From the UHGV virus genome UHGV-2031204: a stretch of DNA of 64,000 nucleotides, one strand, 5' to 3'. The translations under genes were made by a program, and so were the position numbers. This stretch comes from a virus. The notes beneath the pieces were generated by a model. The model was not told where the DNA came from. It did no database searches and worked only from the letters and a program-made list of their open reading frames with translations. Position 1 is the first letter of the stretch; the number at the start of each line of letters is the position of its first letter. Below, in pieces: positions 1 through 64,000 of this stretch.

Positions 1-1
1 G

Positions 2-67
2 GATCATGAAAGCGCGGAATTGGACATCACTCTCACGTTAGAAGATGATGGATTAAAACCAGTATAA
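2..67 (+). CDS. 3' end of an upstream ORF running off the window start (function unknown)
   Basis: Open frame from position 2 to TAA at 65-67 (…DITLTLEDDGLKPV*). Confidence 0.3.
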   Translation, partial: DHESAELDITLTLEDDGLKPV

Positions 68-89
68 TAGTCCGCTTATAAAAAATATT

Positions 90-118
90 GGGGGGGGGGT
101 AAAGCACCTCCCCAGATC
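90..118 (+). terminator. G10 tract plus CCTCCCC stem element after upstream ORF (weak terminator or RNA structure)
   Basis: GGGGGGGGGG-TAAAGCACCTCCCC; near-identical element at 21370-21394. Confidence 0.35.
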
Positions 119-147
119 TTTTAGCTCCCGATAGAGAATTAAATATC

Positions 148-3100
148 ATGGCTAAAGCGGTAAAGAAAATTCGTTTACACGATTTACGTCCATACACCGG
201 GGATATAGGTGAAGGCGTTTTACTTTTTTCGAAAGACGAAAAAGATTATAAGTTACCCGTCCGCGAAATTGTTGCGGATATTGACACTGTCAGAAACGCA
301 GTTGCTGATGCACAAACAGCTGCAGCCAAATCGCAACAGTCTGCAACAGAAGCTACGCAAGCAAAAAATTTAGCAGAAACCGCGAAGCAACAAACTGACA
401 CGTTAGCTTCTACAGTTAGTGAGCAAGCGGGAACCGTTGCCACTAAAACTGCTGAGGTTAACAAAAAACACGCTGAAGTGTTGGCAGCGAAAACTGCCGT
501 AGATACTGTTTCACAATCAGTAAATGAGAAGGCTCAAGCTGTCGCTACAAGCGAACAATCGGTGACGGCTACAGCGGCTGATGTAACTAAGAAAGCAGAA
601 ACGGTTACGCAACAGGCCGGGCAAGTTCAACAAACCGCTACCAGTATCGCAGATACCGCAGCTTCAGTTGAGGCCAGTAAAGGTGCAGTGGAGAAGATTG
701 CTGCACAGGTCACGAAAGATAAGGAAAGTTCAGAAGGTGCAGCAACACGATCGGAATCAGCCGCTTTGCGTGCGGAGAAAATCGCTGCACAGGGTTTAGT
801 TGACGCTAGTACGACCGGTAAAGGTATCGTTAAACTTAACAATACCCTGACTAGCGAATCCGTGACTGAGGCTGCCACACCATCCACGGTTAAACAGCTG
901 AATGACGAATTACAGTTAAAAGCCAATAAACATTCGCCGAATTTTACGGGTAAACCGTCATCCCCAACACCCCCGAAGGACTCGAACGACACGAGCATCT
1001 CCACAACGGCCTGGGTGCGTGACGCGATTGCAGAACTGGTTGGTTCTTCACCCGAGACGTTAAACACCTTAGCGGAATTAGCTGAGGCGTTAGGTAATGA
1101 CCCTAACTTCGCAACAACGATTACTGAGGAACTTGCGCAGAAACAACCTCTCAGTCCGTTACTCACCGCTATTGCCGCAGTCACCACAGCGGCAAACAAA
1201 CTCATGTATTTCACCGGCAGTAATAAAGTCGGATTAACGGATTTTACAGAAACGGCCAGATCCTTGTTAGCGAAAGGGTCAACTGCGGATATCATCAATT
1301 TCTTGGGATTAAGAGCCACCGTAGATAAAGCGAATGGTGCGTTACAGAAGAACTCTAACGGCGCTGATATCCCAGATAAAGAAACGTTTGCTCGCAACAT
1401 CGGTCTATCTCCTGACACCTATCTGCGTTTCCGTGGCGAAATGCCTGTAGATGCTGATATTAACACATTTGCTCCAGATGCTAATTACACAGGAACGTGG
1501 GCTAAGTCGACATCAACCAATGCGTCGATGGCAAAACACTTCCCAGAAGACGGCGCAGTCGGTTATCTGGAAGTGTATAAAGCGGGCAACTACAGCGGCG
1601 CGCAACGTTTTACCTGTCGTAATGGTAACGTGTACAACCGTATGTTGTCAGGTGCGTGGAACGGAACTAATGGACCCTGGTCACCGTGGAGAATGGTAAC
1701 TACTGGTGTTCGTCCACTGTCTACCGCTATAGACTTGAACTCTCTGGGTGGCGCTGAGCATATGGGTAACTGGCGGAACTCGTCCAGTTCGTTAGCGGTG
1801 TTCGACCGACATTACCCCGAAGAAGGCGGTGGTGCGCAAGGCGTACTAGAAGTAATGGAAGGTGGTCTTTACGGACGGTTGCAGCGATACACTACGCGTC
1901 GTGGTACAATGTATGTCCGTGGTTTGACTGCAACGTGGGATTCATCAAACCCGCAATGGGAAGATTGGATTCAGGTTGGTTATCAGACTGACGGTGCTTT
2001 CTTTAAAGCCAATTTTAACGATCTCGTTAAACCAGGACGTTTCAGTGTCACTGGTGAAGCAACTAATGGTCCACTTACCGGTTCTTCTGGTGAAACCATA
2101 TTAGGCGTTTGTGAAGTTACCTTACGCTTAGACGGTACAGGGGTCGAACAGAATTATACTACATACGGTACGGGTGTAGAAACTAAAGGTCGTAAATTCC
2201 AACGTATCCGTACGGGTAACGCTTGGAGTGATTGGCGTGAGATTTTCACATCGTATTCGCTTCCGTTAGTATTAGGGGTTGGCGGTGAGCGTGCGAATGT
2301 TGATCCTTTAGACTGGCAAACCTATGACTTTAAACCAGGTGAGTTAATCTGTACGCCACTTAACACCATGAAAAACATTCCTGCGGGAATGGATTGGGGT
2401 GTTATTGACGGTAACTTAATTAGCATCCTGGTTGGACCATCAGATGGTGCATCCTCGGGTCGGAGCATGTTGGTTTGGCGTAGTACGGTGTCTACTGCCA
2501 ACTATCGATTCTTTGCCGTTCGCCTTGCAGGTAATCCGGGTAATCGTACTATTACTCCTCGACAGATGCCTGTATTGACCGCAGCACACACCTGGGCAGA
2601 AAAACAGACCTTTGCAAAAGGGTTAGCAGGTGAGTTAACAGGCAACGCTTCAACCGCCACTAAATTAAAGACGGCGCGTAGAATTGGTGGGGTCGCCTTC
2701 GATGGTAGCGGCGACGTTAACCTCCCAGGTGTTAACCAACAAGGTAATCAAAACACCACGGGTAACGCCGGTACAGCCACTAAACTTCAAACCGCTAGAA
2801 ATATTAACGGTGTGAGGTTCGATGGTTCTGCTGACATCAATATCAACACCTTGGTGGGTCGTGGTCGGGTTACCGCACTAACCGGTTCAAACAAAGGTAC
2901 GCCTGGTATTCAGATGTACGAAGTTTACAATAACGGCTATCCGTACGCTTATGGTAACTTACTCCATTTGGGTGGTGCTGCTGCGCTAGGCGAAGGCGAG
3001 TTGTTAATTGGTTGGTCGGGCACGAGTGGTGCGCACGCGCCAGTTTATATTCGTAGTCGACGTGATACGGCAGATGCGCCGTGGTCAGATTGGGCACAAG

Positions 3101-4770
3101 TTTATACTACACGTGACAGTATCCCTGGCGTAAATACCACAGGTAATCAGGACACTACTGGCAATGCCGCTACCGCGACGAAACTGAAAACCGCTCGCAG
3201 AATCGGCGGCGTTACCTTTGACGGTACTGGGGATATCAATTTACCGGGGGTTAACCAAGCCGGTAACCAGAATACGTCAGGTAATGCTGCAACAGCGACT
3301 AAACTCCAAACTGCTCGAAGTATCGGTGGTGTGGCTTTTGATGGTACTAAAGACATCAGTTTACCTGGGGTAAACCAAACTGGGAATCAGTCAACTACGG
3401 GGAACGCGGCCACTGCAACGAAGTTGCAGACAGCGCGTACCATTAATGGTATTGCTTTCGATGGCACGAAAAATATTGAACTGACCCCAAGAGCCATAGG
3501 CACGATTAACTCAACAACCATGTCTTTTAATGGTGGTGCCGGATGGTTCAAGCTGGCAACTGTAACTATGCCACAAGCCAGTTCCGTGGTTTACATAAGC
3601 ATGATTGGTGGCGCAGGGTTTAACGTTGGCTCCCCGCAGCAAGCTGGCATTTCTGAGCTGGTACTGCGTGCTGGAAATGGTAACCCAAAAGGTATTACTG
3701 GCGCATTATGGCGACGGACATCGGTTGGATTTACTAATTTTGCATGGGTGAATACATCTGGTGACACCTATGACATTTATGTAGAAATAGGTAATTACGC
3801 CACAGGGGTTAATATTCAGTGGGATTACACCAGTAATGCAAACGTAACAATCCACACAACACCAACTTATACAGCAGATAAACCAGCTGGCCTGACTGAT
3901 GGAACGGTATATGTCGTTTACAGTTCACACATTAAACCTACGGCGGGTGATGTTGGGGCGTTGCCATTATCCGGCGGCCAATTGAATGGAGCTTTGGGTA
4001 TTGGAACCGCCAATGCTTTAGGTGGGAACTCCATAGTTTTAGGGGATAATGACACCGGCCTTAAGCAGAACGGGGATGGCGTTCTAGATGTTTACGCCAA
4101 TAATGCTCACGTTTTACGCTTTACGAGTGGGGCTGTTCAAAGCAATAAACCTCTCAACGTTACTGGGGATATAAGAACCAATACTTGGGTTTATGCAAAT
4201 AGATATTCTATTAACAGCAACTCAGGTTCTTGGATTAGCATGAGAGACCATAACGTTATTTTTGGTCTTAATGCGGTAGGAACTAGTTCTGCTCAGGCAT
4301 TGTTAAGACAAGACCATGCTGATAGGAAATATTTTGTTGGTGGTTTAGGTAACAGTCAATTCGGCTTTTACATGATAAACAACTCACGTACTGATAATGG
4401 CACCGATGCCAATGCTTATTTGCAAAATGACGGTACTTGGGTTTGTGGTGGGAACGGTAACTTTAACGACGTTTATATACGTTCAGACGCCCGGCTGAAA
4501 AGTAATTTCTCTCCAATAACTAATGCATTGGAGAAGGTAAAGGAATTGTCAGGTTTAATATACGACAAAAAGGAGAACTTTAAATCCACTAATGTTCATC
4601 GTGAGGCTGGTGTTGTAGCGCAGACCTTACAAAAAGTGTTACCTGAGGCAGTTTCTACTTATAAAGACGCTAATGGTGAGGACGTTTTGACGGTCTCTAA
4701 TTCTGCTCAAATAGCTTTACTTATTGAGGCAATAAAGGAGTTGGCGGAGATAATTGAGACCAAGTTATAA
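148..4770 (+). CDS. Long tail fibre protein (distal-subunit-like) with tandem fibre repeats and C-terminal S74 intramolecular chaperone
   Basis: 1540 aa; Ala/Thr/Gln-rich N-terminal shaft; five tandem ~35-aa repeats TGNAATATKLxTAR.I.G..FDG..DI.L; C-terminal SDARLKSN…NALEKV…ALLIEAIKEL matches the S74 autoproteolytic chaperone signature. Confidence 0.85.
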   Translation: MAKAVKKIRLHDLRPYTGDIGEGVLLFSKDEKDYKLPVREIVADIDTVRNAVADAQTAAAKSQQSATEATQAKNLAETAKQQTDTLASTVSEQAGTVATKTAEVNKKHAEVLAAKTAVDTVSQSVNEKAQAVATSEQSVTATAADVTKKAETVTQQAGQVQQTATSIADTAASVEASKGAVEKIAAQVTKDKESSEGAATRSESAALRAEKIAAQGLVDASTTGKGIVKLNNTLTSESVTEAATPSTVKQLNDELQLKANKHSPNFTGKPSSPTPPKDSNDTSISTTAWVRDAIAELVGSSPETLNTLAELAEALGNDPNFATTITEELAQKQPLSPLLTAIAAVTTAANKLMYFTGSNKVGLTDFTETARSLLAKGSTADIINFLGLRATVDKANGALQKNSNGADIPDKETFARNIGLSPDTYLRFRGEMPVDADINTFAPDANYTGTWAKSTSTNASMAKHFPEDGAVGYLEVYKAGNYSGAQRFTCRNGNVYNRMLSGAWNGTNGPWSPWRMVTTGVRPLSTAIDLNSLGGAEHMGNWRNSSSSLAVFDRHYPEEGGGAQGVLEVMEGGLYGRLQRYTTRRGTMYVRGLTATWDSSNPQWEDWIQVGYQTDGAFFKANFNDLVKPGRFSVTGEATNGPLTGSSGETILGVCEVTLRLDGTGVEQNYTTYGTGVETKGRKFQRIRTGNAWSDWREIFTSYSLPLVLGVGGERANVDPLDWQTYDFKPGELICTPLNTMKNIPAGMDWGVIDGNLISILVGPSDGASSGRSMLVWRSTVSTANYRFFAVRLAGNPGNRTITPRQMPVLTAAHTWAEKQTFAKGLAGELTGNASTATKLKTARRIGGVAFDGSGDVNLPGVNQQGNQNTTGNAGTATKLQTARNINGVRFDGSADININTLVGRGRVTALTGSNKGTPGIQMYEVYNNGYPYAYGNLLHLGGAAALGEGELLIGWSGTSGAHAPVYIRSRRDTADAPWSDWAQVYTTRDSIPGVNTTGNQDTTGNAATATKLKTARRIGGVTFDGTGDINLPGVNQAGNQNTSGNAATATKLQTARSIGGVAFDGTKDISLPGVNQTGNQSTTGNAATATKLQTARTINGIAFDGTKNIELTPRAIGTINSTTMSFNGGAGWFKLATVTMPQASSVVYISMIGGAGFNVGSPQQAGISELVLRAGNGNPKGITGALWRRTSVGFTNFAWVNTSGDTYDIYVEIGNYATGVNIQWDYTSNANVTIHTTPTYTADKPAGLTDGTVYVVYSSHIKPTAGDVGALPLSGGQLNGALGIGTANALGGNSIVLGDNDTGLKQNGDGVLDVYANNAHVLRFTSGAVQSNKPLNVTGDIRTNTWVYANRYSINSNSGSWISMRDHNVIFGLNAVGTSSAQALLRQDHADRKYFVGGLGNSQFGFYMINNSRTDNGTDANAYLQNDGTWVCGGNGNFNDVYIRSDARLKSNFSPITNALEKVKELSGLIYDKKENFKSTNVHREAGVVAQTLQKVLPEAVSTYKDANGEDVLTVSNSAQIALLIEAIKELAEIIETKL

Positions 4771-4774
4771 TTAT

Positions 4775-4796
4775 CAGTGAGGGGTTCCCCTCACTG
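4775..4796 (+). terminator. Stem-loop after fibre gene (CAGTGAGGGG-TTCC-CCTCACTG), no T-run
   Basis: Perfect 9-bp inverted repeat immediately 3' of the stop; weak or attenuating. Confidence 0.3.
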
Positions 4797-4825
4797 ACTC
4801 ACAAGTACGTTATAAGGTGGTTATT

Positions 4826-5608
4826 TTGTCTGTATCAGCGACTCCCGGATGGATTGGTTCTTCAGCAAAAGCTGAAGCTGGTAATGGTTGGATGTCTGGC
4901 GCGATGCGCACACTTGGTGTGCCGGTCCCAGGCTGGATGTCGCAATTGGCGGGAAAATCAAAAGAGGCTCAGTATTCGATCGGGGCTAATCACAATTACA
5001 ATAAAGATACGCTTATTAACTATTTACGTTCCATAGGCTCTACTGCTGTCGTTGTGACCATTACAGGGGATTTAGTGTCTTATAGTAGCGGGGTTCCTTG
5101 TTTAGAGTTCCCTAGCAATCTTCCAAATTCGTATATTACCCTCATCATCAATCCTGGGGTTACAGTATACGGCAGAGGAGGCAACGGCGGTTCTAACTCA
5201 CCAGGCGGTGCAGGTGGAACCGCAATACAGAACGGAATAGGAAACAGACTGCGTATAACCAACCGTGGCGCTATTGCCGGAGGCGGTGGCGGCGGTGGCG
5301 GCGGTAACAGGGGTAGACTAATATTTGGTGGTGGCGGTGGTCGCCCATTCGGTGCTGGTGGGTCTTCCTCTCATATGAGTTCCGGTGCGGCTGCTGGTAC
5401 TATTTCCGCTCCTGGTAGAGGATCTGTTGGTGAGGGGTCTCTTAGTGCATATACAGGCGGTTCGGGTGGTAATGTCGGTGCTGGTGGAGGAAGATGTAAT
5501 ACTCATGGTAACGGTACAGAATATAACGGCGGGGCAGCTGGTGCTGCTGTTACTGGTAATGCGCCAAGATGGGACGCAGTAGGTGCAATATACGGTTCAC
5601 GTGTTTAA
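4826..5608 (+). CDS. T2-type gp38-like tail-fibre tip adhesin with polyglycine motifs
   Basis: GWIGSSAKAEAGNGWMS…GANHNYNKDTLINYLR…ITITGDLVSYS…CLEFPS…GGTAIQNGIGNRLRITNRGAIAGGGGGGGGG…GGGGGRPFGAGG resembles T2/T6-type gp38 (recalled, not searched). Start taken at TTG 4826 (RBS AAGGTGG 5 nt upstream); track start GTG 4817 is possible. Confidence 0.8.
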   Translation: MSVSATPGWIGSSAKAEAGNGWMSGAMRTLGVPVPGWMSQLAGKSKEAQYSIGANHNYNKDTLINYLRSIGSTAVVVTITGDLVSYSSGVPCLEFPSNLPNSYITLIINPGVTVYGRGGNGGSNSPGGAGGTAIQNGIGNRLRITNRGAIAGGGGGGGGGNRGRLIFGGGGGRPFGAGGSSSHMSSGAAAGTISAPGRGSVGEGSLSAYTGGSGGNVGAGGGRCNTHGNGTEYNGGAAGAAVTGNAPRWDAVGAIYGSRV

Positions 5609-5625
5609 TTAAAAAAGGAGGGTAG

Positions 5626-6129
5626 ATGGGGGTAGCGTCAGGATGGGTCGGATCTTCAGCTAGGAATGAAACTGGCCAACAATGGATGAGCGCTGCGGGT
5701 AGTAAATTAGGATTGGGTAGACCTTTTATGATGAGTCAAATGGTGGGACGATCTATGGGCTGTAAAATTGCAACCGCTGCATATAGCGATTCTTTAGGTA
5801 AGAAATGGGGCGCAGTAGGACCAAGCTGGCCGTTAAACCAGAAAAATCAGGGAACCATTCAAAACGCGGGTAACTGCGGGGTGGGAACTTTAGTAGGTAT
5901 TGAGTTACAGTTAACAACGATAGTTGCCAACGCAAAGCCTACTTTAGCGGTTTACTTACAAGGAGGCAGAGCCTCTAACATTACCGTAAATTTAGGTGGT
6001 AACACCTGCGCGCTGACCTATCAGCAGGTTATTAACGGACAGCATTATTACTGGACTAATAACATCAGCGCTGCGTTCCAAAACGTGATGAAATCAACCG
6101 GTACACTGAGAGATTTCAAAATTAGTTAA
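5626..6129 (+). CDS. gp38-like paralog: same N-terminal domain, unrelated non-glycine-rich C-terminal domain
   Basis: MGVASGWVGSSARNETGQQWMSAAG aligns with the N-terminus of 4826..5608; strong RBS AAGGAGGG; C-terminal 100 aa lack polyglycine tracts. Confidence 0.65.
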   Translation: MGVASGWVGSSARNETGQQWMSAAGSKLGLGRPFMMSQMVGRSMGCKIATAAYSDSLGKKWGAVGPSWPLNQKNQGTIQNAGNCGVGTLVGIELQLTTIVANAKPTLAVYLQGGRASNITVNLGGNTCALTYQQVINGQHYYWTNNISAAFQNVMKSTGTLRDFKIS

Positions 6130-6216
6130 TTATTTTTCAAGTGGAAGCGCTTGAAATCGTAATCGGGGGGATGTTTTAAAAGACTTTCTACGTCCCCCTA
6201 AACTTAAAGGTGTGTT

Positions 6217-8151
6217 ATGATGTTGGTGCGCGATATTAAAGATTACACCGAACTAGCAACATACGCGTTAAATTCGTTGTTAACGCTTGACAAACCAGAA
6301 ATACTCGATGAATCCGTCACGATAACGGTAGACCAGGAAACGAACTATGATTACGTTGGTCAAGTTACTGGTCGTGTTTCTGTAGCTAGTCCCACTGAAT
6401 ATAAAATTGCGATGTATACCTATACAACGGGAGAGTACGCGCAAGGTGAATCAGCATTAAACGAATCGGGTGAGTTTAATTTTAAACGAACATGGCCGGG
6501 GACAAAACAATTTCGTTTAATTAGAATTGCTGATGGCAAATGGATTTCTACGTTAGAGTTCCCATTGTGCATCCGTAGTTACCATATGCCAGAAAACGCG
6601 GACCCTGAAACGATCAGGATTATGAAAGATCGGTGTTATACTTACGATCAGGCTGTTGCTGCTCTTGCATTAATGGTATACGGTCATGAAAAGGTAGAAC
6701 AGTTTGTAAAAGGTCTTTTAGCGCTGGTCAATGAAGACGGGGGCGTTAAATTCTACGTAAACCGACTTTCAGCTAAATCTTCGCGAAATTATTACCGTAT
6801 GGGTAACGTCGCGTGGGTACTTTACGCTTTAGCTTTTTATCTTGAAAAATTTCCTGCCGGAAATCTAGCGGCACAGGTTCGTGAAAAATTAACACTTTCC
6901 TTAACCTGGCTGGAAACTTACAAGGTAACGCAGGAGACAGATCGCCGCAAAGGTTTATATCTTGGTGGAAAGGGTCGTTTTGTTACTACCGAATCAGGCG
7001 AACGTGTTTTTGAAGAAGACTACGTTGCACCTTTTGCGGCTTTAGAACATCAGGTAGATATTTGGTTCCTGTTCGAATTACTAGGGCGCGTCGGTTTTGA
7101 TGCATACCAACAAAAAGCAGCGGACTTCGGTAATAGAATAGTAGAAGCTTTTTGGATGGAAGACGAAGGACGTTTTCGTCAGGGTGTGAGAGAAACAGAA
7201 GATGATAACGCAGCTGCGTTAGATCAGTCCAGTTGGGGTGGGCTATTTGCGGCCAAATTTAAACCAGAGTACGCCGAACGTTGTCACGCTTTTATGGAGA
7301 AATTTCGTTCGGAAACCTCTGAGTGTCGTGGCTACACACCATACAAAACCGAGTTTGGTTACCCTAATGCTAAAGAAGGGGTGTGGGTTGAAGGTGCCGC
7401 CGGTGTTGCATTATTCGAACGTCAGTTAGGAAATGATAAACGTGCTGTTGAGATCATTAACGACTTAGATGTTCTTTTATCAGAATACGGTTATCGTGAT
7501 TCTTGCGATGATCCTACCTATGATACGCTGCCGCCGTGGTGGTCAACCACAAACACTGCATGGGTGCTTTTAGTCTGTAAGCCAAGTAATTTTTGGCTTG
7601 TAGATAAGTCTCCTTTAACGGAGAGATATAATCCGCAGAATAAATTTTTACCAGATATTTCATTAAACTCTTTAAATCTTGTAATTTCGTTAGTGAATCA
7701 CGATTTAAAAACAGATTACACGGAGTCTGATGTTGAAATCAGCAAGATTTCACTTAGCACGGAAGAAAATCGTGACACAACAGCGATAATGGAAATAAAA
7801 CGTCCTAATAAACGGTCGTTACAGATCTATTACAACCGTTTAACCGCAGCGCGGTGGTTAAACCAGCAACCTATTCTGGTAAAGGTCACCGGTAATGGTT
7901 TTACTACTCGCGATCTGATCGACGGAATTAACGCTGTCTGTGGTAGTAATTTACAAGCCGACGATCTTACCGATAAAACATTTACCGTAGGGAGGGACGC
8001 TGTAACATTACAAGTTTCACCCAACTCGCTAGGTTATAAAGGCCAATTCTCCGTTCTGGTTTTCGGTAACGACGAAGAAGCCGCTGTAGTAAAAGACAAC
8101 GATTTAATCGTTACTGCAGATAACCGTGTCTTAACATTCGGAGGTCACTAA
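6217..8151 (+). CDS. Hypothetical 644-aa protein, possible (alpha/alpha)6-toroid glycosidase-like fold
   Basis: RBS AAAGGTG; recurring aromatic helix-end motifs (NVAWVLYALAFY, VDIWFLFELL, SSWGGLFAA, GVWVEGAAGVALF, TNTAWVLLV). Fold assignment is inference. Confidence 0.55.
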   Translation: MMLVRDIKDYTELATYALNSLLTLDKPEILDESVTITVDQETNYDYVGQVTGRVSVASPTEYKIAMYTYTTGEYAQGESALNESGEFNFKRTWPGTKQFRLIRIADGKWISTLEFPLCIRSYHMPENADPETIRIMKDRCYTYDQAVAALALMVYGHEKVEQFVKGLLALVNEDGGVKFYVNRLSAKSSRNYYRMGNVAWVLYALAFYLEKFPAGNLAAQVREKLTLSLTWLETYKVTQETDRRKGLYLGGKGRFVTTESGERVFEEDYVAPFAALEHQVDIWFLFELLGRVGFDAYQQKAADFGNRIVEAFWMEDEGRFRQGVRETEDDNAAALDQSSWGGLFAAKFKPEYAERCHAFMEKFRSETSECRGYTPYKTEFGYPNAKEGVWVEGAAGVALFERQLGNDKRAVEIINDLDVLLSEYGYRDSCDDPTYDTLPPWWSTTNTAWVLLVCKPSNFWLVDKSPLTERYNPQNKFLPDISLNSLNLVISLVNHDLKTDYTESDVEISKISLSTEENRDTTAIMEIKRPNKRSLQIYYNRLTAARWLNQQPILVKVTGNGFTTRDLIDGINAVCGSNLQADDLTDKTFTVGRDAVTLQVSPNSLGYKGQFSVLVFGNDEEAAVVKDNDLIVTADNRVLTFGGH

Positions 8152-8771
8152 TGGCTGAACTGGTAGGAAAGGTACGCGTTCACGAACTACCGACACTTTC
8201 AGATGACGTCACAGGTGTAGTCGTCTTAGCGTCTAAAGAACAAACTGAATACCAACTCCCGATTGAGAACTTAGGGGGTGGTGAGGTTACAGTGAGTCCG
8301 TCGGCGAATAACATCCTTAAGTCTAACAGTGATGGGTTGTTTGTTAATGGTGCACATCCGATTGTACCAAAAATGGATGCAAAAACCGTATCGGGAAATA
8401 TGGTAGTAGAAAAAACGTTGACGGGTGGTGCGGTAATCTGCAAAACAACGGTTGACGTTAATAACAGGCTGGGTGTTACGCAATTATCAGGGGTATCAAT
8501 TTATAGCCAGTGTCTGTTGGAAAATAAATTGGTTTACCTGGCAGCAGATGGTGGTATTATTGATGCGTACTTCTACGTTAGTGGTACAAAAACCACAGCG
8601 AGTACAATAACCCACACCATTCGTGTTGTTTTAGCGAAGATACCCTCTAAAGTTATCGATATCACCGATTTGTCTGAAACCGAAGTACAATACGAGAATA
8701 GTAATTTACCTGTTAAGATCGTTATTAAACATCTTGCAGGGACAACACTTTCTCAGAACGGAATGAAATAA
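8151..8771 (+). CDS. Short fibre-like protein sharing the N-terminal anchor domain of the 1540-aa fibre
   Basis: MAELVGKVRVHELPTLSDDVTGVVVLASKEQTEYQLPI aligns with MAKAVKKIRLHDLRPYTGDIGEGVLLFSKDEKDYKLPV of ORF 148..4770; ATG overlaps the upstream stop, RBS GGAGGT. Confidence 0.6.
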   Translation: MAELVGKVRVHELPTLSDDVTGVVVLASKEQTEYQLPIENLGGGEVTVSPSANNILKSNSDGLFVNGAHPIVPKMDAKTVSGNMVVEKTLTGGAVICKTTVDVNNRLGVTQLSGVSIYSQCLLENKLVYLAADGGIIDAYFYVSGTKTTASTITHTIRVVLAKIPSKVIDITDLSETEVQYENSNLPVKIVIKHLAGTTLSQNGMK

Positions 8772-8777
8772 TTTTTA

Positions 8778-8818
8778 GGTAGTAGGGGCTTAGCCCCTAC
8801 TACCTTTTTTATTTTTTC
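8778..8818 (+). terminator. Rho-independent terminator
   Basis: GGTAGTAGGGG-CTTAG-CCCCTACTACC followed by a T-run. Confidence 0.7.
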
Positions 8819-8863
8819 TCAGATATATATTACCTAGAGGAGAGTGAAATTTACGTTCACTCC
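8816..8863 (+). promoter_or_regulatory. Conserved phage promoter-like motif plus 5'-UTR hairpin (copy 1 of 4)
   Basis: TCAGATATATATTACCTAGAGG followed by hairpin GGAGAGTGAA…TTCACTCC; related copies at 13205, 45418, 49705. Confidence 0.45.
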
Positions 8864-8891
8864 ATTAGTTATAGCCGAAAAGGAGGATTAG

Positions 8892-9743
8892 ATGCATTAC
8901 CCGTATTATCTCCCGCACATTCTAGCAAATAGGGACCCTGGTTATTACTACGAACAAACAGAAGGATCTTTTAATCGACTATACATTCGTGAATTTGATA
9001 CCGATGAAATGACGGATGACCAGTATCTGGAGTATCTAAAAGACCTTTACAGTTTTTCAAAATCGAATAAAGATGGCTTTGGACGTCTCTCAGTCATTAG
9101 CGATGGCGAATATCGTCATTTAGCTAAGCCTGTTACGTACCCTATTATTACGCGAGCTTATACATCGGATAGGCAATATCTTGCTGAACTAAAAATTCCT
9201 CTACGGATAGACGGGCCCCAAATTAGCTGTATGGAAGTAGAAATTCAACCGATTGCTGAAGACTACATCGAAGACTACTTCAAGAAAGCTAAAGACTTAC
9301 TCGACGAGGGTTTAAGTTTCTCTGAAGAAGGCACGATTTGTCTTCTCTCGCTACTCTCGAAGACTTATGTCACGGCAAATTTCCGTGTCTCTGATTCCAG
9401 TAACTACAATACACTTACTCCCTCTAAGACAAAACCGGTTTATTGGGACGATCGGTTAGTCGATAGACACCGTTGGCTTACTATCTTAGATAAAGTAAAA
9501 TTCGAACCCCCTAAACACACCGAAGACAATTTTACTTTATTACACAACTTCGACCCGATCTATATCCCGACGCATTTTGAACAAGCCTTACGTCATCGGT
9601 TGAAATATGTGTTGGAATTACGGTACGGGAAGATAAATGGGCTAACCTGTTCTGGTGAATTGGGAGAAGAAGAACGCGAGAAAATAAAAATCGTGTTTGA
9701 TAAGTTGGTTGAAGATTACATTAAGAAGGAAGGGCAATTATGA
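8892..9743 (+). CDS. Hypothetical protein
   Basis: 283-aa ORF with RBS AAAAGGAGG; no motif recognised. Confidence 0.55.
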   Translation: MHYPYYLPHILANRDPGYYYEQTEGSFNRLYIREFDTDEMTDDQYLEYLKDLYSFSKSNKDGFGRLSVISDGEYRHLAKPVTYPIITRAYTSDRQYLAELKIPLRIDGPQISCMEVEIQPIAEDYIEDYFKKAKDLLDEGLSFSEEGTICLLSLLSKTYVTANFRVSDSSNYNTLTPSKTKPVYWDDRLVDRHRWLTILDKVKFEPPKHTEDNFTLLHNFDPIYIPTHFEQALRHRLKYVLELRYGKINGLTCSGELGEEEREKIKIVFDKLVEDYIKKEGQL

Positions 9744-10183
9744 AACCAAATACTACTAACGGCATTATGCTACTTTGTGATTCTGAAACGTTAGCAAACC
9801 GTATTCGCGGTTTGATGCAAGTACGTTGGCAGCAAAAAGTTCTCGTGGATTACGATGCACCGTTTGTTCACATTACATGGTTGCCAGAAGCTAGTGATTT
9901 CAAAGAACGTATAACCACAAGAAGAATTAAAGAATGGTTATCGGCGATCATTAATAAACAGATTACCGTCATCAATTTCCAGTTGTTCGGTACCGCTGAA
10001 GAACATGAAATCTTAAAACAATGTTTAAGAGCGTTGGCTGTTTCCTTTTCTGTTCGTGGTAGCTGCTATACGGCTTACTTTATCGGTTCACTTGAGCTGT
10101 TTAAGAATACGCTAATGCTTCAGCTAAAAGATGACTACAAACTTTTAGATAAAATCGATTTCGAATTCCCAGGTATGATTTAA
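9740..10183 (+). CDS. Hypothetical protein
   Basis: 147-aa ORF, start overlaps upstream stop (translational coupling). Confidence 0.5.
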   Translation: MKPNTTNGIMLLCDSETLANRIRGLMQVRWQQKVLVDYDAPFVHITWLPEASDFKERITTRRIKEWLSAIINKQITVINFQLFGTAEEHEILKQCLRALAVSFSVRGSCYTAYFIGSLELFKNTLMLQLKDDYKLLDKIDFEFPGMI

Positions 10184-10194
10184 GGAACTATAAC

Positions 10195-11040
10195 ATGTTA
10201 CAGTTCGAACTCACCGAAGAAGAAAAAGTCATCACCAAGTTTAAAATTTCCCCTATCCCTACTGAAGAACAAATTAAGGAAATCGCTGAGCTACAAAAAA
10301 CGTACACTTTTTACTATAAAGTTAAATCGGAAACATTTAACATTTTCTGGGTAGAAGGTGATGTCGATTTTCCTAACAAACTCATTAGTGCGATTACGGA
10401 TATTTTAGTACGGTCTGTTGAGGTGTCTAAAGATCCAGAATTACCAGAACAGTCGACTTGTGGGCTAATGGACAAGCCAACTATGAAAGACACCGCTCGT
10501 TACACAAGCGAGTTTCCACTTACCCCTAAACAAGCAGATAAAATTGAACCAATACTACACCATTTTTTCAGCGATAAATTCACGTATGTGATTGAAGACA
10601 ACGTGCTTAAAGCGAGCTATAAATATACTGGTTATCGTGCTCTTATAGATCAACTATTGAAAGATATAGAGGACGAGAATATTCTGCTATTTACCGTTGA
10701 AAATATCACAGAAGCCGATGCTGATGAGCTTATTATCCGAGCCGTGGATGTTGAAAAAGAACTCGGTGGGTTTATAATTTGTCAAAGCAAGTATTTTAAA
10801 GATAATTTACATCTCCTGATCAGAAACAAACCGCGGTTTCTTAAAGCTTTGAAAACTCATGTGCGGGAAATTAAGAGATGTAATGAATCTTTTAAACACG
10901 TTTTCGAGAAATACGAAAAGGAAGTCAGCGAACGTCTTTCACGCCACCTTTTTGGGGAGTTCGAAAAACACGTTGACAAATACGCCCAGTTGTTTGATAA
11001 GTTTTGTAACGAGATGAGAGAAATTCGAAATCTTAAATAA
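10195..11040 (+). CDS. Hypothetical protein
   Basis: 281-aa ORF in tight co-directional array. Confidence 0.5.
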   Translation: MLQFELTEEEKVITKFKISPIPTEEQIKEIAELQKTYTFYYKVKSETFNIFWVEGDVDFPNKLISAITDILVRSVEVSKDPELPEQSTCGLMDKPTMKDTARYTSEFPLTPKQADKIEPILHHFFSDKFTYVIEDNVLKASYKYTGYRALIDQLLKDIEDENILLFTVENITEADADELIIRAVDVEKELGGFIICQSKYFKDNLHLLIRNKPRFLKALKTHVREIKRCNESFKHVFEKYEKEVSERLSRHLFGEFEKHVDKYAQLFDKFCNEMREIRNLK

Positions 11041-11082
11041 CGAAGGCTTAAACACCACACCATCTACCTAAAGGAGCATTAA

Positions 11083-11598
11083 ATGTCAGTAAATATTAAC
11101 ATGAATCTTTATACTAAACGTGAACGTCAGATTCTGGCGAATCAACCTGGCGTTACTGCCATCGACGGTAAACCTATTGACCGTTTAAAAGTTATCGTTG
11201 CGCGAAATTGCCATGAACGCGATTGGGATATCACCTACTTCCGTTGCTGTTCGGTCGCAAACGCGCTTACCCAACTCTCCAACTATCACCCAGGACCGCT
11301 ATTAAAAGACTGGGTTTGGTTAGTCCCTAAAACTCCCTCAGCAATTGAGTATCCCGCTGGGTTAGTCTATATTCGACCTGTCGCTTACCCAGAACGTCTG
11401 AAAGAGTATCTTGAAGTTATCTGGAACCGCCCTCGTAAAGAGCTGGTGTCGATTATTAATTTACTGCAACAGATCGATATCCCCGGTGTTTTGAATTTGA
11501 AACTCACGTCTCGCGATATTAACCAGGCTTACTGGGAACTGGAGTGGACTGAACCGAAATTCGAAAACACTAACCGTATTTTCTTGCACCGGGGGTAA
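11083..11598 (+). CDS. Hypothetical protein
   Basis: 171-aa ORF, RBS AAAGGAG. Confidence 0.5.
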   Translation: MSVNINMNLYTKRERQILANQPGVTAIDGKPIDRLKVIVARNCHERDWDITYFRCCSVANALTQLSNYHPGPLLKDWVWLVPKTPSAIEYPAGLVYIRPVAYPERLKEYLEVIWNRPRKELVSIINLLQQIDIPGVLNLKLTSRDINQAYWELEWTEPKFENTNRIFLHRG

Positions 11599-11600
11599 AA

Positions 11601-11882
11601 ATGTTAGATTGGTTGTTGGGGTTAATTAACTCACGTCAACAGGAGCTTTATAAAGAAAACACGCGATTACGGCAGGAACTTAGTAACAATCGCCAAACCA
11701 AACGACAATTAATTCGGATGGTAAAACAACAGGCGCGTTGTATACGGGATATCGATTATCAGTATCACCGTCTGAATACCTTAGACCCAACAACAAAAGC
11801 TTTAGGCAGTACGATTGGACATGCACGTAAAGTCAGTCACGATGCGTTAGTTCGATTAGATACAATAGAAGAGAAACTGTGA
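11601..11882 (+). CDS. Hypothetical small coiled-coil protein
   Basis: 93-aa ORF, heptad-like basic/Gln-rich sequence; followed by hairpin CTCTCCCTCGG-GAACG-CCGAGGGAG. Confidence 0.45.
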   Translation: MLDWLLGLINSRQQELYKENTRLRQELSNNRQTKRQLIRMVKQQARCIRDIDYQYHRLNTLDPTTKALGSTIGHARKVSHDALVRLDTIEEKL

Positions 11883-11925
11883 TTAGCTCTCCCTCGGGAA
11901 CGCCGAGGGAGATAAGGTGATTTAC

Positions 11926-12315
11926 ATGATGTGTTTATTTTACTTAAAAAGGCGTTTGTCATTAAAAGCCCAACTGTTTGTTAACGGGAAAGTTAAAAAC
12001 TGGCTGTGTGGTAAAAGAGTACAATATGTCGTTAAAGAAGGCGACTGGTATACGGAGGTTGTGACTTCCCCTAACGGTGAACTTATAAACGTTACTATTC
12101 GTGACGTTATGGTTAAGGTTGGCAGGGGAGGCGGTCGGTTGTTTGAATCGGAAACTATAAGAGTCGCTGCTAAACAATTGAAAGAAGGTCGAGTTATATT
12201 CAACTCTACTGCCCAGAAATACTACGACAATTTATTCGAGTGTCAACGAGCAATGGAGAGAATGACCCGTGAGATGCGAAAAATGCACATCACGGAGATC
12301 ACTATAGGAGTTTAA
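11926..12315 (+). CDS. Hypothetical protein
   Basis: Track ORF 11917..12315; ATG at 11926 sits 6 nt after RBS AAGGTG. Confidence 0.45.
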   Translation: MMCLFYLKRRLSLKAQLFVNGKVKNWLCGKRVQYVVKEGDWYTEVVTSPNGELINVTIRDVMVKVGRGGGRLFESETIRVAAKQLKEGRVIFNSTAQKYYDNLFECQRAMERMTREMRKMHITEITIGV

Positions 12316-12317
12316 CG

Positions 12318-12626
12318 ATGGAAAGTAAAATCACAAACACATCGGTACCTGAGAACATTGTCAACTATATTCTCCGCGGTGGGTTGTTAGAAGACAACAA
12401 AGAAACGTGCGATAAACTCGTTTCTCAACTACTGCCTATTCGTTCAGAATACTGCGAAATCGTTATCTTAGGTTCCGAGTATTGCGTACGCTCTTACTGC
12501 CGTCGTTTCGAAGCCTTACGCGTACCTCGTACGTTAGGCGGCGTGATCTTGCTGATTTCGTCTTTTCAAGACGCTCATGTGCGTGTGGCGACCTGGATTG
12601 CCAAAGGAGGCGATAGTGGTTTTTAA
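12318..12626 (+). CDS. Hypothetical Cys-containing small protein
   Basis: 102-aa ORF. Confidence 0.45.
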   Translation: MESKITNTSVPENIVNYILRGGLLEDNKETCDKLVSQLLPIRSEYCEIVILGSEYCVRSYCRRFEALRVPRTLGGVILLISSFQDAHVRVATWIAKGGDSGF

Positions 12627-12924
12627 ATTGCTAGGTTTTGGAAAATGCAAAGCGTGCGCAGAGCACGAAGAATTTATCAAGCTATTAGAAGAAACAGTTG
12701 AAACACAACAAGAACTTATCTCTGAATACCGTGCGAAAACAGGTTCAGTAGAATATTTGACTGTTCTCGTTTGTGCTATTGCTGAATTGGGTTGCGAGGG
12801 TAAATTGCCTAAAGAGGAGATATTAAAACTATTAAAAGAAAAAACGTCGTTTTACCGTAAAGATATTGAAGACTGTAAACGTGAGATTATAAGAGCGAAT
12901 TGGGAGATTATCAATGAAGCGTGA
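12616..12924 (+). CDS. Hypothetical protein with CKAC motif
   Basis: GTG at 12616 preceded by AAAGGAGG; track start 12577 would overlap upstream gene by 50 nt. Confidence 0.4.
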   Translation: MVFKLLGFGKCKACAEHEEFIKLLEETVETQQELISEYRAKTGSVEYLTVLVCAIAELGCEGKLPKEEILKLLKEKTSFYRKDIEDCKREIIRANWEIINEA

Positions 12925-13195
12925 AACTATTGTATTTTGTCAAAACGGTGATGTAAAACAGTACCGGGGTAAGAAGTTAATTCGTACGTTAGATTATCGT
13001 GAAGCAAAACGTTTCGTTGAAGAGTGCGCGTGGTTAATGCATTACGAAGGGAACTATCGTGCCATCTTAGAAGCGCCGCGTTTAGAACGTGCAGTTGCAC
13101 AGATGGCAATAGGTAATCCTAAGAACTGTTACCTGGCACGCAAACCAAAATACCTACAGCGTGTCTCGCTAGGCAGTTTTATTGCGGGATTTTAA
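12914..13195 (+). CDS. Hypothetical protein
   Basis: 93-aa ORF overlapping upstream stop. Confidence 0.45.
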   Translation: MKRETIVFCQNGDVKQYRGKKLIRTLDYREAKRFVEECAWLMHYEGNYRAILEAPRLERAVAQMAIGNPKNCYLARKPKYLQRVSLGSFIAGF

Positions 13196-13204
13196 TAAAA
13201 ATAA

Positions 13205-13247
13205 TTTCAGATATATATTACTTAGGTGAGAGTACAAAAGCTCTCAC
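13205..13247 (+). promoter_or_regulatory. Conserved promoter-like motif plus 5'-UTR hairpin (copy 2 of 4)
   Basis: TTTCAGATATATATTACTTAGGTGAGAGTACAAAAGCTCTCAC; near-identical over ~75 bp to 49700-49776. Confidence 0.5.
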
Positions 13248-13275
13248 TTAACGAACCATTTTAGGAGAATATACC

Positions 13276-13770
13276 ATGAACTTCACTAAACTTGATTACA
13301 CTAACGAATTAGTCGACAAAGAAAAATACAAATTCACAGTTGACTTGGGTTATGGGCTGTGGGACGTAGAAAAAGACGTCCTATACAAAGAATTCCGTGA
13401 GCAGTTCGGTGCTTTGTTCTGCGCAGGTTTCCGTAGAAACTCTATCGATGTCGGTTATAGCGCAACACCGTATACCGACGAAGAAATGTTTAAGCTGATA
13501 ACAGAGATTGTCGGAACACGTGTAGCCAAACGTCTTAACTATTCCAACGAACTTGTTTCGAAAGACCATTACAAATTCACCGTTAGATTACACGTACCCC
13601 TCACCGAAGAAGATAAGAATACACTCTATAAAGCCCTACAAACCGAATTCGGTAAAACACTCAAAGTCGGGTTCCGTAGTCGTAGTATCGACATCGGCAT
13701 TAGCGTAGACTTGTGCAGTGACGATGACCTTTACGAATTAGTTTCGGAAGTTATCAGAAAACATCTCTAA
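13276..13770 (+). CDS. Hypothetical protein built from two tandem ~80-aa internal repeats
   Basis: LDYTNELVDKEKYKFTVDLGY…GFRRNSIDVGYS versus LNYSNELVSKDHYKFTVRLHV…GFRSRSIDIGIS. Confidence 0.55.
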   Translation: MNFTKLDYTNELVDKEKYKFTVDLGYGLWDVEKDVLYKEFREQFGALFCAGFRRNSIDVGYSATPYTDEEMFKLITEIVGTRVAKRLNYSNELVSKDHYKFTVRLHVPLTEEDKNTLYKALQTEFGKTLKVGFRSRSIDIGISVDLCSDDDLYELVSEVIRKHL

Positions 13771-13825
13771 GCATAAATCAACTCATTATCACTTCGACAT
13801 GTAAAAACTAAAAAGGAAGATAAAA

Positions 13826-14602
13826 ATGAAAACTGTTGAGTTTAAAAATAACAGTCTTTGGGCATACTCGCACATCATTACGAGTTTCCTGAAAAACGTT
13901 ACTTCGCACCTCGCTTATCAGTTTTGTGGAAATGAGCTCACTATCGGTGGTTTTAACGAGGAAGAATTAAAACGTGCAAAAGAGTTCATTGACGATGTTC
14001 TTCATGGCGACGCGACGTGTTTAGTTGCGAGTTACGTTGCTAAAGACAAAGGAAGATTAAACATCATGGCAATCTTCAGGGCACACTCCGAGAAAGTATA
14101 CGAAGTTGAGAAGGTTAGTCATGGTGTTTATATTGTTTACTTTAAACGTTCAGCGGAGAAAAACGCTGATAAACTTCTGGAGTATTTCGACTGTAACCCA
14201 GGGGAAGGTATGGATGTCTATACGCTCGGTTATGATGGGGTACCTCACCGGAATAACCTTATTCGTATTGACGAACCTTTTTCAGTCAATGATAGCTCCA
14301 CGCCTATAGAGTTGGTTCTGGTATACAAAGATCGTTTCGCGCATTACGATTCTGATACTATTCAACGTGTCCTGAACAACGTTAATATTCAGTTTTCACA
14401 AACCGAGCACCTGGTACGTGCTTGTGTTAGGTCTAATGGCACAACATCATTTTTCCTCGAACGTCAAATCGTTTGGCAGACTTATCTGGCTTTGATGGAA
14501 GAACTCGATAGGATCGAACCAGTTCAGGTTGGTACAAATTGCTTATATTGGATAAAAACAACGGGGTTCAAGAATGAAAATACTCAATTCAGATTTGCGT
14601 GA
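13826..14602 (+). CDS. Hypothetical protein
   Basis: 258-aa ORF, RBS AAAGGAAG. Confidence 0.5.
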   Translation: MKTVEFKNNSLWAYSHIITSFLKNVTSHLAYQFCGNELTIGGFNEEELKRAKEFIDDVLHGDATCLVASYVAKDKGRLNIMAIFRAHSEKVYEVEKVSHGVYIVYFKRSAEKNADKLLEYFDCNPGEGMDVYTLGYDGVPHRNNLIRIDEPFSVNDSSTPIELVLVYKDRFAHYDSDTIQRVLNNVNIQFSQTEHLVRACVRSNGTTSFFLERQIVWQTYLALMEELDRIEPVQVGTNCLYWIKTTGFKNENTQFRFA

Positions 14603-15002
14603 TTATATCCGTAAGTACCCAGCCAGTATTCCTGTACTGGCTTCACTTACGCTTTCAGGTACTGACGTTAACGTCTTAACTGTGGAACAATTTCACGAGA
14701 TAATAAAAACCGCTTATAACTCCATTACCGCAACCTCAGTACGTAAACGTTGCGATTATCCCGACGGTCCTTTCGGGACAGAGATGTTCACAGACTACGC
14801 AGTTGCGTTTCTGTTAGGACGACACTGTCTCGATAAACTTAACACTGCTGTAGAAGGGGAAACAGTGACGGAAATAGTCAACGCTTGGCAGCAACGTATT
14901 CTGAGCGACCCTTACTGCCGCCAGGCGTTAAAACGAATGTCCACAACGGCGATTACAAACGACCAGCGTGCTTTAGAGTTCTTTAAGCACAATTACAGCT
15001 AA
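14574..15002 (+). CDS. Hypothetical protein, paralog of 16195..16626
   Basis: N-termini align (LNSDLRDYIRKYPASIPVLA vs LNDEIRNYIRNNPIALGVLA). Confidence 0.5.
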   Translation: MKILNSDLRDYIRKYPASIPVLASLTLSGTDVNVLTVEQFHEIIKTAYNSITATSVRKRCDYPDGPFGTEMFTDYAVAFLLGRHCLDKLNTAVEGETVTEIVNAWQQRILSDPYCRQALKRMSTTAITNDQRALEFFKHNYS

Positions 15003-15024
15003 TTTACCAAAAGGAAAAAATGAC

Positions 15025-16125
15025 ATGTTTAATATCGAAATTACCCCGCTCGTTAAAACTGAAATCCGTCCGGTTCCTGAAGCACAGTTACTTGATCAAC
15101 TTTATCGCATATTCCTGGATAAAGGTGTACATTTCCGTGTAGAGCAGGTCAACGATGAAAGCATCGTATTCTACTGGACTCACACCAATGATTACCTTTA
15201 CACTATCGTGAAAGAAATCGGTGAGTTACTCAACCCGGTAGCCGAGAACGCCAAGGTAAAAGCGACCGAGGCTGAGCAACCGAAAGTCGATGGCCAGCAG
15301 TGGCCTGGCAATGATGACACGTCATACGTAAATCAATATGATGTCGAAACGATCGAGAAAATTAAAGAAGCATTAAATATCCTCTATCCCGACGCCTTAT
15401 ACATTAGTCAAAAATACGACATGTTGGCTTTCAGGATGAAGGAATTCGATCCTAAGATCATGAAAGCTATTCGCATCATCGTTTCTCTGATCGTCAAAGA
15501 CGCCGTTCGCCTTATTTCGGTTCGCGATATCGGAAAAGAAGACGCAGATGAAATCATGCGTGGTGCTGTTCACGAATACCAGGGGAAAATTCGTGGGTCT
15601 AATTATGTCGACGGCACTCTAACTGTGCTTGTTGATAATGATCCTGACGTTATTAAATGGTTCGAAGAACTGTATTCCTTTACTTACACTGGCCCAAAGG
15701 CCAAAGTGATTAATGATACATTGACAGCAATCTACTCTAGCAGGGTAGAAACTAAACTCGAGAGCGAACGACTCACCATTAAGTTCCAGTTAGGTGACCT
15801 TTCCTTGCAAGATGAAATTCATAGCCTCATTGATGAGTTTGTTAACAACCGCCTACGTCTTCTAACGATCAATACTATCGGGGAAGAAGATGCTGATCTG
15901 TTTATGGGCGAGATTCTTCACACGTTTCCTGAGAAAGTCCGTCAGTGGACTTACACAGACAATACACTTACCATTCTACTCAACTATGAACCTGGCCTTA
16001 TTAAAAATTTAGAACGCCGTCTAGAGGATTTGTCGCTCAAACGTTTTCTTAAAGATGGCGCGCGTTCAGTCCTTAAAGGATTATTTTCTGATTGCAACTG
16101 CCCTATTTGCCAGAAGCATCGCTAA
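15025..16125 (+). CDS. Hypothetical protein with internal duplication and C-terminal CNCPIC motif
   Basis: 366-aa ORF; repeats around IGKEDADEIMRG / IGEEDADLFMGE. Confidence 0.55.
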   Translation: MFNIEITPLVKTEIRPVPEAQLLDQLYRIFLDKGVHFRVEQVNDESIVFYWTHTNDYLYTIVKEIGELLNPVAENAKVKATEAEQPKVDGQQWPGNDDTSYVNQYDVETIEKIKEALNILYPDALYISQKYDMLAFRMKEFDPKIMKAIRIIVSLIVKDAVRLISVRDIGKEDADEIMRGAVHEYQGKIRGSNYVDGTLTVLVDNDPDVIKWFEELYSFTYTGPKAKVINDTLTAIYSSRVETKLESERLTIKFQLGDLSLQDEIHSLIDEFVNNRLRLLTINTIGEEDADLFMGEILHTFPEKVRQWTYTDNTLTILLNYEPGLIKNLERRLEDLSLKRFLKDGARSVLKGLFSDCNCPICQKHR

Positions 16126-16143
16126 TTAACTAAATTCGTACAA

Positions 16144-16175
16144 GGGGTGGTTTACCACCCCTCTATTATTGTATT
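16144..16175 (+). terminator. Putative terminator
   Basis: GGGGTGGTTTACCACCCC followed by T-rich tract. Confidence 0.5.
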
Positions 16176-16194
16176 TACCTAAAGGAGTATTAAA

Positions 16195-16626
16195 ATGTTT
16201 TTCGTATTAAATGATGAAATCCGTAACTACATTCGTAACAACCCTATTGCTCTGGGCGTTTTAGCAGGTTTCTGTCGTCCAAATACTGATTTCGATTTAG
16301 TTAAGTTAGAAGAATATCAGGAAATTGTGAATACTAACTACATGCACATCTGTAGCTGGGGTAAACGTCCTCGCGAAGAGTACCCTGTAGGTGAGTTAGG
16401 TGACACTATGCATCGTGACCAGAATCTGATGCACGAATTCGTTGAATACACACTGGAAAATCTTAACTATCCGCTTCTGGTCGACACTGTACCAGAAATG
16501 GTTGACGAATGGTTAAGTCGTGTTTACAATGACCGTACTGCCAGCACTCTACTGAGTCAGATGTCGCAAACTTCTCGCGATATCGATACCCGGACCCTGA
16601 TGTACTTAGCACACAACGTTCGTTAA
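16195..16626 (+). CDS. Hypothetical protein, paralog of 14574..15002
   Basis: 143-aa ORF, RBS AAAGGAG. Confidence 0.5.
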   Translation: MFFVLNDEIRNYIRNNPIALGVLAGFCRPNTDFDLVKLEEYQEIVNTNYMHICSWGKRPREEYPVGELGDTMHRDQNLMHEFVEYTLENLNYPLLVDTVPEMVDEWLSRVYNDRTASTLLSQMSQTSRDIDTRTLMYLAHNVR

Positions 16627-16633
16627 GCTCTCA

Positions 16634-16680
16634 CCGCTATAGACTTCGGTCTATAGCGGAATTAATTTTCTTTCCCTTTT
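16634..16680 (+). terminator. Rho-independent terminator
   Basis: CCGCTATAGAC-TTCG-GTCTATAGCGG followed by T-rich run. Confidence 0.7.
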
Positions 16681-16792
16681 CTTTTTTGTTATTTTGACGC
16701 TACTTTGCTTACCCTCTACTCGACTATTCCTATGCTGGCTGAGGGATGTAAAACAACCTCTTAAACCTTTTTACTTATTGTGAGTTAACGCG

Positions 16793-17641
16793 ATGTCTCT
16801 TACGTCAAAACAGAAACTGCTAAAACTCATCAACACTGAAAACAATATTGTTCCGCCATTGACCTTCAGTGATGTTGATATCGGCGAACCTACTGGTACT
16901 GGGGTTGATACCCAGGTGGTTCTGACTTCTAAACTCAAAGGCGACGAGTCTACTACTTTAACGGTGACTTACCATCGTCGTAATTTGCCCGAATACCTAA
17001 CAGGTGAGTTGGTATTCGGTAACGACGGTGTTGTAACCGCTGCAGATTTGCTTAATGCGATCAACGCAAAATACGATTTAAATATTCTGCCGTCGGATAT
17101 CGTTGATGCGAAAGTTGAAGGTAAAACCCATCAGCTTACCGCTAACGAGAAATCCTACGAGTGGTGTGGCGAAGTAACACTTACGCTACGCGATCCTATT
17201 GATCTGGCTAAACTGTTACCTGTTACTCAATTAGAAAACCTGGTAGAGTATCCGTCCACTAAGAAAGGTAACGCGGCAGTTTATTCTTATCCGATTGATT
17301 TCACCGCAGAAAAAGATTACCTTGATCCTATTACCATTAACGACACCGTCGACCTGGCCGAGTTAGCCACTAAACTGACTAACGTCGTTGATGAGAAATG
17401 GGTAAGTGTACCTAAGAACGCTGCTAATAACCTGTACGGTGCTAAGGTTATCTACGATGGCCCTACCGCAGGTTTCGAAGGTGCAAATACGAAGTACACG
17501 CGTGTGCTGGTACTCACCCTAAGCGGTATGTGTTCTAACCTGACCGGTAAACTGTTAATTCACTTTAACGGAACCGATCGTCCGAAGTCGAAGATTGAAT
17601 TAGCCAAGACTAATTCGGTCTTACCGGGATTCTTAGATTAA
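16793..17641 (+). CDS. Member of a four-paralog family of small proteins, possibly virion-associated
   Basis: 282 aa; N-terminal pattern shared with 17655, 20822, 21430. Confidence 0.55.
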   Translation: MSLTSKQKLLKLINTENNIVPPLTFSDVDIGEPTGTGVDTQVVLTSKLKGDESTTLTVTYHRRNLPEYLTGELVFGNDGVVTAADLLNAINAKYDLNILPSDIVDAKVEGKTHQLTANEKSYEWCGEVTLTLRDPIDLAKLLPVTQLENLVEYPSTKKGNAAVYSYPIDFTAEKDYLDPITINDTVDLAELATKLTNVVDEKWVSVPKNAANNLYGAKVIYDGPTAGFEGANTKYTRVLVLTLSGMCSNLTGKLLIHFNGTDRPKSKIELAKTNSVLPGFLD

Positions 17642-17654
17642 GAGGATTACAGTA

Positions 17655-18152
17655 ATGACCAGTCAAGAAACTATCTTCGACCTTATTAAAAAGGCTAACC
17701 CAGACGCTGAGTTCGACACCGCCAAAGTCACGCTGGGCGATCCGGTTGTGACCACCGGTACTTACAACACCGAAATTACGGTTGCGTCAATTAAGAATCT
17801 CGGTTACACTAACGAACAAACGTTCCAGTATAACCGTATTGACGCAGGTTTATATTTCCTGAACGTATTACCGAAGCTGTTGGTAGAATCTGCAACGACT
17901 ACCGCTGACTTACTGCCCGTCATTAACGAGCAGTACAGCCTAACCCTTACAGAAGACGACGTGTGGGTAGAGCAGGTCGGCGAGTTACCGTTAGACGGTA
18001 GCGCAATCGAACACGGTATTTTCTTCCGCCCTGAATGTTTAACCTGGGTAGGAGGTTTTACGGTGCGCGTTGCACGTAAAACTGCTGAAGATGCTGAACC
18101 TGCGCCAAAAGCAGCTAAAGCACGTACAACTCGTGCACGAAAATCCAAGTAA
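17655..18152 (+). CDS. Paralog-family member with basic Ala/Lys-rich C-terminal tail
   Basis: 165 aa; ends …EPAPKAAKARTTRARKSK. Confidence 0.55.
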   Translation: MTSQETIFDLIKKANPDAEFDTAKVTLGDPVVTTGTYNTEITVASIKNLGYTNEQTFQYNRIDAGLYFLNVLPKLLVESATTTADLLPVINEQYSLTLTEDDVWVEQVGELPLDGSAIEHGIFFRPECLTWVGGFTVRVARKTAEDAEPAPKAAKARTTRARKSK

Positions 18153-18157
18153 GATTT

Positions 18158-18193
18158 GGGTGGGGTAAAACCCACCCAACGTTTTTCTTTTTT
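18158..18193 (+). terminator. Rho-independent terminator
   Basis: GGGTGGGG-TAAAA-CCCCACCC plus T-run. Confidence 0.7.
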
Positions 18194-18216
18194 GTGTAAA
18201 ATGGGGGTTAAACAAA

Positions 18217-18807
18217 ATGGCTGAACGTTGGACTAAAGAAGGTATTATTGAATCCAAAACGGATTTAGAAGGCGGGTACGTCAACGACCCTGACGACTTA
18301 GGTGCAGAAACGAACCACGGTATCACGGTAACGACTGCACGTGAGTATGGTTATAAAGGGAAAATGAAAGACCTTACCCGTGCTCAAGCTTTTGACATTT
18401 ACGATCGTGGTTGGTGGAAGAAACTCAAACTCGATGAGATTTTTGCTATCTCGCCTTTACTGGCTGACCGGATGTTTGATTTCGGAATTAACGCAGGTCG
18501 TGCCAACTGCGTGAAATCGCTCCAGCGTATTCTCAACGTGTTGAACAACGAAGGTAAACTCTACGCGGACATCGATGCTGACGGTGGAATGGGGCCTAAA
18601 ACGCTGGGCGCGTTGAACGCGTATCTGAAATACCGTAAAGATAAAGGGTTAAGCATTTTAATCTTTGCGTTAATCTCGCACCAAGTAACTTACTACACGG
18701 AAATCTCCGAAAAACGTAAGAGAAACGAGAAATACACCTACGGCTGGTACGGCCGCGTGTTCAGAGAAATGGCAGATTATGCGGTGAAAGCGGGGTTAGT
18801 AAAATGA
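18217..18807 (+). CDS. Endolysin-like GH108 glycosidase with C-terminal peptidoglycan-binding region
   Basis: EGGYVNDPDDLGAETNHGIT matches the GH108 N-terminal signature. Confidence 0.8.
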   Translation: MAERWTKEGIIESKTDLEGGYVNDPDDLGAETNHGITVTTAREYGYKGKMKDLTRAQAFDIYDRGWWKKLKLDEIFAISPLLADRMFDFGINAGRANCVKSLQRILNVLNNEGKLYADIDADGGMGPKTLGALNAYLKYRKDKGLSILIFALISHQVTYYTEISEKRKRNEKYTYGWYGRVFREMADYAVKAGLVK

Positions 18808-18908
18808 ACTGGTTTGCTAAACTCTTAGTGTTATTGTGGAAAGCGTTAACGTTTGGTCGAAAACGTAAAGACGAAAAACGTGGGCAAGAATTCTTCTGGT
18901 TTTTGTAA
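18804..18908 (+). CDS. Small 34-aa hydrophobic/basic ORF overlapping the endolysin stop (possible lysis accessory protein)
   Basis: ATGA overlap at 18804; MNWFAKLLVLLWKALTFGRKRKDEKRGQEFFWFL; not in track (under 60 aa). Confidence 0.3.
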   Translation: MNWFAKLLVLLWKALTFGRKRKDEKRGQEFFWFL

Positions 18909-18923
18909 GGAAAGGTGTGGGTA

Positions 18924-19589
18924 ATGGAAAAGCTTCAATATAAACGTTTAGATAATAAGTGGTTTGTATTAACGGAGGATTACCATTATCCGTTTACGTT
19001 ACGTGAGATTTATCACGACCACGTACACTTAGACCGTGCGGTTTATTTAACCGGTGTATTACCTGACACGCAACTGTGGTTAACCGCTCCGAAAGGGTTC
19101 GTAACGGACTTAGCGTCGATACCCGAACGCTTACAGGGAATTTTCCATCCTGACGGGCCTTGGGCACCGGCTGCGTGTATTCACGACTTACTCTATCAAA
19201 AATGTAACACGGAGCGTAGCTATCCCATGACACCGGGTGGTAACGTTTCACGTATTATCGATAAAGAGTTCTCTGACTTAACATTCCTGCGTATTATGCA
19301 GTCGTTGGAAATCTCGCCTTATATCTGCCAAACATTTTATAAGGCCGTTGTTGAATTCGGCTGTGATGCCTACGTAGATCCTAATGCAAAACCATCCTAC
19401 AGCACTAACGCGTTTCGTACGTTAGATTACAATCGAAACTATTTATTCGTTCGTGAGTTTAGGGAACCTGCAATCCCTAACCACGAACGTATTGATATCA
19501 CCACAGAACAACCCGTTAATGTCAAATACCTGAACATCAAACGTGCTTTTCTGTCTGGGAGGGAAGATGTTTCATCCAAATCCGAGTAA
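18924..19589 (+). CDS. DUF1353-like protein
   Basis: GFVTDLASIPERL and IHDLLYQ motifs; ATG 18924 follows RBS GGAAAGGTG. Confidence 0.6.
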   Translation: MEKLQYKRLDNKWFVLTEDYHYPFTLREIYHDHVHLDRAVYLTGVLPDTQLWLTAPKGFVTDLASIPERLQGIFHPDGPWAPAACIHDLLYQKCNTERSYPMTPGGNVSRIIDKEFSDLTFLRIMQSLEISPYICQTFYKAVVEFGCDAYVDPNAKPSYSTNAFRTLDYNRNYLFVREFREPAIPNHERIDITTEQPVNVKYLNIKRAFLSGREDVSSKSE

Positions 19590-20082
19590 CTTTAAACTCA
19601 GAGAGTTAGTACCACAGTCCTATATTGCCAAATACGGCGATTCTGCAATTCGGTTTATGAATCCGTTGCTAATGATTTCACTGCAACAGATTCGTAACCG
19701 TTTCGGTAGAATGGTGATTAACTCAACCGCCTCACAACAACGCGGACTAAGAACCTTAGATTTCTTTATTAATCAAGAAAAGCCTAAGGGCGGTAGTTAT
19801 AAACAACGTGCGTTACAGCTTTACGCCGATTCAGGAAGTCAACACAAGTTCGGTAACGCCATTGATGCAACGTTGTTGGACAGTACCGTAAAACAGGTTC
19901 ACGACTATATCGCTGCTAACCCTGATGAGTTTCCGTTCATTCACTTTATTGAATGTGACATCAGTTGGTTACACATCGACGTTCGTAACCAGCCTAACAT
20001 TACTTTCTGGTCACCAAATCGTGGTACTGTGAAAGTGGTTAAGCAAAAACCAATCGATTGGAGCGCCTTAGTCGAGATTTAA
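19567..20082 (+). CDS. Peptidase M15-like zinc cell-wall peptidase (possible L-Ala-D-Glu peptidase)
   Basis: SQHKFGNAIDAT (H-x6-D) and WLHIDVR zinc-ligand motifs; ATG 19567 after RBS GGGAGGGAAG. Confidence 0.7.
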   Translation: MFHPNPSNFKLRELVPQSYIAKYGDSAIRFMNPLLMISLQQIRNRFGRMVINSTASQQRGLRTLDFFINQEKPKGGSYKQRALQLYADSGSQHKFGNAIDATLLDSTVKQVHDYIAANPDEFPFIHFIECDISWLHIDVRNQPNITFWSPNRGTVKVVKQKPIDWSALVEI

Positions 20083-20167
20083 CTATTTCTAAGGCGTTTA
20101 TACCTTATTTTGTATAAAGACGCTTAGAATGCGTTTTACGCACGATTTGGCGGTTAAAATGAATATA

Positions 20168-20199
20168 CCCTACTCCTTAATAGGAGTAGGGTAGTTTTT
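20168..20199. terminator. Terminator between convergent genes
   Basis: CCCTACTCC-TTAAT-AGGAGTAGGG plus T-run; same stem family as 61200 and 61811. Confidence 0.65.
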
Positions 20200-20680
20200 A
20201 TTGTTCCGCAGGATGGAGCATTGTTCCAGTGTCAGGCGCTACACCTTCAATACAGCGGAAGAACGTAATGCCTTTACCATCACCCGTTTTATATTCTAAA
20301 GTAGAATACGCAAACGTTGGTGTTTTTGAAAGTAAACCGTTTACACGGTAATAACGTTGTCCTGTGATAGGATCAATATTCCCATTGACTTTACCTAATA
20401 AATCTTTATAAAGTTGGGGCGACTCAATCTTACCATTTGGCCAAGTGGCTACCCAATTAGCACCAGTATCGACTACGGTTACTGAACCTAACATGAGGTT
20501 AGTCGAACTGACGACAGGTTTGTAATTTGCAAAATCTTGCTCTACGCCCATACAGGTGTAAATAACCATGTCGTGTGGTTCCACCGGCACAGTCGAGAAT
20601 TGACCGTTAGCGGTGGGTTGTAAAGCACATCCTGCTAATGAAAAAACACCAACCATAACGGTAAGAAAACGCTTTATCAT
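20198..20680 (-). CDS. Lipoprotein (signal peptide with lipobox LAG-C), opposite-strand moron
   Basis: MIKRFLTVMVGVFSLAGC…; ATG 20680 after RBS AAGGTGA; track start GTG 20689. Confidence 0.65.
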   Translation of the reverse strand: MIKRFLTVMVGVFSLAGCALQPTANGQFSTVPVEPHDMVIYTCMGVEQDFANYKPVVSSTNLMLGSVTVVDTGANWVATWPNGKIESPQLYKDLLGKVNGNIDPITGQRYYRVNGLLSKTPTFAYSTLEYKTGDGKGITFFRCIEGVAPDTGTMLHPAEQ

Positions 20681-20821
20681 ACTTTTCACCTTTTTTATAA
20701 AAAGTTAAAAAAAAATATTTTTACAGACAAGCCTTACTGCCGTCTGTCATAACAATTAACACCACTTCTATAATCCGAACAATACTATGCAATCCACCCT
20801 GCCAACCACGAGGTAAATACG

Positions 20822-21361
20822 ATGGCTAAGGCTTTTCAACAGCAACTTATTGACGCCGTTAATGCCAAAAACGGTTCCCTGGAACACCAACTGACTGTTG
20901 GAGATGTTAATTTCGGTACTGTAGAACTTTATAGTCCTTCTGGCGAAGACGACAACCGTAACACTAAAGTTGTCCTGACCGCAAAAGACGAAAGCGCTAA
21001 CTTTACCGGAAGCAAAGAGTTCCATTATATCCGTCTGGTCGCTGAATCTTTAATCGGTGTGAAAACCGTTACCGATGCAACTACAGATGTCGCTAACGAT
21101 GTTATCGTAGCTGCTCTGAATGCCGACATGATTACTAAAGGTTATGTCAATGATGCCTTTACCGCTGAAGAACTGGAAATCCAGAAAACTGATGCAGGTG
21201 AAGGCGGTTTCAACTATACCGTTCAGGTAAAAGAAGGTCATATCAAGTTCCAGGCTGGTATGATCGCAAACTACCAGTACCGTGTACCGGCTCCTCCGAA
21301 GGTAGCTCTGGACGGCCTGGACGGTGAGCTTGACGGCTTCAATGCAGAAGCGGTTATGTAA
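20822..21361 (+). CDS. Paralog-family member (family of 16793/17655/21430)
   Basis: 179 aa; …NTKVVLTAKDESANFTGSKEFHYIRL…GELDGFN. Confidence 0.55.
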   Translation: MAKAFQQQLIDAVNAKNGSLEHQLTVGDVNFGTVELYSPSGEDDNRNTKVVLTAKDESANFTGSKEFHYIRLVAESLIGVKTVTDATTDVANDVIVAALNADMITKGYVNDAFTAEELEIQKTDAGEGGFNYTVQVKEGHIKFQAGMIANYQYRVPAPPKVALDGLDGELDGFNAEAVM

Positions 21362-21369
21362 GTTAAATC

Positions 21370-21394
21370 GGGGGGGGGGGTAACCTCCCCCGAT
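21370..21394 (+). terminator. G11 tract plus CCTCCCCC stem element
   Basis: CGGGGGGGGGGG-TAAC-CTCCCCCG directly after stop; related to element at 90-118. Confidence 0.4.
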
Positions 21395-21429
21395 ATTTCT
21401 CTAACTCGTATTATTAAGGACCTAAGATA

Positions 21430-21960
21430 ATGGCCGCTACTAACCAGATGATGTTGGTCGCGCTTTATAATGCTGCTAACACTGAGCTACCACATCAGAT
21501 TACTGATAAAGAAGTGTCCTTTGGTCTCCCTACTGCGCTGGAGGGCGAAAGTAAGAATACCAAAGTTACCATGACTGCACTACCAGGTTCTGAGAATTTC
21601 AAAGGTGCAATCGAACTGCATTACGATCGTCTGGAACCGGGTGTTGTAGGACGTATTGAACTAACTGACGATCTGTCTCGTTGGGAAGATCAAAACGAAT
21701 TGCGCGCATGGTTACAATATTACATCAACAAAGTAAAACCTGACGATGCTATCGCACCAGCTGACGTTTCTTATTCTACCGAAGACCAGAAAGACGAACA
21801 TGAAAACGTCACTCTGCGTACGGTAACGTGCACCGTTACTGAAAAGAACCTCCGTTATAAACCGGGCGTAATGGCAACTTTCGTAATTACACCGAAAGTT
21901 GTTGATAATCGTATTGACCTGGCCACCACCAACGGTGAGCTGGACGGTTTTACGTCCTAA
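21430..21960 (+). CDS. Paralog-family member
   Basis: 176 aa; …NTKVTMTALPGSENFKGAIELHYDRL…GELDGFT. Confidence 0.55.
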   Translation: MAATNQMMLVALYNAANTELPHQITDKEVSFGLPTALEGESKNTKVTMTALPGSENFKGAIELHYDRLEPGVVGRIELTDDLSRWEDQNELRAWLQYYINKVKPDDAIAPADVSYSTEDQKDEHENVTLRTVTCTVTEKNLRYKPGVMATFVITPKVVDNRIDLATTNGELDGFTS

Positions 21961-21973
21961 GAAAAAATAAAAA

Positions 21974-22013
21974 TACCTACCTCCCGTAATAGGAGGTAGG
22001 TATACTTTTTTTT
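21974..22013. terminator. Bidirectional terminator between convergent gene blocks
   Basis: TACCTACCTCC-CGTAAT-AGGAGGTAGGTA flanked by A-run and T-run. Confidence 0.7.
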
Positions 22014-22022
22014 CGCTGTCGA

Positions 22023-22694
22023 TTACAGCCCTTGCTCTAACGCAAACGCTTTTATCGAATCGTAATCACGTGCTTCAGCCCAAGCCCTGACTTCTCTCTT
22101 CTGCTCAGACATTGCGTGGTGTAATCTTTGATCGCGCTCAACGATTGCTGCCAGCAACGTCTTGCACTGTTCTAACGTAAACGGTTCGATACGGGTGTTG
22201 TTAGCCGTTAACCAATACGCTGGCGCAGTTTCTGACTGGATATAACGACTCAGTGCTACCTGTGACTTCTCATCTGCCTGGAAAGTGAAATCACCTACCT
22301 GAATCTCAGCATAGCGCGCATCCTGATAACGGAATTCCAAAGCGCTTAGAATTTTCTGAACATCGGTAAAGATATACCGCACCGTGGAACGTAAACCTGT
22401 ACGAATTTCTTCCAGGTCAATCCCCAACGTGTCGTTAACAAAGTCTTTCGCTTTCTGTAGCGTAAACCGTGCTTCGATTTCAGACATGTCGTAGTTACGC
22501 ATTTGTTCCAATGCTTCGCGATCAGACATCCCATCAATCAGCTTATAGTGCAGTAACGCACAAAACCCTGTACGGCCGTGATCTTCGCTACCGATTTTCT
22601 CCATGTAGTTACCATGACGGTCAATCGGTAAATCATGCGCAAAATAACGGCGACGGATTTCTTCTTTCGTTAAGCCTTCACCAGTAGCAGACAT
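22023..22694 (-). CDS. Hypothetical protein, last gene of the radical-SAM operon
   Basis: 223-aa ORF overlapping upstream gene by 25 nt. Confidence 0.5.
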   Translation of the reverse strand: MSATGEGLTKEEIRRRYFAHDLPIDRHGNYMEKIGSEDHGRTGFCALLHYKLIDGMSDREALEQMRNYDMSEIEARFTLQKAKDFVNDTLGIDLEEIRTGLRSTVRYIFTDVQKILSALEFRYQDARYAEIQVGDFTFQADEKSQVALSRYIQSETAPAYWLTANNTRIEPFTLEQCKTLLAAIVERDQRLHHAMSEQKREVRAWAEARDYDSIKAFALEQGL

Positions 22695-23242
22695 TCATCG
22701 TCTCCTTTAATCAACCCTAATTCGATTAACAGTTCAAAATCGATATGACGGAATCTTGTGTCGAAATCCGATTCCCAATCGATACGGATACCCTGGCATT
22801 CTTCTGGCGTTAGCTCAGGAAAAATCACGGTATTAAATTTCTCTCGCTCATCGTAAAACCCATCAATCGGTGAGTTCGGGTTACGTGTTGCGAAGATAGT
22901 AATGCCGGGGAAGGACAATGCCAACACAGTGATAGATTCTGCGCTGGGTTCGCTTAAAGAGCGGCGTAGAAACGCAATTTTGTGACGTGGGAAATCCAAT
23001 ACCCGTTCTTCAAACCCTGGGTTACGTTTTTCAATTTCCGCGACCGACAGGTCAGTAAGTTCGGTGCAGTACATTGGGATGATTACAGTCACGCCGTGAC
23101 GAATCAGTAAGCGTTTTACGTCATCGGTAAAATCTTCACCGTTAATCACCGCATAGCAACCGAATAGCTTACTGTTTTCCAGAAACTTATCCAGAAGTCG
23201 AATTCTACGCTTCGTAATATTGTTGATCAGAATTGGTTTCAT
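22670..23242 (-). CDS. Hypothetical protein in the radical-SAM operon
   Basis: 190-aa ORF; RBS AAGAGAAG; overlaps the 3' end of the upstream gene. Confidence 0.5.
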   Translation of the reverse strand: MKPILINNITKRRIRLLDKFLENSKLFGCYAVINGEDFTDDVKRLLIRHGVTVIIPMYCTELTDLSVAEIEKRNPGFEERVLDFPRHKIAFLRRSLSEPSAESITVLALSFPGITIFATRNPNSPIDGFYDEREKFNTVIFPELTPEECQGIRIDWESDFDTRFRHIDFELLIELGLIKGDDECLLLVKA

Positions 23243-24527
23243 CTTTGGCTTCTCTTAATAATTTTTCCTTTTGGGCACGTTCACGAACACAGCGTGGGCA
23301 ATAACACATACTCGTGTCGTGGAACGCTTTTGCTGACGTCGTACCCATCTTCTGTTTCCAGTATTCCGCCACCATCAGTTTCGCTGTCGTCCAGCCGCAC
23401 TGGCGTCGTTCAGCGTGATACGCTTTACGGTCTTCTAACGTTCCTTCCCCGTTCTCGTAAGAAGCCGCCGCACAGCTACCACAAGCGTGTTTCATCGGAC
23501 AACCTAAACAGGTTTCTGGGTAGTTGGTATATTGCGTTTGAATCTCTTCTAGCAGCTTACCGTTGTCCAGACTGACGAATTCCCGACCTACCAACTCAAA
23601 CACCGCAGAACGCGACGTTACCGTTGACATAAAGCGGTTACAGCCAAAGATCTTACGGTCAAATCCTAAGCACGTCATGTGCGTTAATGTCCCACAGAAC
23701 GGACGTAAGCGTTCTGGGTTCAACCGTACGGTGTCATTATACAGTAACTGGTCACGCCAGTTCGGTTCCCAAATCGTATCGAAATCCAACCCTTCTGGAA
23801 TGATGTGCGATAAGATATTACGTGGGTTGGTGTGTAATCCTTTCTCAACCCAGTAATCTATCACATCCATCATCTGTAAAGCGATTGACGTCGCCATGCT
23901 ACGTGGCATAACGTCTTCGAAAGTTACGTTTCCAGAAATTGTCCCACCGCCAGTAATGTCAATTAATGACTTCATCCCCGCAGCATAGAACGGCAGCGTT
24001 TCTAACGTAAAGGTTGCTTTTACGCCGAGCTCTGCAATGCCAACCTCTTTTAAGTAGTTATAGCCACGTACTGCGGCTTCGTAAGAACCCTGGCGTGTTG
24101 TTGTGAAGATACGATAACGGTCATGGGATTCAGGTAAGCCATCAATCGAAACCCCAACCGAAAGTTTATCTTTCCAACGTTCTACAATCTCACGGTTCAA
24201 CGGACGATCTAACAGCGTTCCGTTCGTGGAGATACTAAACATAAACGGTCGGTTGTGTTCTTTACACAACTGCTCAGCGGTTTCAAACGCAGCCAGCAGC
24301 AGTTTAGGCTGCATGAACGGTTCGCCACCGATAATGTCGATAATAACTTCAACATTCGGTTCGTTTTTATCGCGTTCAAAACAGGCGTGCAAGAAATCAA
24401 CAATATCTGCCGCTTTGTTGTTACGTGGGTACTTACGTTCGTAACAATATTCGCAGTCCAGGTTACATGAAAGGTTGGTTACGATCTGATACGTTAACTG
24501 CTTAGGGAATTCATTTACTTGACTCAT
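23205..24527 (-). CDS. Radical SAM enzyme with C-terminal SPASM-like Cys cluster
   Basis: CNLDCEYC (CxxxCxxC) near N-terminus; C-terminal cysteines CLGCPMKHACGSC…CGW…CYCPRC. Confidence 0.75.
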   Translation of the reverse strand: MSQVNEFPKQLTYQIVTNLSCNLDCEYCYERKYPRNNKAADIVDFLHACFERDKNEPNVEVIIDIIGGEPFMQPKLLLAAFETAEQLCKEHNRPFMFSISTNGTLLDRPLNREIVERWKDKLSVGVSIDGLPESHDRYRIFTTTRQGSYEAAVRGYNYLKEVGIAELGVKATFTLETLPFYAAGMKSLIDITGGGTISGNVTFEDVMPRSMATSIALQMMDVIDYWVEKGLHTNPRNILSHIIPEGLDFDTIWEPNWRDQLLYNDTVRLNPERLRPFCGTLTHMTCLGFDRKIFGCNRFMSTVTSRSAVFELVGREFVSLDNGKLLEEIQTQYTNYPETCLGCPMKHACGSCAAASYENGEGTLEDRKAYHAERRQCGWTTAKLMVAEYWKQKMGTTSAKAFHDTSMCYCPRCVRERAQKEKLLREAKDETNSDQQYYEA

Positions 24528-25434
24528 TTGCCGCCCCTCTATTACGCCCTGCCATCACTACGCGACGAATATATTCGTACGCCTCTACACCGATAGAGAA
24601 GGCCAGTTGGTTACATCCCGATTCCAGAACGTTAGGTGCATTCTGGAGTTGGTGCTCACCACCGTCTGCATTAATCCAAAGACTTTCGCTGCAAACGTTA
24701 CACCCTTCTTCAAACACTTTACTTACCGTAAAGCCACATTCACGACTATTTACTACATTCAGTCGTTCAATGTTGTCCTGAACCTGATAGTAGCCGTAAA
24801 TAAAGTTCATGACGTGGTCGGGCGATAAAGGTTTTGGCATTTTCGCATCTAAGAGTAACGTCATTGCACGGAAACCGTAATGGTAAATCGCGCTGTGCAG
24901 CTGAATAATATCTTCGTGCCAGCGTTTGTCCCCTAAACGGTCCCGTGTCAGGACACCCCAAGTCTGGACATTATCCAGCTCGTAGATCGTTTCCAGTGCT
25001 TCGTAACAGCCTTCGTCAATAAAGCGCATAAACGGGCGCTCAGACGACTTAAACCCATCGATGCTAACGTAGACATTGTCAAACTGTTTTAGCAACGGGA
25101 GATGCGATTTACGCATCTTTAAGCCATTGGTATACAACTGGTGTTTGAGTTCTGGACGAATCACTTTTAATTCGTCAACAAACGCCTCAATTTTACGGGT
25201 TGCCAGTAATGGCTCACCACCCGTCCACTGAATTTCGGTAATGGTTGGATTAGCTTCCAGCGCTTCCAAAATTCGCTCACGTTGAAACTCTCGCGGAGAA
25301 TCTTCACGATTCATGTAATAGGCTCCACCGCAGAAGCTACAGTCCAGGTTACACTTGGACGTAGCGACTACGGACAATACGGTGGGTTTATCGTATAAAC
25401 GATTCGATAACCTTGGTTCTGCATTGGTTGTCAT
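24511..25434 (-). CDS. Radical SAM enzyme (second maturase-like protein)
   Basis: CNLDCSFC motif; C-terminal CGF…CNVC…GCNQ cysteines; 17-nt overlap with downstream gene. Confidence 0.7.
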   Translation of the reverse strand: MTTNAEPRLSNRLYDKPTVLSVVATSKCNLDCSFCGGAYYMNREDSPREFQRERILEALEANPTITEIQWTGGEPLLATRKIEAFVDELKVIRPELKHQLYTNGLKMRKSHLPLLKQFDNVYVSIDGFKSSERPFMRFIDEGCYEALETIYELDNVQTWGVLTRDRLGDKRWHEDIIQLHSAIYHYGFRAMTLLLDAKMPKPLSPDHVMNFIYGYYQVQDNIERLNVVNSRECGFTVSKVFEEGCNVCSESLWINADGGEHQLQNAPNVLESGCNQLAFSIGVEAYEYIRRVVMAGRNRGAANESSK

Positions 25435-25455
25435 TGCAGGTGACTCCGGTCGTTT

Positions 25456-26343
25456 TTAAATATAATCAATGGCGAACAAAGGATCGTCGTCTACGTTAGC
25501 ACCAGGGGTTAACAAGAATGGAGAGTTATACGCTTCCAAAATACGGTTAAGGTCTTTATAACGGACATTTAAACGTTCTAAATCCGCTAACGTTACGTTA
25601 CGGTCCAACACCGCCGACACTGCTGCTTTCTCTTCGTCAGTTAACGTGACTTTCGTCATTAAGAAACTAACGAGTTTTGCCAGATCCGCTTCTGTTGACG
25701 GATGCTCGCCAATACGCGTTTGAATCAAATGCTGCATCCAAGGCTTACGGATGCGTTTTGTGATTTCGTGTTCATCCGTCAGGGCAACCCACACAGAACG
25801 TTCACGATCCCACACGAACTTATAGCTATACGCCATTAAATCCGCTAAGCAATTAATCCCTAACGCTTCGTACCCTTCAATTTCGATATACGATTCCGTA
25901 TCGAAATAGTTCTTCGTTTCTGGTGTTACCAGGGTAAAGAAATACGGGAACGAGCCTAAGTAATCCGGTGACCACCAACGACGGGCAACCGGTTTTGCGC
26001 CCATTTCTTCAAATGGGGTAAAGAACAATTCCATATCTACGGAGTTATTCAAAATCCCATCACTAAAGAAATATTTACCCGCAACCAGTTTACCACGCAA
26101 CTCGGAGTCACCGGTAAAGACCACTACACTTTCTGCCGACAGATCACGAATCTTAAACGTATTTTCTACACGATAGTTTTTACGATCGGTAAAGAAACGC
26201 CCGCGCACTTTAGGCCATTCGCCCGGCAACTGTGTCAACAGACGAACTTCGTCTGCTAAGTGTGCACGTACGGAATCAGGGGAAGAAATGTGAAGTGGAT
26301 GATTGAAAATTGTTTTGTACGCTAAATGTAAATCATTCTTCAT
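25456..26343 (-). CDS. Hypothetical protein, first gene of the enzyme block
   Basis: ATG 26343 follows GGAG; track start TTG 26355. Confidence 0.5.
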   Translation of the reverse strand: MKNDLHLAYKTIFNHPLHISSPDSVRAHLADEVRLLTQLPGEWPKVRGRFFTDRKNYRVENTFKIRDLSAESVVVFTGDSELRGKLVAGKYFFSDGILNNSVDMELFFTPFEEMGAKPVARRWWSPDYLGSFPYFFTLVTPETKNYFDTESYIEIEGYEALGINCLADLMAYSYKFVWDRERSVWVALTDEHEITKRIRKPWMQHLIQTRIGEHPSTEADLAKLVSFLMTKVTLTDEEKAAVSAVLDRNVTLADLERLNVRYKDLNRILEAYNSPFLLTPGANVDDDPLFAIDYI

Positions 26344-26492
26344 TGATTGCTCCAATTATTTCACGGTCAAACGGGCATTCAGGGTATAGAACCCACCGCG
26401 CCATTGCCTACCGGTAACTTGAAACTCAGTAGTAAACCCGTACGATTAACTCGGTTATTGCGTAATAGACATACTACCACTGGAGGGCTTAG

Positions 26493-26699
26493 TTACCTTC
26501 CCCCCGCACCTTTACTACAGCTACCACTGCACGACCAGCTACATCCGCCGTTACAGTTATAATGGCTTAAAGGTAAACCGGCAAGGTTATTGGTTGAAGA
26601 CACAGTGCCTTGGTTTGCAATATAGTTGTTTGCGTTAGCGGTCGTAATATACCCTTCCGCTGTTACTAACCGATCACGAAGGTTCTTAAGGCTAATCAC
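26493..26699 (-). CDS. Short Cys-repeat peptide 3 (precursor-like: leader plus short Cys core)
   Basis: GTG 26699 after RBS GGGAGGT; MISLKNLRDRLV…SHYNCNGGCSWSCSGSCSKGAGGR; track start TTG 26729 would overlap upstream gene. Confidence 0.5.
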   Translation of the reverse strand: MISLKNLRDRLVTAEGYITTANANNYIANQGTVSSTNNLAGLPLSHYNCNGGCSWSCSGSCSKGAGGR

Positions 26700-26701
26700 A
26701 A

Positions 26702-27100
26702 TTACCTCCCAGAACACCCACCAGAACAACTACCTGAGCAGCCTGCAGAACAGTTTCCTACACACGAGTTAGAACAACTCCCCGTACAGCTTCCTGAACA
26801 GCCACCAGAACAGGTATTCGAACATCCACTACAGCCTGCACTACAACCTGATACACAGTTTGCAGAACACGAAGAACCACAGCCGCCTGATGCGTTCCCT
26901 GTACAACCACCAGAACAGCTCGAACAGGTCCAGCTACAGCTCCCACCACAGTCGTAGTGGTTGCGAGCTTGCCCACCGAATAAGTCTGCGTTGTTCGTCG
27001 CTTTCCCACGAATATAGTTTTGCACTGCACCCGTATTCTTCAATGCAGTGTTGTCAATGTTATTTAGCCGCGCTTGTAGCGCAGGTAATCCAATTGCCAT
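26702..27100 (-). CDS. Cys-tetrad-repeat peptide 2 (precursor-like)
   Basis: RBS AAGAGGTGA; ~50-aa leader then …HYDCGGSCSWTCSS followed by ~19 C-[ST]-[GSN]-x repeats. Confidence 0.6.
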   Translation of the reverse strand: MAIGLPALQARLNNIDNTALKNTGAVQNYIRGKATNNADLFGGQARNHYDCGGSCSWTCSSCSGGCTGNASGGCGSSCSANCVSGCSAGCSGCSNTCSGGCSGSCTGSCSNSCVGNCSAGCSGSCSGGCSGR

Positions 27101-27110
27101 TTTTCACCTC

Positions 27111-27506
27111 TTAGGTTGGGCCAGAACAGCCACCAGAGCAAGCACCAGAACAACCCGTAGAGCAACGGCCCGAGCAAGCACCCCCACAGGTCCCACTGCA
27201 ACCTGAGCAGCCACCGGAACACGTTGAACTACATCCAGTACACTGGTTACCGCACGCAGAGGAGCAGCTACCTACACACACTGACGTACAGGTGCCCGAA
27301 CAACTCGTACAGCCATGCGTACAACCGTTTGAGCACGTCCAGCTGCAGCTCCCCCCGCAGTCTAACCGACTTGGCGTCCAACCCGAAAAAGTGTCGGCGG
27401 CATTATGTGCTTTCGACGCAACTTGCGGATCAACACGTGGGCCAGTTGCCATTTGGTTCTCTACGTTGGTGATTCGGTCACGTACATTTTTAACACTGAT
27501 CGCCAT
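27111..27506 (-). CDS. Cys-tetrad-repeat peptide 1 (precursor-like)
   Basis: ATG 27506 after RBS AAGGA; leader …SRLDCGGSCSWTCSNGC then 21 Cys at period-4 spacing. Confidence 0.6.
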   Translation of the reverse strand: MAISVKNVRDRITNVENQMATGPRVDPQVASKAHNAADTFSGWTPSRLDCGGSCSWTCSNGCTHGCTSCSGTCTSVCVGSCSSACGNQCTGCSSTCSGGCSGCSGTCGGACSGRCSTGCSGACSGGCSGPT

Positions 27507-27573
27507 CACGTATCCTTAAAATAAAAAAGAATGGAGGACTACGCCCATAAGCATAGTTCCTCCTGTAATAAAG

Positions 27574-28773
27574 TTATCGCGTACCCGCTTCTGCCTGAAC
27601 GTCATCACGGGACGTCAAGTTAGCGTTAACGTGTACTGGAGCCTGAACCACACCACCATATTTCTTGTGGAGATAGCCCGTATGTGGGTTATCCGCCGCA
27701 ATATGGTTTTGCAGGTTCTGATTCGCCTGACTGATTGCGTTCGTGTTATTCGCAACCTGTTGTTTAAGCGCATCCAGGTTTTGTTGCAGATTATCAATTT
27801 TCTGATCGGACTCATTACCCCGCTGTTCTAACGCAGCAATGCGCTGAATCGCTTGGTTGAGTTTGGTGCTCAGATCGTTGATATTTTTCTGTAACTGTAA
27901 CACTAGCGAATTTAGGTTCGCCAATGCCAATGCCATCTTCTGGTAGTTTTGTGCAACGATGTTAAGTTGGTCGTTCCACGCTTCCAAAGATTTGACAACA
28001 GCATCAATACGTTTTCCTAACGCTTCGTCTGCTTTCTTCAACGCATTAATATCAGTAATGGTTGCATCGATGGCAGACTGTACGTCACGGATAAGTGCAC
28101 GGATCTCCGTTTCTGTTAACCCGTTAACCTGGTGAATATCCAGATGGTGGACGTTACCCGTGGCGTTAATGTGCGCGTTCAGCGCGTCCAGGAAATCGTT
28201 TTTCAGGCTTTCGAGAATCGCTTTGATGTTCTCAAGCTGTACAGCATCGCCCGCCGTTATCGCATCTTTGATGCCAGCGAGCACTGTAATAATGTATTCG
28301 AAGCCGTAAATATCGCCGACGTCTTTATACGTCGGTGCCGACGGAAATGTATCAGGAACATTTCGCAAGTCTTTAAAGCCAACAGTTCGATTATCGAGAT
28401 TCAACTCAGCAATCGCCTGTTCTATCGCAGTCACGTTTGCCGACTGCGGACCCCCGACTACTTGCGCCGATACCGTGATATCGGTCGGAATCGCGGTGTT
28501 CGTTACAACAACCGCCATTACCACTTCCCGGTTCTTCGTCAATTTCTCGTAAGCCGGGTGTGCAAAAATCAACTCATAGTCCGTTCCGCGCTCATACGTC
28601 GCATCGGGGCGGTTAGCAACCCGCAAGCGGAACGTATCAGCATAAAACGGTCCGTCAGGAAAAGCAAACGCACGGTTAACTTTACCTGTACCTAACGTAA
28701 CCTGACGCTCCACGGCGTTAGAGGTTAGGCTTCCCGTTAAATCTAAAGGGTATTGGTATACAATGGAGGCCAT
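27574..28773 (-). CDS. Fibre protein with N-terminal anchor domain and long coiled coil (fibritin/whisker-like)
   Basis: ATG 28773 after RBS AAGGAGA; heptad-rich 250-380 region; N-terminal motif shared with the three giant proteins. Confidence 0.6.
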   Translation of the reverse strand: MASIVYQYPLDLTGSLTSNAVERQVTLGTGKVNRAFAFPDGPFYADTFRLRVANRPDATYERGTDYELIFAHPAYEKLTKNREVVMAVVVTNTAIPTDITVSAQVVGGPQSANVTAIEQAIAELNLDNRTVGFKDLRNVPDTFPSAPTYKDVGDIYGFEYIITVLAGIKDAITAGDAVQLENIKAILESLKNDFLDALNAHINATGNVHHLDIHQVNGLTETEIRALIRDVQSAIDATITDINALKKADEALGKRIDAVVKSLEAWNDQLNIVAQNYQKMALALANLNSLVLQLQKNINDLSTKLNQAIQRIAALEQRGNESDQKIDNLQQNLDALKQQVANNTNAISQANQNLQNHIAADNPHTGYLHKKYGGVVQAPVHVNANLTSRDDVQAEAGTR

Positions 28774-28813
28774 GGCCACTCTCCTTAATCCGAGACGTCC
28801 TTGTCTCGTGGCG

Positions 28814-31800
28814 TTAAGATGTAAACATAAGATTGAACTGGAGCTTATCGATATCGCGCGTTTGTGCTGGGTTAACCGCGTCGTACGTGGTTGCCACGTA
28901 AACCGTTAATGTCCCGTCAGCAAACGAGGTTTTCACCGGTGGTGTAGTCCCTGTTTGTCCGTCGGTTACAATGACAACAGGTTGAGCTGGAAGTTGATGG
29001 AACTGACCCTTAACCGCTTTGTACACCAAACCAGATTGCGCTGCTAACTCCGTGTCGGTATACACGATAAACGGTGTGTCGATATCTGTCTGTTTAATGA
29101 CAGTGTTCGTCTCAACGTCAATCAGCTGAACAGCACCGAACTTCATACGGTAGCTATCGTATTCATTTTTTGGAATGACAAACGTAGCATGTACACGGAC
29201 TTCTTCGGCGGGTTTAAATCCGGCGTGTTCTTTTTCCAGATAGCTGTTAGCAGTTAACGTTACTGTCTGTTCAGTCATCGTACCACCAGACTGGTTTAAC
29301 CCGTAACGAACTTGGGTTATACCTGTCGGAGCCGCAAGCCTGATTTTTAGTCTACGGTTAGCGGTGCCGGGATTACCAGGCACTCTAACACGCAGGCTCA
29401 AAGCCAGATATGCATTCGTACCGGTAGTCGGTTTCGTATACGCACCCAACCACTTCATATTCGCGGTTGCCGCTTGACTGTTCTCAGAAGCAGTAGCCGC
29501 TACAACGTTTGCAGCGACCGCTTTCTGCCAGAACTGGTCAGCGCAGTTCTCATACGCTACTCTACCGATACTTTTATAACCTGCATAGGTTTCCTGTATC
29601 GGCAGCTTGGGGCGTGTTGTGATCCCGCTCAACGCATTCCATCTCTGACCATCGACATACCCCGCACCATTGCTCGCGGATGCCGTGGGGGCTTTCAGCG
29701 GTTGGTTAACCAAGGTTTGGAGTGGACCCGTTTTTCGATCGTACGCCGCTGCAACGTCGTGCTGATCTCTAACAGCAGCGTGTTCTTCTAATTCACGAAC
29801 CCTGCCTAACCGTTTCACTTTATCGATGTTAATAGCAACTATACGCTTTTTATCGGTTGTAACTGTACCAACAAATAATCGCGAACTCGTATCCGGCAGC
29901 TTTTCCAGACCGATCTGATATTGAGCTTTCGAACCTACAAGAGCAGCATGAACATAGAACGTCTGGTTAGCATGGTTTTCTGGGAATTCGTTGCTTAAAT
30001 CCACCGACCACGTCGGTAATGTATAGCTATTACTACCGAAATCTAACCTGACCTCTTCCGTCAAGTATAGAATCCAACCTTCCGCGGTTTCCACGCCTGC
30101 GATAATAACTGCCTGCCCCGCTGTTGAGAATGTGGTATCATTAACGAACTCTTCGACTGTGTATGCGTTACCTGAACAGAAAACGCGGTCAGCTTTAGAG
30201 AAAATTCGTGCCATCTTGTCCCAATTACCCGCACCCATGTAACAACCAGATTCTGGGTTGTGGGCAGGAGCCATCTGACGCAACTGTGACTTACCGGGAA
30301 CTCGCGTCCAACCCGACCCAGGGTTAAAGGTATACTTCGCAGCGTAACCCAAAGCATTTAGGTCCCCGATATTCCGTATTGTCAGCGTATAAGGCAGCCA
30401 TAGACCGAAGTTTACACCGTCGGCAGAAGCAAAAATTGGCTGGCCTACACGTCGCGTTTTATTACCCGCTTCTTCCCTCAGAGACTGATAACTTAAGCCG
30501 TAATCAAGGTCTAAGAACCAATCAACGAGTTTGAAAGTAGCCGAGTTAAAACGTAGATAACCATTTTCTTTAGTCGGACTTACCATGAAGTAATAGATGT
30601 CGAGGACCCGACGTCCGTTACTCAAGATTTTCATGCATGAAACTTGTAATAAGTCGAACTCACAAACGGTGTTAATACCTAACATCCAAAGAGCAAACAA
30701 TGCATTGCCGCTTTGGTGTGCTGCACTGATGCGCTCGTTCGCGTAACCATTTGCCTGACCAGATGGTGCGCCATCGACAATCATCCTAATCATCTTCTGG
30801 CGATCCGCTTCCTCTAACGTCAGCCGTTCTGATGACAGGGCAAAGTTACCGTAGATGTTTCGATATGGGAAGGTTTCCGCTTTCGTCAAATACCAACCGT
30901 TTAACTGACCGTGACGCTCCTCTGGAGTCATACATGCAGCCATACAGCTTAACTGTTCGTAAAGCGTCGGATCAACTTCTCGGCGGTTGTTGTTCGGACC
31001 ATAGCCGCTATATCCGGGAACGTCATAAGGTTTACTTGGGTCAACTTCTACTTCGATCGTATAACGGTTACGTGGATTGGATAGCCATACTTTGTTTGAG
31101 CCACCGATACCAACAGGATGAGAAAGACCGATGGTATAGATAGAACCACGACCTTTATCCCAAGTAAATGTTGCTTCGCCTGAGGTATTGTTTGGGTTAT
31201 CGTAACGCAGATAATCAAAAAACTCTTTGCCTTGCGTACTTTTAATAGTAACGTTCGGCATCTGGTCCGCATCGTTAATCTGCCAGCAGGAAAGCATCAT
31301 CCCTGAGACATTAGGTTTAGCATACATCGCAAAACAACGATTGTTTGCCTGTCCACCGCCCCACTTACGACTGGTTTCTACAGTTGAGCCATCCGCGAAC
31401 GATAGTCTGGTAGCATCAACCTTAATGGGGAAACGTTCGGCACCCTCTAACGTAACTCTGCCCGTTAACGTATCGATTGTGAAACTTGTTGACCATTGAC
31501 GGAAATTAATCGTCGTACCGTCGGCAGCCGCAAACCACACGCTGGGCACATGATTCACACGAATCACGCTGTCGCGTACCGCACAAGCATGGTTACATTC
31601 TGGACCGTGAACAAAGTTGTGACCGATTGTCCATTTAGCCCGTGCCTCTGGCGGGTAATACGTAAAGAACTGACCAGTCTGCGACTCTTCGGTCTTCTGA
31701 CCAATTCGTAAACAGAGGTTATCTCCGAATTGCCCCATTTCTCCGGTTAGGGTTACACGTTCAAATTCTAACTCAGTATTAGCAGACAAGTCGGCTTTAC

Positions 31801-33997
31801 GTAAACGCCATGCCGCCACGGCATAAGCAGCGTTATTTACCGTGGAGCGAAGAAGATAAACGTGGTCGTCAACTAACACAACATCGTCAGCTTCTGGCCA
31901 AGGATTCCAGGTTTGTTCCACAGTACCGCTGGGGTTGCCATTACGGTATTTAGGCATTGTAACACGACATACCACCATGTGTTTACTGTGGTCCATTGAA
32001 CCATTGAACAACACCAAATAACGGTTATTGTCAGAACCCAGACAAATAATCGCTTCCTGACCACCGATCAATATAGCTTTTAAGGTCACTCCAGGATATT
32101 TACTCATCCCAACAGGATGGTATTTCACCGAAGTTTGCTGAGGGTTCACAAACACATTCGACGTATTGATATCAGCATAACCGTAGTAAATCGCCTCTGT
32201 ACCAGGTACACCATTAGAAGCATTACGTAACGAATAAACTTTACCTTGTTGGAATCCTACGACACCTTTCTGATAAGACTGATTCTTTGTAAAACCTGAA
32301 TAATTACCGAGTGCCGGGATGGGTAAGAAGTTTTTGTTACCGAACTTCGCCCCACCGACAGTCCACGCAGGTAAGATGGTATTCAGTTTATCGGAAACCT
32401 TCTTGATCTCTTTTGCGAACAACCACCCTTGACGCGACGTGACAGCTTTGTCGTTCGTGGCATCAATCGCATCCCACAGCTGTAAAATACCATCTACAGT
32501 CGCACTACCAATCGGGACATTATCCAAATCGGCGGTAGTGTGCGTGTGCTCCTTCACACTTTTATTTTTCAGCACGTTCGCTAACGCTTTTGTTACCGGT
32601 TTAGCGATCGGCATGGTGTTATCCATCTTATCGATACCGAAATCGGTTTTCGTTAAGGTTAACACCATTTTATCGCCCGTCTTAACAAACCCTTTACCGT
32701 TAACCGTGTAGTCATCGTCAACGTACAAGTCTAACCGGTCTTTTAATTCGGTCACCGCCTTTTGGGAAATAGCAGTGCCTAGTGCTACGGAGGTTGCGAT
32801 ATTCGTAATCGAAAACACCCCATAAACCGACTCGGTTGCTGTGGGAATATTCGCGTTCAACGTTAGCGGGTTAGACTGCTTCGCTGTACCGTATGGTTTT
32901 ACGGTGTCTGATGGTTTGAAATAGGCATTTGCTTCAAGTAACGTTACAGACGTCAGGTACATGTTCACCATTTCTGGTGTAACCAAATACACGGAGTTGT
33001 AAACCGGGGCTAATACATCTTGTTCTGTCCCAGAGTGTACCCAAAGCGTATTCAGGCCCGCACTAAATTCAACCGCCAAACCCGATTCGTTGTTGTCCTG
33101 GTCCGCTTTAATCACTAACGGTTGTGGTGAGGTAATTAACCACTTATCACCACGGATACTGATAATGTGCCCGCCTGCGGTTTTAAACGTCAGTTCGTTA
33201 CCATTCGTGCTCCCCCATCGACCGTAAACAGTACCGAGGGCTTCACCCATTAACTGATCGACGTCTGACTGCTCAATGCCCGCCGAACCCATCAGCGTAG
33301 CCAATTCGTCAATCGTCAGTCCAAACGCTTTTGTCGCGTCAACAGCACGTCCTAAGACTGGAAGGGCACCAACGTCAGTGGTCGTATACTGGTGTGCGTT
33401 AGGATTAAGGTGGTGTTGGTATAACCCCTCGTCGAAAACCTTTTTACCGTTCTCGTAAATCAGGTTAGTGACTTCGGTAAACGCTGCATCTAACTCTGTT
33501 GAACGTTGAACGATTTTCTTACGGATGTCGTTTAACGCTTTAACAACCTCATCCCTCAGAATAGCTTCTTCTAAGTTAGCAGGAGGATCGATGGGTTGAA
33601 TAACTGGCGCATACGCCATTAACTCTGACCAGTCCACGTTACGTGGGTCTTTCAGGTCAGTACGAACTAAGAACTTTCCGATTTCAGATTGTGGTACACG
33701 ATACTGGCGTGCTACCCCTAAAATCTCATATTCGATTTCTGTTGCGGTCAGCAACATGAACCCGCCGTAGATCTGATCTTGCTCAGCTTCTGCGAGTTCT
33801 TTAAAGTAATAGCCTAAATAGTAGTCCAACCCCTCAATCAGAGTACGACGTCCGTTAGGCGCGGTATCGTCGGCTACTGTGAGTTTTAATCCGATACGAT
33901 AAAAAGGTCCTTCAGGCGGAATGACCACATTAAATCGGTTAGGGTACGTCGCTGTGCTTAACGTACCGTTAAACTGCGCCGCGTCTTCTCTCGGCAT
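28814..33997 (-). CDS. Giant fibre-like structural protein (1727 aa)
   Basis: N-terminal VVIPPEGPFYRIGLKL…GLDYYLGYY shared-anchor motif. Confidence 0.7.
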   Translation of the reverse strand: MPREDAAQFNGTLSTATYPNRFNVVIPPEGPFYRIGLKLTVADDTAPNGRRTLIEGLDYYLGYYFKELAEAEQDQIYGGFMLLTATEIEYEILGVARQYRVPQSEIGKFLVRTDLKDPRNVDWSELMAYAPVIQPIDPPANLEEAILRDEVVKALNDIRKKIVQRSTELDAAFTEVTNLIYENGKKVFDEGLYQHHLNPNAHQYTTTDVGALPVLGRAVDATKAFGLTIDELATLMGSAGIEQSDVDQLMGEALGTVYGRWGSTNGNELTFKTAGGHIISIRGDKWLITSPQPLVIKADQDNNESGLAVEFSAGLNTLWVHSGTEQDVLAPVYNSVYLVTPEMVNMYLTSVTLLEANAYFKPSDTVKPYGTAKQSNPLTLNANIPTATESVYGVFSITNIATSVALGTAISQKAVTELKDRLDLYVDDDYTVNGKGFVKTGDKMVLTLTKTDFGIDKMDNTMPIAKPVTKALANVLKNKSVKEHTHTTADLDNVPIGSATVDGILQLWDAIDATNDKAVTSRQGWLFAKEIKKVSDKLNTILPAWTVGGAKFGNKNFLPIPALGNYSGFTKNQSYQKGVVGFQQGKVYSLRNASNGVPGTEAIYYGYADINTSNVFVNPQQTSVKYHPVGMSKYPGVTLKAILIGGQEAIICLGSDNNRYLVLFNGSMDHSKHMVVCRVTMPKYRNGNPSGTVEQTWNPWPEADDVVLVDDHVYLLRSTVNNAAYAVAAWRLRKADLSANTELEFERVTLTGEMGQFGDNLCLRIGQKTEESQTGQFFTYYPPEARAKWTIGHNFVHGPECNHACAVRDSVIRVNHVPSVWFAAADGTTINFRQWSTSFTIDTLTGRVTLEGAERFPIKVDATRLSFADGSTVETSRKWGGGQANNRCFAMYAKPNVSGMMLSCWQINDADQMPNVTIKSTQGKEFFDYLRYDNPNNTSGEATFTWDKGRGSIYTIGLSHPVGIGGSNKVWLSNPRNRYTIEVEVDPSKPYDVPGYSGYGPNNNRREVDPTLYEQLSCMAACMTPEERHGQLNGWYLTKAETFPYRNIYGNFALSSERLTLEEADRQKMIRMIVDGAPSGQANGYANERISAAHQSGNALFALWMLGINTVCEFDLLQVSCMKILSNGRRVLDIYYFMVSPTKENGYLRFNSATFKLVDWFLDLDYGLSYQSLREEAGNKTRRVGQPIFASADGVNFGLWLPYTLTIRNIGDLNALGYAAKYTFNPGSGWTRVPGKSQLRQMAPAHNPESGCYMGAGNWDKMARIFSKADRVFCSGNAYTVEEFVNDTTFSTAGQAVIIAGVETAEGWILYLTEEVRLDFGSNSYTLPTWSVDLSNEFPENHANQTFYVHAALVGSKAQYQIGLEKLPDTSSRLFVGTVTTDKKRIVAINIDKVKRLGRVRELEEHAAVRDQHDVAAAYDRKTGPLQTLVNQPLKAPTASASNGAGYVDGQRWNALSGITTRPKLPIQETYAGYKSIGRVAYENCADQFWQKAVAANVVAATASENSQAATANMKWLGAYTKPTTGTNAYLALSLRVRVPGNPGTANRRLKIRLAAPTGITQVRYGLNQSGGTMTEQTVTLTANSYLEKEHAGFKPAEEVRVHATFVIPKNEYDSYRMKFGAVQLIDVETNTVIKQTDIDTPFIVYTDTELAAQSGLVYKAVKGQFHQLPAQPVVIVTDGQTGTTPPVKTSFADGTLTVYVATTYDAVNPAQTRDIDKLQFNLMFTS

Positions 33998-34091
33998 CGT
34001 AAAGACTCCTACTTTTAAATAAAATGGATACCCCTCCCCATTACAGGGAGGGGTTACCTACGGACACACAACTGCCCGCAGGCAGCCTGTC

Positions 34092-37000
34092 CTAAGTACG
34101 ATCCCCTAACTGCTTCCCGTTAAGTTCTCGTTTCAGTACAGCCAAAATCCACTTCCACGCTTTACTCGTGATGTGGTACGGATTGCGTTTCTCCATTAAG
34201 AACTGACTTTCGCCGCTACGGAGTTCGAAGCTCTGCGCATTGAGTTGGTCTTGACGAACACCGTTCTCGTCAGTGACATCTAACGAACAGGTAAAGTTAA
34301 GCTCGTAGCCTTCAGGATTATTACCCGGTGGTTCTAAGACAATATAAATGTCCTGCCCTACACGTTGGTCCTTTGGCGTAAGGGTAACTGCTTTACCTGT
34401 GTCCGCGTTGGTCGAAAGCGCAAACGGTACGCTATCGATAGCTGATACATACGCGTCCTTCCCAGCATCACCGATAATCACCTTACCCGGCCAGTTACAC
34501 TTCACCGTTCCTGTCACTTTTGCAACACGGTACTGCTGTTTATCAGCACCTTGTGCAAAGCGTAAAATGAGTTTATGCCGATACCGGTTTGCGGCAACTT
34601 TGGATGTACTCCACTCATTGTTCCAGGAGGCATGAAGTTCACCTTTCTTGGCCATCAAAGCACCACGAGACAGCTTACGTGGGAAGAATTGTGCCGGAAG
34701 TTGCCCTTCGTGGGAAATCGCTACACTCCCTTGTCCGGTTGGAAGTGCTATTGTTTCCGTAGGGCAATAATTTAACTCGTACACGTGTGTTGTAGGATCG
34801 ATCAATTTCTGATAGTAATCACCGTCCTTACTGTCCGCTAACCAACCAACGGAAGAATCCGTATACGATTCAAACAGTGAACGTAAATAGTGATACTTAT
34901 CGATATCGATGTTGCCCGTTTTTGGATCGATCAGTGCATGGTTAATAGTGAGGAAACACTTCTCACTCAAACCATTAAACGCCAGCCCCACACCGTCACC
35001 GGTAAAATAGTCTACCAGGTCAAATGGAAGCGTCATTTCTATTTGTCGCAGGTTGATAGTCGTTGAACCAAACTGCGAAAAAGATAGCGCTAAACGAAGT
35101 ACACGAGTATTAACATTATAACGATAACGAATCATCCCACGCGGCGCATGGTTCGCGGAGATCTTATCACCGTTTGCACCCCACCCAATTAAATCGAGTA
35201 TTTCGGCGTTTGCTACTTCACCATTAAACAAAACGTCTTTAGTCGTGACTTCAACTGACGTTTCCCTTCCGGCATCCATCAACATCGAACCGTTATTCAA
35301 CTCGAAGCTCTTGTGCCAAACTTCAGAAGTCGAACCAGCACCTACACCCACCTTACAAGTTTTACTAGTAAGGTTAATACGCACATAACGGCGTCCCACT
35401 GTACCGCCCTGCGAGCTTGCACACAAAATAAGATCAGGTGCCGCAGACAGTGCCTTGGTCCCTCCAATGTCATCAACATCGAAAACGAATGAACCTTCGA
35501 ACGTTGGTGCGTTATTTTCCTTCGGGTTAAATGGCGTAAACCAACAATAAGGCGTCGCGCCCTCGGTTGAGAAAATCAACTCTAAGTCAGATTTAACATT
35601 TAATCCGTGGGAATAAGAAAAAAGACCGCGACTTAAGGTACAGAGCGTTCCACCGCTTCCGCTACCTAACGTTTTTCGATATATTAAAGCGCGGGGTTCT
35701 GGGATAGCACGGTTTAATAACGGCAACCGTGGGTTATCCGTTAACGCCCAGTCTACAGAACTGAGTCCGTGCGCTTTGCGTGTGTCAATATGTTCACTAA
35801 CCTCGGTACTTTTCCCGAAATCAAACGTGGTTTCAAAACTCACGGTTTTATTCGAGTAAGATTCACCGGCAACAATATCAACGTAGCCAATATATCCGCG
35901 CTCAGGGTCAACTGCAATACTCTGAATTGGCTCAGTACGCGAATACAGAGAGCCTGTGAGCATGTTAACGTACAGATAATGACGAATGCCTACGTGTGTT
36001 GTAACGAACTCTTGGAGAAGCTCTACGTGCGTTTCAGGACCACTGAAATAAACGGGGTAGTCACCGTCGTAAATTTCGAATTGCACCGCTGCGGATTTAG
36101 CCGTGTCGCTACACTCAGCTTTAACCGCTACGGTGTAGTTTTCAACGTCTGCTGATGTTTCATACACTGCAACAAGCGGAGACTGGCCTGTGGCTGCCTG
36201 GATACCGTTAATGTAAACTGTAACCGGGCCACCCCCTGCGGCATAAACCCAAAGCTTCGGCTGGCGTGCTCTTACCCGCGTTTTTGCCAACACAGTAACA
36301 ACTGACTGGTCACCCATCTGTGAGGCAGTTTTACCTACCGGAACAGATTGGAAACCCATTAGTGGTGGTTCTTCAATACCTGTCCAGCTAATGCCCTTAC
36401 CAGCACTCACTTTCCCCGTAGGCCAAGTCGTCTCAATTTGGTTGTTCGGTGAGAACCAGTTAAACATCGGTGTAGTTTGCAGGTCAATCGAACCTGTAAC
36501 GGCGCTATCAGCTTTCGCGCCGTTCAGCAAATAGAAATATTTCAAATCTTGAACGGAGATTGCCGTACCCTGGCTATTAAAGCGCCAGTCTGCGCCTTTT
36601 ACCGCAGCGAAATCCGTTACCGACCCTTCTTTCGCGTTTGCAATCGCCGCAGCAACCACATCTAAACGCGCCGAAAGTTCTTTTAAAATGTTCGGCACCA
36701 CTGCACGGTTTTCAACCAAACCGTTCTGGTTAGTTGCGTAACGACCGATACCGTAAACGGATTGCGAGGCTTTATAAATGCCTAGTTCCGACCAATCGTG
36801 GTGGTGGCCTGCATCCGCTAAGCCGCTAAGTGCCGCATTTAACTCGGTAGACAACGGCTTGTCAACGTCTGCGGTGTTATCCGCTTGCCCTAACCCCAGA
36901 TCAGCTTTCGTGATTGTCCTGGAGCCGTCGTTCATCGGCTTACCGTTAATCATGGTCGTTTTAGCCACATACCCCGATAGGTCGGTCGAGTATGGTGCTA

Positions 37001-38297
37001 ACGAAGCCGGAGTTGCAGCAACCCCAGTCGTTTCTGTACCTTTACCTGTTTTAAGTTTAGCGACGCCTTTTTCGGCGGTTGTCGCTTTTGTTGGGTCGAT
37101 AGTCCCCACGATAGGGTCGGCGCGAGAACCTTTACCGGTAAAGCTAATCCCATTACGGCCTTCAATGTACACCTTCGAGTCATCAGGGTCGCCACCGCCA
37201 CCAGAACCCGCATCTGGATCTTGTTGGTATTCCATCAATGTCGTGGTAGTCAGTAACGGGTTACCGTTCAGGGTGAGTTTGTTCATCCCTAAAGCATCGC
37301 CTGTTGACTCGATGCGTAATGTGTTTTTACCGGCACGCCAATTAATGTAACGTCCTGCACCTGTGCCTTCCAGATGTCCTACCGCTAATACCACAGAACC
37401 GTTGGATTTTAACGTAAAACCATCGTTGGCAAAAATGATTTCTGACTCACCGTTTTTCGAACGGAACTGTGCGCGGTTTCCTGACACCGTACAGTTAAAC
37501 ACGCCCCGTACTTCCGAAGAAATCCAGTGAGAGATATACGTGTCGATAACCGACTGCGGTAAACGAAACGCTTTCAGCTCATCCGTCAGTGCTTTCAACT
37601 TTAACCCGTACGCCATAAAGGTGTCGGGGGTTTTCAAGTTAACAGGATGCGCGTTAATCTGCGCGGATGTGGTTTCGTGCGGGTTCTTCGCTGCGATGTG
37701 TGCCGGGTAGTTAAATGCTTCGATTTCTTTACCCAACGCAGTCACTAACGCTTTAACTTCAGCTAATTTGTCTTTAATTAACTGGTTAGCGTCGTCGGTT
37801 TTCAATTCAATATCGTGAACTGCCGACGCTAAATATTTTTTGTTCAGCAAATCCGCCCAGGACGTTGCTGCTGGCGTCGCTGGATATAACGATGGTCTAC
37901 CGTCTAATAACAACCAGTCAGCACTGACTGGGTTATTCAAATATTTCACCAGTTCATCAAGAATATCAACGAACGGGTCGTAGAACGTACCACCGAGCAT
38001 TTGTCCTTCAAAGGTTACGATGCCTTTGATGGATGGGTTGATAAGGTGTACCCCACAATACACGTTGGCTGCTACCGAGTCATCCAGTTCCGTCAGCTGA
38101 TATTGCAGTTCGTAGTCCACCCCACGACTCAGTGGGGTGGTTGAACCTGGTTGTCTGACGACCAAATCTTCAAAGAACGGGCGGTGGTCTAAAATCACCA
38201 CCCGATCGTTGTTGTTCTCTGACCCGATGATACGCTCCTCTAAGAAGTGATTCTCGGCTTTCGTCCCCCGAGGATCGTAAGGATACGCTTTCATCAA
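34092..38297 (-). CDS. Giant fibre-like structural protein (1401 aa)
   Basis: N-terminal VVILDHRPFFEDLVVRQ…GVDYELQYQ anchor motif; hairpin at 34012-34040 between this gene and the next. Confidence 0.7.
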   Translation of the reverse strand: MMKAYPYDPRGTKAENHFLEERIIGSENNNDRVVILDHRPFFEDLVVRQPGSTTPLSRGVDYELQYQLTELDDSVAANVYCGVHLINPSIKGIVTFEGQMLGGTFYDPFVDILDELVKYLNNPVSADWLLLDGRPSLYPATPAATSWADLLNKKYLASAVHDIELKTDDANQLIKDKLAEVKALVTALGKEIEAFNYPAHIAAKNPHETTSAQINAHPVNLKTPDTFMAYGLKLKALTDELKAFRLPQSVIDTYISHWISSEVRGVFNCTVSGNRAQFRSKNGESEIIFANDGFTLKSNGSVVLAVGHLEGTGAGRYINWRAGKNTLRIESTGDALGMNKLTLNGNPLLTTTTLMEYQQDPDAGSGGGGDPDDSKVYIEGRNGISFTGKGSRADPIVGTIDPTKATTAEKGVAKLKTGKGTETTGVAATPASLAPYSTDLSGYVAKTTMINGKPMNDGSRTITKADLGLGQADNTADVDKPLSTELNAALSGLADAGHHHDWSELGIYKASQSVYGIGRYATNQNGLVENRAVVPNILKELSARLDVVAAAIANAKEGSVTDFAAVKGADWRFNSQGTAISVQDLKYFYLLNGAKADSAVTGSIDLQTTPMFNWFSPNNQIETTWPTGKVSAGKGISWTGIEEPPLMGFQSVPVGKTASQMGDQSVVTVLAKTRVRARQPKLWVYAAGGGPVTVYINGIQAATGQSPLVAVYETSADVENYTVAVKAECSDTAKSAAVQFEIYDGDYPVYFSGPETHVELLQEFVTTHVGIRHYLYVNMLTGSLYSRTEPIQSIAVDPERGYIGYVDIVAGESYSNKTVSFETTFDFGKSTEVSEHIDTRKAHGLSSVDWALTDNPRLPLLNRAIPEPRALIYRKTLGSGSGGTLCTLSRGLFSYSHGLNVKSDLELIFSTEGATPYCWFTPFNPKENNAPTFEGSFVFDVDDIGGTKALSAAPDLILCASSQGGTVGRRYVRINLTSKTCKVGVGAGSTSEVWHKSFELNNGSMLMDAGRETSVEVTTKDVLFNGEVANAEILDLIGWGANGDKISANHAPRGMIRYRYNVNTRVLRLALSFSQFGSTTINLRQIEMTLPFDLVDYFTGDGVGLAFNGLSEKCFLTINHALIDPKTGNIDIDKYHYLRSLFESYTDSSVGWLADSKDGDYYQKLIDPTTHVYELNYCPTETIALPTGQGSVAISHEGQLPAQFFPRKLSRGALMAKKGELHASWNNEWSTSKVAANRYRHKLILRFAQGADKQQYRVAKVTGTVKCNWPGKVIIGDAGKDAYVSAIDSVPFALSTNADTGKAVTLTPKDQRVGQDIYIVLEPPGNNPEGYELNFTCSLDVTDENGVRQDQLNAQSFELRSGESQFLMEKRNPYHITSKAWKWILAVLKRELNGKQLGDRT

Positions 38298-38307
38298 AAA
38301 AATCTCC

Positions 38308-41300
38308 TTAATCGCGAATGATTACCGCCTGCACTTTATTGTTGGTGTCGATAAACGACATTACGCGCTCCTTGTTAAGATAAGGAGGTATCGGTAACGC
38401 AGCGTAATCCGCCAGGTTGTTATTAAATTCAGTTGCCACTAACGCATTAAGCGTTTCGGGGTCTGAACTGACACCGGTCAAATCCATAACGCGCACACGA
38501 TTTAATGAGGAATAGTTGCTAATATAGTCTAACAACGTACCATAGACTTTATTCGCGGTTGCGCTATCTGCCGTAGAACGGATGTTGGCACGAACCTCAT
38601 CCTCATAAAGTCCCCCTAAACCGTAGTAAATAGGGGTATACGGATCGTTAACGATAGGTGCGATATTGAACCCTGTTAAACGGTCAGTTAGAGGGATTTT
38701 CTGCGTAGCTCCCCCTGCTGCCGTGCAGCTTACGTATTTATCTGTCGCAGATAAAAACACCACGATGGTATACGTAGTGCCCGCTAAGGTCAATGTTGCG
38801 TTAAACGTTATTGCGTTATTTGCAGCACGGGTGTGGGTAAACGTTACGTCAGGTTGTAACGTATTCCACGGCGCAGGCGTAACACGCTTCGTTGGTGTGA
38901 AACCTAACACTACCGATTTCCCGCTACCGAAGTTCAAACCGAACCCTGCGTAACAATATTCACCGTTGCTGTCAGTTAAACGATAACCACGAGTGATAAG
39001 TAACGACAACCGCATAAACTCGCCGTCGGTGTTTTTCCAACAACCTAAAACAGTTTCTAACACCGTGCCAGTTTTTGCGTTGCTTTCTGTTTCCCAACTT
39101 ACCCGCATTCCTGCGTTCTTAAAAGCTGGGAACGTGTTGTGGATAAACCCGTGTAGGTTATCGCTTACTCCTTTCGCGTCAAAAATCCACTTGGATGCAA
39201 GCTGGTCGTATTTCACCCCGTCTAAAGCTTTATACTGCCCCCCGGCAACATAACGCCAATCTGCTTCACCGCGTACTACTGCCTGGAGTCCAGAAGCCCA
39301 GCAAGGCGCGCCTACCGTTAAGTTAGCTAACCCAAGCGCTGCACGTGACGCGGTGCGTTGAATGTGTGCGTTGTCATCGGCCTTATGATCTTTCAGTTCA
39401 CGGAAATCACCCAACCGTGTGACATTACGCATCTCCGTAACGAACACCTCAGAAATGTCGTTAACACCAATCAACCCTACACGCGTCATGGTATCCGTTT
39501 CAGCCTGACTGTAGCTGTCGTGGACAATATACTTCGCTTTGTTGTCAACAATATCAACAAAAATCCCTGCGTAGATTTCTGTATTCAATTTCGGAAAACG
39601 TTCACTGACGTTAATCGTCATCAACGGAACGTCGTATGTTTCACCACCGATAAAATACGTTGAAGCTGGAAGCGTGACCAGAATTTTGTCTTTGACCGTA
39701 AGGTCTATTAAGTCGTTACCAGACTCACCAAAACGTATAATGTCAAGACGTGCCTCCGAGTCAACACCGCTGACAGCGCGCTCCAATTTTTCAATCTGAG
39801 AAGTCTGCGCCATTACCACACTCCCATCGAGTGCTAAAGTCGCATCATCCACATCCAGACCAAATTTAATCAGACCACGTTTCGCGGTGGTTGCGTTTCC
39901 AGTACCAAAAGCGGTAAACGGGTGTTGGTGAACTTTAGGCGAGTATTTATCTAACTCCGCACGTTGTGCTGTAGAAATCGGTAAATCGACATCGGGCGTA
40001 TTCGCAACATTACCTAAACCAAAGGTAATCTTATCGATAGTAACCGAGCTGGTAAGTTGCATGTCGTTAATGTACGATTTAACTGCAACTAACTTACCGG
40101 TGAACTCCGCATCGAGTTTTTCAATCAGTGCTGGCGTTGCTGCAAGGTTTTCAGCGGTACCGAACTCATCGGTCAACTGCCAAGCTGCCAGAGTTGTTGT
40201 ATCGGTCGCGGTAGGAAGAATAAAGGTCGCTACGAACGGCGAGGCTTTTATCCCGCTACCGGTGATCGTAACCGTTGTTGTCGAGTTTGCGTAGAATAAA
40301 CCTGTACCACCTGCGGTATTGCCTGGCAGATACGGGGCTACGGTGGTGGGGTCTAAGAGTTTTTTACCACGCCACAACAATCCTCGGTCATCGGGGTATA
40401 GCACAAGCTGGTTAGTACCTGCTTGGAACGTTACGGGGTTGTTACCCACGTTAACATCAGTTGAACCTTGGCCAATAAACTTAATGGATTTCGGATCAAC
40501 AACAAACTGAGCGCCTAAACGTGTCTCGTCAACAACATCCGGTGCTTTCTTAATGGTAACCGTGTTACCTTTGTTTTGCGAACTAATGGTAACGGCGTCG
40601 GCAACATTATTGATCAGCGATTTAAAGTGGTGCTGATTCTCTAATGCTTCTAACGCAGCGTCCATGTTATTGAAGTTGATCCGACCGCTATACGTTTTAC
40701 TGTTTACGGTAATAACGACGTCAAACACATTCCCTGTACGCTTCAGTTGAAAACGTAGCGTAAAATCCCCATCCGGTATTGCCGGGTTAGGAGCTTGTGA
40801 AATATACCGAACTGCCGGTACCGGACTACCGTAACCGTGCAACGCCAGTTCGATAGTAAGAGTACCGGACCAGACTTCACCGGTAATCTCTACGTACTTA
40901 CCGGAGTTACTACCAGGATTTTCGTAGAAACGTAAACCAACCCTACCGACCGCTTCATTACCAGACGCTGTTTTACGTCCAGTAACAATAAAGTCAATAT
41001 CTTGCAGGTTGGCAGGCACCGCATTAAAGTTAGCACTGAAACCGCTTTTCGCTCCTGTATAACGAAGCGCACCGTGATATCTGTGACCACTACTAACATA
41101 GCTTTCGCTAAAATAAGGACTCACGTATTTCGACATCGAGACCGGATCAACTTCCGTCGTGAACGAAGTAAAACCCGGAAGTGTGGTAATCGTGCCGTTA
41201 ACGTTCTTGCTCGCCGATTCACGAAGCAGTTTTTTCTGTGCGGTTAACGTTGCTTGTGTTGGGTACTTAGCATTAACGTAATCCGTTAACTGCTGTTTCG

Positions 41301-42630
41301 TTTTCCCGTAAGCTAACGCGGCATCCGACGCAATACCATTCAGCTCTAACGCACGGATCGGACCCCACGTATCGGTGTGCGGGTTGTCCTTACGTGTAAC
41401 GTGTTCGTGTGCAGGCGCGTTACGATACAGCTGCTCAACTAACTGATGGTATTTAACTATTAACTGGTAAACATCGTTATCGACGTCAGGTTCTGGTGCG
41501 CCGGGTAAAGAACGAATTTGAATATAATCATTTTCGGCCGCATACCAGTTTAGATTAATGTTCGTTTTAAACTTCAACCATTTAGCAACATCCGTTTTCG
41601 AATACCCTGCCGAGAACTCATCAGGCGGCGTATCGACGTTGAATGTGTAATCCATGGTCTGTTTATTTGTTTTTACTACGATGACGTAAACACCGTTTCC
41701 GGGTTGACGGGTTACACTAAAATCGATATCGTTTTTTAACTCATCGTCAGTTAAACCGTTGATTAACGTATAATCGTAGTTTGTTGAACCGCTACCAATA
41801 GCGACCGTTAAGACCAGTGAGATTTTGCGCTGTTTTAGCTGCAGCCGTAGAATACTTGCACCGCCGTTAGCATAACAGAGCATCCAATCGATCTGTTCGT
41901 TTGGATTCAATTTCGTCATGTCTGGCAGAATAGCAGGAATTCTGTGTTTCACTGACAGGACGTAGTCGTTAAAGGTTGCAGTTTTATAACTCAAGCTATA
42001 ACGATGACGGGTAGTGTTGTAGGTGAAGCCACCTTTATTGTCGTATACGGCATACTGCTCGGAAGTGATAACCTTGCTATTAGCACGGTATTCCAAATCC
42101 AGGGTATTGCGTGCGATGGGGTTAAGCCGACTCACGACTTCCCCTAACGAATCGCCTAATCCAGCAATAGCCTGCATTAATTCCAGTTCACCTTTCCAAT
42201 TCTCCCAATCGAACTGGATATCAACCGGCGGAAAGTAAACGTCCCCGATGACGGTGTCCCACTGACACGCAGACGGGTATTTATCTTTATTGAGTTCGCG
42301 TTCTGCGGTAATCTGTTGTTGGGTAGCCTGACCGCAACCAACGGCGTGGTAATCTACCGTAAAATTCGATTTGTATTTGTCATTAACAATCCAAATCATC
42401 CCGTGAATGAGATAGGCTGTGCGCAACATACCGGTCTCGTACGGGTGTGTAATAATGTAATCGTCGCCTAAGGTCAGTGTTTTGCCGCCGCTCTTGACCA
42501 CCAGGGATGTGGTGAAAAAAGGGGCGTGGGCAGGTACCAACATTCGGTATTTCGTACCAATGACGGCGACCGCTTCACCGGTTATTTTATTCCCCGGTTT
42601 TTTGAAGTGTGGGTCTAAGACGACAGCCAT
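38308..42630 (-). CDS. Giant fibre-like structural protein (1440 aa)
   Basis: N-terminal MLVPAHAPFFTTSLVVK…GDDYIITHPYE anchor motif; first gene of the minus-strand operon. Confidence 0.7.
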   Translation of the reverse strand: MAVVLDPHFKKPGNKITGEAVAVIGTKYRMLVPAHAPFFTTSLVVKSGGKTLTLGDDYIITHPYETGMLRTAYLIHGMIWIVNDKYKSNFTVDYHAVGCGQATQQQITAERELNKDKYPSACQWDTVIGDVYFPPVDIQFDWENWKGELELMQAIAGLGDSLGEVVSRLNPIARNTLDLEYRANSKVITSEQYAVYDNKGGFTYNTTRHRYSLSYKTATFNDYVLSVKHRIPAILPDMTKLNPNEQIDWMLCYANGGASILRLQLKQRKISLVLTVAIGSGSTNYDYTLINGLTDDELKNDIDFSVTRQPGNGVYVIVVKTNKQTMDYTFNVDTPPDEFSAGYSKTDVAKWLKFKTNINLNWYAAENDYIQIRSLPGAPEPDVDNDVYQLIVKYHQLVEQLYRNAPAHEHVTRKDNPHTDTWGPIRALELNGIASDAALAYGKTKQQLTDYVNAKYPTQATLTAQKKLLRESASKNVNGTITTLPGFTSFTTEVDPVSMSKYVSPYFSESYVSSGHRYHGALRYTGAKSGFSANFNAVPANLQDIDFIVTGRKTASGNEAVGRVGLRFYENPGSNSGKYVEITGEVWSGTLTIELALHGYGSPVPAVRYISQAPNPAIPDGDFTLRFQLKRTGNVFDVVITVNSKTYSGRINFNNMDAALEALENQHHFKSLINNVADAVTISSQNKGNTVTIKKAPDVVDETRLGAQFVVDPKSIKFIGQGSTDVNVGNNPVTFQAGTNQLVLYPDDRGLLWRGKKLLDPTTVAPYLPGNTAGGTGLFYANSTTTVTITGSGIKASPFVATFILPTATDTTTLAAWQLTDEFGTAENLAATPALIEKLDAEFTGKLVAVKSYINDMQLTSSVTIDKITFGLGNVANTPDVDLPISTAQRAELDKYSPKVHQHPFTAFGTGNATTAKRGLIKFGLDVDDATLALDGSVVMAQTSQIEKLERAVSGVDSEARLDIIRFGESGNDLIDLTVKDKILVTLPASTYFIGGETYDVPLMTINVSERFPKLNTEIYAGIFVDIVDNKAKYIVHDSYSQAETDTMTRVGLIGVNDISEVFVTEMRNVTRLGDFRELKDHKADDNAHIQRTASRAALGLANLTVGAPCWASGLQAVVRGEADWRYVAGGQYKALDGVKYDQLASKWIFDAKGVSDNLHGFIHNTFPAFKNAGMRVSWETESNAKTGTVLETVLGCWKNTDGEFMRLSLLITRGYRLTDSNGEYCYAGFGLNFGSGKSVVLGFTPTKRVTPAPWNTLQPDVTFTHTRAANNAITFNATLTLAGTTYTIVVFLSATDKYVSCTAAGGATQKIPLTDRLTGFNIAPIVNDPYTPIYYGLGGLYEDEVRANIRSTADSATANKVYGTLLDYISNYSSLNRVRVMDLTGVSSDPETLNALVATEFNNNLADYAALPIPPYLNKERVMSFIDTNNKVQAVIIRD

Positions 42631-42698
42631 TCTCTACTCCTATAATCCGTGGGCGTCGAAGTTCATACTATGACTTGAATCTATAGAGGAAAAGAGCT

Positions 42699-43961
42699 GT
42701 GACTACTGCTTATCAAGTGCGGCCCGACAGCGCTTTTGGCTTCTCTCGAGAGTCCCGTACCTGGGGAGCCATCGATGTCACGCAACCCTTAAATACGTTG
42801 TGTTCAGACTACCACACCTTTGAGATCGGTTTAAGTGCACTTGGTAAAGACTATACGTTAGTCAGCCAATACCATCTTGCCGAACTACAAAACCGAACAG
42901 ACACTTTACAAGATTGGTTAAATGAAAAAGCCGGAAACGTCATCCCCACTCTAAAAGCCGGATTGCCGAAACTGGAATTCAGTTGGGCGCATTACCAATC
43001 AATTAATGCCGATGTACCTGTCGAAACGTACCTGTGTCCGCCGGGGTACCACCACAGTCAAGATTTCAGCTTAGACGATGCTGATGACGTTGTCGTCGTT
43101 TGTGAGGACAAGTGGAAGGACAAATACCGTAATAGTGTACTGTACAACATTAACGGTCAATGGGTACCGCATCAGACAGATACCGTAGGTGTCCGATTAC
43201 CCGGGGCCGGTAAAATCGTACGGAGAGCCTGTACGCCTGATATCGGCTGTATGGTTTTTGGTCAGTTAGGGAATGTTAAAACTTACCCCATTGCCAACCT
43301 TACCCTAAACAAGCTCGACACTACACGTGACTATTACTCCACGTTAATGATTTCGCTGCCCGAATCTATTACGGGAAAAACGGTGGGTTTCGTCATCGGT
43401 GGACTGTTACGTTGGTTGCCTCCGGGCGGTTATTTCTCCGACCGTGCGATCATGATTTCTTTGCCGAATTTTGATCTTGCTCGGACCGTTCTAGAAACCC
43501 GTCGCTATTACGACTGGGATGCCATCGGTGTGGGGGATTTATCAACGCCTACTAATGTCCAACGCATTCGCAACCCCGAAACATTAAAGGCGCTTTTACT
43601 CCACGAGTCTTCGTTTATCTTTACGGTAGATAACCCGTATTTAGAAGAAGAGGTTGTGGGTGTATCGCATAACGCAGTTTGGGGACGTTGTTATCTCAAG
43701 GACCCTAGCGATCCTGATTCTGAAAAACCATTAGGGTACTTAAATAATCGCTTCGGGAAGACGGTGGGCTATTGGCCTACATGGGAGGAGGGTGAGTGGG
43801 TATTTAACACCACCGAATTCGACAGTCAAAACTACGTCTTTCGTGAAGCCCGGTGGTATAATCAGAAGAAGATTAACGACGCGCAAGCAATCGTCGGTCC
43901 ATTCGGTCCCTGGGAAAAAGTGTATTTAGAAATGCATCGCTTTAGAGCACGAAAAAAATAA
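42699..43961 (+). CDS. Hypothetical 420-aa protein
   Basis: GTG start; isolated plus-strand gene between minus-strand blocks. Confidence 0.5.
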   Translation: MTTAYQVRPDSAFGFSRESRTWGAIDVTQPLNTLCSDYHTFEIGLSALGKDYTLVSQYHLAELQNRTDTLQDWLNEKAGNVIPTLKAGLPKLEFSWAHYQSINADVPVETYLCPPGYHHSQDFSLDDADDVVVVCEDKWKDKYRNSVLYNINGQWVPHQTDTVGVRLPGAGKIVRRACTPDIGCMVFGQLGNVKTYPIANLTLNKLDTTRDYYSTLMISLPESITGKTVGFVIGGLLRWLPPGGYFSDRAIMISLPNFDLARTVLETRRYYDWDAIGVGDLSTPTNVQRIRNPETLKALLLHESSFIFTVDNPYLEEEVVGVSHNAVWGRCYLKDPSDPDSEKPLGYLNNRFGKTVGYWPTWEEGEWVFNTTEFDSQNYVFREARWYNQKKINDAQAIVGPFGPWEKVYLEMHRFRARKK

Positions 43962-43966
43962 AGTAA

Positions 43967-44009
43967 CCTCCTACCCTCTAAGAGGGTAGGAGTAGCACGT
44001 TTTTTTTTC
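43967..44009. terminator. Bidirectional terminator
   Basis: CTCCTACCCTC-TAAG-AGGGTAGGAG flanked by A-run and T9 run. Confidence 0.7.
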
Positions 44010-44011
44010 GC

Positions 44012-44221
44012 TTAGTCTTTTTTGTAGACAATTGCGTTACCGTGCAGTTTGTTGTTGCCGGAAATACCGATAACTTTGAATGCGTCGCCGCCAATTTTTT
44101 CAGCTTCAGCAGCCAGCTTACCCGTTACATGATCAACGGTGTCGCCGAAAGCGCTAACGTTACCGATTTTCTTAAACTCTTCTGGAATATGCTCAGCAGA
44201 AGAGAACTCTTTAATAGACAT
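44012..44221 (-). CDS. DUF1471 (YhcN/BhsA-family)-like small protein without signal peptide
   Basis: …IGNVSAFGDTVDHVTGKLAAEAEKIGGDAFKVIGISGNNKLHGNAIVYKKD; ATG 44221 after RBS GGAGAG. Confidence 0.55.
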   Translation of the reverse strand: MSIKEFSSAEHIPEEFKKIGNVSAFGDTVDHVTGKLAAEAEKIGGDAFKVIGISGNNKLHGNAIVYKKD

Positions 44222-44427
44222 AACAGCTCTCCATTTCAAAAGGAAGGTGGTCTAAGACCGACGTGTGTTACAACCGAAGCATAAGATAGCTCCTCCCCGT
44301 AGGGAGGAGTAGAGTGCGCGAAAAAAGTGGCCTGCTTAACTAAACGATGGGTTTAAGAAAAGTGTTGATAAAAAGCTTTACCAACGTCAGGTCACAATAT
44401 ATAAACACAACGTAAGAAAAAGGGGAA

Positions 44428-45393
44428 TTATTGCGGAGGTGATGTCGGACCATGTTTACCTTGGTGAATGTGAACGCTAAAGGTAATACCGGAAATAATG
44501 GCATCTTTAACCGTAAAGACACCCACGCCTTCACCCGTACCACCGTATTTGAAGTTCTTAGCGACTTCCAGATTACCGGTGAACATCGCTTCCTTCCCTT
44601 CTTGTTTAAAGTTCGGCGTTTTGAACGTTGTCGAACTGCCCGCTTCTGTTAACCAGGTTTGTGTTTTAAACGTAACGGAATTCGCTGCTTCCGTATTGCG
44701 GACTTCACATTTTTCATTAATCGTTTTCGTTTCCAGGTTAATAGAACGCTTTGAATAAATGAACGCATCTTCTTTGTTGATGTTCACTTTTGAAAGCATC
44801 GCATTCTCAAACCCGAGATCATCTTCAACCGAGTTAATGTAATACTTGTTTCCTTTATGGTCAACGCACTGCCACGTACCGTTTGCATTATCAAACTGAA
44901 ACAACCACGCCGCTTTCTCGCCATTCACCATACTCGTTCTTAGCGTGATATGTTTGTCAATCGTCGAAACGTTCAACACATACGCATTGGACAAGTCATC
45001 CGCCATTTGGTTTTCAGGGTCAGCCGACCACGCATAAACCGCATCTTCTAATCGCTTAACGTTAGCGAAGTTCAGATCAATCCAAAAATAAATATCGGTT
45101 TTCCCCAAACGTAACAAGATAACGTAGTCTTCTCGTTTAACGTCAGGGGAATTAATTCGGTTGGAGTTAAACTTCCACCACTTTGCTGTTATCGTGTTAC
45201 CCGTCTTAATGGTTAGGTTATCTGTTGCACCAGACGTTTCATGCGTCTTTTCAGTTGCTGAAGAAACAGATTGTACCACGGTAGGGTTAGCAAAGTTAGT
45301 TTCAATTGGTATCACTTTTACCCGATCTGTACCACGGGGTTTGTCTTCCGCGACGATACCAATTGAGAAAAAATCAACACTGGATTTCTCCAT
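44428..45393 (-). CDS. Putative central tail spike (P2 gpV-like) with C-terminal HxH apex
   Basis: C-terminus …ITFSVHIHQGKHGPTSPPQ resembles the His-rich apex of P2 gpV (…LHTHKHPGDSGGTTGSPL). Confidence 0.5.
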   Translation of the reverse strand: MEKSSVDFFSIGIVAEDKPRGTDRVKVIPIETNFANPTVVQSVSSATEKTHETSGATDNLTIKTGNTITAKWWKFNSNRINSPDVKREDYVILLRLGKTDIYFWIDLNFANVKRLEDAVYAWSADPENQMADDLSNAYVLNVSTIDKHITLRTSMVNGEKAAWLFQFDNANGTWQCVDHKGNKYYINSVEDDLGFENAMLSKVNINKEDAFIYSKRSINLETKTINEKCEVRNTEAANSVTFKTQTWLTEAGSSTTFKTPNFKQEGKEAMFTGNLEVAKNFKYGGTGEGVGVFTVKDAIISGITFSVHIHQGKHGPTSPPQ

Positions 45394-45417
45394 CGGGACG
45401 TTCCTTAGATCGGAATT

Positions 45418-45473
45418 GATTTCAGATATATTTTACTTAAGTGAATAGGGACTGAAGTACCAGTTCAGTCCCT
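45418..45473 (+). promoter_or_regulatory. Conserved promoter-like motif plus hairpin (copy 3 of 4)
   Basis: GATTTCAGATATATTTTACTTAAGTGAA then hairpin GGGACTGAA-GTACCA-GTTCAGTCCC. Confidence 0.45.
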
Positions 45474-45714
45474 ACGGACACGTTACCCTTTTAGTACCTT
45501 TCGTTAAAGGTTACTAAAAAATTACATTATGTCCCTTTATTCTGCTACTCGGGATACCGGTAGGGGATAGGGGGCATTATGTATACGGATATAAATAGCG
45601 GAGGTATACGGAGTATACCGACATACTCTTCCCAGAGGAACGTAGTGACTTCCTTATACCTCTTTTACAATCCATAATAATAGCCTTCCCTTCATTGGGA
45701 TTAGCGAGTAAATC

Positions 45715-46449
45715 ATGAAAGAATTATTAGACGATATCTTTACCAATACCAGTTTAGAACTTTCTTCTACGGTGGTTAACGAACTAATAAAACAATCGCA
45801 ACCTGCTAAGTTAGGCGCTGCCAGGGTAGTTAACCCTAAAGATTATCTAGGCTGCGATATCATAGGTGGTACGATCGATGAGTACGCAATTGGTATTTAC
45901 CCCAACTGGGTCTTCTTTGTTCTTAATACCGAAACCGGTGTCATGTTAACCTACACGATGAGTAGTGATGCCGAACACGAAGTTGTAGCGGAACATATTC
46001 GCCACATCGCCAGCACGCCTATCTTTTCCGACGTTACGTTTATTGGGGGAAGCACTATGCTGACGTTATTCTCTTACTTCCCACTGTTTAGACATGGGGT
46101 AGGGTTAATCAAGCATGTAGAAAACCTTCCCGATAACGTAGAGTTATCACTGCTTGGCCCCGGCATCGATCTTTATCCATTAAAAGATAACGGTAAGTTA
46201 TACGGTTTACGTATCTATGTTTCTTGGTTAAAGGGATACCGCGTTATTGAACTGATTGCATCAGACTTAACAAAACAGATCCCAGAAGTAGAAACGATTT
46301 CTAAAGCCACCCACCTGGTTGAGATTAACCCAGACGATCCGTTTTTACAGTACCACAAAGAAATTGCCCTTCGTGGTATCGCGGCCGTAAAAGGGTGGGG
46401 CTGTGCTGAGATTACGAAGGGCTATCTGCTTCTAATTAAAACCGCGTAA
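45715..46449 (+). CDS. Paralog-family protein A (conserved C-terminal GW…LLF module)
   Basis: 244 aa; N-terminal MKELLDDIFTNT resembles 48282 ORF. Confidence 0.55.
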   Translation: MKELLDDIFTNTSLELSSTVVNELIKQSQPAKLGAARVVNPKDYLGCDIIGGTIDEYAIGIYPNWVFFVLNTETGVMLTYTMSSDAEHEVVAEHIRHIASTPIFSDVTFIGGSTMLTLFSYFPLFRHGVGLIKHVENLPDNVELSLLGPGIDLYPLKDNGKLYGLRIYVSWLKGYRVIELIASDLTKQIPEVETISKATHLVEINPDDPFLQYHKEIALRGIAAVKGWGCAEITKGYLLLIKTA

Positions 46450-46478
46450 TTAAGAAAACCGAAAAAGGAGAATATACC

Positions 46479-47033
46479 ATGTTTCAAACTGAACTGAAAA
46501 ATGAAATTATCCAAACCCTTGAAAAGGGCGTAGGCGAACATTTCTTTGTCCGTCCTTATACCGTACTGACCAATACCATTATTCAGCCAGGTGCGATGAT
46601 AGTAGGGGTGAGTGTACAAGCTGTGGAGGAAACCCCACTGCGTCGCAACATCACACGTAAAACCCATATCCCGTTTAGAACAGGTTTTACAGATTACTTT
46701 CAGAGCTTACTGAAAGATAGCGTTTGGAAAACAGGTAGCTTCTTCCACGAAGGGAAGACTTCCACGCTGGTTTATAAAGAGAACACCAAGTATCTGGTCG
46801 ATTTTCTCTTAGCGCGTCAGTATGCTTTCTTTCCAACCCCTACTGACTGCACCACAGACAACCCAGGTAAGTTATTAAACCAAAGCGAAGCCGAGGCACT
46901 CTTTACAAGACTTCGGAATGAGCAGTGCGATGTTGACGACTGGGAAACATTGATCGCGGTCGCTAAAGCCCACGGTTGGTATACCGTACGTAAACTCGGT
47001 CAGCAGTTGTTGTTCTTAGCTTACCCTGCTTAA
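46479..47033 (+). CDS. Paralog-family protein B
   Basis: 184 aa; C-terminal AKAHGWYTVRKLGQQLLFLAYPA. Confidence 0.55.
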   Translation: MFQTELKNEIIQTLEKGVGEHFFVRPYTVLTNTIIQPGAMIVGVSVQAVEETPLRRNITRKTHIPFRTGFTDYFQSLLKDSVWKTGSFFHEGKTSTLVYKENTKYLVDFLLARQYAFFPTPTDCTTDNPGKLLNQSEAEALFTRLRNEQCDVDDWETLIAVAKAHGWYTVRKLGQQLLFLAYPA

Positions 47034-47062
47034 GTAACGAAAAAACCTAAAGGAGAGTAAAA

Positions 47063-48214
47063 ATGCGAAATATTATTTCTAAACCAGGACATGTCAAAAT
47101 CCTAAAAGAACTGATGGACAGATGCTATAATCGGACTTGGTCACTACCAAGCTTAACCATCGAGTCTTCATTACAACGTGAGTTGTTTGGTTATAACTTG
47201 GGCTGTTGTGTACTTACTGAATACAATGAGATTATCGCGCCTGTCGATGTCTGTACTTACGATGAAGAAATTGAAGGTTACAAGTTCGCGGTTTACACAA
47301 ATTGTGGACTAAATTACCGTAAACTCGTTGTTAGGGAAAAGAGTAGCAGCCGGAAGATTATGTTTAAGGTCTTCCCAAGTGGTAAAGTCAGTAATTTATG
47401 TTTTCAGCTTGAGAAAGTGCCCTTTCACGGTGCGGACATTTTAACTAAACCGGAGCTCGCGTTATTAAGCGGGTTAATTGGCTTTGAAGCAAAAACCATC
47501 AAAGTTGAGCAGGAACTTACACGAAACGATTTCGGGTCAACTTGGTACGAAAGTTTCTTCCGCTACGAAATGTTAAGTGATAAAGCTATCAAACTCACTT
47601 ACCGTTCTACCGACGACATCGTTTACCACATTTTAATTAGCGGCGAACCCCACCAGATTATTGAAGTCGAAGGAGAAAAATCCGTGCGTACCTTAAAAGA
47701 TGAATTAACTGATTTTGTTAACAAAATTGATAACGTGGGTATCAGTGAATTATTATTCCCGATTCAACATCCAGAGTTGCTTGACGAGAAATGTGAAAAC
47801 ATGATTATGGCGGTGCATTTACTTCCTGACCATCTTGCTATCTACCGTACACTTTCTAAGAACCAACTTAAAGTGTGGTGTCTGTTAAAAGGTCTTTTAA
47901 CAGAGGCGGGGTGGTCGTGTAGTGTAGATGTTAACTGTGAAGGAGTTGCGTTCTTCATCACAATAGGCAATCGTAGTTTTTCTGTCGATTTACCTACTCG
48001 CAGCTATTACGATTTCTTCCCGACCGCAGAAGGACGTACTGAAAAAGAACCCGCATTACTGCTCAGTGCTGAGGAGTCCAATGCGTTAATGGCGAAACTG
48101 AAGGCGAAAGACGAGAAGCTGGATGCTTTACATCTACCTATAATCGGGAAAGACTACGGTTGGGCTGACGTGCAAAAATACGGCAGTCAGCTGTTGTTTG
48201 TTGCTGACCTCTAA
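47063..48214 (+). CDS. Paralog-family protein C
   Basis: 383 aa; C-terminal GKDYGWADVQKYGSQLLFVADL. Confidence 0.55.
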   Translation: MRNIISKPGHVKILKELMDRCYNRTWSLPSLTIESSLQRELFGYNLGCCVLTEYNEIIAPVDVCTYDEEIEGYKFAVYTNCGLNYRKLVVREKSSSRKIMFKVFPSGKVSNLCFQLEKVPFHGADILTKPELALLSGLIGFEAKTIKVEQELTRNDFGSTWYESFFRYEMLSDKAIKLTYRSTDDIVYHILISGEPHQIIEVEGEKSVRTLKDELTDFVNKIDNVGISELLFPIQHPELLDEKCENMIMAVHLLPDHLAIYRTLSKNQLKVWCLLKGLLTEAGWSCSVDVNCEGVAFFITIGNRSFSVDLPTRSYYDFFPTAEGRTEKEPALLLSAEESNALMAKLKAKDEKLDALHLPIIGKDYGWADVQKYGSQLLFVADL

Positions 48215-48281
48215 TAAGTGAAAATACACTTTCTCTAACTGCCGCGCTTTAGTCGCGGCTTTTGTTAAGAAGGAAATAGAA

Positions 48282-49055
48282 ATGAAAGTCCATTTAGACG
48301 ACATCTTTAAAACCGAACCGTATATGATCGAAGGCCCGCTATCATCACTACTATTTGCCGATAGATTAGATCGTACGCTGCAATTACAATCGGTCGAAAC
48401 TGCACCCGTTGACGATGTAGAGCGTTACGAGCGCATCAACTATACGCGTGGTGAGTATCGTCGCTATAAGCCAAATTCACTAAGCATCAAGCTTTGGAAT
48501 GTGAGCACAGGTAAAGTATTAACTTATCGCGCTGTTGGTAGTTATTACATTCAACAAGCCAAAGAGTGGTTAGAAAAAGTTAAAGAACTGAACTTCGATC
48601 TACTGAGCAAAAAACTGCGCGATCATAACGCCAGTTTGCCGATACGTAATTATTTCTCCACGATTGAAAATAGTCGTTGTTTCGTTTCACGTGAAACCAC
48701 GATATTACCTGGGGATGATGTTCAGACAACACTAAAAGATGTGGTTGTGAAGAAAATCTTTCATGAATCTGAACACGTTGGATTTCGTATCTATTTAACG
48801 CATAAGAGACCATTTACCGTGATTCACGTTGTTACCGCACCCGAAGGCTCAGCGATTATTCGTGAACTTCCTGATGCTCGAGACCGTTGCCCTAATGAGC
48901 CGCTTTATTTAATGTCAGGAACAAAATCAACCGCGTTGATGTCCCGTTACAGCATGTTAGATGTTGTTGACGCTGCTATGAAACTAGGTTGGAAAGAAGT
49001 GCAGCAACATGGTAAACAATTGCTGTTTATTGCCGATGTAAAACTTAATCAATAG
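48282..49055 (+). CDS. Paralog-family protein D
   Basis: 257 aa; C-terminal AMKLGWKEVQQHGKQLLFIADV. Confidence 0.55.
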   Translation: MKVHLDDIFKTEPYMIEGPLSSLLFADRLDRTLQLQSVETAPVDDVERYERINYTRGEYRRYKPNSLSIKLWNVSTGKVLTYRAVGSYYIQQAKEWLEKVKELNFDLLSKKLRDHNASLPIRNYFSTIENSRCFVSRETTILPGDDVQTTLKDVVVKKIFHESEHVGFRIYLTHKRPFTVIHVVTAPEGSAIIRELPDARDRCPNEPLYLMSGTKSTALMSRYSMLDVVDAAMKLGWKEVQQHGKQLLFIADVKLNQ

Positions 49056-49067
49056 TGAGGTGGTACC

Positions 49068-49646
49068 GTGTACCGATTAATAGAAATGCGAAAAGACGTT
49101 TGGTTGGAAAACCTCGTCGATGGGGAGCTTGAGGGAATAGAGCTTTCCTTACCAGAAAGAGCGGACACGGTATTGGTCTTTCTGATAAAACAGGCAGCGA
49201 AGGAACCGGTAGGAATCTTCAGCGTGGACTATAAAGACCCACGAGGGATTCATTTACGGAACATTTGCAGTGGTTTAGAAAGCTTACCGGCTAATCCGTT
49301 CTTAAACTACGCAAAACGTAAACTCCAGCCAGGGCAACATCTCTGGGTAGTTCTAGCGCCTGATACACGCATTATACGTGACGACCAGACTGCGTTTGTC
49401 CAAGCAACGAAAGTCAGTTTGTACAATCCTAATGCGGATCGTACCGATATGCCGTTTACAATCACCTTAGAAGACGATGGAACGCAAGAGGGTATTGAGG
49501 CAATTACGGAATTAGTAAACTCTTATCCGGTAGCATCTATTGAGTTAGAAAACCCAAACCGATTACCGTTGGGTGATTTACTCGAATGGATTGAGCTGAA
49601 TACCGAGTTCCTCATTAACTCCCGGCAGTACCGGTTCGATGTATAA
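49068..49646 (+). CDS. Hypothetical protein
   Basis: 192-aa ORF, GTG start after RBS GAGGTGG. Confidence 0.45.
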   Translation: MYRLIEMRKDVWLENLVDGELEGIELSLPERADTVLVFLIKQAAKEPVGIFSVDYKDPRGIHLRNICSGLESLPANPFLNYAKRKLQPGQHLWVVLAPDTRIIRDDQTAFVQATKVSLYNPNADRTDMPFTITLEDDGTQEGIEAITELVNSYPVASIELENPNRLPLGDLLEWIELNTEFLINSRQYRFDV

Positions 49647-49650
49647 CATC

Positions 49651-49683
49651 GGTGGGGGTAAACCCCCACCTTTTATTTTTTTG
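49651..49683 (+). terminator. Rho-independent terminator
   Basis: GGTGGGGG-TAAA-CCCCCACC plus T-run. Confidence 0.7.
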
Positions 49684-49704
49684 TTCGTTAATATTAAAAA
49701 TAAT

Positions 49705-49747
49705 TTCAGATATATATTACTTAAGTGAGAGTACAAAAGCACTCACT
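49705..49747 (+). promoter_or_regulatory. Conserved promoter-like motif plus 5'-UTR hairpin (copy 4 of 4)
   Basis: TTTCAGATATATATTACTTAAGTGAGAGTACAAAAGCACTCAC; near-duplicate of 13205-13247. Confidence 0.5.
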
Positions 49748-49776
49748 TAACGAAAACCATTTTAGGAGAACTAAAG

Positions 49777-50148
49777 ATGAAAAACGAATTATTCAAAGAC
49801 CCGTTTGTTGTATTAATGATCGTTACTCGCGCTGCCACTAACCCAGAAAACCTGAAACGTTTACTTACTAACGAAGCATACCTTATCGAACAGCGTGACG
49901 CGCAGTTAGCCAAACCACACGCTGAAGGCCAGGCGAAAGACCTTATCTCTATTTTCCGTAACGAAGAATGGCGTAAAAACAACGAGCTGTCCGACAACCT
50001 GACGGTTGCAATTGCAAAACTCTTGACACTGTTCAATCTTGACAAAGACATTAACCAAAGCCTTTCTACAGAAGAGCGTCTGGAAATGATAAGAGGTATC
50101 GGAGATAGTTATACACAGATTAAAGCATTACCCAACACAGTTATTTAA
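49777..50148 (+). CDS. Hypothetical protein
   Basis: 123-aa ORF; RBS TAGGAGAA. Confidence 0.5.
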   Translation: MKNELFKDPFVVLMIVTRAATNPENLKRLLTNEAYLIEQRDAQLAKPHAEGQAKDLISIFRNEEWRKNNELSDNLTVAIAKLLTLFNLDKDINQSLSTEERLEMIRGIGDSYTQIKALPNTVI

Positions 50149-50194
50149 TTTCATAATTTGTGGGAACTTCCCCATAACCCGAAGGAGCATTTCA

Positions 50195-50656
50195 ATGAAA
50201 ACCTTTATCACTTTCTTAATAACTATTTTAACTTTCGGCCTCAATACTGCACACGCCGCTATCAACAGCTGGGAACAAATACAAAACCCTGGCCAGGCAG
50301 TTTACGAAATTGAAGACACCGCCGGAAACGGACTGTCTATCAACTGTGACACTGAAACTGCGAATCGCAAATTTTACGGTCGCATGGTTTGGTATTACGG
50401 GGAACCCGTAGGTGCAACTAACGCTGAAGATAACACGATGGATATTGTCGTAAACGGCAAGACCTATAACATCCCTACCGTGGACGGTAGTGACAAAGCA
50501 GAACACGCTTGGGTTGCTTTCGTTAATGCTATCGGTAATGCCAAAACTTTCAGTGTGAGTATCAATGGTAACGATGCCGCTAACTTTACCGTAGAAGGCG
50601 AACGTCTGTCTGAAACTTTCTTCCAGAACTGTGGACACACCCGTCCTAACAAATAA
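50195..50656 (+). CDS. Small secreted protein (signal peptide, 2 Cys)
   Basis: MKTFITFLITILTFGLNTAHA-AINSW; RBS GAAGGAG. Confidence 0.6.
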   Translation: MKTFITFLITILTFGLNTAHAAINSWEQIQNPGQAVYEIEDTAGNGLSINCDTETANRKFYGRMVWYYGEPVGATNAEDNTMDIVVNGKTYNIPTVDGSDKAEHAWVAFVNAIGNAKTFSVSINGNDAANFTVEGERLSETFFQNCGHTRPNK

Positions 50657-50684
50657 GTATTAATCTTTTTTAGAGTGCGTGAAA

Positions 50685-51071
50685 ATGAATATCAGAACTA
50701 TACTTTATACTATCATTATTTTCTGTGCGGTCGGAATTACTGGCACTTATGCTTTCGGTGATTCAGATGTCCGTTATTACGAACCGGCTCCTGACTCACC
50801 GATTATCAACCCGGATGAGACGCCTACGTTAATGCGCAGTTTCGGTAAACTGCAAGTTTATCGTTTAGTGCGTGGTGAAACCTGTACGGGTTTACTCATT
50901 GCTGACACCCGTGCACAAGTCTACCAACGTCTAACCGATATCGCCTGCGAACAACCAAAAGTAATGTCAGTTAGTATCCATCCGCTATCAGTTGGTAACT
51001 ATACCGCTGTGGACTTCTTTCACAACGCCGAATTAATCGGACGCGTTACCTTAAATCGTCCTGCCGAATAA
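50685..51071 (+). CDS. Small secreted protein (signal peptide, 2 Cys)
   Basis: MNIRTILYTIIIFCAVGITGTYA-FG; track start GTG 50679. Confidence 0.55.
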   Translation: MNIRTILYTIIIFCAVGITGTYAFGDSDVRYYEPAPDSPIINPDETPTLMRSFGKLQVYRLVRGETCTGLLIADTRAQVYQRLTDIACEQPKVMSVSIHPLSVGNYTAVDFFHNAELIGRVTLNRPAE

Positions 51072-51089
51072 TCTAAAGGAGTAGTTACA

Positions 51090-51575
51090 ATGAAACGTTT
51101 ACATACACTGATGTTCTTTCTGGTTTTCTTGTTTATCGGTGCCACGCCAACTGTAGATGCGGCCTCCGTAGACGAATTGCTTACCTGCGATGGAAACGCT
51201 TGGGAAGGTCAGCCAAATGCGTGCCCAAACATCAACGACTTGTACGATACCGATAAGTCGTTTAAAGCCGTTGTTGATAAAACACTAGACCCCGTAGGGC
51301 TGGATGGTATGTTCGGCTCTAAAGGTTACATGGATGGCCCTGGCGGTAACATGTATCCGGTAAACATCAACAACAAAATCTGGATTGAAAGCGGCGGTTG
51401 TAAAGCTAACGCTTGTGGTTGGGAATACATCGTAACGCTATACAACCCACACACTAAGAAACTCGTCGGCTATTACTACAACATCGACCCCGGTTACCTG
51501 ATTTGGTTCGGTGATATCGGTGTTGCCGAATTCGCTTACCTGGTTAAGAAATACGTAGAACAATCTAAATACTAA
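51090..51575 (+). CDS. Small secreted protein (signal peptide, 4 Cys)
   Basis: MKRLHTLMFFLVFLFIGATPTVDA; RBS AAAGGAG. Confidence 0.6.
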   Translation: MKRLHTLMFFLVFLFIGATPTVDAASVDELLTCDGNAWEGQPNACPNINDLYDTDKSFKAVVDKTLDPVGLDGMFGSKGYMDGPGGNMYPVNINNKIWIESGGCKANACGWEYIVTLYNPHTKKLVGYYYNIDPGYLIWFGDIGVAEFAYLVKKYVEQSKY

Positions 51576-51586
51576 GGACTTTTATC

Positions 51587-51997
51587 ATGAAAACTATCAT
51601 TAATACTCTTCTCATTGCAATGGCTGTTCTGTTCTCTGTCAACGCTACAGCAAAAACAATACAGTTGCCAGACAATATTAAGTACGTCAATAGCACCGAT
51701 GATTTCTATTGTACGGAAATTGACGGCTTGTACTGTCAGGCAAAGAGCCTGTTTAAATACAAAGGTAGCAGATACGTATTCATCGTTGAGCAAGGTGGTG
51801 CCTGGTGCTACGACAGCCCAATGTCCGTACTCAACCTCGAAACGTGGAAGGCTCAGCGTCTCGAATACAACGACAAACGTCTGTGCTCTGGTAATAACAA
51901 ACCATTCTTCGAAGTCGTAGATGGTGTGCCAATGGTAGGGATATTAGACACTTCGGAAAAACCTATCGTTGTAGCTATGGATAAACTTAAAATTTAA
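51587..51997 (+). CDS. Small secreted protein (signal peptide, 4 Cys)
   Basis: MKTIINTLLIAMAVLFSVNATA. Confidence 0.6.
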   Translation: MKTIINTLLIAMAVLFSVNATAKTIQLPDNIKYVNSTDDFYCTEIDGLYCQAKSLFKYKGSRYVFIVEQGGAWCYDSPMSVLNLETWKAQRLEYNDKRLCSGNNKPFFEVVDGVPMVGILDTSEKPIVVAMDKLKI

Positions 51998-52007
51998 GGA
52001 GTAACTC

Positions 52008-52397
52008 ATGCGTCTCGTCTGCGTTTTAGCATTCTTCTTCTCCCTGAGTGTAGCAGCATCTACCCAAGTTAACGATTTACTGCTAACCCCAAACAACAAT
52101 ACCGATTATCAGTACAATCCTCCGGGGTTTGAAGTTTGCGAAGTCGGTGAAACAATCTGCCAAGAAGTCGGCGCAGACGGGCGCTATATTCTGGTAAAAG
52201 CTGACGGTGGCACAATGTGTCCCGCAGGTTATTACTTTCTGCTCGATTCCGTCGCAAGAGAGGTTCTTCCTATCACCACGAAAACGTGCGACCCTACCGT
52301 TGTCTTAACTCTCGCTAAAAGTAAATCTCGCGACCGTTATCTGATCGTTATCGAAGAACGGGGCAAGATGGCGGGTGCTATTGAATTAGATCATTGA
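52008..52397 (+). CDS. Small secreted protein (signal peptide, 4 Cys)
   Basis: MRLVCVLAFFFSLSVAAS; RBS TAAGGAG. Confidence 0.6.
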   Translation: MRLVCVLAFFFSLSVAASTQVNDLLLTPNNNTDYQYNPPGFEVCEVGETICQEVGADGRYILVKADGGTMCPAGYYFLLDSVAREVLPITTKTCDPTVVLTLAKSKSRDRYLIVIEERGKMAGAIELDH

Positions 52398-52407
52398 GTG
52401 TAGTCTT

Positions 52408-52434
52408 GACCCCGGTACGTCCGGGGTCCTTTTT
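52408..52434 (+). terminator. Rho-independent terminator
   Basis: GACCCCGG-TACGT-CCGGGGTC then CTTTTT. Confidence 0.65.
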
Positions 52435-52463
52435 ACGACATGTTTACCTAAAGGAGTATTAAA

Positions 52464-52940
52464 ATGCAATTATCTAACGTTTACCAAGCTGCGCAATTTC
52501 ATCATGACCTGTCGGCTAAACCTGAACAAATTCGCCACAACTTAACGGTGGCCTGGAAACTGCTACGTATCGCCGAAGCCTCGCGCCTTAACGATCAGTC
52601 GACGATTATCGAAACGGTGCGCACACTACATCCAGTCGACCTGGAAACAATCTGGACCTTTGATTTAACCCGAATTTATCACCGTCGTTTTAATGCGGCA
52701 GTTGATGCAATCCGTCCTTACTTTCACCACCTGCGAACAACACGCGAAAATGATACCGCACTTGAGTGGGTGTTGGTACAAAGCGTATGGAGCGACTACA
52801 TTTATCTCCTTTCTTTAGAGACGGGTGAATGTATCGTTGCTAACGAAGTTTTTTCAAGTAACGCAGAAATGTATCGTTCCTACGCGACGATTAAAGGTGA
52901 AACACAACCTATTTTATCACTCACGCACTTAGGGCTGTAA
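52464..52940 (+). CDS. Hypothetical protein
   Basis: 158-aa ORF; RBS AAAGGAG. Confidence 0.5.
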   Translation: MQLSNVYQAAQFHHDLSAKPEQIRHNLTVAWKLLRIAEASRLNDQSTIIETVRTLHPVDLETIWTFDLTRIYHRRFNAAVDAIRPYFHHLRTTRENDTALEWVLVQSVWSDYIYLLSLETGECIVANEVFSSNAEMYRSYATIKGETQPILSLTHLGL

Positions 52941-52948
52941 TTAGCCCG

Positions 52949-52976
52949 GCCCCGTTTACTCGGGGCTTCTTTTTTT
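52949..52976 (+). terminator. Rho-independent terminator
   Basis: GCCCCG-TTTACT-CGGGGC plus T7. Confidence 0.65.
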
Positions 52977-52996
52977 GATCTAAAAGGAAAGACCAG

Positions 52997-53605
52997 ATGA
53001 ACGAAATTACATTAGTTCGTTTTCTTGAAGCGATGCAAAATGCAGAGCGCTTTTCGCACGCGCCTTTATTCATTGACTTAATGGAAGAAGAAGTAGAGGG
53101 CTTCCTGGCATACCCTCGCTTACGGGAGTATTTTAAACGTAAAACACCGACTGCTTACGAAAAGTTGGTTTACGCGCTTGAGAACAGTACAACATTGTTA
53201 ACGTCGCCTTTTAAGGCGTTGGAGGCTTTAGACCCGGCTGGTACCACAAGTATCCCACAACGTGTTGTGTTCTACTATATCGACCACGATCGAATTAAAG
53301 CCGATGTTGTTAACTGGATCTCTGAAAACGCAGTTCCTGAAACACGCACTTTTAATCTCTGTCCTGTAGAAGAAGGATGGAAGGTCGGTAGCCACTATTC
53401 TTACCCGTACCAATCCATTAAATCGCCGTTTTTATACCCGGTTTATCTGGATGATGTTACACCTGGAAATTGTATCCCGGTAACAAATCTGATCTGTACA
53501 TTGACGATGGAAGTCTTAGCCACAAAGGCGGGACAGGTTTGGGTAGAAAACACGAAGAACGTCGATTATTGGACTTCAATGGGTTATCACCTGTACACCA
53601 AATAA
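52997..53605 (+). CDS. Hypothetical protein (no Mre11/SbcD phosphoesterase motifs)
   Basis: 202-aa ORF; RBS AAAGGAAAG. Confidence 0.5.
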   Translation: MNEITLVRFLEAMQNAERFSHAPLFIDLMEEEVEGFLAYPRLREYFKRKTPTAYEKLVYALENSTTLLTSPFKALEALDPAGTTSIPQRVVFYYIDHDRIKADVVNWISENAVPETRTFNLCPVEEGWKVGSHYSYPYQSIKSPFLYPVYLDDVTPGNCIPVTNLICTLTMEVLATKAGQVWVENTKNVDYWTSMGYHLYTK

Positions 53606-53610
53606 CGTTT

Positions 53611-53653
53611 GGGAGAACCTTCGGGTTCTCCCTTTCTTTATTTTTTTCTTTTT
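53611..53653 (+). terminator. Rho-independent terminator
   Basis: GGGAGAACC-TTC-GGGTTCTCCC plus T-rich tract. Confidence 0.7.
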
Positions 53654-53683
53654 ACACCACACTCCGTCTTTATGGAGGTGGGT

Positions 53684-56188
53684 ATGCTAAAAGTTGAACG
53701 CATTATACTCAAAGGTTTTACGGGGATGGGATTACATGAAATTGAAACTTTCGATTTCACTATCCAGTCTCCAACAACAATTATCCTAGGTGGGAACGGT
53801 TGCGGGAAAACCAGTCTACTGTCTGTATTCTTACCCTTAGCACCGGCTAAAACTGAATTCAGAGACGGCGGTTCTTACACGAACTACTGTTTAGTTGGCG
53901 ATCAACGCTATCGTTTCAAAGTTGCCCGTAAAGGCAACTCTTTGGTTTGCGATATTGAGAACCTGACCACGGGGACAAAGATCGTCGAACAAGGCAATGC
54001 GAAAGTCTACAACTCCCGTGTTGAAGAAATCACGGGTATTACGAAAGAGATTAAAGAATTATTAAATGGTGAGGTGTTGTTAACTGATGCGGGAACCGAA
54101 CTACGTCGCAAGTGGTTTTACCGTTTAAGTACCTCTGACCTCACTTACGCGTTAGGGTTTTATCAACGTTTACGTAAAAACCTTACTGCCTTAAATGGGG
54201 GGATTGAAATCACCAGCCGTAAGATCGCCGAATTACGGACGCGTGTTATTGAGAACGAGGAAGAACGTCAGCAATTAGCGACGAGATTAAAAGGTTTGGA
54301 ATCGGATTTACGTGAACTGAACCGAGAAATCGAACAGTTGCCAGGATTAAATCGCGGCGTCACCATCGAAACAATCCAAGCGTCATTAAACAGCTTGGGT
54401 CCAACCATCGACGCAATATTACAACATCGTGGTGGTCTGCCTACTGATGAACAGATACAGGTCGCACGACAAAACGAGGCGACCGCCCGCGAAGCCGTCG
54501 TGTCTACTGAAACAGAGGTATCGATGTTGAATAAAGACTTGTCGCTATTGATGGATGAGTCGACACGACAAGACTACCTGATGCGGAATCACGAAGGTCT
54601 CAAGAATACACTGGCACGTTTACGTGAGTTACTTACCAAATGGGACACCGAGCATCTCTTTCCGGGTTTATTTAACGACAACGTCAATTTAGACCAACTT
54701 CGTGCGGCTACCGATGCGCGTGTCTGGGGGCAACGGTTAGGAACAACACTGGACGCAATTCATTCAACCGAAAAACTCAATGTTTTGGAAGAACGGCTTC
54801 TGGTGATGGATCAAAAAACCGCAGGGTTGCGGGATAGACTCCAGCGAGTGGAGAACGTTTTACAGAATTTAAATCACGAACGTAATCACTACTTAGAAAC
54901 AGCGGAAGTGGATTGCCCGCAGTGTCGGTTTAAGTTCCGTCCTGGTGTTACGCGTTCTTTACCTGAACTTGAGTCTTCGATTCGCGGACAACAACAGCAG
55001 CGCACGGAACTGCAAACGCAGTTAGAGACCTTATTACGCGATCGTGTTGAATTAGAATCTGATGTAACTTATATGCGGCAGGTTCGTGAGATTGTACTGA
55101 CGTATTCAAAGGACCCGGTATTGAGCATGTTCTTTAAGCGTTTGCAAGAACGTAACGTTTTCACAGAATCACGCGAGCAGTTCGGGAGTCTATGCGCAGC
55201 GTTTGACAGCGAGTTGTACTCTGCTATTGAGTACCATGAAACCCGTCAACGGTTAGTGAAGGCGGAAAAAGAATGGCAGGATGCCGTGGCGGCCGTTGGT
55301 AACGTCGATGGTGCTTTACAACAAAAAATCGCTTTCCAACAGTCACGATTAGGTAAAGCCACAGAGATGCTCTCAATGCGTCGTAGAGAGCACGAACTGG
55401 CTAACACGACACTTACCTATCTGGTGAATGTTAAACGTGCTGTAGATGATTTCAGTGCGTTATTCGAACGGTTAGAGAGTGATGTTAAGGTTACGTTGAC
55501 AAATACAGTCGTCGAGGAACTCTTACGTACACGAGAAGGGAAGCTGGATGCTTTTACAACCGCACGCGAACGTTATCGTCAAATGGAAAATGAATTGAAC
55601 CAGCTCAACAGTTTGGAACGCGAACTTGCTGACTTACAAGCCCAGCAGTTCAATAACAAACTGATGATTCAAGCCTTCTCGCCAGAAAAGGGTGTACTTA
55701 GAAAGTATTTTTACAACGCTATCGTTAGAATCACAGAGTTAATGACGCGTTATATCGAACAGGTCTGGACGTACCCCATGCGTGTTATGCCTTGTGATCT
55801 CACTGACGGCGATTTGGATTATACTTTTCCTGTCCAGCTAAAAACGCATCCTGAGCCTGTTCCTGACGTGCGTAAAGGGTCAAAGGCGCAGCGTGCGATA
55901 TTTAATCTGATGTTCAGACTGACTGCGTACAAAGCGCTGAAGTTGCATCAGTTTCCGTTGCTTTTGGACGAGCCTTCGGAGGGTATGGATGAGGAGCACC
56001 GTAACAACCTGGTCGGCTTTATTAAAACGTTAGCAAACTCAGGAGATTTTTCACAACTGTTGGTAGTCTCCCACGAAGCTGAGGTTCATTCTAAACTTAA
56101 TGAAGCATCGTACTGTGTCATCGAACCGGAAGGGGTGACATTACCTGCGGTGTATAACGAAGGAGTAAAAATTGTTTATGCAAACTGA
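53684..56188 (+). CDS. SbcC/Rad50-like SMC-family ATPase with coiled coil and CxxC zinc hook
   Basis: Walker A GGNGCGKTS; central CPQC; C-terminal LLLDEPSEGMD and VVSHE; ATG 53684 after RBS GGAGGTG (track start 53609 lies in the terminator). Confidence 0.75.
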   Translation: MLKVERIILKGFTGMGLHEIETFDFTIQSPTTIILGGNGCGKTSLLSVFLPLAPAKTEFRDGGSYTNYCLVGDQRYRFKVARKGNSLVCDIENLTTGTKIVEQGNAKVYNSRVEEITGITKEIKELLNGEVLLTDAGTELRRKWFYRLSTSDLTYALGFYQRLRKNLTALNGGIEITSRKIAELRTRVIENEEERQQLATRLKGLESDLRELNREIEQLPGLNRGVTIETIQASLNSLGPTIDAILQHRGGLPTDEQIQVARQNEATAREAVVSTETEVSMLNKDLSLLMDESTRQDYLMRNHEGLKNTLARLRELLTKWDTEHLFPGLFNDNVNLDQLRAATDARVWGQRLGTTLDAIHSTEKLNVLEERLLVMDQKTAGLRDRLQRVENVLQNLNHERNHYLETAEVDCPQCRFKFRPGVTRSLPELESSIRGQQQQRTELQTQLETLLRDRVELESDVTYMRQVREIVLTYSKDPVLSMFFKRLQERNVFTESREQFGSLCAAFDSELYSAIEYHETRQRLVKAEKEWQDAVAAVGNVDGALQQKIAFQQSRLGKATEMLSMRRREHELANTTLTYLVNVKRAVDDFSALFERLESDVKVTLTNTVVEELLRTREGKLDAFTTARERYRQMENELNQLNSLERELADLQAQQFNNKLMIQAFSPEKGVLRKYFYNAIVRITELMTRYIEQVWTYPMRVMPCDLTDGDLDYTFPVQLKTHPEPVPDVRKGSKAQRAIFNLMFRLTAYKALKLHQFPLLLDEPSEGMDEEHRNNLVGFIKTLANSGDFSQLLVVSHEAEVHSKLNEASYCVIEPEGVTLPAVYNEGVKIVYAN

Positions 56189-56357
56189 TTGGTTCCGTCG
56201 TTTTATGGACGCGGCGGGGTTTGGTTTCATGTCCATTCTAGCGGTTCTTTATGTCATGTTTTGCGTGGTGATGATTTTATGGGTAGTTTCATCTTATCTG
56301 ATTAAACTATCGTGGGGTTCAATTTGGCGTCAACGCGAATGCGAATGGCGGAATTAG
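56172..56357 (+). CDS. Small membrane protein (61 aa)
   Basis: Hydrophobic core FGFMSILAVLYVMFCVVMILWVVSSYLI; overlaps SbcC-like stop. Confidence 0.45.
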   Translation: MFMQTDWFRRFMDAAGFGFMSILAVLYVMFCVVMILWVVSSYLIKLSWGSIWRQRECEWRN

Positions 56358-56367
56358 GAGAGGGAAT

Positions 56368-56466
56368 ATGGTTGTAGGGGTTCTGTTAACACTTGGCTCG
56401 TTGTGGTTAATTGGTAAAGGTTTAAACTGGCTGATTAAACGTCACCGTTGGGCATTCGAAGATTAA
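56368..56466 (+). CDS. Tiny single-TM protein (32 aa)
   Basis: Strong RBS AGGAGAGGG; MVVGVLLTLGSLWLIGKGLNWLIKRHRWAFED; not in track. Confidence 0.4.
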   Translation: MVVGVLLTLGSLWLIGKGLNWLIKRHRWAFED

Positions 56467-56523
56467 CCACCCAAATAATCCAGAAGATACCCTCCGGTGT
56501 GAGGGTATTGATAGGAGCAGAAA

Positions 56524-56652
56524 ATGACCACGATAAACGCTACGAATGTAGCGATATCCGCACTATACGACGCGGAACTTTCATGGGGTGGGTTAATAAT
56601 CACCACAGCCATATTAGCCGCTGCGGCTTTCGTCATCGCGCGTTGGTTTTAA
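56524..56652 (+). CDS. Tiny single-TM protein (42 aa)
   Basis: RBS AGGAGCAG; …GGLIITTAILAAAAFVIARWF; not in track. Confidence 0.4.
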   Translation: MTTINATNVAISALYDAELSWGGLIITTAILAAAAFVIARWF

Positions 56653-56683
56653 TTTTACTTTTTTGCGTCTCTAAGGTTTGCAA

Positions 56684-57127
56684 ATGGAAATTTATTTGTT
56701 GAACGCATCTTCTAAAGTCGGCGAACGACAAGCTGCCGATTTACTCAAACTGCACTACCGTTACTTAGACCACCAGGCCACGTTACTGAAAATCAAAATG
56801 TCGGTGCCGAAGTTAAATGCGCGACAGCTGATCGAAGGTAACTGCATAGTTCTGGTGTATCAGGATGATGTCGCGGTAGGATACTGTAGTTATCGGAATC
56901 GTAACGGTTCACTTAAGATACGTTCGGTATACGTGCTCCCAGACTATCGTCAACGGGGTGTAATGAAAGAGATTTTCAAAGCAATTGCAGCTGATGAGGT
57001 TTTCGGCGAGATTGTTACTGGCATGTATGCGAAATGTAAAGAAGCAAAAGAGTATTTCATCCGACGCGGCTATCAAGCGGTTTACTCACGCGATCGTGAG
57101 TGGGTCGATTTTAGCAAAACATTCTAA
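56684..57127 (+). CDS. GNAT-family N-acetyltransferase-like protein
   Basis: VYVLPDYRQRGVMKEIF resembles the GNAT acetyl-CoA-binding motif. Confidence 0.55.
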   Translation: MEIYLLNASSKVGERQAADLLKLHYRYLDHQATLLKIKMSVPKLNARQLIEGNCIVLVYQDDVAVGYCSYRNRNGSLKIRSVYVLPDYRQRGVMKEIFKAIAADEVFGEIVTGMYAKCKEAKEYFIRRGYQAVYSRDREWVDFSKTF

Positions 57128-57193
57128 AAACAATAAAGCTCTCTTGGCGTACCTCACTATGAGTGTGAGAAATTTACGTCAGGAGAGCTAATT

Positions 57194-57439
57194 ATGTTAA
57201 AATCGTACGGAGTGGGTGGTTTGGATACGAGTATTTGTTGGAAGGAATACGAACGTGCGAAAGCGTTCTTACAGCATCCCAATGTAGGGACAATAGGTAA
57301 GGTCTGTTTCGGCAAACCTTCACTGACGGCTTGTATCCAAGGGGCTTTAGGGACGTTGCCACCCGAATCACATTTCGAGCCTGAGGAGAATATGAATGTT
57401 CACAGAGAACCCATCAATTTACGGTATACCGTTGAATGA
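57194..57439 (+). CDS. Hypothetical protein
   Basis: 81-aa ORF; RBS AGGAGAG. Confidence 0.45.
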   Translation: MLKSYGVGGLDTSICWKEYERAKAFLQHPNVGTIGKVCFGKPSLTACIQGALGTLPPESHFEPEENMNVHREPINLRYTVE

Positions 57440-57764
57440 AATTGATATTCTACAAATTTGTTATCAGTGTGGTGACTTCGGTAAGACGCAGGTAACGCCG
57501 TTAGTTAAGCTTTTAGGTTACTTGCCTGAAATCGAGTTGCCTTTTGTTAAACCTAGCTTAGTTCGTCGTGCATCGTGTCGTGAAGCTTATTTGCTCTGGA
57601 AACACAATATTGCGGTAGAGAAGGTCTGGGATCGTATGAACGATCATCAGTTCCGTGAGCAGGTCGTACATACGCTTAACTTGGCACTGACTATGCAGCG
57701 CCTGGGCTTACAACACGAAGGTTTAGAAGCGGCGGTCAAGCAATGGATTACGAAAAATCGATAA
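57396..57764 (+). CDS. Hypothetical protein
   Basis: 122-aa ORF; RBS GAGGAGAA; overlaps previous ORF. Confidence 0.45.
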   Translation: MFTENPSIYGIPLNEIDILQICYQCGDFGKTQVTPLVKLLGYLPEIELPFVKPSLVRRASCREAYLLWKHNIAVEKVWDRMNDHQFREQVVHTLNLALTMQRLGLQHEGLEAAVKQWITKNR

Positions 57765-57788
57765 TGGGTAAAACATATATCGCTATAC

Positions 57789-58349
57789 TTGTCGAGCTAT
57801 CAATCGGCGGTACACGTTTTAATGCTACACATCAGCTCCGGGCGTTTCGTTATGTTAACGGTACGTAAAGAATCTGAAATTGGTAACGATCTTTTTAATG
57901 CACCCGAAGACTATAAAGTCGTTACCATTAACTGCGTAGGAGCGATGGGTCGCGGTATTGCACTCGCGTGTCGTGAACGCTACCCCAACCTTTACCAGGA
58001 TTATCGTAAGCGGTGTCGTGAAGACGAAATTAAGATTGGTAGCGTTTACGTTTACTCTGACGAAAAGTGTATCTTGCTCCCCACGAAAACCCATTGGCGC
58101 TTAAAGTCCCAGGTTTCTTATGTTACTGCGGGCATTACCGCACTAGCAGACTGTGCTGAGGATCTAGATACCAGCGTTGCTATCCCTCCACTGGGAATGG
58201 CAAATGGGTGGTTAGATTCCTGGGAAAGACAAGAAATCTTTTTGTGGCTTTACAAAAAACTTGAACCGAGGAGACAACACTACACGTTATACTTACCCGA
58301 TAGTTTGTACCGAGAAGCAGAGTCATTAATTCCAAACTCTTTTAAATAG
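57789..58349 (+). CDS. Macro-domain protein (TARG1/O-acyl-ADP-ribose deacylase-like)
   Basis: DLFNAPEDYKVVTINCVGAMGRGIALACRERYP…LLPTKTHWRLKS…IPPLGMANG; start uncertain (TTG 57789, ATG 57822 or 57852). Confidence 0.65.
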   Translation: MSSYQSAVHVLMLHISSGRFVMLTVRKESEIGNDLFNAPEDYKVVTINCVGAMGRGIALACRERYPNLYQDYRKRCREDEIKIGSVYVYSDEKCILLPTKTHWRLKSQVSYVTAGITALADCAEDLDTSVAIPPLGMANGWLDSWERQEIFLWLYKKLEPRRQHYTLYLPDSLYREAESLIPNSFK

Positions 58350-58449
58350 ATATTATCATTAGGGCACACAACAAAGGAGTATTAGCTGTCCGCGCCGTCA
58401 TTTCGTCTTACGGAATACGGAAATGTATAAATCCAACTGGAGAAACAAA

Positions 58450-59148
58450 ATGTTTCGTATCTTCTTTCTTTTACTGGTAACACTTTTCGCGTTTAACGCA
58501 CAGGCGTCAACGTCAACGCCACATTCTAAACATCAGCGTGAGTTTACACAAATCCAACATCGGTTCGAAAAAGTCAGTCCGTTAATTGTGGAAATCTCAC
58601 GAAAGCAAGGCGTTGATCCTAAGCTGATGATTACGCTGATTTATCGTGAATCGCGTTTTGATCCCAAGGCTTACAACAAAAGCTCACGAGCACACAGCCT
58701 GGTACAGATGCTTCCAAGTACCAAGCGTAATCTGCTAAGGCTTTATGGAAAAGAATTAGGTCTTAGTCAGAACGCCGATTTGTATAATCCGCGTAATGCT
58801 GTTTTGCTGGCTGCCGCGTATGTTAAACATCTTGAAAAGGGGTTAACCAAACGACTCAAACGCAAGCCCACCATGGCTGAAGTTGCGTTAGCTTACCACT
58901 GGGGTGAAAGTGGCGCTCACACGCGAATCAAAAGCAAATCTCGAGCAGCACAACGAGAAATGGCAGGCTTTATGAAAGACGCCTCGTTCTATAGCGCGAA
59001 AATCGATGTGCCTGTTGTTGTGGGCTCGGCCCCACGTCAGCTTGCGTTTGCGAAGAAAACACCACGTCAGATTCAATTGGCGGAAGTTAGTAAAATTTGG
59101 GATACGATAAACACGAGTTTTCCAATCAATAGAGGAGTTACCCTTTGA
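58450..59148 (+). CDS. Secreted lytic transglycosylase (SLT domain)
   Basis: Signal peptide MFRIFFLLLVTLFAFNAQA; YRESRFDPKAYNKSSRAHSLVQMLPST matches the SLT motif; RBS GGAGAAAC before ATG 58450. Confidence 0.7.
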   Translation: MFRIFFLLLVTLFAFNAQASTSTPHSKHQREFTQIQHRFEKVSPLIVEISRKQGVDPKLMITLIYRESRFDPKAYNKSSRAHSLVQMLPSTKRNLLRLYGKELGLSQNADLYNPRNAVLLAAAYVKHLEKGLTKRLKRKPTMAEVALAYHWGESGAHTRIKSKSRAAQREMAGFMKDASFYSAKIDVPVVVGSAPRQLAFAKKTPRQIQLAEVSKIWDTINTSFPINRGVTL

Positions 59149-59654
59149 GCATCGTAGTAACCGATTGGTATAAAGGCATTACAAAAGCCGCACAATTGAC
59201 CGCGAAAGACGTTTACAGTATCGTCCGAAGCAGCATCGAAGACGAGATTAAGTCGGATGAAGAATTCGCAGAGAAACACGAATTTTACGATGCTTTACCC
59301 ACAGCATTCGGTGATGACGAAGAAGAAGGTTTAGAGTTTGACTGGAACGTCAACCTTGCCTTGTTGTGGATTTGTGGTTTACGACCAACGGTAAAAGAAA
59401 CCGAAGAAGGGAAAGTCTTGCTTTGGAATTTTACCGGACAGTATAATCGTAGTTTAGTCTTTAAACAGGCGTATATGGACGCTACTGTAGAACTTCAAAA
59501 TCTACTGCTTGGTGAAAACACATACTGCCAGCGTAGTTTTTTAACGATTCTGGAAAAACTTGTGACGACGCACAAAGTCTGGCGTAAAGAAGACGCCCCA
59601 GAACACATGTTCATTTTAGAGTACGCTGTCATTCCAAATCAGCCGTTCTTCTAA
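59145..59654 (+). CDS. Hypothetical acidic protein
   Basis: TTG start after RBS AGAGGAG. Confidence 0.45.
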   Translation: MSIVVTDWYKGITKAAQLTAKDVYSIVRSSIEDEIKSDEEFAEKHEFYDALPTAFGDDEEEGLEFDWNVNLALLWICGLRPTVKETEEGKVLLWNFTGQYNRSLVFKQAYMDATVELQNLLLGENTYCQRSFLTILEKLVTTHKVWRKEDAPEHMFILEYAVIPNQPFF

Positions 59655-59660
59655 CCTCTA

Positions 59661-59698
59661 CCCCTTACCCTATACGGAGTAAGGGGTACTTTTATTTT
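59661..59698 (+). terminator. Rho-independent terminator
   Basis: CCCCTTACCC-TATACGGAG-TAAGGGG plus T-run. Confidence 0.65.
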
Positions 59699-59720
59699 CA
59701 TTCCCTAAAGGAGCAGAGTT

Positions 59721-60200
59721 ATGATAAAATTCATTTGGCGTTATCCAACGCGTTTTTGGTTTGTGGTACTTGAACTGTGTATGGTTCTTGTAGCAGTTAC
59801 TTTTGTCGATGCACCTGCCTCACAGTTGACCATTTTCTGTCTATTCGTGACTGTTCCTGTATGGGTTATTGCGAAGGCTATTAAGTTCCTCATGGTGAGT
59901 TGGGCGAATTATACGTGTCCGTATAAGCCCAGACAAATCATGAACTGGCTAATGTATATTGAAGAACGTTTACCGGCGCAACGTAAATTACTGGGCTGGT
60001 CGTCAATGTTGGATATTGCGCTAGAAACCAATGCAAAGTTCCCCGGTGCGAAAAATCCGTATTTGTTGATGGCGGTAATTGTTGCACAACAAAAACTGGT
60101 AGGCGATCGTTGGTTGCCAGAAGAAGCGAAAGCGTATATCCGTAAACATCCAAAAGCTTTTTACTCGGTAGGGCAATGGCGTAACTTGCCATTATTTTAA
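59721..60200 (+). CDS. Membrane protein (two N-terminal TM helices)
   Basis: 159-aa ORF; RBS AAAGGAG. Confidence 0.5.
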   Translation: MIKFIWRYPTRFWFVVLELCMVLVAVTFVDAPASQLTIFCLFVTVPVWVIAKAIKFLMVSWANYTCPYKPRQIMNWLMYIEERLPAQRKLLGWSSMLDIALETNAKFPGAKNPYLLMAVIVAQQKLVGDRWLPEEAKAYIRKHPKAFYSVGQWRNLPLF

Positions 60201-60253
60201 CTTTTTACATAACCCTTAGTTGATTTGAACAAACCTAAAAGAGGACTATTAAA

Positions 60254-61189
60254 ATGACTTTTCCATCTGAAGTAATTCACGAACTGGCTAACACGCTACG
60301 TCGTTACCATAGCAGCAAGACGATGCAAACCAATGTGGGCGCGACCGCCGACTTTTTACGTGGTTATTTCCTAGGCAGAAATCCAACGTCGATTACACAG
60401 GAAACGGTTTTCTCTATCGAACGTACCTCCTTAATCCTTCCAATTGATAATTTCACTGCGTTTCAAGAAAGGAATACGTTCAACTTCTCTATGGGAATGC
60501 TGTATTCGACCATCGCCATTAATCCCATCATGAGAGATGACCCATCTTTCGTGCCTTACCAACATACAACGGATCACGGTAATTGGTTCGTTGTGGTAGA
60601 ACAAGGTGCGAATCAGTATGATGTTGTTGCGGCTCGTGACGAAGCTTTCTTTGATTTAGGACAGATTTATCGCCGTCAAGAAATTGCGTTTGACCTACGT
60701 CAAGGTAATATCGGATTAAGTGGGTCTGCTGTCTATTTCATCCTGAGCAGTTGGTCACATGTAGGTTTTGTGTTGATGAAAAAAGGACCGTTGTTCAACT
60801 CACCGTTGGTAAAATACCATAACCCTGAGGAAGGAGATCATGACGAAAAAGAAACGGTACCTGGCACAGAAGTCGCCGTTTGTGAAAACTACGATGATCT
60901 GAAATCTGTGCTCGTTAAACGTGATGTTTTCGAATCGTTAAACCTGGATTTCCCTGGTGACGAAAAAGAAATATCCGTAGCTGACCTGGTAGAAGCATTG
61001 TGTCAGAAAGACCAAGCTAATGAGATCAGTGACGAAGAAGCGGAACTCTTCCAAGTTCAACAACTCGTCAGCAAGGTTATCGGCGGCCAGGAAATCGTTG
61101 ACACCCTTATGGCTTTACCACCGAAGAAACGTACTCAAAAGTACATTCGTGAACTGGTTCTTAAAAACCTGGGTCAAGTCAAAAAGTAA
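60254..61189 (+). CDS. Hypothetical protein, N-terminus paralogous to 61251 ORF
   Basis: 311 aa; FPSEVIHELANTLRRY vs FPSSEYLTHLAYGIRR. Confidence 0.5.
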   Translation: MTFPSEVIHELANTLRRYHSSKTMQTNVGATADFLRGYFLGRNPTSITQETVFSIERTSLILPIDNFTAFQERNTFNFSMGMLYSTIAINPIMRDDPSFVPYQHTTDHGNWFVVVEQGANQYDVVAARDEAFFDLGQIYRRQEIAFDLRQGNIGLSGSAVYFILSSWSHVGFVLMKKGPLFNSPLVKYHNPEEGDHDEKETVPGTEVAVCENYDDLKSVLVKRDVFESLNLDFPGDEKEISVADLVEALCQKDQANEISDEEAELFQVQQLVSKVIGGQEIVDTLMALPPKKRTQKYIRELVLKNLGQVKK

Positions 61190-61199
61190 TTTAAGTCCC

Positions 61200-61230
61200 C
61201 TACTCCTCCGGGAGTAGGGTTAATTCTTTC
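61200..61230 (+). terminator. Terminator hairpin (CCCTACTCC family)
   Basis: CCCCTACTCC-TCCG-GGAGTAGGG then T-rich. Confidence 0.6.
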
Positions 61231-61250
61231 TCCATCTTAGGAATATTAAA

Positions 61251-61799
61251 ATGTTTCCATCGTCTGAATATTTAACTCATCTGGCTTACGGTATTCGCCG
61301 TGGTTCTGTTTTCCGCTCACGTTTAAAGGATATAAATTTCCTGGCTAATTTCTTATATAACCATTTTGGAGATGGCAATAGCGTTTACAAAAAGATCACC
61401 ACAACACAACTTTATTCCCTTATAGCAGCGTCTGAAATTGTACCTACAGATATTTGCCGATTCAAACGGTATTGCGAGGAAATTACGATCATTTTTCTTG
61501 ATCATTCTACGATTACCGTTGAAATCGTCGATCGCGTTGATATTAATAGTGAAGTATCAGGTTGGAAGATTCTGTTCGATTGTGGCAATCGTTACGCGGT
61601 ACTCGGTTCCTCTGATGAACGTGACTTCCCATTCGACAAACCCTACTACTACCTTAGCGAGGATGATTTCCCGGATAAAGAATCCAATATCTATTTAAAC
61701 GGGGATACCGTTTACTTCATTTTTCGTACTTGGAACGATGTTGCTGCTATGATTGCTCAAGGCGTCATCGATTACCGTAAACTAGAAGTCGACATTTAA
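61251..61799 (+). CDS. Hypothetical protein
   Basis: 182-aa ORF. Confidence 0.5.
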   Translation: MFPSSEYLTHLAYGIRRGSVFRSRLKDINFLANFLYNHFGDGNSVYKKITTTQLYSLIAASEIVPTDICRFKRYCEEITIIFLDHSTITVEIVDRVDINSEVSGWKILFDCGNRYAVLGSSDERDFPFDKPYYYLSEDDFPDKESNIYLNGDTVYFIFRTWNDVAAMIAQGVIDYRKLEVDI

Positions 61800-61810
61800 A
61801 ATAAAAGCTA

Positions 61811-61842
61811 CCCTACTCCTTCGGGAGTAGGGTAATCTTTTT
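61811..61842. terminator. Bidirectional terminator (CCCTACTCC family)
   Basis: CCCTACTCC-TTCG-GGAGTAGGG plus T-run, A-run upstream. Confidence 0.7.
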
Positions 61843-62465
61843 TAGTTAACTAACCCGTTAGCTTTAAGAATCTCTAACATTTGGTTGTTTAACTCTTTTA
61901 ATTTTTTGTTTTCTTCTGTCAACGCAGCAACTTTCTCACCCAACGGAATAGACTCACGAATTTTATTTTTTCGTGCCGCTTCCATCTGCAAGTGTTGTTC
62001 CTCCGTTACCTTCCCCTCATACTCGAGTGTTGTAATCTCAACTTTCGGCTCAATCCCCAGTGTATGCGTGAGAATATCTGAAACGTCTTTTGTTATAGAC
62101 GACACTTTCACGTAATCTGGTACCAGTGCCAAATCTACCACTAACACATTTCGTTGATACGTGATACCGGATAAACCCGGGTACGATTCCAGGTAGGTGT
62201 CGGGTATGTATACAACCTGACCATCGCGTGATTTAAATGTCAGTATCGACGCACTAACATTCGCATCTGCTAAATATTCTTCACGTCCTAGCCCTACTGG
62301 CTGGTAATACGAGTTATAAACATCGATATTCTGACGTACTAAATCTGGGAAGGTGCGCGATGCCTCTACCGTATAAATGACGGTCTCGGCTAAAGTAAAA
62401 GGCGTTTTTACTCTAAACAGACCCGTGGTGTTGACTGGTACCTGAAGTGGTAAACGCGTAGCCAT
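61842..62465 (-). CDS. Hypothetical protein with C-terminal coiled coil, possibly structural
   Basis: 207-aa ORF. Confidence 0.5.
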   Translation of the reverse strand: MATRLPLQVPVNTTGLFRVKTPFTLAETVIYTVEASRTFPDLVRQNIDVYNSYYQPVGLGREEYLADANVSASILTFKSRDGQVVYIPDTYLESYPGLSGITYQRNVLVVDLALVPDYVKVSSITKDVSDILTHTLGIEPKVEITTLEYEGKVTEEQHLQMEAARKNKIRESIPLGEKVAALTEENKKLKELNNQMLEILKANGLVN

Positions 62466-62468
62466 TCA

Positions 62469-63842
62469 TTACTCCTCGTCTAACTCGGTGTACCATTTCG
62501 CTTTCCGAGACAGGATTCGATATTCTACGTTGTCGTATTCGAACACCCAGAAGTAGTTGTCAGGGTCAGCCTCGTCGACCAGTTTTACAACATCTAAACT
62601 GGTTTGATACGGGTGGTATTCTTCCGCAGCAATAAGTGCCTGGAAGAATAACGCCAACCATTCGGTTGTTGATTTCGACATACGCGCAATATCAGGGTTA
62701 GTCGTCGCAATTAACGCATAATCCGGGATAGTTTCGTGTAAGGTCGCTTTCCGTGTATCGTTTTCCGGCCCACTGATTACAACACAGTTTAATGATTTAT
62801 AAACTGTTGGTAAGTCAGTTACGTCTGTTGTAGGTTTACTGATCGTTTTAGTATTTCTTTCTGCTACCGTCTGGTCTGCCCATTCTCCAAACCGACTGAT
62901 AGCTTTGACCCAGAAATCATATGGAAGGATGGGGGAATAAAGCGCCGCCACATCTTCCTCATTGGGTATCCCACGAATTTTCCATCCAGGGACAATTGTA
63001 AATTTCGTGGTAGTGAAAATTTCGGGAAATACTTTTACCCCGATAGGGACAGTAAAGCTAGAATTAGCGAGAATGTGTTCTCGCAACGCTTGCTTTATTT
63101 TCGTTGGGTTTTTTCCCGCACGTCCGTAGATAATAACCGACATTGGGACAACTAGGGTAGACTCGTAGTTTTCTTGATCGTGCCAAGTATAGTAGTTGGT
63201 TTGGATAGCGGTATAAGGAAACCCTGCCATTAACTCATTGATTTTCTTATGGTGTTCGGTAAGGTTAAACCCTTCCATCGCCTTTTCAACGACTGACTTG
63301 GTCGACAAAAATGTGTCGATTGGTGAAATCGGCATCTGTACTTCGATTTCGTACCCTGTGTAATCTTGATCGAAGTCTTCATCCGAGAACCAAACAATGA
63401 TCTGATTATCTACATCAGTGTCATCTTGTACTTGATCTGCCGTTACTTCATATTTCCAGCTCACCCAACGTGGGAACCAGTTACTGTTCGTCTGGATCAT
63501 CGCACCGGACTGAACGCCAGAAATGGTTGATTGGAATTGGCCTAGTAATAGGCGCTGGAATTCAAGTTCGTCATTTCTCAGATTACCCAAGATGGCTTGC
63601 TGGTAAATCCATTGAGAAACGGTTAGAATATGATCAGAAAATTCGGCTGGTACAACAACCGTCTGTTTTTCTCGTTTAGACGTAAAAGTCACCAATTGAA
63701 CTTGCAAATTGGTTTTAGTAAACGTCTGTTTACTCTTCGCGTACGAGAGTGTCAAATCCGACAGCTCGCCCACCGGAGCGGTGACGCCGTCCTGATTGTC
63801 AAACAGTGCCGGTATCTGAATAAAACCTTGTAAGTCTAACAT
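62469..63842 (-). CDS. Hypothetical 457-aa protein, possibly structural
   Basis: ORF tightly coupled to the downstream gene. Confidence 0.5.
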   Translation of the reverse strand: MLDLQGFIQIPALFDNQDGVTAPVGELSDLTLSYAKSKQTFTKTNLQVQLVTFTSKREKQTVVVPAEFSDHILTVSQWIYQQAILGNLRNDELEFQRLLLGQFQSTISGVQSGAMIQTNSNWFPRWVSWKYEVTADQVQDDTDVDNQIIVWFSDEDFDQDYTGYEIEVQMPISPIDTFLSTKSVVEKAMEGFNLTEHHKKINELMAGFPYTAIQTNYYTWHDQENYESTLVVPMSVIIYGRAGKNPTKIKQALREHILANSSFTVPIGVKVFPEIFTTTKFTIVPGWKIRGIPNEEDVAALYSPILPYDFWVKAISRFGEWADQTVAERNTKTISKPTTDVTDLPTVYKSLNCVVISGPENDTRKATLHETIPDYALIATTNPDIARMSKSTTEWLALFFQALIAAEEYHPYQTSLDVVKLVDEADPDNYFWVFEYDNVEYRILSRKAKWYTELDEE

Positions 63843-63867
63843 AATTAAAAATACTCCGAGGTGAGCA

Positions 63868-64000
63868 ATGGGTTCATTTTTTAAAGTGCTTCCGTTCTTC
63901 CTTCAGATGTTAATGGAAGCATTTAAACCAGGAGAAGGAGAAAACGTATCAAGAGCAAGCAAGATAATGACTTTAATCATCACGATCTTGTTGTCGTATT
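63868..64000 (+). CDS. 5' end of a membrane-protein ORF running off the window end
   Basis: RBS GAGGTGA before ATG 63868; MGSFFKVLPFFLQ…IMTLIITILLSY. Confidence 0.3.
   Translation, partial: MGSFFKVLPFFLQMLMEAFKPGEGENVSRASKIMTLIITILLSY

What the first reader, a model, noticed from the sequence alone, without database searches (positions are those of the whole stretch)
56684..58349. Macro-domain protein near a GNAT acetyltransferase: candidate ADP-ribose-processing counter-defence
The macro-domain ORF resembles TARG1-type ADP-ribose hydrolases and sits two genes after a GNAT-like acetyltransferase. Macro domains reverse ADP-ribosylation, which some bacterial defence toxins (DarT-type) use, so this may be an anti-defence pair. 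The functional link is speculative.
Basis: partly seen in the sequence, partly recalled or inferred. Interest (0 to 1): 0.6.

Follow-up and report, generated by a model that had tools for sequence, protein, structure and literature searches.

The report
Jumbo-phage AdfM anti-DarT macrodomain gene
The macro-domain gene is real and is an ortholog of AdfM, a jumbo-phage enzyme published in 2026 that strips toxin-added ADP-ribose off phage DNA. The nearby acetyltransferase is not its partner; it is paired with a small protein that copies the start of host elongation factor EF-Tu.

Summary
The window is from an SPN3US-like nucleus-forming jumbo phage. It encodes a GNAT acetyltransferase (56684-57127) and, two genes downstream, a 165-aa stand-alone macrodomain (57852-58349).

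**Macrodomain.** Its closest relatives are DarG antitoxin macrodomains:
- PDB hits 5m3i/5m31 at E 1e-25 and 1e-20.
- PADLOC DarG at E 2e-36.
- Foldseek top hits 5m3e/5m3i, with TARG1 next.

It is 60% identical over its full length to Erwinia phage Asesino gp217 and 40% identical to PhiKZ gp104. Both are named AdfM ("anti-DarT factor macro", Cell Rep 2026). Both active-site residues (N27, K79) are conserved. It has no DarT-binding domain, and no DarT gene lies anywhere in the window. It is therefore an orphan DarG2-like antitoxin.

**GNAT link.** The proposed GNAT-macro pair is not supported. AdfM-like macros occur in about 288 phage records. This GNAT occurs in 50, all but one weak hit in the same clade. 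Sister lineages keep the SMC...macro...SLT block without it.

**Less expected.** The GNAT is always followed by an 81-aa protein (57194-57439) homologous to the first ~37 residues of EF-Tu. This two-gene module is uncharacterised.

The parts
57852..58349 (+). AdfM ortholog: a stand-alone DarG2-like macrodomain of 165 aa. Predicted active-site residues are N27 and K79. The longer open frame from TTG 57789 is probably not translated.
   Evidence: Family and model hits:
- Pfam Macro above cut-off.
- PDB DarG macrodomains 5m3i E 3e-25 and 5m31 E 4e-20.
- PADLOC DarG E 1.9e-36.
- NCBIfam antitoxin_DarG matches model positions 7-155 of 338 only.

Identity to named AdfM proteins: 60% over the full length to Asesino gp217 and 40% to PhiKZ gp104.

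Conservation: T78, K79, G30, G33 and G35 invariant; N27 at least 90% conserved.

Structure: AF2 model pLDDT 93.6. Foldseek top hits are 5m3e/5m3i/5m31 at E ~1e-13.
56684..57127 (+). GNAT-fold N-acetyltransferase, 147 aa, substrate unknown. Not a specific partner of the macro gene.
   Evidence: Pfam Acetyltransf_1/_7/_10 above cut-offs; phrog_3810 E 1e-25. NCBIfam gives only weak hits: ArsN2 E 6e-7 and rimI E 4e-3, both far below their cut-offs. A family profile against PDB returns generic GNATs, including several N-alpha-acetyltransferases and RimI at E ~1e-4. tblastn finds it in 50 phage records, 49 of them in one clade.
57194..57439 (+). 81-aa protein homologous to the N-terminal ~37 residues of EF-Tu (strand beta-1, a degenerate P-loop, start of helix A). 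It is the invariant downstream neighbour of the GNAT.
   Evidence: NCBIfam EF-Tu models E 3e-4 to 1.5e-3, model positions 4-38. A family profile against PDB hits only EF-Tu chains, E 3e-8 to 8e-6. Against 5.8 billion proteins it finds about 26 jumbo-phage clusters, then EF-Tu fragments. N30, V31, G32, I34 and G35 are invariant; the P-loop GK[ST] is not conserved. It lies directly downstream of the GNAT in the loci that carry the GNAT family (L020 retains only an N-terminal match; frame split in L021-L023). All 48 phage records with it also have the GNAT.
57396..57764 (+). 122-aa protein of unknown function (phrog_11720), homolog of SPN3US gp072. A GAGGAG ribosome-binding site lies 7 nt upstream of its ATG.
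   Evidence: phrog_11720 E 1e-30. tblastn to SPN3US 173975-174253 gives 42% identity. No Pfam, NCBIfam or PADLOC hit. Sequence read.
57764..57868 (+). Possible 34-aa upstream ORF. Its start overlaps the stop of the preceding gene (TAATG) and its end overlaps the macro ATG. It may couple translation to the macro gene, which has a weak ribosome-binding site.
   Evidence: Sequence read. An equivalent 35-aa gene is called on contig L010. No similarity to SPN3US gp071, which occupies the same position. Weak evidence only.
53609..56188 (+). SMC/SbcC-like ATPase (start codon uncertain). It is the conserved upstream anchor of the syntenic block.
   Evidence: phrog_77 E 3e-92; Pfam SMC_N E 2e-8, below its cut-off. 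57% identical to SPN3US gp080. SMC...macro...SLT order is seen in five macro lineages.
58423..59148 (+). SLT-domain lytic transglycosylase. It is the conserved downstream anchor of the syntenic block.
   Evidence: Pfam SLT E 1e-14; phrog_4067 E 1e-47. Same position in SPN3US, Asesino and pVa-21.

Best explanation
The gene at 57852-58349 encodes an ortholog of AdfM (anti-DarT factor macro). This is an orphan, DarG2-like macrodomain carried by nucleus-forming jumbo phages (chimalliviruses).

Proposed mechanism:
1. Host DarT2 toxins ADP-ribosylate thymidines in single-stranded phage DNA at TNTC motifs, which reduces phage DNA replication and blocks genome packaging into virions.
2. The phage macrodomain binds the ADP-ribose and hydrolyses the thymidine-ADP-ribose bond, using the conserved Asn27/Lys79 site. 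This restores the DNA.
3. By analogy with its Asesino ortholog, it is probably imported into the phage nucleus, where the DNA is.

Shown here: the sequence, the fold, the active-site residues, orthology to AdfM, and the orphan status (no DarT, no DarT-binding domain).

Inferred from the published work on PhiKZ, PhiPA3 and Asesino AdfM: enzymatic activity, target and nuclear localisation.

The upstream GNAT is a separate module. It is coupled to an EF-Tu N-terminal mimic, and the function of that module is unknown.
For: 1. The window is collinear with Salmonella phage SPN3US 135-180 kb: 36 of 68 ORFs match, mean 56% aa identity. SPN3US and Asesino are experimentally nucleus-forming (PMC13282480).
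2. Full-length identity is 60% to Asesino gp217 and 40% to PhiKZ gp104. Both are listed as AdfM in PMC13309987 Fig. 1.
3. That paper shows four things: PhiKZ AdfM removes DarT2-made ADP-ribose from an oligonucleotide; the N23A mutant is impaired; it rescues DarT2 toxicity; and AdfM deletions make PhiKZ and PhiPA3 sensitive to DarTG2. Asesino AdfM-GFP localises to the phage nucleus.
4. N27 and K79 align with PhiKZ N23/K78 and Thermus aquaticus DarG N22/K80. T78-K79 and the GxxGxG loop are invariant in 33 homologs.
5. The best sequence matches in PDB, PADLOC and NCBIfam are all DarG. The AF2 model (pLDDT 93.6) superposes best on DarG macrodomains (TM 0.84, rmsd 2.1 A), then TARG1.
6. Orphan status: it is 165 aa and covers only the macro half of the DarG models. 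There is no DarT homolog in six-frame translation of the whole window. By contrast, every long DarG-like protein (323-386 aa) recovered in the same search has an upstream DarT.
Against: - No experiment exists on this protein or on any SPN3US-clade ortholog's enzymatic activity. For Asesino only localisation was shown.
- The clade has an altered second glycine-rich loop: PPLGMANGW, versus PPLGCANGG in PhiKZ and PPLGAGNGG in T. aquaticus DarG. The effect of this change is untested.
- Macrodomains are catalytically promiscuous. Elsewhere, related orphan phage macros sit beside NAD-salvage or RNA-repair genes (NAPRTase, SIR2, NADAR, RNA ligase, cREC), so other substrates are possible.
- The host of this phage, and whether it carries DarTG2, are not known from the window.
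Confidence: 0.82

Rival explanations
1. One reading: the GNAT and the macrodomain are a functional anti-defence pair. For example, acetyl- and ADP-ribose chemistry might be combined, as in O-acetyl-ADP-ribose metabolism, or the two might act on one target.
For: Both genes lie on the same strand 725 nt apart, and no terminator-like site lies on that strand between them. The order GNAT...macro is kept throughout the SPN3US/Erwinia clade. In Serratia phage Moabite an unrelated GNAT directly abuts and overlaps the macro gene, in a different genomic context. This second, independent adjacency is a weak hint.
Against: - AdfM-like macros are in ~288 phage records, this GNAT in 50.
- PhiKZ, PhiPA3 and RAY AdfM loci have no GNAT.
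- Lineages that share SMC...macro...SLT synteny (Derbicus-like L025-27, pVa-21 L008, L032) lack it.
- Only 3 of 26 dereplicated orphan-macro lineages have any GNAT within 3 kb.
- The intervening genes vary: 2 in the window, 4 in SPN3US and Asesino.
- PhiKZ AdfM works alone in vitro and in E. coli.
- The GNAT's strictly conserved neighbour is the EF-Tu-like gene.
Confidence: 0.05
2. The macrodomain has a different or broader substrate. Candidates are free ADP-ribose derivatives (ADP-ribose-1''-phosphate, O-acetyl-ADP-ribose), ADP-ribosylated protein or RNA, or immune-signalling ADP-ribose derivatives. On this reading it serves NAD/RNA-repair metabolism or counters another ADP-ribosylating defence, rather than DarT2.
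For: Database annotations of homologs read 'Appr-1-p processing', 'phosphatase' or 'O-acetyl-ADP-ribose deacetylase'. Other orphan phage macros recovered in the same search neighbour NAPRTase, SIR2, NADAR, RNA ligase, cREC_REC and PolyA_pol genes. TARG1, the next-closest fold, acts on protein-linked ADP-ribose.
Against: - Those annotations are generic name transfers.
- The closest sequence and structure matches are specifically DarG, an equivalog-level model.
- The experimentally tested family members act on DarT2-modified DNA and are needed only on DarTG2 hosts.
- The window contains no NAD-salvage, RNA-ligase, ART or NADAR genes.
Confidence: 0.1
3. Explanation for the GNAT only: the GNAT and the EF-Tu N-terminal-like mini-protein form a separate two-gene module aimed at the host translation factor EF-Tu or at something that recognises it. 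The mini-protein could be a pseudo-substrate or regulator of the acetyltransferase. Alternatively it could be a decoy for a host factor that binds or modifies the EF-Tu N-terminus.
For: - Strict co-occurrence and adjacency: all 48 phage records with the mini-gene have the GNAT, and it lies 60-160 nt downstream of the GNAT in the loci examined.
- The EF-Tu homology is statistically solid and specific.
- The mini-protein has no confident fold of its own, pLDDT 51. This fits a partner-dependent peptide.
- The GNAT's better solved relatives include N-alpha-acetyltransferases and RimI. RimI is the enzyme that acetylates the EF-Tu N-terminus in E. coli (PMC9079301).
Against: - Co-occurrence is confined to one clade, so shared ancestry alone could explain it.
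- The GNAT's similarity to RimI is weak: 17 bits against a cut-off of 86.
- The EF-Tu-like segment is internal, preceded by ~16 residues, so it is not a mimic of a free N-terminus.
- There is no functional data at all.
Confidence: 0.35

Closest known systems
AdfM (anti-DarT factor macro): PhiKZ gp104, PhiPA3 gp108, Goslar gp83, Asesino gp217 (Morgan et al., Cell Rep 2026, PMC13309987)
   Same: A stand-alone ~160-aa DarG2-like macrodomain in a chimallivirus. It is 60% identical to Asesino gp217 and 40% to PhiKZ gp104. The active-site Asn and Lys are the same. In Asesino it occupies the same syntenic slot (SMC...acetyltransferase...macro-SLT).
   Different: It comes from a phage not present in the GenBank phage set (no megablast hit). 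The SPN3US-clade variant of the second Gly-rich loop (GMANGW) has not been tested biochemically.
DarG2, the antitoxin of the DarTG2 toxin-antitoxin system (T. aquaticus 5M31/5M3E, M. tuberculosis 5M3I)
   Same: It gives the best sequence and fold match. The catalytic K80 and N22 equivalents are present. The expected chemistry is the same: removal of ADP-ribose from thymidine in ssDNA.
   Different: It lacks the C-terminal DarT-binding domain, has no adjacent DarT, and scores below the NCBIfam equivalog cut-off (123.6 vs 250 bits). It is phage-borne and works against the system rather than as part of it.
Human TARG1 (C6orf130; 4J5Q/4J5S)
   Same: Same macrodomain subclass (TM 0.80-0.84, rmsd ~2.2 A) with a catalytic lysine in the equivalent strand.
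   Different: Only ~19% identity. TARG1 removes ADP-ribose from protein glutamate/aspartate. DarG macrodomains are clearly closer.
AdfN (orphan DarG1-like NADAR of T-even phages, PMC11825919); AdfA and ICP1 AdfB (PMC11481870)
   Same: Same strategy: the phage carries an orphan antitoxin-like factor against DarT.
   Different: Unrelated folds. AdfN is a NADAR and acts against DarT1 (guanine ADP-ribosylation). AdfA and AdfB are non-enzymatic DarT inhibitors.
EF-Tu (for the 81-aa neighbour gene)
   Same: Residues ~17-52 align with EF-Tu residues ~2-37. HxNVGTIGxV is invariant.
   Different: It is only a fragment. The P-loop GK[ST] is lost and there is no G-domain, so it cannot be a GTPase. Some Erwinia phage records label it 'putative elongation factor Tu', but no function is known.

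Membership tests
AdfM (phage anti-DarT factor macro) | Stand-alone macrodomain protein (~150-170 aa) encoded by a chimallivirus-type jumbo phage | tested here: met
   165 aa. The window is collinear with SPN3US. SPN3US and Asesino are nucleus-forming. Chimallin itself is not in the 64-kb window, so phage family membership rests on synteny.
AdfM (phage anti-DarT factor macro) | Sequence orthology to the named members | tested here: met
   60% identity over 164 aa to Asesino gp217, E 2e-73. 40% identity to PhiKZ gp104, E 4e-30. Same syntenic position as in Asesino.
AdfM (phage anti-DarT factor macro) | Conserved active-site Asn and Lys (PhiKZ N23/K78; T. aquaticus DarG N22/K80) | tested here: met
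   N27 and K79 align with them. K79 is invariant and N27 at least 90% conserved in 33 homologs.
AdfM (phage anti-DarT factor macro) | Hydrolyses DarT2-made thymidine-ADP-ribose on ssDNA and protects the phage from DarTG2 | not testable with these tools
   Shown only for PhiKZ and PhiPA3 AdfM in PMC13309987.
AdfM (phage anti-DarT factor macro) | Imported into the phage nucleus | not testable with these tools
   Shown for Asesino, PhiKZ and PhiPA3 GFP fusions. No sequence signal is known that could be scanned.
DarG antitoxin (DarTG2 toxin-antitoxin system) | N-terminal DarG-type macrodomain | tested here: met
   PADLOC DarG E 1.9e-36. PDB 5m3i E 3e-25. Foldseek 5m3e E 2.5e-13, TM 0.84.
DarG antitoxin (DarTG2 toxin-antitoxin system) | C-terminal DarT-binding domain (full length ~330-390 aa) | tested here: not met
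   The protein ends at 165 aa. It matches only positions 7-155 of 338 in NF048014 and scores 123.6 bits against a cut-off of 250.
DarG antitoxin (DarTG2 toxin-antitoxin system) | Adjacent DarT toxin gene | tested here: not met
   A DarT HMM built from 7 verified DarT sequences finds nothing in six-frame translation of the window at E<=1. It finds DarT upstream of every long DarG-like gene in the control loci.
TARG1-type macrodomain | Macro fold of the TARG1/DarG subclass with a catalytic lysine | tested here: met
   Foldseek 4j5q/4j5s/4j5r E ~2e-7, TM 0.80-0.84. Lys79 is present. The TARG1 Asp125 equivalent was not examined.
GNAT acetyltransferase superfamily (ORF 56684-57127) | GNAT domain with an acetyl-CoA-binding motif A (R/Q-x-x-G-x-G/A) | tested here: inconclusive
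   Domain membership is met: three Pfam GNAT models score above their cut-offs. Motif A reads R-Q-R-G-V-M, so its last position is not G/A.
RimI (ribosomal protein S18 / EF-Tu N-alpha-acetyltransferase) | Score above the TIGR01575 equivalog cut-off | tested here: not met
   17.3 bits against a cut-off of 86.4. A family profile hits RimI structure 9mto only at E 1.3e-4, among many other GNATs.
EF-Tu / translational GTPase (ORF 57194-57439) | Intact P-loop GxxxxGK[ST] and a complete G domain | tested here: not met
   Only EF-Tu residues ~2-37 are represented. The P-loop reads GKVCFGKP here and SRS, DDT, GRS or AQS in homologs. The protein is 81 aa.

The most novel reading that the evidence does not exclude
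The unexplored element is the GNAT plus the EF-Tu N-terminal-fragment protein (56684-57439), not the macrodomain. The two genes are strictly co-inherited in SPN3US/Erwinia-type nucleus-forming jumbo phages. They could be a new host-takeover or anti-defence device that acts on, or impersonates, the N-terminus of EF-Tu. Possible forms are a pseudo-substrate-regulated acetyltransferase of the translation machinery, or a decoy for a host factor that recognises EF-Tu.
Probability: 0.15. Interest if true: 0.65.

Novelty: new member of a known kind. Interest (0 to 1): 0.25.

Why it matters
For the macrodomain the value is confirmatory. It extends the recently described AdfM family to another, uncultured SPN3US-like phage, probably of Salmonella or related enterics. 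It shows that the SPN3US/Erwinia clade carries a distinct loop variant that has not been tested biochemically. For phage-therapy host-range prediction, AdfM marks likely resistance to DarTG2.

The analysis also removes a false lead, the GNAT-macro 'pair'. It replaces it with a sharper question: why do about 50 jumbo phages keep an acetyltransferase glued to a fragment copy of EF-Tu's N-terminus?

Tried and rejected
- Megablast of 56000-59500 against GenBank phages found no match.
- The AF2 model of the EF-Tu-like mini-protein was low confidence (pLDDT 50.7), so no fold search was attempted.
- The sigma-70 promoter and terminator scan of 56000-59400 gave nothing above shuffled controls. This is uninformative for a phage that uses its own RNA polymerases.
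- PADLOC and NCBIfam gave nothing for the other neighbour genes.
- The Foldseek search against viral models added only generic phage macro proteins.
- The 34-aa upstream ORF has no similarity to SPN3US gp071.
- I tested whether Moabite's macro-adjacent GNAT is the same family as the window's. It is not: there is no significant pairwise similarity and it falls in a different PHROG.
- A full DarTG system and a macro-associated ART, NADAR or NAD-salvage module in the window were both considered and rejected.
Full report
**What is there.** The region 53.6-59.2 kb of the window is a single-strand gene array:
- an SMC/SbcC-like ATPase (53609-56188);
- a GNAT acetyltransferase (56684-57127);
- an 81-aa ORF (57194-57439);
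- a 122-aa ORF (57396-57764);
- a macro-domain ORF (open frame from 57789, most likely start ATG 57852, stop 58349);
- an SLT lytic transglycosylase (58423-59148).

Pfam places the GNAT and the macro ORFs in their families above the curated cut-offs. PHROGs recognises every gene in the array as a phage family.

**Which phage.** Megablast against GenBank phages finds nothing. At protein level the window is collinear with Salmonella phage SPN3US from 135 to 180 kb: 36 of 68 ORFs match at a mean 56% identity. This includes the same SMC - acetyltransferase - small ORFs - macro - transglycosylase order that is annotated in SPN3US, Proteus phage 7 and Erwinia phage Asesino. Proteins 89-97% identical to the macro occur on 220-226-kb contigs from metagenomes and from Salmonella enterica assemblies. 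SPN3US and Asesino are experimentally nucleus-forming chimalliviruses (PMC13282480).

**What the macro protein is.** The homologs are 150-174 aa, and gene callers on near-identical contigs give 165 aa. I therefore take ATG 57852 as the start.

Sequence and model evidence:
- Its best matches among solved structures are the macrodomains of the DarG antitoxins of M. tuberculosis (5m3i, E 3e-25) and T. aquaticus (5m31, E 4e-20), followed by the Thermosipho DarTG fusion 7omu.
- PADLOC's DarG model matches at E 1.9e-36.
- NCBIfam's equivalog 'antitoxin DNA ADP-ribosyl glycohydrolase DarG' matches at E 1e-35, but only over model positions 7-155 of 338 and below the full-length cut-off.
- An AlphaFold2 model built on 28 homologs is confident (pLDDT 93.6).
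- Foldseek ranks the three DarG macrodomain entries first (E ~1e-13, TM 0.84, rmsd 2.1 A). Next come the DarTG fusion 7omu, TTHA0132 (2dx6), TARG1 (TM 0.80-0.84) and Streptomyces SCO6735.

**It is already named.** A full-text search returned Morgan et al., Cell Rep 2026 (PMC13309987). That paper reports the following:
- About half of chimalliviruses encode a DarG2-like macrodomain, which the authors call AdfM.
- PhiKZ AdfM (gp104) removes DarT2-made ADP-ribose from a TNTC oligonucleotide.
- The N23A mutant is impaired.
- AdfM rescues DarT2 toxicity in E. coli.
- AdfM deletions make PhiKZ and PhiPA3 sensitive to DarTG2 by 3-6 logs.
- AdfM of PhiKZ, PhiPA3 and Asesino localises to the phage nucleus.

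Their alignment lists Asesino gp217 as an AdfM. The window protein is 60% identical to gp217 over its whole length (E 2e-73) and 40% identical to PhiKZ gp104, and it sits in the same syntenic slot as gp217. Its N27 and K79 align with PhiKZ N23/K78 and T. aquaticus DarG N22/K80. T78, K79 and the GxxGxG loop are invariant across 33 homologs.

**Orphan status.** From 80 IMG/VR loci and 10 others I obtained 37 macro lineages at 60% identity. Of these, 26 are short (143-203 aa) and 11 are long (231-459 aa). In the DarG-length lineages (323-386 aa), the upstream ORF carried Pfam DarT in 8 of 9 representatives tested. A DarT HMM built from these finds DarT upstream of the macro gene in all the long-type loci and nothing at all in six-frame translation of the window. 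The window protein is therefore a DarG2-type antitoxin domain without toxin and without the toxin-binding domain, which is the definition of AdfM. The window also has no second macro, ART or NADAR gene.

**The GNAT link.**
- tblastn finds AdfM-like macros in 287-288 phage records. These include PhiKZ-like, phiEco32-like, Thermus, Streptomyces and Rhodococcus phages.
- The window's GNAT is found in only 50 records. Of these, 49 are in the SPN3US/Erwinia clade and one is a weak hit.
- PhiKZ, PhiPA3 and RAY AdfM neighbours are not GNATs.
- Scanning all ORFs of at least 90 aa within 3 kb of the macro in the 26 short-macro lineages against Pfam found GNAT domains in only three. Two are the window-type cluster and its Erwinia sister cluster, which carry the same GNAT family in the same block. 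The third is Serratia phage Moabite, whose GNAT is unrelated although it overlaps the macro gene.
- Three lineages that keep SMC...macro...SLT (Derbicus-like, pVa-21, L032) have no GNAT.
- The spacing (662-1987 nt) and the number of intervening genes vary.

The co-location therefore reflects clade synteny, not a conserved functional pair. The single independent Moabite adjacency is noted but is too little to build on.

**What the GNAT is really tied to.** The 81-aa ORF directly after the GNAT gave an unexpected NCBIfam hit to the first 38 positions of EF-Tu.

Evidence that the homology is real and the pairing is strict:
- A 10-sequence family profile searched against PDB hits essentially only EF-Tu chains at E 3e-8 to 8e-6. 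The next family, eIF2-gamma, is at 2e-3.
- Against 5.8 billion proteins it finds about 26 jumbo-phage clusters and then EF-Tu fragments.
- HxNVGTIGxV is invariant, whereas the P-loop Lys/Thr is not. It cannot be a GTPase.
- It lies immediately downstream of the GNAT in the loci that carry the GNAT family.
- All 48 phage records with it also have the GNAT.
- Some Erwinia-phage records already label it 'putative elongation factor Tu', but I found no study of it.
- AF2 gives no confident fold (pLDDT 51), as expected for a fragment that needs a partner.
- The GNAT family profile hits generic GNATs, among them several N-alpha-acetyltransferases and RimI (E ~1e-4). RimI is the enzyme that acetylates the EF-Tu N-terminus (PMC9079301).

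This is suggestive only. RimI membership fails its cut-off.

**Verdict.** The finding is real and the anti-DarT reading is correct. It is, however, a new member of a family published in 2026 (AdfM), so novelty and interest are low. The proposed GNAT-macro pairing is not supported. The piece of this locus that remains unexplained is the GNAT plus EF-Tu-fragment module, and it is the part worth an experiment.

Noticed in passing
window 57194-57439 (+), with the GNAT at 56684-57127: An 81-aa protein homologous to EF-Tu residues ~2-37 (HxNVGTIGxV invariant, P-loop degenerate). It always lies directly downstream of the GNAT in ~48 SPN3US/Erwinia-type jumbo phages. Its function is unknown and it is occasionally annotated 'putative elongation factor Tu'.
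   Followed up: yes
L021:1594-3013, L022 and L023:1080-2490 (IMG/VR Erwinia-phage-like contigs): In this sister lineage the GNAT is tandemly duplicated. The EF-Tu-like reading frame is split over two frames, with the N-terminal motif in one and [10 protein letters not shown] in another. Possible causes are a frameshift, a pseudogene or recoding.
   Followed up: no
L004:3532-4441 (Serratia phage Moabite): An unrelated GNAT (different PHROG, no pairwise similarity) overlaps the start of the Moabite AdfM-like macro gene, in a different genomic context (RNAP beta, helicase). This is a second, independent GNAT-macro adjacency.
   Followed up: partly
window 148-4770 and 4817-5608 (+): A 1540-aa long-tail-fibre protein is followed by a T-even-type Gp38 adhesin (Pfam GP38, E 6e-69). 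The compared SPN3US region has no counterpart. This looks like a T4-like receptor-binding module in an SPN3US-like jumbo phage.
   Followed up: no
window 23205-24527 and 24511-25434 (-): Two adjacent radical-SAM proteins, 82% and 69% identical to SPN3US gp103 and gp102. Their function in these phages is unknown.
   Followed up: no
window 27574-42630 (-): Four consecutive paralogous virion proteins of 401, 1727, 1401 and 1440 aa. They cross-hit phrog_2163, 7449, 8078 and 7557 and are syntenic with SPN3US gp099-gp096.
   Followed up: no
L043:4705-5739, L045:4852-5886, L049:812-1837: One cluster of short orphan macros in viral contigs has a weak DarT-like ORF (E ~1e-7 to a local DarT HMM) a few hundred bases downstream of the macro. 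This could be an inverted or divergent DarT-macro arrangement.
   Followed up: no
neighbour ORFs of short-macro loci L023-L082 (alignments A3, A4): Orphan DarG-like macros in other viral lineages sit next to NAD-salvage or RNA-repair genes: NAPRTase, SIR2, NADAR, phosphoribosyltransferase, RNA ligase, cREC_REC and a PolyA_pol-type nucleotidyltransferase. Not all AdfM-like macros need have the same role.
   Followed up: no
window 57764-57868 (+): A 34-aa ORF starts at the TAATG stop/start overlap with the preceding gene and ends 14 nt after the macro ATG, which has a weak Shine-Dalgarno sequence. An equivalent gene is called on contig L010. This may be translational coupling.
   Followed up: partly
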